19,651 bases of DNA from Planctomycetota bacterium (GTDB taxonomy: Bacteria > Planctomycetota > UBA11346). The stretch spans positions 1-19,651 of the forward strand of contig JBBQSO010000091.1 in the NCBI GenBank assembly GCA_038213805.1, given 5' to 3'. The notes under the pieces are model-generated. The model made no database searches and was not told the origin of the DNA. It was given only the letters and a program-made list of their open reading frames with translations. This document shows, piece after piece, positions 1 through 19,651 of the stretch. Position 1 is the first letter of the stretch. Each line of letters starts with the position of its first letter. A program made the position numbers and the translations under genes.

Positions 1-58
1 TGCGGGTGAAGTCCAGGAAGCGGCGCAGGGTGCGCTCGGGAGTAATAGAAGTGCTCAT
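1..58 (-). CDS. 5' end of an unidentified gene running off the left edge (MSTSITPERTLRRFLDFTR...)
   Basis: ATG at 58-56 on the minus strand, open to the window edge, with GC-rich-type codons. Preceded by an AT-rich intergenic stretch (59-145) containing TTGACA on the minus strand (92-87). Too short to assign a function. Confidence 0.5.
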   Translation of the reverse strand, partial: MSTSITPERTLRRFLDFTR

Positions 59-242
59 AAGGCCGGAAATCCGGACCCGTTAAGCATGTCAAGATCAATA
101 TTTACAGCGGTTTATGAGGATTTCTTAAGTGAACGCCATTGCCGCTAGACCAGAGGCGCGAGGCAGCCGGCTGTCGCCCCAGGAGTCGCGCTGAGGTCTG
201 TGGCCGCTTGTCCCTCACGCCGCGGGCCTCGTGCCTGGCGCC

Positions 243-2552
243 TCAGGAGAACCTGCCGGCGTCGATCCGCCCGGTTCGCGCGGACGTGGCCACGATCAGC
301 CCCCGTCCCCGGTAGCGGAGGAGGCACGACGTCGCCCCGCCGGTGGCGGTGATCTCGGCCCAGTCCAGGGCGCCATCCCGCCACGCCAGCGCGACCGTGA
401 AGCCGCCGCGCGCGCGCAGTCCGCGCACGCACCCCTGCGGCCACGCGGGCGGCAGGGCGGGCAGCAGGTCGAGGGCGTCGGCGTGGCTCTGCAGCAGCAT
501 CTCGGCGAGCGCGGCGGTGGCGCCGAAGTTGCCGTCGATCTGGAAGGGGGGGTGGTTGTCGAAGAGGTTTGGCAGGGTCGACTGCGCGAGCAGCAGGTCC
601 AGGTGCCGGGCGCACTGCGCGCCGTCGCCCAGGCGCGCGTAGAAGGCGATGATCCACGCGCGGCTCCAACCGGTGTGGCCGCCGCCGTGGGCGAGTCGGC
701 GGTCCAAGGTGGCGCGGGCCGCGGCGGCCAGCGCCGGGGCCCGCTGCGGGGTGAGCTCGTCCCCGGGAAACAGGCCCCACAGGTGCGAGATGTGGCGATG
801 GCCGGGCTCGTCCTCGTCGTGGTCCTCGCGCCACTCGCGGATCCCGCCGTGGCGATCCTGGCGCGTCGGCGGCAGGCGTGCGGCCAGCGCGGCGAGCTCA
901 TCGGCGAATGCCGCGTCGCAGTCCAGGAGCGCGGCCGCGGCGCGGCAGTTCGCGAACAGCGCGCGCAGGATCTGCGCGTCCATCGCCGGCCCCGCGCAGA
1001 GCTGGGCGCGCGCGCCGTCGCTGCCGCGCCAGGCGTTCTCGGGCGACACCACCGGCGCGGTGACCAGCTCGCCGGTGGCGGGATCCACGACCAGGAAGTC
1101 GCAGAAGAACAGCGCGGCGCCGCGCAGCACCGGCCACGCCCGGGCGAGGAAGGCGCGGTCGCCGCTGAAGCGGAAATGCTCCCACAGGTGCAGGCACAGC
1201 CATGCGCCCCCGGTCACCCACATGCCCGTGGCGCAGGAATCCACCGCGGCGGTGGCGCGCCACAGGTCGGTGTTGTGGTGCAGCACCCAGCCGCGGCAGC
1301 CGTAGTTGACCTGCGCGGTGCGCGTGCCGCTGACCATCAGCTCGTCGATCATCGCGAACAGCGGCGCGCCGAGCTCGGCGAGATTGCAGGTCTCGGCCGG
1401 CCAGTAGTTCATCTCGGTGTTGATATTGGTCGTCCACTTGCTGCCCCACGGCGGCACCAGGTTCGCGTTCCACAGGCCCTGCAAGGTCGCCGGTTGGCCA
1501 CCGGCGCGGCTGCAGGCGATCAGCAGGTAGCGCCCGAATGCGAAGTGCAGGGCCGCGAGCGCGGGGTCGGCAGCGCCCGCCGCAACCGCCGCGAGGCGCT
1601 CGTCGGTCGGCAGCGCGGGTGCCGGACCCAGGTCGAGCCGCACGCGCGCGAACAGCGCGCGGTGGTCGGCGAGGTGGGCTGCGCGCAGGTCTGCGAGGCT
1701 GCGCGTCCGCGCCGCCGCCAGGATCGCGGCGCAGCGTGCGTGCGGATCGCCGCTGATGTCCTGCCAATCGACGTGACTGGTCGCCAGGGCCAGGCGCAGG
1801 GTGACCTGCGACGCACCGACGACGCGTAGGCCGTCGGCGGTTTCCACGACCGTGCCGCCGACCGCCTCCATCGCCAACCGGCCGGCGAAGCGCAGGCCAG
1901 GTCCAGCCATGCCGCCGACCAGGTCGCGCTCCTGCCCGTCACCGTGCCACTGCCCGCTCAGTTCCAAGGTCCCGTCCGCCAGCGTCGTCGTGATCGCGTC
2001 GGGATGCGGACTGGTCAGGCGCGCGGTCATCGACATGCCGGTGGGATGGTCGCAGGCACAAGAAATCACGAGCACGCCATCCAGCGCGCTGGCGAAGACC
2101 TCGCGCGTGACGCTGGCTTCGCCGGTCCGCCACGTGCTGCGCGCGATCGCCTCGTCGAGGATCAGCTCGCGCCGGTAGCCAGTCTCTGGTCCAGTGTCCG
2201 CCAGGTCGATGAGGAGGTCTCCGAACGGTTGGTAGGCTTGCAGGAAACGCGGCCGGCAGAGCAGGTCCCGTTCGACCACGCCGGCAGCCGCGGCTATGTT
2301 GCCGGCGAAAAGCAGCGCGCGCGCCTCGTCTAATCCGGCGCGTGCCGTCGGCGACGTGTAATCGTGCGGCCGACCCGACCACAGCGTTCCTTCGTTGAGC
2401 TGGATGCGCTCTGCCGTGGTGCCGCCGAAGACCATCGCGCCGAGCCGGCCGTTGCCCACCGGCAGGGCCTCGTCCCAGGTCGCCGCGGGCCGGCGGTACC
2501 AGAGCATGCCCTGGCGTCCCGTTGCGGGAGTCGACGACGTTCCGGGATCCAT
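243..2552 (-). CDS. Glycoside hydrolase family 95 (alpha-1,2-L-fucosidase-like), probably cytoplasmic
   Basis: 769 aa with GH95 hallmark segments [56 protein letters not shown] and [10 protein letters not shown]. No obvious signal peptide. SD-like GAGGTGG upstream of the ATG. Confidence 0.93.
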
Positions 2553-2591
2553 GCATCCACCTCAGGTGCCGGCATGATGCCGGTCGGGTGA

Positions 2592-2618
2592 AGCGTAGCA
2601 TCGGCGCACCCCGCTCAA
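2592..2618 (-). promoter_or_regulatory. Candidate sigma70-type promoter for the GH95 gene (TTGAGC-N15-TACGCT, with extended -10 TG)
   Basis: Minus strand: TTGAGC (2618-2613), TGC then TACGCT (2597-2592), 40 nt upstream of the ATG. Confidence 0.45.
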
Positions 2619-2668
2619 CGGCAGGTCGTCCAGCGTGGTTGTGCGTCCAGTCCGCGCCACTGCTTGGC

Positions 2669-3319
2669 ATGGTGCGGCGTTCGCTGCGGCGTAGGGTGCG
2701 GCGCATGGCAGTCGTCCACGCGGTGTTGTCTCTGATAGCGGCGATCGCACTGGCCCTGCTCGGCCTGCCGTGGTGCTGGCTCCTGCTGGTGGATTCCTGG
2801 CGCCGCGCCGCAGCCGTGGATGACGGCATGCCGCTCGACCCGCTCGCGCTGTACTGCGGTGGTGGCTGCGCCCTGCTGCTCATGCTGTTCAAGCGCCCGA
2901 ACTGGTTCCTGCACACCGTCATCCATGAAACCGCCCACGCCCTGATGTGCGTGGTGCTGTTCGTGCCGGTGAGCGGCTTCCGTGCCACCCACGGCCACGG
3001 CGGTGAAATCGCGCACGGCCCCTGCGATCCGCTGCGCGGCACGCTCATCTCGATTGCGCCCTTTGTCCTGCCGCTGCTGCTCATCCCGCCGCTCGCCGCA
3101 GCGCCCTTCGTGCCCGGCGAGGGTCCCTGGCATCCGCTCTGTTCCGCCGTCGCGTCATTTGCCGCGCTGCAGCACCTGCAGGGTCTCTATCACAACGTGC
3201 GCCTCAACTTTTCGGGCGCCGGCTCAGACCTCGTCAAGGTCGGCCGGCCCTTGTCCCTGGTGCTCATCGCAGGCAGCCTGCTGCTGATCGCGACGTGGGT
3301 GCTGACGGTACTTTGGTAG
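2669..3319 (+). CDS. Membrane zinc metalloprotease, Peptidase M50B-like
   Basis: Several hydrophobic helices, HExxH in FLHTVIHETAHAL, downstream ISIAPF and a GSD motif before the last helix. Start is ATG 2669 or 2705; the ORF-track start at 2522 overlaps the GH95 start and is unlikely. Confidence 0.7.
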   Translation: MVRRSLRRRVRRMAVVHAVLSLIAAIALALLGLPWCWLLLVDSWRRAAAVDDGMPLDPLALYCGGGCALLLMLFKRPNWFLHTVIHETAHALMCVVLFVPVSGFRATHGHGGEIAHGPCDPLRGTLISIAPFVLPLLLIPPLAAAPFVPGEGPWHPLCSAVASFAALQHLQGLYHNVRLNFSGAGSDLVKVGRPLSLVLIAGSLLLIATWVLTVLW

Positions 3320-3436
3320 GGTCCGGAAGTCCGGAAGTCTCGGTGGAGGGAATGGCATCCGTTCGCGCGTGAGCGCCGGATAGACGTGGTCGTGCCGACT
3401 CGCGCGCCGTTCCGGGTTGAGCCGGACTTCCGGACC
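3320..3436. repeat. Intergenic element A1 with inverted (GTCCGGAA)n ends
   Basis: Left GGTCCGGAAGTCCGGAAGTCTC (3320-3341). Right CCGGACTTCCGGACC (3422-3436) is the exact reverse complement of 3320-3334. Lies between convergent genes. Confidence 0.8.
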
Positions 3437-3452
3437 GGGTGCGCCCCGCGCC

Positions 3453-6170
3453 CTAAAGCGTGAAATGGAACGCGGCCCCCGCGCCGGGCGCGCCCTCCGC
3501 CCAGACCTTGCCGGCGTGGCGGTGGATGATGCGGCCCACGGTGGCCAGGCCGATGCCGGTGCCTGGGAAGTCGCTCGTTGAATGCAGGCGCTGGAAGGCG
3601 CCGAAGAGCTTGCCGACGTAGGCCATGTCGAAGCCGGCGCCGTTGTCGCGCACGGTGAACACCGGACCGTCGGGGCCGTCGCTGGCGCTGAAGGTGATGC
3701 GCGCGTCGGGGCAGCGGGCGGTGAACTTCCAGGCGTTGCCGAGCAGGTTCGCGAGCGCGACGGTCAACAACCGCGCGTCGCCGCTGGCGGTCATGCCCGG
3801 CGCGATGGCAATCGCGACCACGCGCTGCGGCTCGTCACGACGCAGGATCGCGACCACCTCCTCGGCCAGGGCGCTGAGGTCGACCGGCGCACGCACCAGC
3901 TCGGCGCGGGTGATGCGGGCCAGCACCAGCAGATCGTCGATCAGCTCGGCCATACGCCGGGTGGCGCCGCGCACCCGTGCCAGGTAGTCGCGGGCCGTCG
4001 GCGCCCGGTCGGCGCCGTGGTCCTCGTCCAGGGCCTGGGTGAAGCCATCGATGGCGCGCAGCGGCGCGCGCAGATCGTGCGAGACCGAGTAGCTGAAGGC
4101 CTCGAGCTCGCGGTTGGCGACCTCAAGCATGGCCGTGCGCTCGACCACGCGCCGTTCGAGGTCGGCGGTGAGCAGGCCGAGCTCCTCGCCGGTCTGGTGG
4201 CGCTCGATGGCGATGCCGGTGAGGTGCAGCGCCAGCGAGATGATCTGCTGCTCGTCCGCATCGGGCTGGCGCAGCTCGCGCAGGTGGATGCACAGCACGC
4301 CGCCGATCTGCCCGCGCAGCGCCGTGATCGGAGCGCTCCAGCAGCACACCAGGCCGAGCGAGGCGGCGAGCGCGCGCGCACCCAGCCAGGGGGTGTCGGT
4401 GGCGAGCGTCCAGGAGCGCAGCCCGCCCGCGGTGCCGGGTTCCAGCAGCTCCGGCCCCGCCGCCGCCGCCGCGGACTCGAGCGCCGCCAGCCATTCCGCG
4501 GGCAGCGCCGAGGCCGCGGCCGCGGTCAGCCGGCCGCCGCGTGGCGCGCGGCGCAGCAGCGCCACCGCGAGATGCGGGAAGCGCCGCTCGATGAAGCTGC
4601 ACACCAGTTCGAAGGTGTTGGGCAGTGGATGGCCGCGCACGATCATCTCGAGCAGCGCGGACTCCCAGCCCTGTCGCTCCGCCTCGCGCCGGCTGTCGCT
4701 GACGTCGGTGGTCGCGCCGACCCACTCGTGCACCTGCCCGCCGACCAGGATCGGCACGGCGCGCGCCAGGCAGTGCCGCCACTCACCGTCGGCGCGGCGC
4801 ACGCGGTGCTCGACGCGGAAGGGTGCGCGCGTGCGCACCGCCTCCTTCCACACCGCGAGGGTGGCGGCGCGGTCGTCGGGGTGGATGGCCTCCATCCAGC
4901 CACTGCCGGCAGCCTCGGCGCGGCTCTGCCCGGTGAGCGCGATCCACGCCGCCGGGTCGCCACTCGATCGACCGACCGGGTCGGTGGTCCACACCGCCAG
5001 GGCGCTGGCCGAGACCAGCGAACGGAAGCGCAACTCGCTGGCGCGCAGTTCAAGCTCTGCCTGCTTCGCCTCGGTGATGTCCTGCACCACGCCGAGCATG
5101 CGCAGTGGCCGGCCCTCGGCGTCGCGCATCAGCAGGGCGCGGCTCGCCACCCAGCGGGTGGTGGCGGAAGCGGCCCAGCAGGTGCGGAACTCCGCGGCGT
5201 AGCGGCCGTCGCCGGCGATCGCCGCCTGCCGGCTGCGGTCGATGCTGGGCAGATCGTCCGGGTGTGGGACGGTACTGAACACATCGCGCGGGACATCGCG
5301 GTCCGCGTCGCCCAGGCCGAACATGGTCGCGGTGCGGGCTGAAATGCGCCCTTTATCGTTGGCGACATCGACCTCCCACATGCCGAGCTCGGCGATGTCG
5401 ATGGCCAGCGTCAGGCGCGCCTGGCTCTCGCGCAGGGCGGCCTCGGCCTGGCGGCTCGTGGCGATGCGTTCCTCAAGTTCGGCGGTGCGATCCGCGACCT
5501 GCCGCTCGACCGCGCGGAAGTCGCGCTGCGCCTGTTCTTCCTGGCGCGTGCGCAGCGTAAGGAAGCGGTTCATCAGCAGGTGGTTGAGCAGCGCGAGCAG
5601 GAACAGCGCGAGCACCAGACCGATCATCATCGCGAATGTCGTGCGCGTCAGTGCCGCGTCGCGGGCGACGTGCTGCGCGAGGGCGTGCTGCTCGTGCGCC
5701 TTCAGTTCAACGATGCCGCTGCGCAGACGTTCCTCGGCGCCGTCCGCGCCGGACCTGGCCAGCAGGCGCGCCGCCTGCGCATCGTCTGCGCCCAGCAGTG
5801 CGCGCACCTGGTGGTGGTGCGCCGCGAGCGCGTCCATGGCAGCCGCGACGTGCTGCACCGTGGCGGCCTGCTCGGGCACGTCTGCGGTGAGGTCCTCGAG
5901 CGCCACCAGCTGCTGCGTCGCAGTGCCGGCCGATCCGGCCGGTGCGGTCTGGCCGAGCAGGTCGCCGCGCAGCAGGACCTCGTCCGCTGCGAGCGCCGCG
6001 GCCAGGCCGTCGGTGGCCGAGATCACCTGCCAGGCGTGCTCGATCAGGCGAGAGGATTCCTGCGAGGCGAACATCAGCCGGGCTGACATCGCGGCCACTG
6101 CACCCAGGCCGAGCGCGGCCAGCAGCACGCTGAGACGTCTGAAGCGGATCATCGCGGCCTGGGTGAACAT
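3453..6170 (-). CDS. Membrane sensor histidine kinase (TM, CHASE3-like periplasmic region, TM, 2x PAS/PAC, GAF-like, HisKA, HATPase_c)
   Basis: H-box ELEAFSYSVSHDLRAPLR, N-box NLLGNAWKF, G1 DNGAGFD, F-box LFGAFQRLH, G2 GTGIGL. Two PAS repeats with HPDD. Two hydrophobic segments near the N-terminus. Exact start uncertain (6170 or the MIRFRR ATG). Confidence 0.92.
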   Translation of the reverse strand: MFTQAAMIRFRRLSVLLAALGLGAVAAMSARLMFASQESSRLIEHAWQVISATDGLAAALAADEVLLRGDLLGQTAPAGSAGTATQQLVALEDLTADVPEQAATVQHVAAAMDALAAHHHQVRALLGADDAQAARLLARSGADGAEERLRSGIVELKAHEQHALAQHVARDAALTRTTFAMMIGLVLALFLLALLNHLLMNRFLTLRTRQEEQAQRDFRAVERQVADRTAELEERIATSRQAEAALRESQARLTLAIDIAELGMWEVDVANDKGRISARTATMFGLGDADRDVPRDVFSTVPHPDDLPSIDRSRQAAIAGDGRYAAEFRTCWAASATTRWVASRALLMRDAEGRPLRMLGVVQDITEAKQAELELRASELRFRSLVSASALAVWTTDPVGRSSGDPAAWIALTGQSRAEAAGSGWMEAIHPDDRAATLAVWKEAVRTRAPFRVEHRVRRADGEWRHCLARAVPILVGGQVHEWVGATTDVSDSRREAERQGWESALLEMIVRGHPLPNTFELVCSFIERRFPHLAVALLRRAPRGGRLTAAAASALPAEWLAALESAAAAAGPELLEPGTAGGLRSWTLATDTPWLGARALAASLGLVCCWSAPITALRGQIGGVLCIHLRELRQPDADEQQIISLALHLTGIAIERHQTGEELGLLTADLERRVVERTAMLEVANRELEAFSYSVSHDLRAPLRAIDGFTQALDEDHGADRAPTARDYLARVRGATRRMAELIDDLLVLARITRAELVRAPVDLSALAEEVVAILRRDEPQRVVAIAIAPGMTASGDARLLTVALANLLGNAWKFTARCPDARITFSASDGPDGPVFTVRDNGAGFDMAYVGKLFGAFQRLHSTSDFPGTGIGLATVGRIIHRHAGKVWAEGAPGAGAAFHFTL

Positions 6171-6500
6171 ATGCCTCCGCGACCGTCCTAGGGGCGGCGT
6201 GATGGACCCGCCAACCCAGTCTTATGAGTCAGTCTCGGACCGGGCTGGCCCAGACAAGACGTGTGCCGACACCCTTGGCCGCCAAGGGGATGTACCAACG
6301 CGTCACCCCCAATCCCGATTCCTGGCACTGCCAGTGCTTGCGGGTCGAGTCCTCCCCGCTCTAATGCTTCATCCCCTGCAGACGGGTAGATCGCGCGACG
6401 CGGTCCCGGTCGCAGGCCATGGCCCTGGTAAGGGCCGCTCACATGTAGTGCGCTCAGCCGCCTACGCCAATCGAGCCACTTGGCTCAGGATTTGTCTCAC

Positions 6501-9500
6501 ATGACGGACCACCCCGATCTCGCCTCGTTGACCATCAAGGACCTGCGGCAGCTCGCAGGCGAACACCACATCCAGAACCGCAGCAAACTCGGCAAGGAGG
6601 ACCTTGTCCTCGCGCTGCAGAATGCGCTCGCCGGCCTGGGCAGCCGCCTGGCCGCCGCGGCTGCCGCCAGCGGTGGTGGCGAAACCACTGTTGAAAGCGC
6701 CGCTCCGGTCCAGGTCAGCGCGGCTGAGCCGGTCGCCGCCGCGCCCGCGCCCGCGTCCGCCGCCGAACCCGAGGTCCTCACGCTGGGTGGCGATCTCGCC
6801 CCCGCCGCCGAGCCGGAAGTGCTTGATGCCGCGGCCGTCGCCGACCTCGCAAGCCCTGCGCCCGATGCCGGCCCGCGCCCGCTCGGCCCCGATGGCCAGC
6901 CGCTCGGCGACGGTGAACGTCGTGGCCGTCGCCGTCGCCGTCGCCGCGGCCGTGGACGCGGCCGCCGCGATGGTGATGGCTTCGCGCCCGATGGCGCCCC
7001 GGGCGCCCCGGGCGAGCAGGGCCACGATCAGGACGAGGATGGTGAAGGCGAAGGCGAAGACGGCGATGACCAGGGCCAGGGCGAAGCTGCCGCGCCCGTC
7101 GCGCCTGCCGCCGTCGCGCCCGCTGCCGCCAGTCAGCCGATCGCCAAGGCCGGCGATGACCAGCGCCCCGCTGCGCCCCGTCCGCCCGTTGCCGGTCGTG
7201 GCGATGGCCGCGATGGCCAGCGCGAGCCGCGCGGTGACCGTTCGCCCCGCGATGATCGTGAACCTCGTGGCGACCGCGAACCGCGCGGCGATCGCGAACC
7301 CCGTGATCAGCGCGAACCCCGTGGGGATCGCGAGCCTCGTGACCAGCGCGAACCCCGCGGCGACCGCGATCTACGCGGCGACCGCGAGCCTCGTCAGGGC
7401 GACCGCGACCCGCGCGGCCAGAACCAGGGCCCGGAGACCCGTGCGCCCCGCCCGCGCCTTGATGGCCAGGTGCGCTCGGTGCCGAGCGTCCTCGACCGCC
7501 TGTGTGTCTTCACCCGCGGCATCCTCGAACTCTGCGACCCCGCGACCCCGAGCTGGGCGCAGGCACGCCTTTCCGAGCTGCTTGCCGAGGCCGGACTGGT
7601 CGGCATGCCCGCCAACGGCGTGCCCCACCCGGACTTCCACCAGGTGGTGGGCACCGCCCTGGCCAAGGACCTGCCCGCTGGGCACATCGCCGTGATCGAG
7701 GCCCCCGGCTTCGCCCTGCGCGGCGACCGCGGCGACCTCTTCCCGCTGCGCAAGGCCCAGGTGCGTGTCGCTGGCAGCGAGCGTCGCGATCAGGCCCCCG
7801 GCGAGCGTCCCGCCTTCCAGCCGGTCGCCGAGCGCCCGGCCGCTGTCCCGGTGAGCGCCGCCGCTCCTGCCCCCGCTCCTGCCGCCACTCCCGCGGCCGA
7901 GCCGGTCGAGATCGGCCTCGCTGACATCGCCGCGGTGCCCGCGCTGGTCGCGACCACGCCGACTGCAGATGCTCCCGGCCTGCGCCAGGATCCCGACGCG
8001 CCCCGTCAGGATGACGAGCGTGGCGGTCGTCCGCCCCAGGGCGAGCGCAGCCGCCACGGCCGCGACCGCAATGACGGCCGTCGCGATGGCCGCGGCGGTG
8101 AGCGCCGTGATGGCCGCGAACCTCGCGACGGTCGTGAGCCCCGCGATGCCCAGCGCCCGCGTGGTGACGCCCAGGAGCGCGCTCCCGAGCGTGCCCCGGA
8201 AGGCGACGCCCCGGTCCAGCCGGTGGAGCGCAGCGAGGCCCCCGCGCCGCATCCCGAGCAGGGCCGCCCGCCGCACTACCCGCACGCGCCCGAGCCTGCC
8301 GGCGACGCCCCGACCCTGCCGCTCGCGCCGCAGGTCCCGGAAGTGCTCGCCGCCCGCCCCAAAGCGGAAGGCTTCCGCGCCCTTGGCCTGAACGAGCAGA
8401 TCCTCGCGGATCTCGCCGGCATCGGCTATCAGCAGCCCTCGCCGATCCAGTCCGAGGCCATCCCGCACGTGCTCGCCGGCCGCGACGTCCTGGGTCAGGC
8501 CCAGACCGGCACCGGCAAGACCGCGGCCTTCGCCCTGCCCATGCTCCAGCGCCTCTACGAGCTCGAGCCGCGCGAGGGCAAGCCCGCGATGCTGGTGCTG
8601 TGCCCGACGCGCGAACTCGCGCGCCAGGTCGCCGGCGAATTCACGCGCATGGCCGGCGCCAGCGGTGCGCGCGCCGCGGTGATCTACGGCGGCGTGTCGA
8701 TGGACGACCAGGTCCGCGCCCTCGACCGCCACCCGCACGTGGTGATCGGCACCCCCGGCCGCATCATCGACCACATGCGTCGCCACACCCTCGACCTCTC
8801 GCGCCTGGCCATGGCGGTGCTGGACGATGCCGACCAGATGCTCGACATCGGCTTCTGGCCCGACGTCAACTACATCATCGGGCACACCCCGCCCGAGCGG
8901 CAGATGCTGCTGTTCTCAGCCACCTTCCCCGACGAGGTGAAGCAGATGGCCGAGAAGCATATGAAGAACCCCGTGCATGTGCGCATCGCGCCCAAGCAGG
9001 TGACCGTCGAGCAGGTCGACCAGAAATTCATCGCCGTGCCGCGCGAGCGGAAGAACGAGCTGCTGGCGCACTTCATCGAGACCCAGAATCCGCCCCAGCT
9101 GGTGGTGTTCTGCCGCACCAAGCACCAGACCGACCGCGTCGCCGAGGTGCTCAAGCGCAAGAACATGTCTGCCGGCGCCATCCACGGCGACCTGCCCCAG
9201 ACCAAGCGCGAGAAGATGCTCCAGCAGTTCCGCGCCGGCGAGCTGCAGTGCCTGGTCGCGACCAACGTCGCGGCGCGCGGTCTGGACATCCCGACGGTCT
9301 CCCACGTGGTCAACTACGACATCCCCGAGATGCCGGAAGAGTACGTGCATCGCATCGGCCGCACCGCGCGCAACGGCGCACGCGGCGTGGCGCGCACCTT
9401 CATCACCCCCGATGACGGCCAGTTCCTGCTCGAGATCGAGAAGCACATCGGCATGGAGCTCGAGGAGGAGAAGGTCGAGGGCTTCACGCTCGCGCCCGAG

Positions 9501-9599
9501 GTGGAGATCAAGCGTACCATCGCCGACATGCCGGTCGGCACCCCGCGCATGCTCAAGCCGCTGGTCGGCGGCATCCGCCTCGGGCGCCGTCGCCGCTGA
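6501..9599 (+). CDS. DEAD-box family RNA helicase (motif II = DDAD) with ~620 aa N-terminal extension (Rho-N-like, Arg-rich/low-complexity, GrpE-like)
   Basis: Q motif GFRALGL...GYQQPSPIQ, I AQTGTGKT, Ia PTRELARQ, Ib TPGRI, II DDAD, III SAT, IV VVFCRTK, V ATNVAARGLDI, VI HRIGRTAR. ATG 6501 is preceded by AGGA (6487-6490). Confidence 0.92.
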   Translation: MTDHPDLASLTIKDLRQLAGEHHIQNRSKLGKEDLVLALQNALAGLGSRLAAAAAASGGGETTVESAAPVQVSAAEPVAAAPAPASAAEPEVLTLGGDLAPAAEPEVLDAAAVADLASPAPDAGPRPLGPDGQPLGDGERRGRRRRRRRGRGRGRRDGDGFAPDGAPGAPGEQGHDQDEDGEGEGEDGDDQGQGEAAAPVAPAAVAPAAASQPIAKAGDDQRPAAPRPPVAGRGDGRDGQREPRGDRSPRDDREPRGDREPRGDREPRDQREPRGDREPRDQREPRGDRDLRGDREPRQGDRDPRGQNQGPETRAPRPRLDGQVRSVPSVLDRLCVFTRGILELCDPATPSWAQARLSELLAEAGLVGMPANGVPHPDFHQVVGTALAKDLPAGHIAVIEAPGFALRGDRGDLFPLRKAQVRVAGSERRDQAPGERPAFQPVAERPAAVPVSAAAPAPAPAATPAAEPVEIGLADIAAVPALVATTPTADAPGLRQDPDAPRQDDERGGRPPQGERSRHGRDRNDGRRDGRGGERRDGREPRDGREPRDAQRPRGDAQERAPERAPEGDAPVQPVERSEAPAPHPEQGRPPHYPHAPEPAGDAPTLPLAPQVPEVLAARPKAEGFRALGLNEQILADLAGIGYQQPSPIQSEAIPHVLAGRDVLGQAQTGTGKTAAFALPMLQRLYELEPREGKPAMLVLCPTRELARQVAGEFTRMAGASGARAAVIYGGVSMDDQVRALDRHPHVVIGTPGRIIDHMRRHTLDLSRLAMAVLDDADQMLDIGFWPDVNYIIGHTPPERQMLLFSATFPDEVKQMAEKHMKNPVHVRIAPKQVTVEQVDQKFIAVPRERKNELLAHFIETQNPPQLVVFCRTKHQTDRVAEVLKRKNMSAGAIHGDLPQTKREKMLQQFRAGELQCLVATNVAARGLDIPTVSHVVNYDIPEMPEEYVHRIGRTARNGARGVARTFITPDDGQFLLEIEKHIGMELEEEKVEGFTLAPEVEIKRTIADMPVGTPRMLKPLVGGIRLGRRRR
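7221..7415 (+). repeat. Coding 18-bp degenerate tandem repeat (REPRGD/REPRDQ hexapeptides) in the helicase N-terminal extension
   Basis: Translation REPRGDRSPRDDREPRGDREPRGDREPRDQREPRGDREPRDQREPRGDRDLRGDREPRQGDRDPR, with synonymous variation between units. Confidence 0.85.
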
Positions 9600-9606
9600 G
9601 GACGCC

Positions 9607-10497
9607 ATGCCCACCACCATGCGCCACTTCCTGCTGTCCCTGGCGCTGCTCACGGCGCTGCTGGCCAGCGGCTGCCGGGCCGCGAGCCGCGACACCGGCC
9701 GCCCGGCGCCGCCACCCGTCGACCATGCGGTGGTGGCTGGCGAGACCATCAGCCAGGTTGCGGAGGCCTACGGCGTGACGGTGGCCGCCATCGTCAAGGC
9801 CAACGGTCTGCGCAGCCGCAGCCTGCACGCGGGGCAGCGCCTGGTCATCCCTGGCGGACACGCGCCGGAGCCGGTGGCTCCCGCCGCGCCGGAACCCGTG
9901 GTCGCGGCCCCGGTCCAGCCCGCAGCCCCGGCCACTGATTGGTATGTCCCCCGCACCGCCTGGGCCCAGCGCGCGATCATCCTGTCGCGAACCAAGCCGA
10001 TGGGCGGCGTTCCGACGCGCATCACCGTTCATCACAGTGGCGACGTCGGCGACGCGGCGATGGCGCCGCGCCGCTGGCTGAACGAGGTCGACGACCAGCA
10101 CATGCGCGGCGTCGGCAAGGCCGAGCCCTGGGCATGCATCGGCTACCACTTCATCATCAGCGCCGACGGCCAGGTCTTCGAGGGCCGACCGCTGCCCTAC
10201 CAGGGCGCGCACGCTGGCTGGGACGAGGTCAACCGCCTGAACATCGGCATCTGCATGGTCGGCAACTTCGACGTCAGCCAGGTGCCCGGCGCGCAGCGCG
10301 AGGCGCTGCTCGCCGTGCTCGACCGCCTGTGCGAGGACTACCACATCGCGCGCAGCCAGGTCTTCGGCCACAATCACTTCAAGAGCACCGATTGCCCGGG
10401 CCGCCACCTCGTCCCGGTGATTGAGGCGTTTGCGCATCACGCGTCAGCGGCCTCGCCCAACCACGCGCTCGCCACCGTCCTGCCCGCGCAGCCCTGA
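9607..10497 (+). CDS. Lipoprotein with LysM domain and N-acetylmuramoyl-L-alanine amidase (Amidase_2/PGRP-like) domain
   Basis: Lipobox-like LLASGC. LysM HAVVAGETISQVAEAYGVTVAAIVKANGL...AGQRLVIP. Pro/Ala linker. Amidase motifs ITVHHS, IGYHF, GAHA, IGICMVGNF, GHNHF..TDCPG. GAGGA SD overlaps the helicase stop. Confidence 0.9.
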   Translation: MPTTMRHFLLSLALLTALLASGCRAASRDTGRPAPPPVDHAVVAGETISQVAEAYGVTVAAIVKANGLRSRSLHAGQRLVIPGGHAPEPVAPAAPEPVVAAPVQPAAPATDWYVPRTAWAQRAIILSRTKPMGGVPTRITVHHSGDVGDAAMAPRRWLNEVDDQHMRGVGKAEPWACIGYHFIISADGQVFEGRPLPYQGAHAGWDEVNRLNIGICMVGNFDVSQVPGAQREALLAVLDRLCEDYHIARSQVFGHNHFKSTDCPGRHLVPVIEAFAHHASAASPNHALATVLPAQP

Positions 10498-10616
10498 ATC
10501 AGCATCCGCGCGCGGCGCGCAGGGTCGCTGTCCCCGTGATTGGCGCTGGTGCAGCGGGGCATTCGGCACCTGGCCGCACAACGCTGACGCCAGTGCGATC
10601 CCCGCGTGGATGGCAG

Positions 10617-10644
10617 TTGACGACCCCGGGGTGGCTCCTAAAGT
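10617..10644 (+). promoter_or_regulatory. sigma70-type promoter of tRNA-Leu (TTGACG-N16-TAAAGT) followed by GC-rich discriminator
   Basis: TTGACG 10617-10622, TAAAGT 10639-10644, then CCCGCC; the tRNA begins 14 nt after the -10 box. Confidence 0.7.
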
Positions 10645-10658
10645 CCCGCCTCCCCCGA

Positions 10659-10742
10659 GCATGGGTGGCGGAATTGGCAGACGCACTAGCTTGAGGTGCT
10701 AGCGAGGTAACTCTCGTAGGGGTTCGAGTCCCCTCCCGTGCA
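10659..10742 (+). tRNA. tRNA-Leu (anticodon GAG), CCA not encoded
   Basis: Acceptor GCATGGG/CCCGTGC plus discriminator A, D-arm TGGCGGAATTGGCAGACGC, anticodon stem CTAGC-TTGAGGT-GCTAG, long variable arm CGAG-GTAACT-CTCG, T-arm GGGGTTCGAGTCCCC. Followed by CTA. Confidence 0.96.
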
Positions 10743-10751
10743 CTAGATCAG

Positions 10752-10789
10752 GACCCCGTAGGCCGCAGGGCTTACGGGGTCTTTCCTTT
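10752..10789 (+). terminator. Intrinsic terminator after tRNA-Leu (possibly bidirectional)
   Basis: GACCCCGTAGGCC-GCAG-GGCTTACGGGGTC hairpin followed by TTTCCTTT. Confidence 0.75.
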
Positions 10790-11260
10790 GGTGGTGGGCG
10801 CACTCGGGCGCAGCGATGCGCCGCCGGCGCCGGGCGCTGCGGCGGTACCTTCCTGACCGGGCAGGAAGCGCGCGAGGGTGCGCACCCATTCCACCAGCTT
10901 CTCGAAGGACTCCTGCTTGACCAGGTAGTCGCTGATGCCCCACGAGCGGCACGCGGCGCGGTCGCTCTCCAGCTGCGAGCCGGTCAGGACCACCACCGGC
11001 ACCTCGCGCAGTCCGTAAGCCTTGCGGATCGCCTCCAGCAGTGCGTGCCCCTGCAGCCCGGGCAGGCCCAGGTCGAGGACGATCAGCGCCGGCTGCGGCA
11101 GGTTGGCGAACCGACCCAACCGGTTGATGCGCATCACCGCCTGCGAGGCATCGGCCGCGTGTACCACCGTGGCGCGCAGGCCGCTGGCGGCCACCGCGGC
11201 GCTGAACAAGTCGCGGTCATCCACGCGGTCCTCGATCATGAGGATTTCAGGAATTGCCAT
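10772..11260 (-). CDS. Single-domain response regulator (receiver; Rcp1/CheY-like)
   Basis: ILMIEDRVDD acidic pocket, LIVLDLGLPG phospho-Asp, VVVLTGS, YLVK. The ATG at 11260 gives a typical receiver start. The C-terminal tail is low complexity and its stop lies in the tRNA terminator stem. Confidence 0.88.
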   Translation of the reverse strand: MAIPEILMIEDRVDDRDLFSAAVAASGLRATVVHAADASQAVMRINRLGRFANLPQPALIVLDLGLPGLQGHALLEAIRKAYGLREVPVVVLTGSQLESDRAACRSWGISDYLVKQESFEKLVEWVRTLARFLPGQEGTAAAPGAGGASLRPSAPTTKGKTP

Positions 11261-11346
11261 GGCGTGTCCGGTTGGAGGGGGCTGGGATCCCATGGATAGG
11301 GGATGGCCGTCCGGCGTCCAGCGCCGCATGAACGAGGCAGCGATCC

Positions 11347-11988
11347 TCAATCACGCCAATCCGGTTTCAGCCGCGTGCCAGCGATGCGGTCGGCGATCTG
11401 CTCGGCGAGAAGCTCAAGCAGGATCTCATGCTCGGGTGGCAGGACCAGCCTGCCGGGGTGCGAGCCCAGTCCGGTCGCCGATCCTGCGATGCTGTCCATA
11501 GCGCCGTCTTCCCGATGCGTGGTGCTGGTCACCGTGAGCGGGAGCTGCTGCTCGCCGATGACCACGGTGGCGGTCAGGGTGCGGGCAAATGAGGCGCCGG
11601 CCCAGAAGCCGCCTTCGTCGGTGCGCAGCTGATCCTGCAACAGGGTGACCCGGATGACCGGGCCCCCAGCGCTGAAATGCACCTGCTCGTGGTGGCGCAC
11701 GCCCAGGCGCCGGTTGATGCCCGCCTTCAGTAACCGCGCCATGACCGGGGCATCGCTCTTGAAGAGGTCGTGGGGATTCTCGACCACGACGTCACCCTCG
11801 GGAAAGGGGCTGCGCGCGGAACATCCGATGCAGCACAGCAGGGTGCAGGCCGCCAGCGCCACGGCGGTCAGGCGGCGGGGGCCGGGTGCGGCGGCAGGGC
11901 CCAATGCGGCGTTGCGGCCCCGCCGGTCACGCAGCTCGTCGATGCGGATGCGACGGCTCGGCATGCCGGTCCAGCATCGGTCAACCAT
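11347..11988 (-). CDS. Hypothetical protein, probable lipoprotein/exported protein
   Basis: Basic region followed by hydrophobic RRLTAVALAACTLLCCIGC (lipobox-like IGC), then a globular-looking region. Packed between co-oriented genes. Start uncertain (11988, 11964 or later). Confidence 0.55.
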   Translation of the reverse strand: MVDRCWTGMPSRRIRIDELRDRRGRNAALGPAAAPGPRRLTAVALAACTLLCCIGCSARSPFPEGDVVVENPHDLFKSDAPVMARLLKAGINRRLGVRHHEQVHFSAGGPVIRVTLLQDQLRTDEGGFWAGASFARTLTATVVIGEQQLPLTVTSTTHREDGAMDSIAGSATGLGSHPGRLVLPPEHEILLELLAEQIADRIAGTRLKPDWRD

Positions 11989-11992
11989 GCGC

Positions 11993-12541
11993 TCAGCCAA
12001 GCTTCTTGTCGCCAGCGGCCGGACAGGCCGGGAGTACCGGCTCAGCCATCGCATTGCGGCTCCGCCCCGGTCCCCAGCCGAACAGCGCCTGGAACAGCGG
12101 CATCAGCGGATGATCCGCGACGCAGGCCAGGAAATAGAGCTCGTGCTCTTTCTCGACCCGCGCCATCTCAAGGATGCAGGGCTGCTCGTCCGCGAGCGCG
12201 GTGCCGCGCGTCAGCTCGATCAGCAGCAGGTACTCGTTGACGTTGCCGCTCTCCAGGCGGCCGGCGAAGTACATGGGGATGAAGCGGCCAAGCACGTGGC
12301 ACGACAGCGAAATCACCCGACCGATGCAGGCGTACTGCCATTCGTGCCAGCGCGATGGCGCCACGCCGCGGCGGGTGAGCAGGCGTGCGATGCTGGCGCG
12401 GTGCGCCCACTCCTCGCGCTCGATGCGGGCGATATGCGCACGCTCGGCAGGATCGCGCACCGAGGCCGCGTGGCCCTGATACGCGAAGGCGGCGGCGCGT
12501 TCCGCGCTGTGAGCGAGGCGCAGCAGCTCGTCCAGGGTCAT
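11993..12541 (-). CDS. Ferritin-like diiron-carboxylate protein (rubrerythrin/COQ7-like fold)
   Basis: Pattern E...ExxH...E...ExxH: HSAERAAAFAY, EREEWAH, RLESGNVNEY, VEKEHE. GGAGG SD upstream of ATG 12541. Confidence 0.8.
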   Translation of the reverse strand: MTLDELLRLAHSAERAAAFAYQGHAASVRDPAERAHIARIEREEWAHRASIARLLTRRGVAPSRWHEWQYACIGRVISLSCHVLGRFIPMYFAGRLESGNVNEYLLLIELTRGTALADEQPCILEMARVEKEHELYFLACVADHPLMPLFQALFGWGPGRSRNAMAEPVLPACPAAGDKKLG

Positions 12542-12853
12542 GGGTGGCCTCCGCAGGGTTTGCGAGCTCACATTCGGTGGTGCTGGGGGTGACCTGTGCA
12601 CGTGTGCCGTGGAGCATGCGCAGCGCTGGCGCCTAGCATCGCCACGCCGTGGTCTCCGCCAAGCTCGGCTGGGAGGAATGCCTGCTGCATGCACCGCCGG
12701 CATGCCCTCCAGACTCGGCTGACGGTGGCAGGGCGATCCGCGACAAACAATCAGCGGCGGCAGCTGGGGTCGACTCGCGGGGCGGATCGCGCTGCCACGC
12801 CAGTCATGGGACCTGTCGGTCAGAGGGCTGCGCGAGCCATGAGATCAGCCCAC

Positions 12854-12888
12854 AAAAAACCCCGTAAGATTTTACTCTTACGGGGTTT
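12854..12888 (-). terminator. Intrinsic terminator after tRNA-Glu
   Basis: 13-bp perfect stem AAACCCCGTAAGA (12857-12869) / TCTTACGGGGTTT (12876-12888), 6-nt loop, with a U-tract on the minus strand (A6 at 12854-12859 on plus). Confidence 0.85.
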
Positions 12889-12892
12889 ATAT

Positions 12893-12968
12893 TGGTACTC
12901 CCGAGGGGAGTCGAACCCCTGTTCACTGGCTGAGAACCAGTTGTCCTGGGCCACTAGACGACGGGAGC
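12893..12968 (-). tRNA. tRNA-Glu (anticodon CTC), CCA encoded
   Basis: Reverse complement GCTCCCGTCGTCTAGTGGCCCAGGACAACTGGTTCTCAGCCAGTGAACAGGGGTTCGACTCCCCTCGGGAGTACCA, 76 nt. Anticodon stem ACTGG-TTCTCAG-CCAGT. Confidence 0.96.
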
Positions 12969-12995
12969 CCGTGTTCTGATCAGGACAGGGTGCGG

Positions 12996-13022
12996 ATCCT
13001 GCGGGGTAATCGATTTTGTCAA
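12996..13022 (-). promoter_or_regulatory. Candidate promoter of tRNA-Glu (TTGACA-N15-CAGGAT)
   Basis: Perfect TTGACA (13022-13017) overlapping the antiporter stop codon. Weak -10 at 13001-12996, followed by a GC-rich stretch. Confidence 0.4.
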
Positions 13023-14656
13023 CGTATCGTCGCCCGGGCCTTGCTGCCCGAAGTTGTCCCGATCGCCCCGCGGCGGCCCAGGGCCAGGTCGAGCATGGGC
13101 AGCAGCGCGCGGCTGGTCTCGCGCTCGTCGCAGATCACGAACTGCGCGCCGGCGCTGGTCAGCAGATCGATCTGCGCTTCGTAGGGACTGCGCGCGATGA
13201 TCATCAGGGCGGGGTCGAGGCTGCGCAGACGGCGGGTGACCAGGGCCGAGGCGTCGGCGATCGGGAAGGTCAGCACCACCAGGCTGGGACGGTGGCCGAT
13301 CACCGGCAGCCAGTCTTCCATGTCCTCGATGCGGCCCTTGTGGCAGCGCACGCCGGGGGCATCGCTCCAGGTCTTGAGCAGACGTTCGTTGCGATCGACC
13401 AGCAGCAGCGGGTGGCCCTGCGAACGCAAAGTCTCGACCACCGTGTTGCCGACCGGGCCAAGGCCGGCGACGACGATGGTCGCGCCGGGCGTGGTGAACT
13501 GGTCGAGGCTGGTACGCGGTAGGAAGGGCAGCGCGAGGCGCATCAGCAGCGGCGTGAGCGCGAGGCTGACGCAGGTGACCGCGACCACCAGCTGGTAGAG
13601 GTGCGCGACCTGCGGGTCGGCGATGCCGCCCAGCGCGCCGGCGGCGAGCACGAAGCTGAACTCGCCGATCGGCGCCAGCGCCAAGCCGTAGCCGATCGCC
13701 GGCCTGGCCGCCATGCCGGTCAGGCGCAGGGCGAGGGCGGCGATCGGGGCCTTCAGTACCAGCGCGGCGAGCACGCCGGCGGCGACCTCACCGGGATGCG
13801 CGGCGACGAAGCCCGGGTCGAACAGGGTGCCCATGGCGACGAAGAACAGGATTGCGGTCAGGCCCTGCAGGGGGCGCACGCTCGACTCGACGGTGTGGCG
13901 ATTCTCCTCGCCGCCGAAGGCCAGGCCGGCACAGAACGCGCCGGCGGCGCCGCCCATGCCACAGGCCTCGGCGAGAGTCGCGGCGCCGAGCGCGACGGTG
14001 ACCGCGAAGGCGACCTCAAGCTCGGGCAGCTGCGCGCCGCGGATGCGCCGGAACACCAGTGACGCCATCGCATAGCGCATGCCGATGGTGAGCGCGACCG
14101 CGGCCACCAGGCCGCAGCCGACCAGCCACGGCGGGTGCTGTGCGGCGCCCGGCAACAGCAGGGCGAGCAACACCATGAATGGACCGAGCGCGATGTCCTG
14201 CATCAGGCTCATGCTCAGCGCGAGCTGGGCCTCGTCGCGGTTGCGCAGCTTCCGTTCATCGAGAGTGCGCAGCATCATCACGGTCGAAGTCATGGTCAGG
14301 CAGGCGCCGACCGCCACCGCCTGCGCAAGCGGCAGGCCGATGAGCATGGCCACAGCGGTGCCGGCGCCCAGGGTCAGGCCGATCTGCGCGCCCGAGGCGA
14401 TCAGCACCTGGCGCAGGTGGCGGCGCAGATCGGAGAGGTCGAGCTCGAGACCGAGCGCGAACAGCAGCATCGCCGCGCCGATGCTGGCGAGGTGGTCGAG
14501 CACTTCGCCGCCGACGACGCCGAAGGCGTGCGGACCGAGCGCCGCGCCGGTCGCCAGGTAGGCGATCAGCGCGCTGACGCCCAGGCGCTGGAACACCAGC
14601 ACCGCCGGCAGCCCGACCGCGAACAGCACCAGCACGGCTTCGAGCCCGGTGAACAT
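13019..14656 (-). CDS. Monovalent cation:proton antiporter-2 (CPA2; KefB/KefC/YbaL-like) with C-terminal TrkA-N/RCK domain
   Basis: Many TM helices with family-like segments LFALGLELD, MTSTVMM, MQDI, LFFVAMG, IGEFSFVL. C-terminal Rossmann-like IVVAGLGPVG...LLLVDRN and IIARS. Confidence 0.9.
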   Translation of the reverse strand: MFTGLEAVLVLFAVGLPAVLVFQRLGVSALIAYLATGAALGPHAFGVVGGEVLDHLASIGAAMLLFALGLELDLSDLRRHLRQVLIASGAQIGLTLGAGTAVAMLIGLPLAQAVAVGACLTMTSTVMMLRTLDERKLRNRDEAQLALSMSLMQDIALGPFMVLLALLLPGAAQHPPWLVGCGLVAAVALTIGMRYAMASLVFRRIRGAQLPELEVAFAVTVALGAATLAEACGMGGAAGAFCAGLAFGGEENRHTVESSVRPLQGLTAILFFVAMGTLFDPGFVAAHPGEVAAGVLAALVLKAPIAALALRLTGMAARPAIGYGLALAPIGEFSFVLAAGALGGIADPQVAHLYQLVVAVTCVSLALTPLLMRLALPFLPRTSLDQFTTPGATIVVAGLGPVGNTVVETLRSQGHPLLLVDRNERLLKTWSDAPGVRCHKGRIEDMEDWLPVIGHRPSLVVLTFPIADASALVTRRLRSLDPALMIIARSPYEAQIDLLTSAGAQFVICDERETSRALLPMLDLALGRRGAIGTTSGSKARATIR

Positions 14657-14768
14657 GACCTGGGGTGTAGGTCGGGGATGCGGGATGGCAAATGGGTTGA
14701 AAGGGATGTGCTACGGGTTGCCCGGCTGCCCTCCTGGTCCGCTGGAGCGGGACTGCTACGGTGCAGCC

Positions 14769-15614
14769 ATGACGCTGCCGACCCTGATGTCCCTGCTCAC
14801 GCGCAGCGCGGAGTTCCTGCTGTCCAAGGGCATCAGCAACGGCCGGCGCGAGGCCGAGTGGATCTTCGCCGAAAGCCTGGAGCTGACGCGGCTCGACCTG
14901 TACACGCGCTTCGACATGCCACTGGAGGACGACCAGGTCGCGCGCCTGCGGGGGCTGGTGACACGGCGCGGCAAACGTGAGCCGCTCGCCTACGTGCTCG
15001 GCACCCAGGAATTCCACGGGCTGCGCCTGCGGGTCGGGCCCGGCGTGCTGGTGCCGCGGCCAGAGACCGAGGAGCTGGTCGACCACGTCGTGAAGGCGCT
15101 GCCGACCACGGCGGTGCGCGTGCTCGATATTGGCACCGGCTCCGGTGCGATCGCCCTGGCCGTGAAGCGGGCGCGGGGCGATTGCACGGTCGAGGCGGTC
15201 GACGTCAGCGCCGAGGCCCTGACCATTGCGCGCGCCAACGCTGCGACCCTGGAGCTCGAGGTCGCCTTCCGCCAGGCGCACCTCAGCACGGGCGCGGTCG
15301 GCCCGTATGCCGCGGTGGTCGCCAACCTGCCTTACATCGGCAGCGACGAGCGCGGCGATTGCGATCCCGAGCTGGCCTTCGAGCCGGCCCAGGCGCTGTT
15401 CTCTGGTCAGGACGGCCTGCCCCTGATCGCCGAGCTGATCGCCGCCGCGCCCCCGCTGCTCGGTCCGGGCGGCCTGCTGTGGCTTGAACACGGCTGGAAG
15501 CAGGGGGCCGCGATCATGGCGCTGTGCGCGCCCTTGCGGCTGGACTGCGCCATAATCCCCGACCTCGCCGGCCGCGAGCGTTTCGCGCGCATCAGCGTGA
15601 GCGCCGCGCCATGA
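14769..15614 (+). CDS. prmC: Release factor glutamine N5-methyltransferase (PrmC/HemK)
   Basis: RRGKREPLAYVLG, VLVPRPETEELV, SAM-binding LDIGTGSGAIAL, NLPY (NPPY-type), FEP..AL..G.DGL, LEHG, DLAGRER. Confidence 0.93.
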   Translation: MTLPTLMSLLTRSAEFLLSKGISNGRREAEWIFAESLELTRLDLYTRFDMPLEDDQVARLRGLVTRRGKREPLAYVLGTQEFHGLRLRVGPGVLVPRPETEELVDHVVKALPTTAVRVLDIGTGSGAIALAVKRARGDCTVEAVDVSAEALTIARANAATLELEVAFRQAHLSTGAVGPYAAVVANLPYIGSDERGDCDPELAFEPAQALFSGQDGLPLIAELIAAAPPLLGPGGLLWLEHGWKQGAAIMALCAPLRLDCAIIPDLAGRERFARISVSAAP

Positions 15615-15916
15615 CCCCCGCCACTGCGCAGGCCGTTGCCGCGTGCCTGGTGCTCGCCGCCCTCGCCGCCAGCGCCGCGCTGCGTCCGGTGCGCAGCGCG
15701 GCGCCCCCCGCCCCGCTCGCCTGCGCCAGCGCCGAACCATGGATGGCCGACTGCCTGCCAGGCGTCGGAGCCAAGACCCGCGAGCGCGCCGCCGCCGCCC
15801 TGCGCGCAGGAAGGATCGCCGCGCTGCCGGCGCGCGCCCAGGCCACCGCGCGCGACTGGTTCTGGGAGAAGGGTCCGGAAGTCCGGAAGTCCGGAGGTCC
15901 GGAAGTCTCCCGGTGA
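15611..15916 (+). CDS. Small membrane-anchored/exported helix-hairpin-helix protein (ComEA-like, minimal)
   Basis: ATGA overlap with the prmC stop, N-terminal hydrophobic helix, HhH-like CLPGVGAKTRERA. Upstream of the prepilin peptidase gene. Confidence 0.55.
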   Translation: MTPATAQAVAACLVLAALAASAALRPVRSAAPPAPLACASAEPWMADCLPGVGAKTRERAAAALRAGRIAALPARAQATARDWFWEKGPEVRKSGGPEVSR

Positions 15917-16045
15917 TGACGGCGAATCCGGGCCAGAACGTGTGCCGGAGCTGCGTGGAAATTGGTGGCCACCCAGTGGGCCGCTCGCGAAACTTTGCGG
16001 ATTCGCAATAGACCCACCTCACACGAGACTTCCGGACTTCCGGAC
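15872..16045. repeat. Intergenic element A2 with inverted (GTCCGGAA)n ends
   Basis: Left: four octamers (one GTCCGGAG variant) 15873-15904 plus GTCTC. Right: GAGAC(TTCCGGAC)2 at 16025-16045, whose reverse complement is identical to A1 positions 3321-3341 (21/21). Confidence 0.85.
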
Positions 16046-16093
16046 TGCTCCCCCATTGCCCCCCACCATCCCGTCGCGACAACCACTCTCAGC

Positions 16094-17254
16094 ATGATCC
16101 TCGGCATCGGCCTGCTGCTCGGCGCGTTTATCGGCTCGTTCCTGAACGTGTGCATCCACCGCATGCCACGTAACGAGAGCATCGTCATGCCGCCGAGCCG
16201 CTGCTACAGCTGCGGCACCCAGGTTCAGTGGTATGACAATCTGCCCGTGCTCGGCTGGGTGATCCTCGCCGGGCGCTGCCGCTGGTGCGGGGCGCCGTTC
16301 AGTCCGCGCTATCTGATCATGGAACTGCTGGTTGCCGCGCTCACCGCGCTGGTGCTGGTGTGGAGCTTCCAGCCCGGACTCCATGTCGCGCCCTGGTTGG
16401 CGGTGCTGGGCGTGCCGCTCGCGGTCGGACACGCGGTGTTCGCGGCGGCGCTGCTGATGCTGGTCTACGTGCTGTTCGTCTCGTCGGTGATCGACATCGA
16501 CCACATGCTCATCCCGGATGAGCTCACCAAGGGCTTCCAGGTGCTGGCGCCGGCGGTCGCGGTCGGGGTCGCCACCCAGTTCGCCTACGACGACCTGTGG
16601 TCGCCCGCCGCCTGGCTGTGGCACGACAGCGCCCTGGGCGGGCGTATCTACACCCCGGGCATGTTCCTGACGCGTATGCTCGGCGGCGGCGCGGCGCTCG
16701 CGGCCGCGCTGCTTTTGTCACTGCCGCTGGCGCGCGCCATCTACGGGCGTTGGCTGCCTGCCGCCATGCGTTGGACGGACGAGGACCACCGCGGCTTCGC
16801 CGCCGGCGTGAAATGGTTCACCGGGGTCATGGCCGCCTACCTCGCCCTGCTCGCCATCCTGGTGCTGTGGCAGCCGGGCGGGGCGGCCGGCTGGTGGGCA
16901 GATCTTGCTGCGCACCTCGCCCGAGCCCTGGCTGGAGCCGCCACCGGCTGGGTGGTGCCCTACACGGTCGGCCTGCTCGGCACGGTGGCCTTCCGGCGCA
17001 ACGCCATGGGCTACGGCGACGTCAAGTTCCTCGCCCCGATCGGGGCCTTCCTCGGTCCGGCCGGGGTGCTCTACGCATTCTTTGCCGCCGCCGTGGTCGG
17101 CTCGGTGGTGGGCCTGCCGCTGCGCCTGCTCAAACAGCGCATCGAGATTCCCTTCGGACCGTATCTGGCCGCGGGTGCGCTGGTGGTGGTGTTTTTCGGA
17201 ACACCAGTGCATGGCCTGGTGTTCGGAGCGTTGTTGCGGCCGCATGGGGGATGA
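16094..17254 (+). CDS. pilD: Type IV prepilin peptidase / N-methyltransferase (A24A)
   Basis: GSFLNVCIHRMP, two CxxC (SRCYSCG, GRCRWCG), WYDNLPVLGW, first catalytic Asp region VIDIDHMLIPD, second MGYGDVKF, C-terminal IPFGPYL. Confidence 0.9.
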   Translation: MILGIGLLLGAFIGSFLNVCIHRMPRNESIVMPPSRCYSCGTQVQWYDNLPVLGWVILAGRCRWCGAPFSPRYLIMELLVAALTALVLVWSFQPGLHVAPWLAVLGVPLAVGHAVFAAALLMLVYVLFVSSVIDIDHMLIPDELTKGFQVLAPAVAVGVATQFAYDDLWSPAAWLWHDSALGGRIYTPGMFLTRMLGGGAALAAALLLSLPLARAIYGRWLPAAMRWTDEDHRGFAAGVKWFTGVMAAYLALLAILVLWQPGGAAGWWADLAAHLARALAGAATGWVVPYTVGLLGTVAFRRNAMGYGDVKFLAPIGAFLGPAGVLYAFFAAAVVGSVVGLPLRLLKQRIEIPFGPYLAAGALVVVFFGTPVHGLVFGALLRPHGG

Positions 17255-17261
17255 GGGTGCG

Positions 17262-17470
17262 GGCTGATGGCTGATGGCTGATGGCTGATGGCTGATGGCT
17301 GATGGCTGATGGCCCCTGCTCGCGGAGTTTCAGCCGTCTGAAAGCGGTTGGCTGTCCTGCGGAGCGGCCGGGCCGGCGCGAAGCGCCGCCTTGCCGGGCC
17401 GCCACCCTCCAGCCATCAGCCATCAGCCGTCCGCCGTCCGCCATCAGCCATCAGCCATCAGCCGCCAGCC
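17262..17470. repeat. Intergenic element B1: (GGCTGAT)7 ... GCGAAGC hairpin ... (ATCAGCC)~8
   Basis: Seven perfect GGCTGAT units at 17262-17310. Inverted array at 17410-17470 (five perfect ATCAGCC, two GTCCGCC, one GCCAGCC). Internal CGGCGCGAAGCGCCG at 17374-17388. Confidence 0.9.
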
Positions 17471-17485
17471 CTTCCACATGGCCAC

Positions 17486-17512
17486 TCGACAACCGTTCGC
17501 GCCACCTATAGT
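17486..17512 (+). promoter_or_regulatory. Candidate promoter of argB-argF (TCGACA-N15-TATAGT)
   Basis: TCGACA 17486-17491 and TATAGT 17507-17512. The -10 context CCTATAGTCCCCGCCT closely matches the tRNA-Leu promoter CCTAAAGTCCCGCCT. Confidence 0.6.
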
Positions 17513-17558
17513 CCCCGCCTTGCTCGCGGCATCATCCAGCCGCGAAGGAGTTGCACGA

Positions 17559-18434
17559 GTGGTCGACGAGGCGACGCGCAAGGCCAAGGTGCTGATCGAA
17601 GCCCTGCCCTTCCTGAAGCGGTTCCACCACCAGTTCACGGTGGTCAAGCTGGGCGGTGCGCCCATTGAGGATCCCGCGGTCCTCGATTCGCTGCTCACCG
17701 ACCTGGTGTGGCTCGAGCAGGTCGGCGTGCGTCCGATCCTGGTTCACGGTGGCGGCGCCTCTATCTCGCGCGCCATGGAGCAGGCCGGCCTCAAGCCGGT
17801 GTTCCACAACGGCCGCCGGGTCACCGACAAGGACACCATCGCCATCGTCGAGCGCGAGGTCGAGCGCCTCAACGAGCACATCCACGACCGCATCTTCGAC
17901 CTCGGCGGTGCGGCCATCCAGCTCTGCCCGCCGCACCTCATCGTCCAGGGCAAGGTGCTCGACCCGGCGCTGGGTTTCGTCGGCCAGCCGATCGGCGTCG
18001 ACCGCGAACGCCTGGTGCGCTACGCCACGCGCGGTCTGATCCCGGTCATCCCGCCGCTGTCGGTCACCGCCGACGGCCAGGTGCTCAACACCAACGCCGA
18101 CGATATCGCCCTGGCGGTCGCGACCAGTCTGGCCGCCGAGAAGCTGGTGTTCTGCAGCAACGTCCCCGGAGTCATGACCGATCCCAAGGATCCGCGCACG
18201 CGCATTTCCAGCCTCACCGACCGCGAGGTGCGCGCACTGGTCGCCAAGGGCGTGATCCAGGGCGGCATGATCCCGAAGATGGAGAGCTGCCTCGGCGCTC
18301 TCGAGGCCGGGGTGCGCAAGATCCACATCGTCGACGCCGGCATGCCGCACGCGCTGCTGCTGGAGATCTTCACCGCCGAGGGCATCGGTACCGAACTGCG
18401 CCTCGACGGCACCAAGGCGCTGCGCGCCGAATGA
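17559..18434 (+). CDS. argB: Acetylglutamate kinase
   Basis: VLIEALPFLKRF, VVKLGG, LVHGGG, GRRVTD, LGFVG, LNTNADDIA, GGMIPK, HALLLEIFT..GIGT. GTG start at 17559 with AAGGAG SD at 17545-17550. Confidence 0.95.
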   Translation: MVDEATRKAKVLIEALPFLKRFHHQFTVVKLGGAPIEDPAVLDSLLTDLVWLEQVGVRPILVHGGGASISRAMEQAGLKPVFHNGRRVTDKDTIAIVEREVERLNEHIHDRIFDLGGAAIQLCPPHLIVQGKVLDPALGFVGQPIGVDRERLVRYATRGLIPVIPPLSVTADGQVLNTNADDIALAVATSLAAEKLVFCSNVPGVMTDPKDPRTRISSLTDREVRALVAKGVIQGGMIPKMESCLGALEAGVRKIHIVDAGMPHALLLEIFTAEGIGTELRLDGTKALRAE

Positions 18435-18543
18435 CCACCCTGCCCACCGTTCGCGGTGGCCGCCCGATCCCCGGCGGCCCCATCCCCACCACCACCTGAA
18501 GCCAGCGGCCGGGCTCCTTGCGGAGTCGCGCGTCGCCACCGTC

Positions 18544-19491
18544 ATGCTCACCCATTTCACCAGTCTCGACGCCATCGACGCCCACGAGTTCAGCGACCTC
18601 CTCGCGGTCGCCCTCTACCTCAAGCGGCGCCGCGCCTGGGGCGTGGCCGAGCACGCCCTGACCGGCCAGACCCTGGCGATGGTCTTCGAGAAGCCCAGCC
18701 TGCGCACCCGCCTGTCCTTCGAGGTGGCGATGACCGAGCTCGGTGGCCGTTCGATCTACATCCGCGGCGAAGAGGTCGGCATGGGTGTGCGCGAGCCGGT
18801 CAAGGACGTGGCGCGCGTGCTCAGCCGCTATGTGCAGGGCATCATGGCGCGGGTCTTCGCCCACCAGTCGATCACGGATCTGGCCGCGTATGGCAGCGTC
18901 CCGGTGATCAACGGGCTTTCCGACGAGTGTCATCCCTGCCAGGCGCTCGCCGACATGCTCACCATCCGCGAACACTTCGGCCGGCTCGAGGGCCTGACCG
19001 TGGTCTTCGTCGGTGACGCCAACAACGTCTGCCGCAGCCTGGCGCGCGCCTGCGTGCTGGCCGGCGCACGCTTCGTGGTCGCCTGTCCCGCGCGCTACGC
19101 GTTCTCGGCCAAGGACATCGCCGCCTTCGGCAGCGCCTGGGGCGGTCAGGTCACCCAGGTCCACGATCCGCGGACCGCGGTCGCCGGGGCGCACGTGCTC
19201 TACACCGACGTGTGGACAAGCATGGGCCAGGAAGGAGAAAAGTCGGAGCGCCTGCAGGCTTTCCAGGGCTACCAGATCAACGAGGCGCTGCTCGCCCTGG
19301 CGCAGCCAGACGCGCGCATCATGCACTGCCTGCCCGCGCACCGCGACGAGGAGATCACAGACGCCGCGGTCGAGCACCCGCGCTCCATCGTCTTCGACCA
19401 GGCGGAGAACCGTCTGCATGCTCAGAAGGCGGTGCTGCGGCTGCTGATGGCTAAGGACGCGGCGACGGTCATCGCCGCTGCGCGGCGCTGA
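18544..19491 (+). CDS. argF: Ornithine carbamoyltransferase
   Basis: FEKPSLRTRLSF, INGLSDECHPCQALAD, FVGDANNV, YTDVWTSMGQE, HCLPAHR, QAENRLH; follows argB. Confidence 0.95.
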   Translation: MLTHFTSLDAIDAHEFSDLLAVALYLKRRRAWGVAEHALTGQTLAMVFEKPSLRTRLSFEVAMTELGGRSIYIRGEEVGMGVREPVKDVARVLSRYVQGIMARVFAHQSITDLAAYGSVPVINGLSDECHPCQALADMLTIREHFGRLEGLTVVFVGDANNVCRSLARACVLAGARFVVACPARYAFSAKDIAAFGSAWGGQVTQVHDPRTAVAGAHVLYTDVWTSMGQEGEKSERLQAFQGYQINEALLALAQPDARIMHCLPAHRDEEITDAAVEHPRSIVFDQAENRLHAQKAVLRLLMAKDAATVIAAARR

Positions 19492-19498
19492 CCGTCGC

Positions 19499-19651
19499 GG
19501 CTGATGGCTGACAGCTGACAGCTGACAGCCCGATTTTCGGTGATGATCCCACGTTCGCAGCAAAGAATCCCGCGTGATGGCTTAGGCGGCGCGAAGCGCC
19601 GCCTAAGCCATCAGCCATCAGCCATCAGCCATCAGCCATCAGCCATCAGCC
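19499..19651. repeat. Intergenic element B2: (RGCTGAY)4 ... 18-bp GAA-loop hairpin ... (ATCAGCC)6+, truncated by the window end
   Basis: GGCTGAT GGCTGAC AGCTGAC AGCTGAC at 19499-19526. Perfect stem TGATGGCTTAGGCGGCGC-GAA-GCGCCGCCTAAGCCATCA at 19575-19613. Six ATCAGCC units at 19610-19651. Confidence 0.9.

Follow-up and report, generated by a model that had tools for sequence, protein, structure and literature searches.

Locus and gene organization

The window, a 19,651-nucleotide stretch of DNA from an uncultured Planctomycetota lineage, encodes a 1032-aa helicase of the DEAD-box family on its forward strand. The reading frame is open throughout (6480..9599) and the stop codon occupies 9597-9599. 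ATG 6501 is the most likely start of translation, since the N-termini of homologues read MSD/MTD...L..L(T/S)IKDLRQLAGEH. The protein consists of a Rho_N domain, a disordered linker with EPEVL motifs, a poly-arginine tract followed by an acidic block, REPRGD repeats, a GrpE-like domain, a second charged disordered linker, a core of two RecA domains and a short basic tail, in that order:

6501..9599 (+) whole gene, 1032-aa DEAD-box-family helicase (open reading frame, homologue N-termini, family scores)
6516..6632 (+) Rho_N domain, helix-extended-helix, aa 6-44 (Pfam PF07498, pLDDT, PDB profile matches)
6669..7463 (+) first disordered region, aa 57-321 (pLDDT <50 at aa 57-106, 114-143 and 145-312)
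6765..6848 (+) two EPEVL short linear motifs, aa 89-93 and 104-108 (conservation)
6915..6968 (+) poly-arginine / RG tract ERRGRRRRRRRGRGRGRR, aa 139-156 (conservation, Arg-run count)
7014..7085 (+) acidic D/E/G tract directly after the basic tract, aa 172-195 (net charge)
7245..7418 (+) REPRGD hexapeptide repeats, mixed-charge Arg/Asp/Glu/Pro (Tandem Repeats Finder, translation)
7464..7781 (+) GrpE-like domain, two short helices and a beta-sheet domain, aa 322-427 (Pfam, Foldseek, conservation)
7782..8297 (+) second disordered region, aa 428-599 (pLDDT <50 at aa 428-535, 537-552 and 554-599)
~8061-8171 (+) second R/D/G/E tract, aa ~521-557 (translation, composition)
8298..9500 (+) conserved pre-core segment and DEAD-box core of two RecA domains (Pfam, NCBIfam, pLDDT >90)
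8823..8834 (+) motif II, DDAD, with Asp as second residue (codon GAT, 8826-8828) (family comparison)
9501..9596 (+) short conserved basic C-terminal tail, ...GGIRLGRRRR (column identity)

In the full-length AlphaFold2 model, three folded parts exceed pLDDT 90, and 445 of the 1032 residues fall below 50, nearly all of them within aa 57-312 and 428-599. A mostly disordered extension of ~620 aa had been proposed by a first-pass annotation made from the letters of the sequence, and the model bears this out. The same annotation had marked out an Arg-rich tract (6915-6968) next to an acidic one, the REPRGD repeats and a second R/D/G tract at about 8061-8170, each of which was recovered.

Rho_N domain

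The first segment, previously read as being of Rho_N type, matches Pfam PF07498 (E 1.1e-5; 25.7 bits, just over the gathering score of 24.9) and is modeled with pLDDT 92-96. When a profile of 12 N-termini was compared with the PDB, the top two matches were Rho N-termini, at borderline values (8hsj_A, E 0.031; 7oqh_A, E 0.058). Pfam (E <= 0.01) identifies the domain in 42 of 47 full-length family members, which supports the earlier reading. In the other five it is absent or truncated, thus it is not indispensable. The helicase is not a Rho, as neither the Rho RNA-binding (CSD) domain nor the Rho ATPase domain has a Pfam match in the protein at E <= 1. Identity as a Rho termination factor was rejected given the presence of Rho_N without CSD and hexameric ATPase.

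Disordered extension and basic tail

The extension is rich in arginine (14-16%), with a fraction of charged residues of 0.32-0.36. A 282-aa stretch of the first disordered region contains 16% R, 20% D+E, 15% G and 13% P, and is close to neutral (net charge per residue -0.04). Linker lengths vary widely among members (120-443 aa for the first disordered region and 109-204 aa for the second), as does the number of REPRGD repeats. In the window the repeats have an 18-bp period, with 9.5 copies and 71% matches (Tandem Repeats Finder).

Some short elements are conserved. The second EPEVL motif sits within the conserved stretch EPEVLDAAAVADL; E104, P105 and E106 are conserved at 90% or above, and 39 of the 47 full-length members carry an EPEVL-type motif in their extension. 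Residues R145-R147 of the poly-arginine tract are also conserved at 90% or above. An Arg run of at least six residues is present in 38 of the 47, and the longest run has a median of 9 (35 parsed proteins). The acidic tract includes two 15-aa windows with net charges of -5 and -7. The C-terminal tail has a column identity of 0.85 over its last 12 residues and a pLDDT of ~50; an Arg-rich end is found in 44 of the 47 members.

GrpE-like domain

The protein's most unusual feature is the island between the two disordered linkers. It had been described as folded-looking, and it is indeed folded (aa ~322-427, pLDDT 71-93 in the full-length model); its likeness to GrpE had been missed. GrpE was the only Pfam family matched by 16 island sequences (16/16; best E 5.6e-6). 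The window island itself scores E 0.0014 and 18.8 bits, below the cut-off of 25.8. Three of the 62 proteins of the family carry a precomputed PF01025 assignment, and a GrpE match at E <= 0.01 was obtained for 15 of the 47 full-length members. All ten Foldseek matches in the PDB at E <= 0.001 are GrpE or GrpEL1 (probability 1.00, TMq 0.48-0.54), and the first non-GrpE match appears only at E 0.42. A sequence-profile search of the PDB placed GrpE at E 0.68, after an unrelated protein at E 0.43. The island is GrpE-like, by remote assignment.

As in solved GrpE structures (1DKG, 3A6M, 4ANI, 8GB3, 9BLS), two short helices precede a beta-sheet domain. Unlike GrpE, the island is set between disordered linkers within a helicase, shares 15-26% identity with the solved GrpEs matched by Foldseek, and lacks the long N-terminal paired helix; for aa 57-329 the only helical elements of the full-length model are two 3-residue turns. 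Two GrpE-type stretches can be read (..P.PDFH.. and GF.LRGDRGDLF.LRKA.V), corresponding to Pfam profile positions 99-164. Across the 16 island sequences 41 columns are invariant, and the signature is present in 45 of the 47 full-length members. The helical part is predicted with low confidence when the island is modeled by itself.

A search of 1.84 billion representatives with the island gave 19 matches at E <= 0.001. Fourteen are proteins of this family or fragments thereof; the other five are long or multi-stretch, and no canonical GrpE was identified among the 19. By the 14 assigned matches, the island appears at the sequence level only in this helicase family.

The published account describes GrpE's beta-sheet domain as the major contact with the nucleotide-binding domain of DnaK, and the long helix as essential for function in the M. 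tuberculosis system (PMC10803776). With the long helix missing, the GrpE-like domain is probably a docking module and not a full nucleotide-exchange factor, which would speed the release of ADP from DnaK. Held between two long, flexible linkers, it would act in protein-protein interaction. Its partner would most likely be the nucleotide-binding domain of DnaK/Hsp70, bound via the surface that GrpE uses; alternatively, it may self-associate. More speculative, and in our view unlikely, is a GrpE fold repurposed outside the Hsp70 co-chaperone role that brings DnaK/Hsp70 or a different ATPase of actin fold to assemblies of helicase and RNA. If it does so, one polypeptide would combine RNA remodeling with protein chaperoning, be it during ribosome assembly, for instance, or in the control of its own condensates.

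Self-association could also be the whole of its role. CshA and Hera are dimeric helicases, and the GrpE-like domain may be a dimerization module with the rest of the extension a passive flexible spacer, making this a plain dimeric helicase with no chaperone or scaffold function. We consider this doubtful, though it is the strongest alternative. GrpE is described as an obligate dimer whose short helices build a four-helix bundle (PMC10803776). The island retains two short helices (330-344 and 351-364 in the full-length model), and the variation in repeat number and linker lengths is as expected of a spacer. However, the poly-arginine block, EPEVL motif and basic tail are conserved within the supposed spacer, the invariant surface-type LRGDRGDLF signature lies in the beta-sheet part and not in the helices, and the long coiled helices that make up a large share of the GrpE dimer contact are missing.

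We give less credence still to a built-in regulator, in which the GrpE-like domain would govern nucleotide release or domain closure by acting in cis on the RecA-like domains of the same chain, comparable to the action in trans of Gle1/Nup159 on Dbp5 and of eIF4G on eIF4A. The island is as strictly conserved as the core (column identity 0.75-0.86 vs 0.66-0.96), and it always accompanies this core and was seen nowhere else. The ~170 disordered residues that separate the two speak against this arrangement, as does the known target of GrpE, which is the actin-fold nucleotide-binding domain of Hsp70 rather than a RecA fold (PMC10803776). Docking of a separate protein remains our preferred role for the GrpE-like domain.

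Helicase core

The core aligns with NCBIfam helicase models from aa 625 (window 8373), in agreement with the start at about 8370 that the first-pass annotation had given. Pfam identifies DEAD at aa 647-815 (167.8 bits, cut-off 26) and Helicase_C at aa 851-959 (120.7 bits, cut-off 23.5), and both are present in all 47 full-length members. No DbpA or DeaD-dimer C-terminal domain was found in the protein by Pfam. Eleven named DEAD-box RNA-helicase NCBIfam models were compared using their curated cut-offs, and every one (CshA, DbpA, RhlE, RhlE1, RhlE2, DeaD, CsdA, SrmB and three RhlB) scored below its cut-off, so the named equivalogs were rejected. Scores against cut-offs were 456/646 for CshA, 404/524 for DbpA, 365/743 for RhlE, 358/989 for DeaD and 327/588 for RhlB.

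The stretches PSPIQ, AQTGTGKT, PTRELA, TPGR, SAT, VVFCRTK, TNVAARGLD and HRIGRTAR are all intact and represent motifs Q, I, Ia, Ib, III, IV, V and VI. By sequence, the family has the DEAD-box motif II and the window copy, with DDAD, does not. The motif is DEAD in 61 of the 62 family proteins (pattern searching found no motif in the remaining one) and in all 16 core-containing loci, where the codon is GAA or GAG; the closest relative (L015) has GAG where the window has GAT. DDAD may mean slow or absent ATP hydrolysis, or it may be a base error. In RecA-like ATPases, changing the catalytic Glu of Walker B to Asp (RecA E96D) greatly slows hydrolysis while nucleotide binding is kept. The window copy could accordingly be imagined as a hydrolysis-impaired pseudo-helicase acting as a long-lived ATP-dependent RNA clamp. 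We regard this account of the copy, with a single-base error as its alternative, as improbable. Every other helicase motif is intact, a literature search gave no paper on a DDAD variant, and the difference is a single base in one assembly, which only reads could distinguish from error. The preferred reading takes the core to be that of an ordinary helicase.

Family and distribution

The protein belongs to a family of 62 database proteins scoring 708-1109 bits. The next match is partial (406 bits), and ordinary DeaD proteins reach at most 380 bits. The databases label the family DEAD/DEAH box helicase or DeaD, nothing more specific. We found 17 loci, every one in Planctomycetota or bacterial MAG records, and the family has so far been found only in uncultured Planctomycetota. 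Twelve of these loci are complete stop-to-stop frames (801-1180 codons) from different MAGs, with the island upstream of Walker A and the frame unbroken from upstream of the poly-arginine tract through the core. Ten of the 12 include a full Rho_N; L006 and L008 lack a complete one. The layout of the window protein recurs in 46 full-length homologues. Gene-neighborhood synteny is kept with the closest MAG only, and a Pfam scan of the 12 neighboring ORFs in the window detected no gene for an RNase, DnaK or GrpE.

Sixteen of the 62 family proteins are without a complete N-terminal extension (e.g., P0021, P0022, P0033-P0040). Eleven of these begin at the island and a twelfth within it; one begins inside Rho_N and the remaining three at other points of the extension. 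For the 635-aa protein P0037, which begins at the island, we infer derivation from the contig of locus L012, where an open frame of 935 codons takes in Rho_N; this points to a mis-called start. Public annotations often place the gene start at the island, and the extension is therefore easily overlooked.

The window gene at 6501-9599 is one intact gene. The notion that the long frame is an artefact, either a misassembled fusion of a Rho_N/disordered gene to a helicase gene or a gene that really starts at the island or core, draws on the incomplete family proteins, on island-bearing fragments of 82-446 aa, and on the assembly of the closest relative, in which the frame is broken before the repeats are reached and the gene is split across two contigs, but it is highly improbable given the 12 continuous frames, the 62 high-scoring relatives, the shared full-length layout and the L012 frame, and given the abrupt or frame-shifted ends of the fragments. 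The first-pass annotation was thus right to posit a single chain, and homologues with the same architecture do exist in related genomes, the 12 complete frames being from Planctomycetota MAGs.

Comparison with known systems

Ddx4, LAF-1 and Vasa, the germ-granule helicases, have an N-terminal Arg/Gly-rich disordered region with blocks of opposite charge ahead of a DEAD-box core, and this region drives condensates. Those proteins are eukaryotic and are without a Rho_N or GrpE-like module. The helicase described here resembles condensate-forming DEAD-box helicases in its disordered Arg-rich extension flanking the core, as judged from sequence and model. The core aligns end to end with the NCBIfam models of CshA, DbpA, RhlE and DeaD; relative to these, the helicase has a much longer accessory region, placed at the N-terminus.

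Extensions had been expected to be normally C-terminal in bacterial DEAD-box helicases. This is contradicted by Pseudomonas aeruginosa Type II RhlB: its 111-aa N-terminal disordered region drives RNA-dependent phase separation and enhances activity (PMC13462270). The two proteins have in common a bacterial DEAD-box helicase core with an Arg-rich N-terminal disordered extension, that of RhlB being rich in Pro and Arg/Lys. The RhlB extension is without a folded module, whereas here ~620 aa include Rho_N and a GrpE-like domain (PMC13462270). Furthermore, the core is below the RhlB equivalog cut-off, and no link to RNase E was found.

Long disorder, Arg-rich segments (RNA-binding in RNase E) and short conserved motifs recall the C-terminal degradosome scaffold of RNase E, on which binding sites for a helicase, PNPase and enolase are mapped. 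In contrast to that protein, Pfam finds no RNase E catalytic domain here, and no partner-binding microdomain was identified in the helicase extension. Atypical Rho factors also have Rho_N followed by an Arg-rich disordered region; such insertions are reported to be common in these factors, to be prone to phase separation and to occur widely in high-GC and PVC bacteria (PMC11347177). Here an SF2 DEAD-box core serves as the motor, without CSD or the hexameric Rho ATPase. More speculatively, an atypical Rho factor may have been the source of Rho_N together with the Arg-rich segment. A Rho-N domain outside Rho is also found in RHON1 of Arabidopsis chloroplasts, an RNA-metabolism protein with an acidic stretch nearby; gel shifts show RNA binding by its 40-aa Rho-N domain on its own, and the protein supports RNase E (PMC3458557). 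By that description RHON1 differs in being a plant protein with a C-terminal Rho-N, no helicase and RNase E as its partner (PMC3458557).

Proposed function

Our overall explanation, to which we give a probability of about 55%, is an intact lineage-specific helicase with a multivalent extension and a GrpE-like docking module. By analogy, the protein is most likely an RNA helicase to which the N-terminal extension contributes multivalent RNA binding or condensation. The core would clamp RNA in the usual ATP-dependent manner and unwind it locally, the kind of activity used when ribosomes are assembled or mRNA is turned over. The helicase would gain RNA affinity and valency from Rho_N, the Arg tracts and the basic tail, and we propose that RNA-dependent assemblies or condensates would be favored as a result, as with the much shorter N-terminal disordered region of Pseudomonas Type II RhlB. 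We infer the scaffold and condensate role from composition and analogy. The first-pass annotation had suggested a single-chain RNA-processing or condensate scaffold of an architecture that it did not recognize as described. The single chain holds; no link to RNases was found, Pfam detecting no RNase domain in the protein and no RNase gene among the 12 neighboring ORFs scanned. Literature searches found no description of the helicase family or of the combination of Rho_N with a GrpE-like domain, although the family itself is already in sequence databases under generic helicase labels.

DEAD-box helicases are specialized through accessory regions. Here, two modules apparently unreported on helicases, as far as our searches reach, are joined to one core: a Rho-type nucleic-acid-binding domain and a GrpE-like domain, the latter embedded in ~450 residues of charged disorder. 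The tuning of bacterial helicase condensation by N-terminal disorder has only recently been shown, for Pseudomonas RhlB (PMC13462270), and this family offers an extreme natural test case. Should DnaK be bound by the GrpE-like domain, this would represent a rare use of the GrpE fold outside the co-chaperone and would establish a direct physical link between Hsp70 and an RNA helicase in bacteria.

Gene, reading frame and architecture

The G+C content of the window is ~70%, and long spurious open reading frames occur on every strand as a result. Among them, the frame at 6480..9599 (+) is the genuine one. Its translation is stop-free, and its last 400 residues form an unmistakable DEAD-box helicase core. 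The N-termini of homologous proteins have the form MSD/MTD-x3-L-x2-L-(T/S)-IKDLRQLAGEH, which places the start at the ATG at 6501 and gives a protein of 1032 aa. The first-pass annotation had described a helicase preceded by a long extension with a Rho-N-like segment, charged tracts, repeats and a folded-looking island. Translation, Pfam and Tandem Repeats Finder locate all of these elements where it had placed them:

6516-6632 (+), Rho_N-like segment
6915-6968 (+), ERRGRRRRRRRGRGRGRR, a poly-Arg tract, followed by an acidic tract
7245-7418 (+), REPRGD hexapeptide repeats (Tandem Repeats Finder: 18-bp unit, 9.5 copies)
7464-7781 (+), folded island (aa 322-427)
~8061-8171 (+), second R/D/G tract, 3' of the folded island
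8373 onward (+), helicase core, to which NCBIfam helicase models align from aa 625

Rfam matched only two tRNAs in the window and nothing in the 330-nt leader of the helicase gene, and a scan of 6100-9800 found no promoter or terminator. Asp codons number 28 GAT and 30 GAC in the extension (6501-8300) versus 3 GAT and 19 GAC in the core (8301-9596). The GAT codons of the extension lie largely within repeat DNA.

A single gene in a distinct family

A search of 5.8 billion proteins recovered 62 family members (P0002-P0063; 569-1087 aa) at 708-1109 bits. The family is sharply set apart: below it are one partial sequence at 406 bits and, further down, ordinary helicases of the DeaD type, none above 380 bits. 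It is already present in public databases under generic names, which, where given, are "DEAD/DEAH box helicase [Planctomycetota]" or "ATP-dependent RNA helicase DeaD". Scanning one genome per species identified 17 loci, all in MAG records titled Planctomycetota, planctomycete, Brocadiaceae, Kuenenia or bacterium. At twelve of these the frame is complete from stop to stop, spans 801-1180 codons and has the island upstream of Walker A. That extension and core belong to one gene, as first proposed, is thus borne out by the 62-protein family, the 17 loci, the 12 complete frames and the full-length alignment. Misassembly or fusion of two genes is rejected given the separation of the family, the complete frames at other loci and the alignment of full-length members.

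The complete extension is missing from 16 of the 62 database proteins. Eleven begin at the island, one within it (P0054), one midway through Rho_N (P0025) and three at other points of the extension (P0009, P0041, P0061). The alignment of full-length members (A2) left out 16 proteins (P0009, P0021, P0022, P0025, P0033-P0035, P0037-P0041, P0043, P0047, P0054 and P0061). In public annotations the gene is often called from the island, as a protein of 624-675 aa (P0021, P0022, P0033-P0040, P0043, P0047), with an open frame encoding Rho_N and the Arg tract upstream. The start was probably mis-called in these cases, which masks the extension. At locus L012 (4126-6930) the frame is open for 935 codons, Rho_N included; the protein P0037, encoded on a contig equal in length, has an annotated size of 635 aa counted from the island, and we infer that it derives from this locus and that its start was mis-called. 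Island-bearing proteins of 82-446 aa have abrupt ends or shifted frames.

The closest relative is an exception: its copy of the gene is divided between two contig ends (L017:8700-10163 and L015:1-1983) that overlap within the island, where they are 96% identical to the window. In L017 the frame is also broken after the Rho_N part and before the REPRGD-type repeats, either because a repetitive, GC-rich stretch was wrongly assembled or because the gene is truly disrupted.

The Rho_N domain

Pfam places Rho_N at aa 6-44 with 25.7 bits (gathering score 24.9; E 1.1e-5), and the domain was found at E <= 0.01 in 42 of 47 full-length members (best E 1.2e-10). Precomputed PF07498 calls exist for 29 of the 62 family proteins. 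When a profile of 12 N-termini was compared with the PDB, the top two matches were Rho N-termini (8hsj_A, E 0.031; 7oqh_A, E 0.058), borderline in E-value but in the correct alignment position. The AlphaFold2 prediction for aa 10-50 consists of a short helix, a helix, a loop and a long helix (pLDDT 92-96). The proposal of a Rho-type N-terminus therefore stands, given the Pfam score, the 42 of 47 members and the best PDB matches. A word-indexed search with aa 1-60 returned four matches, all from the helicase family. Pfam identified neither the Rho RNA-binding domain nor the Rho ATPase in the protein, and membership in Rho is rejected on these grounds.

In a sub-group (L006 and L008; 5 of 47 members) the first half of Rho_N is missing. 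At L006:8870-12292 and L008:9374-11776, and also in P0017, P0036 and P0041, the EPELL motif, poly-Arg tract and GrpE-like domain are kept.

Disordered linkers and conserved motifs

The full-length AlphaFold2 model, built from 47 sequences, has a mean pLDDT of 65.8. Values exceed 90 for Rho_N and the core (aa 600-1000) and are 71-93 in the island; 445 residues, mainly aa 57-312 and 428-599, fall below 50, in agreement with the disorder first claimed for the extension. The two linkers of the window protein are similar in composition:

First linker: 282 aa; R 16%, D+E 20%, G 15%, P 13%, A 16%; net charge per residue -0.04
Second linker: 189 aa; R 14%, D+E 18%, G 9%, P 19%, A 17%; net charge per residue -0.04

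Among 35 parsed members, the first linker varies from 120 to 443 aa and the second from 109 to 204 aa. An Arg run of at least six residues is present in 38 of 47 full-length members (median longest run 9 in the 35 parsed proteins), an EPE(V/L)(L/I)-type motif in 39 and an Arg-rich C-terminal end in 44. In the window protein, which has EPEVL at aa 89-93 and 104-108, conservation is at least 90% at E104, P105 and E106. Its poly-Arg block carries a net +7 in 15 aa and is followed by an acidic block (-5 and -7). The REPRGD repeats form a polyampholyte of well-mixed charges, with zero net charge in each segment scored.

A GrpE-like island between the linkers

The folded island is real and lies where it was first noted; its GrpE-like identity is the main addition to that reading. 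Sixteen island sequences (the window and 15 loci) have 77% mean column identity and 41 invariant columns, and in all 16 GrpE is the sole Pfam match at E <= 1 (best E 5.6e-6). For the window island, the match has an E of 0.0014 and 18.8 bits (cut-off 25.8) and covers profile positions 99-164 of 165. An island-only AlphaFold2 model reached a pLDDT of 70.4 overall and 84-91 in the beta part. All 10 PDB matches found with Foldseek at E <= 0.001 are GrpE or human GrpEL1 (9BLS, 9BLT, 3A6M, 1DKG, 4ANI, 9A81), with a probability of 1.00 and TMq of 0.48-0.54; the first non-GrpE match has an E of 0.42. The island aligns with residues 134-183 of E. coli GrpE, with altered signature stretches (..P.PDFH.. 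and GF.LRGD..).

Counting against the assignment are the low confidence of the helical part of the island-only model and the detection of GrpE at E <= 0.01 in only 15 of 47 full-length proteins. So does the sequence-profile search of the PDB that gave the alignment to E. coli GrpE, which was not significant: GrpE (1dkg_A) reached E 0.68, and an unrelated protein ranked ahead of it at E 0.43. In the ESM Atlas, the best clusters are nameless (0.88), and the nearest named one, a GrpE-domain cluster at 0.85, falls below the level at which it would be more than a lead.

Based on the models, the island corresponds to the two short helices and beta-sheet domain found in GrpE. The long N-terminal paired helix is absent, as the sequence upstream of aa 330 is disordered. 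Membership in GrpE proper is rejected, given the score below the Pfam cut-off and the missing helix. In M. tuberculosis, one report describes a DnaK-GrpE structure in which the beta-sheet domain makes the major contact to the DnaK nucleotide-binding domain, and long-helix mutations that nearly abolish nucleotide exchange and refolding (PMC10803776).

An exhaustive phmmer search of 1.84 billion representatives with the island returned only 19 proteins at E <= 0.001. Fourteen are helicase-family members or fragments, the other five are long or multi-stretch matches, and no canonical GrpE was identified among the 19. This distribution indicates a strongly diverged GrpE relative confined to the helicase. 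The long or multi-stretch proteins P0126 (4110 aa), P0127 (2071 aa), P0128 (635 aa), P0130 (463 aa) and P0131 (284 aa) match the helical part of the island significantly (query aa ~14-59); these matches are probably driven by repeats or composition.

The helicase core and motif II

The NCBIfam models for CshA, DbpA, RhlE, DeaD, SrmB and RhlB align end to end with the core, all below their curated cut-offs (best CshA, 456 bits versus 646), and membership in a named bacterial helicase equivalog is rejected on these scores. Neither a DbpA nor a DeaD C-terminal domain was identified by Pfam. The protein belongs to the DEAD-box family and falls outside the named bacterial equivalogs, Rho and GrpE proper.

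The core motifs are intact except for motif II, which reads DDAD in the window (GAT at 8826-8828). Motif II is DEAD in 61 of the 62 family proteins (the pattern used did not find the motif in the remaining one) and in 16 of 16 core-containing loci; in the closest relative, the codon corresponding to the window's GAT is GAG. The DDAD may reflect a genuine substitution that slows hydrolysis, or else an error in one base. The Glu-to-Asp change in RecA E96D reportedly slows hydrolysis and keeps ATP binding; by analogy, the same change in motif II of a DEAD-box protein would favour a long-lived RNA clamp. A literature search for DDAD variants of DEAD-box proteins found no paper.

Genomic surroundings

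The neighbours are ordinary, including genes for a GH95 glycosidase, a PAS/GAF histidine kinase, a LysM-amidase, a response regulator, a COQ7-like protein and a Kef-type antiporter. Also present are PrmC, prepilin peptidase, ArgB, ArgF and two tRNAs; no RNase, dnaK or grpE genes were identified in the window. Gene order is common to the window and the closest MAG only, and the neighbours thus offer no functional hint. A lipoprotein-like gene with LysM and Amidase_2 domains lies directly downstream of the helicase (9607-10497, +), with no functional link to it evident. Similar sequence occurs just downstream at five loci (L002:3157-3804, L004:12407-12778, L005:11713-12285, L015:2011-2883, L016:12375-12644). 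The tRNA-Leu(GAG) (10659-10743, +) and tRNA-Glu(CTC) (12893-12968, -) flank the response-regulator gene and two small ORFs.

Predicted function

From the architecture, conservation and fold assignments we infer a mechanism for this helicase from an uncultured lineage, and all functional statements about it are to be read in this way. The core would clamp and unwind RNA in the usual ATP-dependent manner. Rho_N, the Arg tracts and the basic tail may provide several RNA-binding sites on flexible tethers, and multiple tethered sites would raise RNA affinity and promote RNA-dependent assemblies. Ddx4, LAF-1 and Vasa are helicases with comparable disordered regions, and Hondele et al. 2019 are said to have treated DEAD-box ATPases and condensates. 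By analogy, the protein would work most like Type II RhlB or Ddx4-type helicases. It resembles these in its condensate-prone N-terminal IDR but adds two folded modules. As described in three papers, P. aeruginosa RhlB depends on its 111-aa N-terminal IDR for RNA-dependent phase separation, and this IDR enhances activity (PMC13462270), atypical Rho factors, including those of the PVC group, carry Arg-rich, predicted phase-separating insertions right after Rho_N (PMC11347177), and the 40-aa Rho-N domain of RHON1, which works with RNase E, binds RNA (PMC3458557).

The GrpE-like domain is flanked by two long linkers and equals the core in conservation; thus, it is most plausibly a protein-binding module. 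Alternatively, it may be a self-association module or a cis regulator of the core. A predicted island homodimer (score 0.21, mark 0.42) weighs neither for nor against self-association. If the domain binds another protein, our best guess for the partner would be the DnaK nucleotide-binding domain, and with the long helix absent, docking DnaK would be more likely than full exchange-factor activity. DnaK reportedly co-purifies with the E. coli degradosome.

Literature searches, which did not extend to subscription journals, supplements or InterPro architecture tables, turned up no account of a DEAD-box helicase that carries Rho_N or a GrpE-like domain. Searches on DEAD-box helicases and intrinsic disorder in Planctomycetes returned nothing related to the family, and those on a GrpE-like domain with DEAD-box returned nothing. 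Papers on DnaK, degradosome, DEAD-box and GrpE mention no such fusion in their titles or the start of their abstracts. The relevant papers among those listed for PF07498 concern Rho itself and do not describe the family. A GrpE-like module in this setting would surprise a specialist, and it suggests a link between Hsp70 and a helicase.

Follow-up and report, generated by a model that had tools for sequence, protein, structure and literature searches.

A DEAD-box RNA helicase encoded on a 19,651-nucleotide stretch of DNA from a Planctomycetota bacterium (the whole stretch is called the window here) was found to contain, inside its long N-terminal extension, a module of about 100 residues whose homologue is the C-terminal half of GrpE. 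Conservation of the fusion extends over a clade of uncultured Planctomycetota. We propose that the module works as a dimerising, DnaK-docking adaptor within the helicase, and put the probability of this reading at about 45%. The novelty lies in the architecture and in the truncated form of GrpE, both the domains themselves being well known.

Organization of the helicase gene

The gene and its segments, as obtained from the ORF list, the translation and the domain searches, are as follows.

6480..9599, + strand: whole gene, DEAD-box RNA helicase of 1039 aa with a long N-terminal extension (ORF list, translation, Pfam)
6516..6632, + strand: Rho_N (SAP-like), residues 13–51 (Pfam PF07498, 25.7 bits, cut-off 24.9)
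6654..7469, + strand: disordered tract 1, residues 59–330, rich in Ala, Pro, Gly, Arg, Asp and Glu (translation; 29.6% shared residues)
7470..7775, + strand: GrpE-like module, residues 331–432, 102 residues (Pfam, profile and structure comparisons)
7776..8366, + strand: disordered tract 2, residues 433–629 (translation; 27.4% shared residues)
8439..9377, + strand: helicase core, with DEAD at residues 654–822 and Helicase_C at 858–966 (Pfam, NCBIfam)
9510..9596, + strand: conserved basic C-terminal tail, residues 1011–1039 (75.9% of residues shared with 57 of 58 relatives)

The order of domains by Pfam and translation is therefore Rho_N, a disordered tract, the GrpE-like module, a second disordered tract and the DEAD-box core. 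Translation probably begins at the ATG at 6501 (codon 8) and not at position 6480, because the N-termini of the relatives begin at the equivalent Met. Tandem Repeats Finder located an 18-nt tandem repeat at 7245–7418, inside disordered tract 1, which encodes repeats of the REPRGD type. The module is in frame with the 6480–9599 ORF and is flanked by a low-complexity tract on either side. The first-pass annotation had placed a segment of about 100 aa at these positions between low-complexity tracts, and this was borne out, as the in-frame translation contains the peptide it quoted and 69% of the module residues are shared among the relatives against 27–30% of those in the linkers. Because the G+C content is ~72%, many overlapping ORFs are present in the other frames, and conservation supported none of them.

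Homology between the module and the GrpE C-terminal half

Taken as a single sequence, the isolated module matched the Pfam GrpE family (PF01025) with 19.3 bits and an E value of 1e-3, which is below the gathering cut-off of 25.8, and the match covered profile positions 99–164 of 165. The whole protein scored 13.6 bits against the same family (cut-off 25.8), with the match at residues 362–431. The isolated segment had no match in NCBIfam, and GrpE was not found when the single module sequence was compared with PDB sequences by phmmer.

A homology search confined to residues 325–440 gave 57 relatives, all of which are DEAD-box helicases of 624–1087 aa. Precomputed annotation places Rho_N in 28 of these 57 proteins, and the PF01025 tag, GrpE together with DEAD, in only three. 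No description of a GrpE–helicase fusion was found in the literature searched, which agrees with the earlier remark that no GrpE–DEAD-box fusion had been described, but these three automatic Pfam tags had already recorded the combination. The window's module and 23 of the relatives, picked for diversity, were aligned (alignment A1). All 24 sequences of A1 matched Pfam GrpE (best E 4.3e-7), and no other Pfam family was matched by more than one of them. When the A1 profile was searched against PDB sequences, E. coli GrpE (1dkg) and Thermus GrpE (3a6m) came at the top, albeit weakly (E of 0.23 and 0.72, respectively). The same profile searched against 1.84 billion representative proteins, with E up to 1e-3, returned 26 matches, comprising 14 members of its own family, seven true GrpEs and five that were set aside as spurious, these last being multi-stretch matches in unrelated repetitive proteins. 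Thirteen of the own-family matches had E below 1e-10, the other being the fragment P0068 (Rho_N and the first 30 module residues), and the seven true GrpEs matched Pfam GrpE with E values from 1e-17 to 5e-44. True GrpEs are the sole credible out-group of the module profile across the 1.84 billion proteins.

Comparison of A1 with an alignment of six true GrpEs by hhalign gave a probability of 99.0% and an E value of 2.9e-18 over 67 columns, in which module residues 30–101 were paired with the GrpE C-terminus. BLASTP of the module with the true GrpE P0067 as target (E 1e-11, 34% identity in a 100-residue alignment) extended the alignment back into the first helix, starting from module residue 13. 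Reciprocally, when an HMM made from the six true GrpEs was run on the 38 genomic loci, it detected the helicase ORF in 36, and the two loci that it missed lie at a contig end and hold no more than the module's first half. The ESM Atlas gave unnamed clusters for the module; the nearest cluster with a name was GrpE at 0.89, and this was taken as a lead only. The homology search with P0067, of all GrpEs the one nearest to the module, returned 39 GrpEs, with no planctomycete among the few organism names given. The four short stretches in which the first-pass annotation had recognised GrpE, namely LLAEAGL, HPDFHQVV, GHIAVIEAPGFAL and LRKAQVRV, are all located in columns that hhalign paired with the GrpE consensus; the resemblance that it had claimed is thus above chance by the Pfam and hhalign results, and also by the structural comparison given below.

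Predicted fold and parts of the module

The AlphaFold2 model of the module, made using A1, had a mean pLDDT of 80.1 and a pTM of 0.60, with helices at module residues 7–21 and 28–40 followed by six strands. The pLDDT per 10-residue block was 60–67 for residues 1–30, 74 for residues 31–40 and 83–93 from residue 41 onward. When this model was compared with the PDB by Foldseek, the first 11 matches listed were all GrpE chains (E 1.7e-5 to 5.3e-2), belonging to Thermus, E. coli, human mitochondria, Geobacillus and M. tuberculosis. Nine of the GrpE matches were at E ≤1e-3 and the query-normalised TM was 0.49–0.58, and the next match listed had an E value of 0.46 and a probability of 0.05. The following parts were assigned within the module.

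7488..7589, + strand: two short helices (module residues 7–21 and 28–40), counterpart of the GrpE four-helix-bundle helices (AF2, BLASTP)
7596..7772, + strand: beta-wing of six strands, module residues 43–101, counterpart of the region that GrpE inserts into the nucleotide cleft of DnaK (AF2 pLDDT 83–93, hhalign)
7719..7742, + strand: hairpin R-G-D-R-G-D-L-F (invariant in 24 of 24 A1 sequences)

The two short helices are connected by a near-invariant loop, C-D-P-x-T-P. Through the alignment chain from the module to P0067 and then to 1dkg, module residue 7 falls at about residue 95 of E. coli GrpE and module residue 100 at residue 192, and the two helices correspond approximately to E. coli residues 95–136. 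Comparison with 45 GrpEs showed that the RGDRGDLF hairpin exceeds the usual length in GrpE by five residues, and a hairpin of comparable length was present in only one of the 45, the true full-length GrpE P0067.

The module shares with GrpE (PF01025) the order of its elements, a six-stranded beta-wing coming after two short helices, and the positions P-x-x-H, G-F/Y and L-R-x-A-x-V-x-V are kept in both; solved structures of GrpE include 1DKG, 3A6M, 4ANI, 8GB3 and human GrpEL1 (9BLS/9BLT). Several features are different. GrpE is a free protein of ~200 aa with a disordered N-tail and a long stalk helix, whereas the module is embedded in a protein of 1039 aa and is devoid of both, their place upstream being taken by the Pro/Arg/Asp/Glu-rich repeat tract. 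The two bundle helices are shorter than those of GrpE, with a 10-residue gap relative to P0067 in the region of the second helix. The Asp of the GrpE Phe-Asp-Pro motif is replaced by a near-invariant His, and the Asp conserved in the first bundle helix of GrpE is a variable residue in the module. The earlier proposal of a divergent GrpE “head” therefore holds in that a GrpE domain is embedded in the helicase, but the domain is larger than the head and includes the two short helices of the four-helix bundle.

The alternative that the resemblance to GrpE arose by chance or composition, or that the module is a functionless relic left by a former gene fusion, was considered here. The single-sequence Pfam score under the curated cut-off and the non-significant sequence-only searches of the PDB are in its favour, but the hhalign alignment, the Foldseek matches to GrpE and the reciprocal HMM searches all agree with one another, and we regard this alternative as very improbable. 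The inert relic in particular is excluded by the pattern of conservation described next.

Conservation and distribution of the fusion

Conservation was calculated per segment as the share of window residues that are identical in 58 relatives. It was 76.4% for the helicase core, 68.6% for the module and 49% for Rho_N, and only 27–30% for the two disordered linkers. The module is under selection, and the linkers are flexible tethers joining it to the DEAD-box core. Since the module is conserved nearly like the catalytic core while both the linkers have drifted, an inert relic does not account for it. Column conservation within the module (58 sequences) was highest at the hairpin tip (1.0); helix 2 came next with 0.88, the inter-helix loop had 0.87, and the values across the bundle helices and their loop were 0.77, 0.87 and 0.88. 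Conservation in orthologues, profile search and predicted fold, the checks that the first-pass annotation had put forward, all support a GrpE domain embedded in the helicase.

The distribution was scanned with one genome per GTDB species. The fusion was present in 38 loci from 36 MAGs, with no cultured isolate among them; 36 of the 38 loci carry planctomycete-type labels and the remaining two are labelled only “bacterium”. The closest is a MAG in which the module, 96% identical, is spread over two contig ends. Within the limits of the contigs, the module and the helicase share one ORF in all the 38 loci, and a free-standing form of the module was found neither in the protein library nor in these loci. 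Short matches of 82–126 aa in the protein library begin in the middle of the module and look like fragments.

A scan with the HMM and the Hsp70 signature detected no dnaK, dnaJ or grpE next to the helicase gene, either in the window or in any of the 38 loci, and the gene neighbourhood therefore lends no support to a link with DnaK. The sole recurrent neighbour is a LysM-amidase gene, in 18 of the 38 loci.

Proposed docking on DnaK and dimerisation

The known contacts of GrpE with DnaK provide the frame for a possible function. According to a review (PMC4753570), the beta-domain of GrpE makes most of the contacts with DnaK and wedges its nucleotide cleft open. In the DnaK–GrpE complex of M. tuberculosis, the main contact is reported to be formed by the proximal beta-domain and the two short helices with lobes IB and IIB of the nucleotide-binding domain (NBD), and the long helix of GrpE to form contact regions II and III and to be essential for refolding (PMC10803776). 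With E. coli GrpE cut down to residues 69–197, the same NMR signature on the DnaK NBD is reported to be retained (PMC10825016).

In the reading preferred here, the GrpE-derived module would be a protein-docking module in the N-terminal extension of the helicase; dimerisation of the helicase or recruitment of DnaK had been suggested in the first-pass annotation. The helix hairpins of two chains would pair into a four-helix bundle and so dimerise the helicase, and one beta-wing, with its invariant RGDRGDLF hairpin, would dock on lobes IB and IIB of the DnaK NBD. Such docking would tether Hsp70 to the helicase and to its RNA–protein substrates, for instance ribosome-assembly intermediates or condensates of the disordered tracts. 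The module might also open the nucleotide cleft of DnaK locally; because the stalk and the N-tail are missing, nucleotide exchange would not be coupled to substrate release, unlike in full GrpE. The logic would be closer to that of a eukaryotic BAG-domain adaptor than to that of the general GrpE.

The conserved hairpin tip, helix 2 and inter-helix loop, together with a near-neutral charge, were counted in favour of a binding surface. The module has a median pI of 6.3 and a net charge of −1 (n = 58); an RNA-binding role was considered for it and set aside, as this charge is unlike that of a basic RNA-binding domain. Counted against docking were the Pfam score below the cut-off, the weak matches to PDB sequences, the absent long helix, the substituted GrpE positions, the five-residue insertion in the hairpin, the short helices modelled with low confidence (pLDDT 60–67) and the lack of adjoining chaperone genes. 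As regards a homodimer, the low pLDDT of the helices in this monomer model is uninformative. A complex prediction of two modules (A1) with residues 1–385 of Swiss-Prot DNAK_RHOBA as a stand-in for the DnaK NBD had a score of 0.00 and was counted neither in favour of binding nor against it. Mapping by hand placed Pro144 of M. tuberculosis GrpE at module Pro54, and Arg169, the GrpE partner in a salt bridge with DnaK, at module position 78, where Ala or Ser is found. The Arg169 position differs even in E. coli GrpE, where it is Gln, and side-chain contacts with DnaK are therefore poorly conserved among the true GrpEs; sequence alone thus cannot decide the binding of DnaK by the module.

An alternative is that the module now serves solely for dimerisation or oligomerisation of the helicase, having lost DnaK binding. 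The strong conservation of the bundle helices and their loop (0.77–0.88), the loss of the stalk helix and N-tail needed for full GrpE function and the replacement of several GrpE-typical residues would all fit such a module, and other bacterial DEAD-box helicases dimerise through accessory domains. The beta-wing, however, has no part in dimerisation of GrpE and is yet the most confidently modelled region here, and its hairpin tip is invariant in 58 of 58 sequences; in a pure dimeriser the wing would be superfluous. We consider this explanation unlikely.

The same hairpin bears on a further alternative, in which DnaK has no role and the beta-wing has acquired a new partner. This could be another part of the helicase itself, either its RecA-like core, as a form of autoregulation, or the RGD-rich linker repeats, or else a ribonuclease or a ribosomal protein. 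The invariant and lengthened RGDRGDLF hairpin and the His-for-Asp change are missing from typical GrpEs, and the PRGD-type repeat units of the upstream linker resemble the hairpin tip. Nevertheless, DnaK is the ancestral partner of the fold, the true GrpE P0067 has a similarly long hairpin, and the gene neighbourhood, with the LysM-amidase as its only recurrent gene, points to no new partner. A new partner for the wing appears unlikely.

We return to the dimerising, DnaK-docking adaptor as the preferred reading. Its fuller version, a stalk-less mini-GrpE that dimerises the helicase and recruits DnaK, perhaps exchanging nucleotide locally, as a bacterial counterpart of the BAG type with Hsp70 acting on ribosome-assembly intermediates or condensates, is rather doubtful and is offered as a tentative proposal.

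Relation to known systems and significance

A precedent for GrpE joined to a nucleic-acid-binding part is All4144 of Anabaena PCC 7120, which is reported as a GrpE with an extra helix-turn-helix that is a dimeric exchange factor and binds DNA (bioRxiv 10.1101/2025.04.14.648684). All4144 combines a complete GrpE with a small HTH, whereas in the helicase only the C-terminal half of GrpE is present and it is internal to an RNA helicase. The eukaryotic BAG proteins are described as modular, task-specific exchange factors whose exchange-factor (NEF) domains recruit Hsp70 for specific purposes (PMC4753570). The proposed logic of the helicase would be alike, as a small NBD-binding domain in a multidomain protein would bring Hsp70 to a task; the BAG domain is eukaryotic and has an unrelated fold (a three-helix bundle), and its likeness to the module is a proposed functional analogy only.

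To our knowledge, the GrpE of published descriptions is a separate protein that serves DnaK as a general exchange factor. A conserved half-GrpE in an RNA helicase would physically link the Hsp70 system to RNA remodelling in bacteria. El Hage and Alix reportedly published work indicating a role of DnaK in ribosome biogenesis, and the fusion would give a testable handle on that role. The module would in addition offer a natural minimal version of GrpE, revealing which of the functions need the stalk. If DnaK binding has been lost, it would be a clear example of a co-chaperone fold put to another use, and if a separate grpE is missing from some of the MAGs, the module in the helicase might be the only exchange factor that they have.

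The helicase core

The catalytic part of the 1039-aa protein matched Pfam DEAD with an E value of 2.2e-49 and Helicase_C with 4.5e-35, and contains the helicase motifs I (AQTGTGKT), III (SAT) and VI (HRIGRTAR). Against the NCBIfam families of the CshA, DbpA and RhlE type, the core gave E values of 1e-109 to 1e-136, with every score below the equivalog cut-off. The core is similar to that of the CshA/RhlE/DbpA-type DEAD-box helicases, and motifs I, III and VI are common to both, but these families are without the N-terminal extension of ~630 residues that carries Rho_N and the GrpE-like module. Motif II of the window's copy reads D-D-A-D (nt 8823–8834) rather than D-E-A-D. It reads DEAD in 57 of the 59 proteins compared, the other two being the window itself and the partial sequence P0040, from which no motif was obtained, and likewise in all 33 loci whose contigs extend to the motif.

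Possible origin of the module and gene neighbourhood of the helicase

The true GrpE nearest to the GrpE-like module of the DEAD-box helicase was P0067, a full-length protein of 223 amino acids with 34% identity to the module. A lengthened terminal hairpin like that of the module was seen in P0067 only, among the 45 GrpEs examined, and this protein may mark the lineage that donated the module. The surroundings of the helicase gene in the window contain the following features.

9412–10497, gene for a LysM and N-acetylmuramoyl-L-alanine amidase protein, next after the helicase
10659–10743, + strand, tRNA-Leu(GAG), ARAGORN and Rfam in agreement
12893–12968, − strand, tRNA-Glu(CTC), ARAGORN and Rfam in agreement
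243–6170 and 11993–19491, flanking genes for a GH95 glycosidase, a PAS/GAF histidine kinase, a COQ7-like protein, a Na+/H+ exchanger with TrkA_N, PrmC, a prepilin peptidase, an amino-acid kinase and an ornithine/aspartate carbamoyltransferase

The order of helicase and LysM-amidase gene is a conserved synteny; a homologue of the latter was found in 18 of the 38 related loci and lies downstream on the same strand in 17 of these 18. The flanking genes in the stretches 243–6170 and 11993–19491 are ordinary, and no chaperone gene was found among them.

Features of the helicase outside the module

At 6480–6503, the helicase ORF begins with TTG, but translation probably starts seven codons further on, because the N-terminal methionine of the relatives is the counterpart of the ATG at 6501. 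Motif II reads D-D-A-D instead of D-E-A-D (8823–8834; GAC GAT GCC GAC). DEAD was present at this position in 57 related proteins and in all 33 related loci long enough to include the motif, among them the MAG closest to the window, with GAG at the codon where the window differs. The DDAD is either a genuine change of the catalytic glutamate or a single-base assembly error. Two further features were noted in the helicase gene.

7245–7418, 18-nt tandem repeat of about 9.5 copies, in the linker immediately upstream of the module
9510–9596, C-terminal tail, with an arginine run at its end

In the tail, 75.9% of the residues are common to 57 of the 58 relatives, a conservation equal to that of the catalytic core, and the tail may bind RNA or a partner. 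The tandem repeat encodes REPRGD-type units, and these linker units are similar to the invariant RGDRGD at the tip of the module's hairpin.
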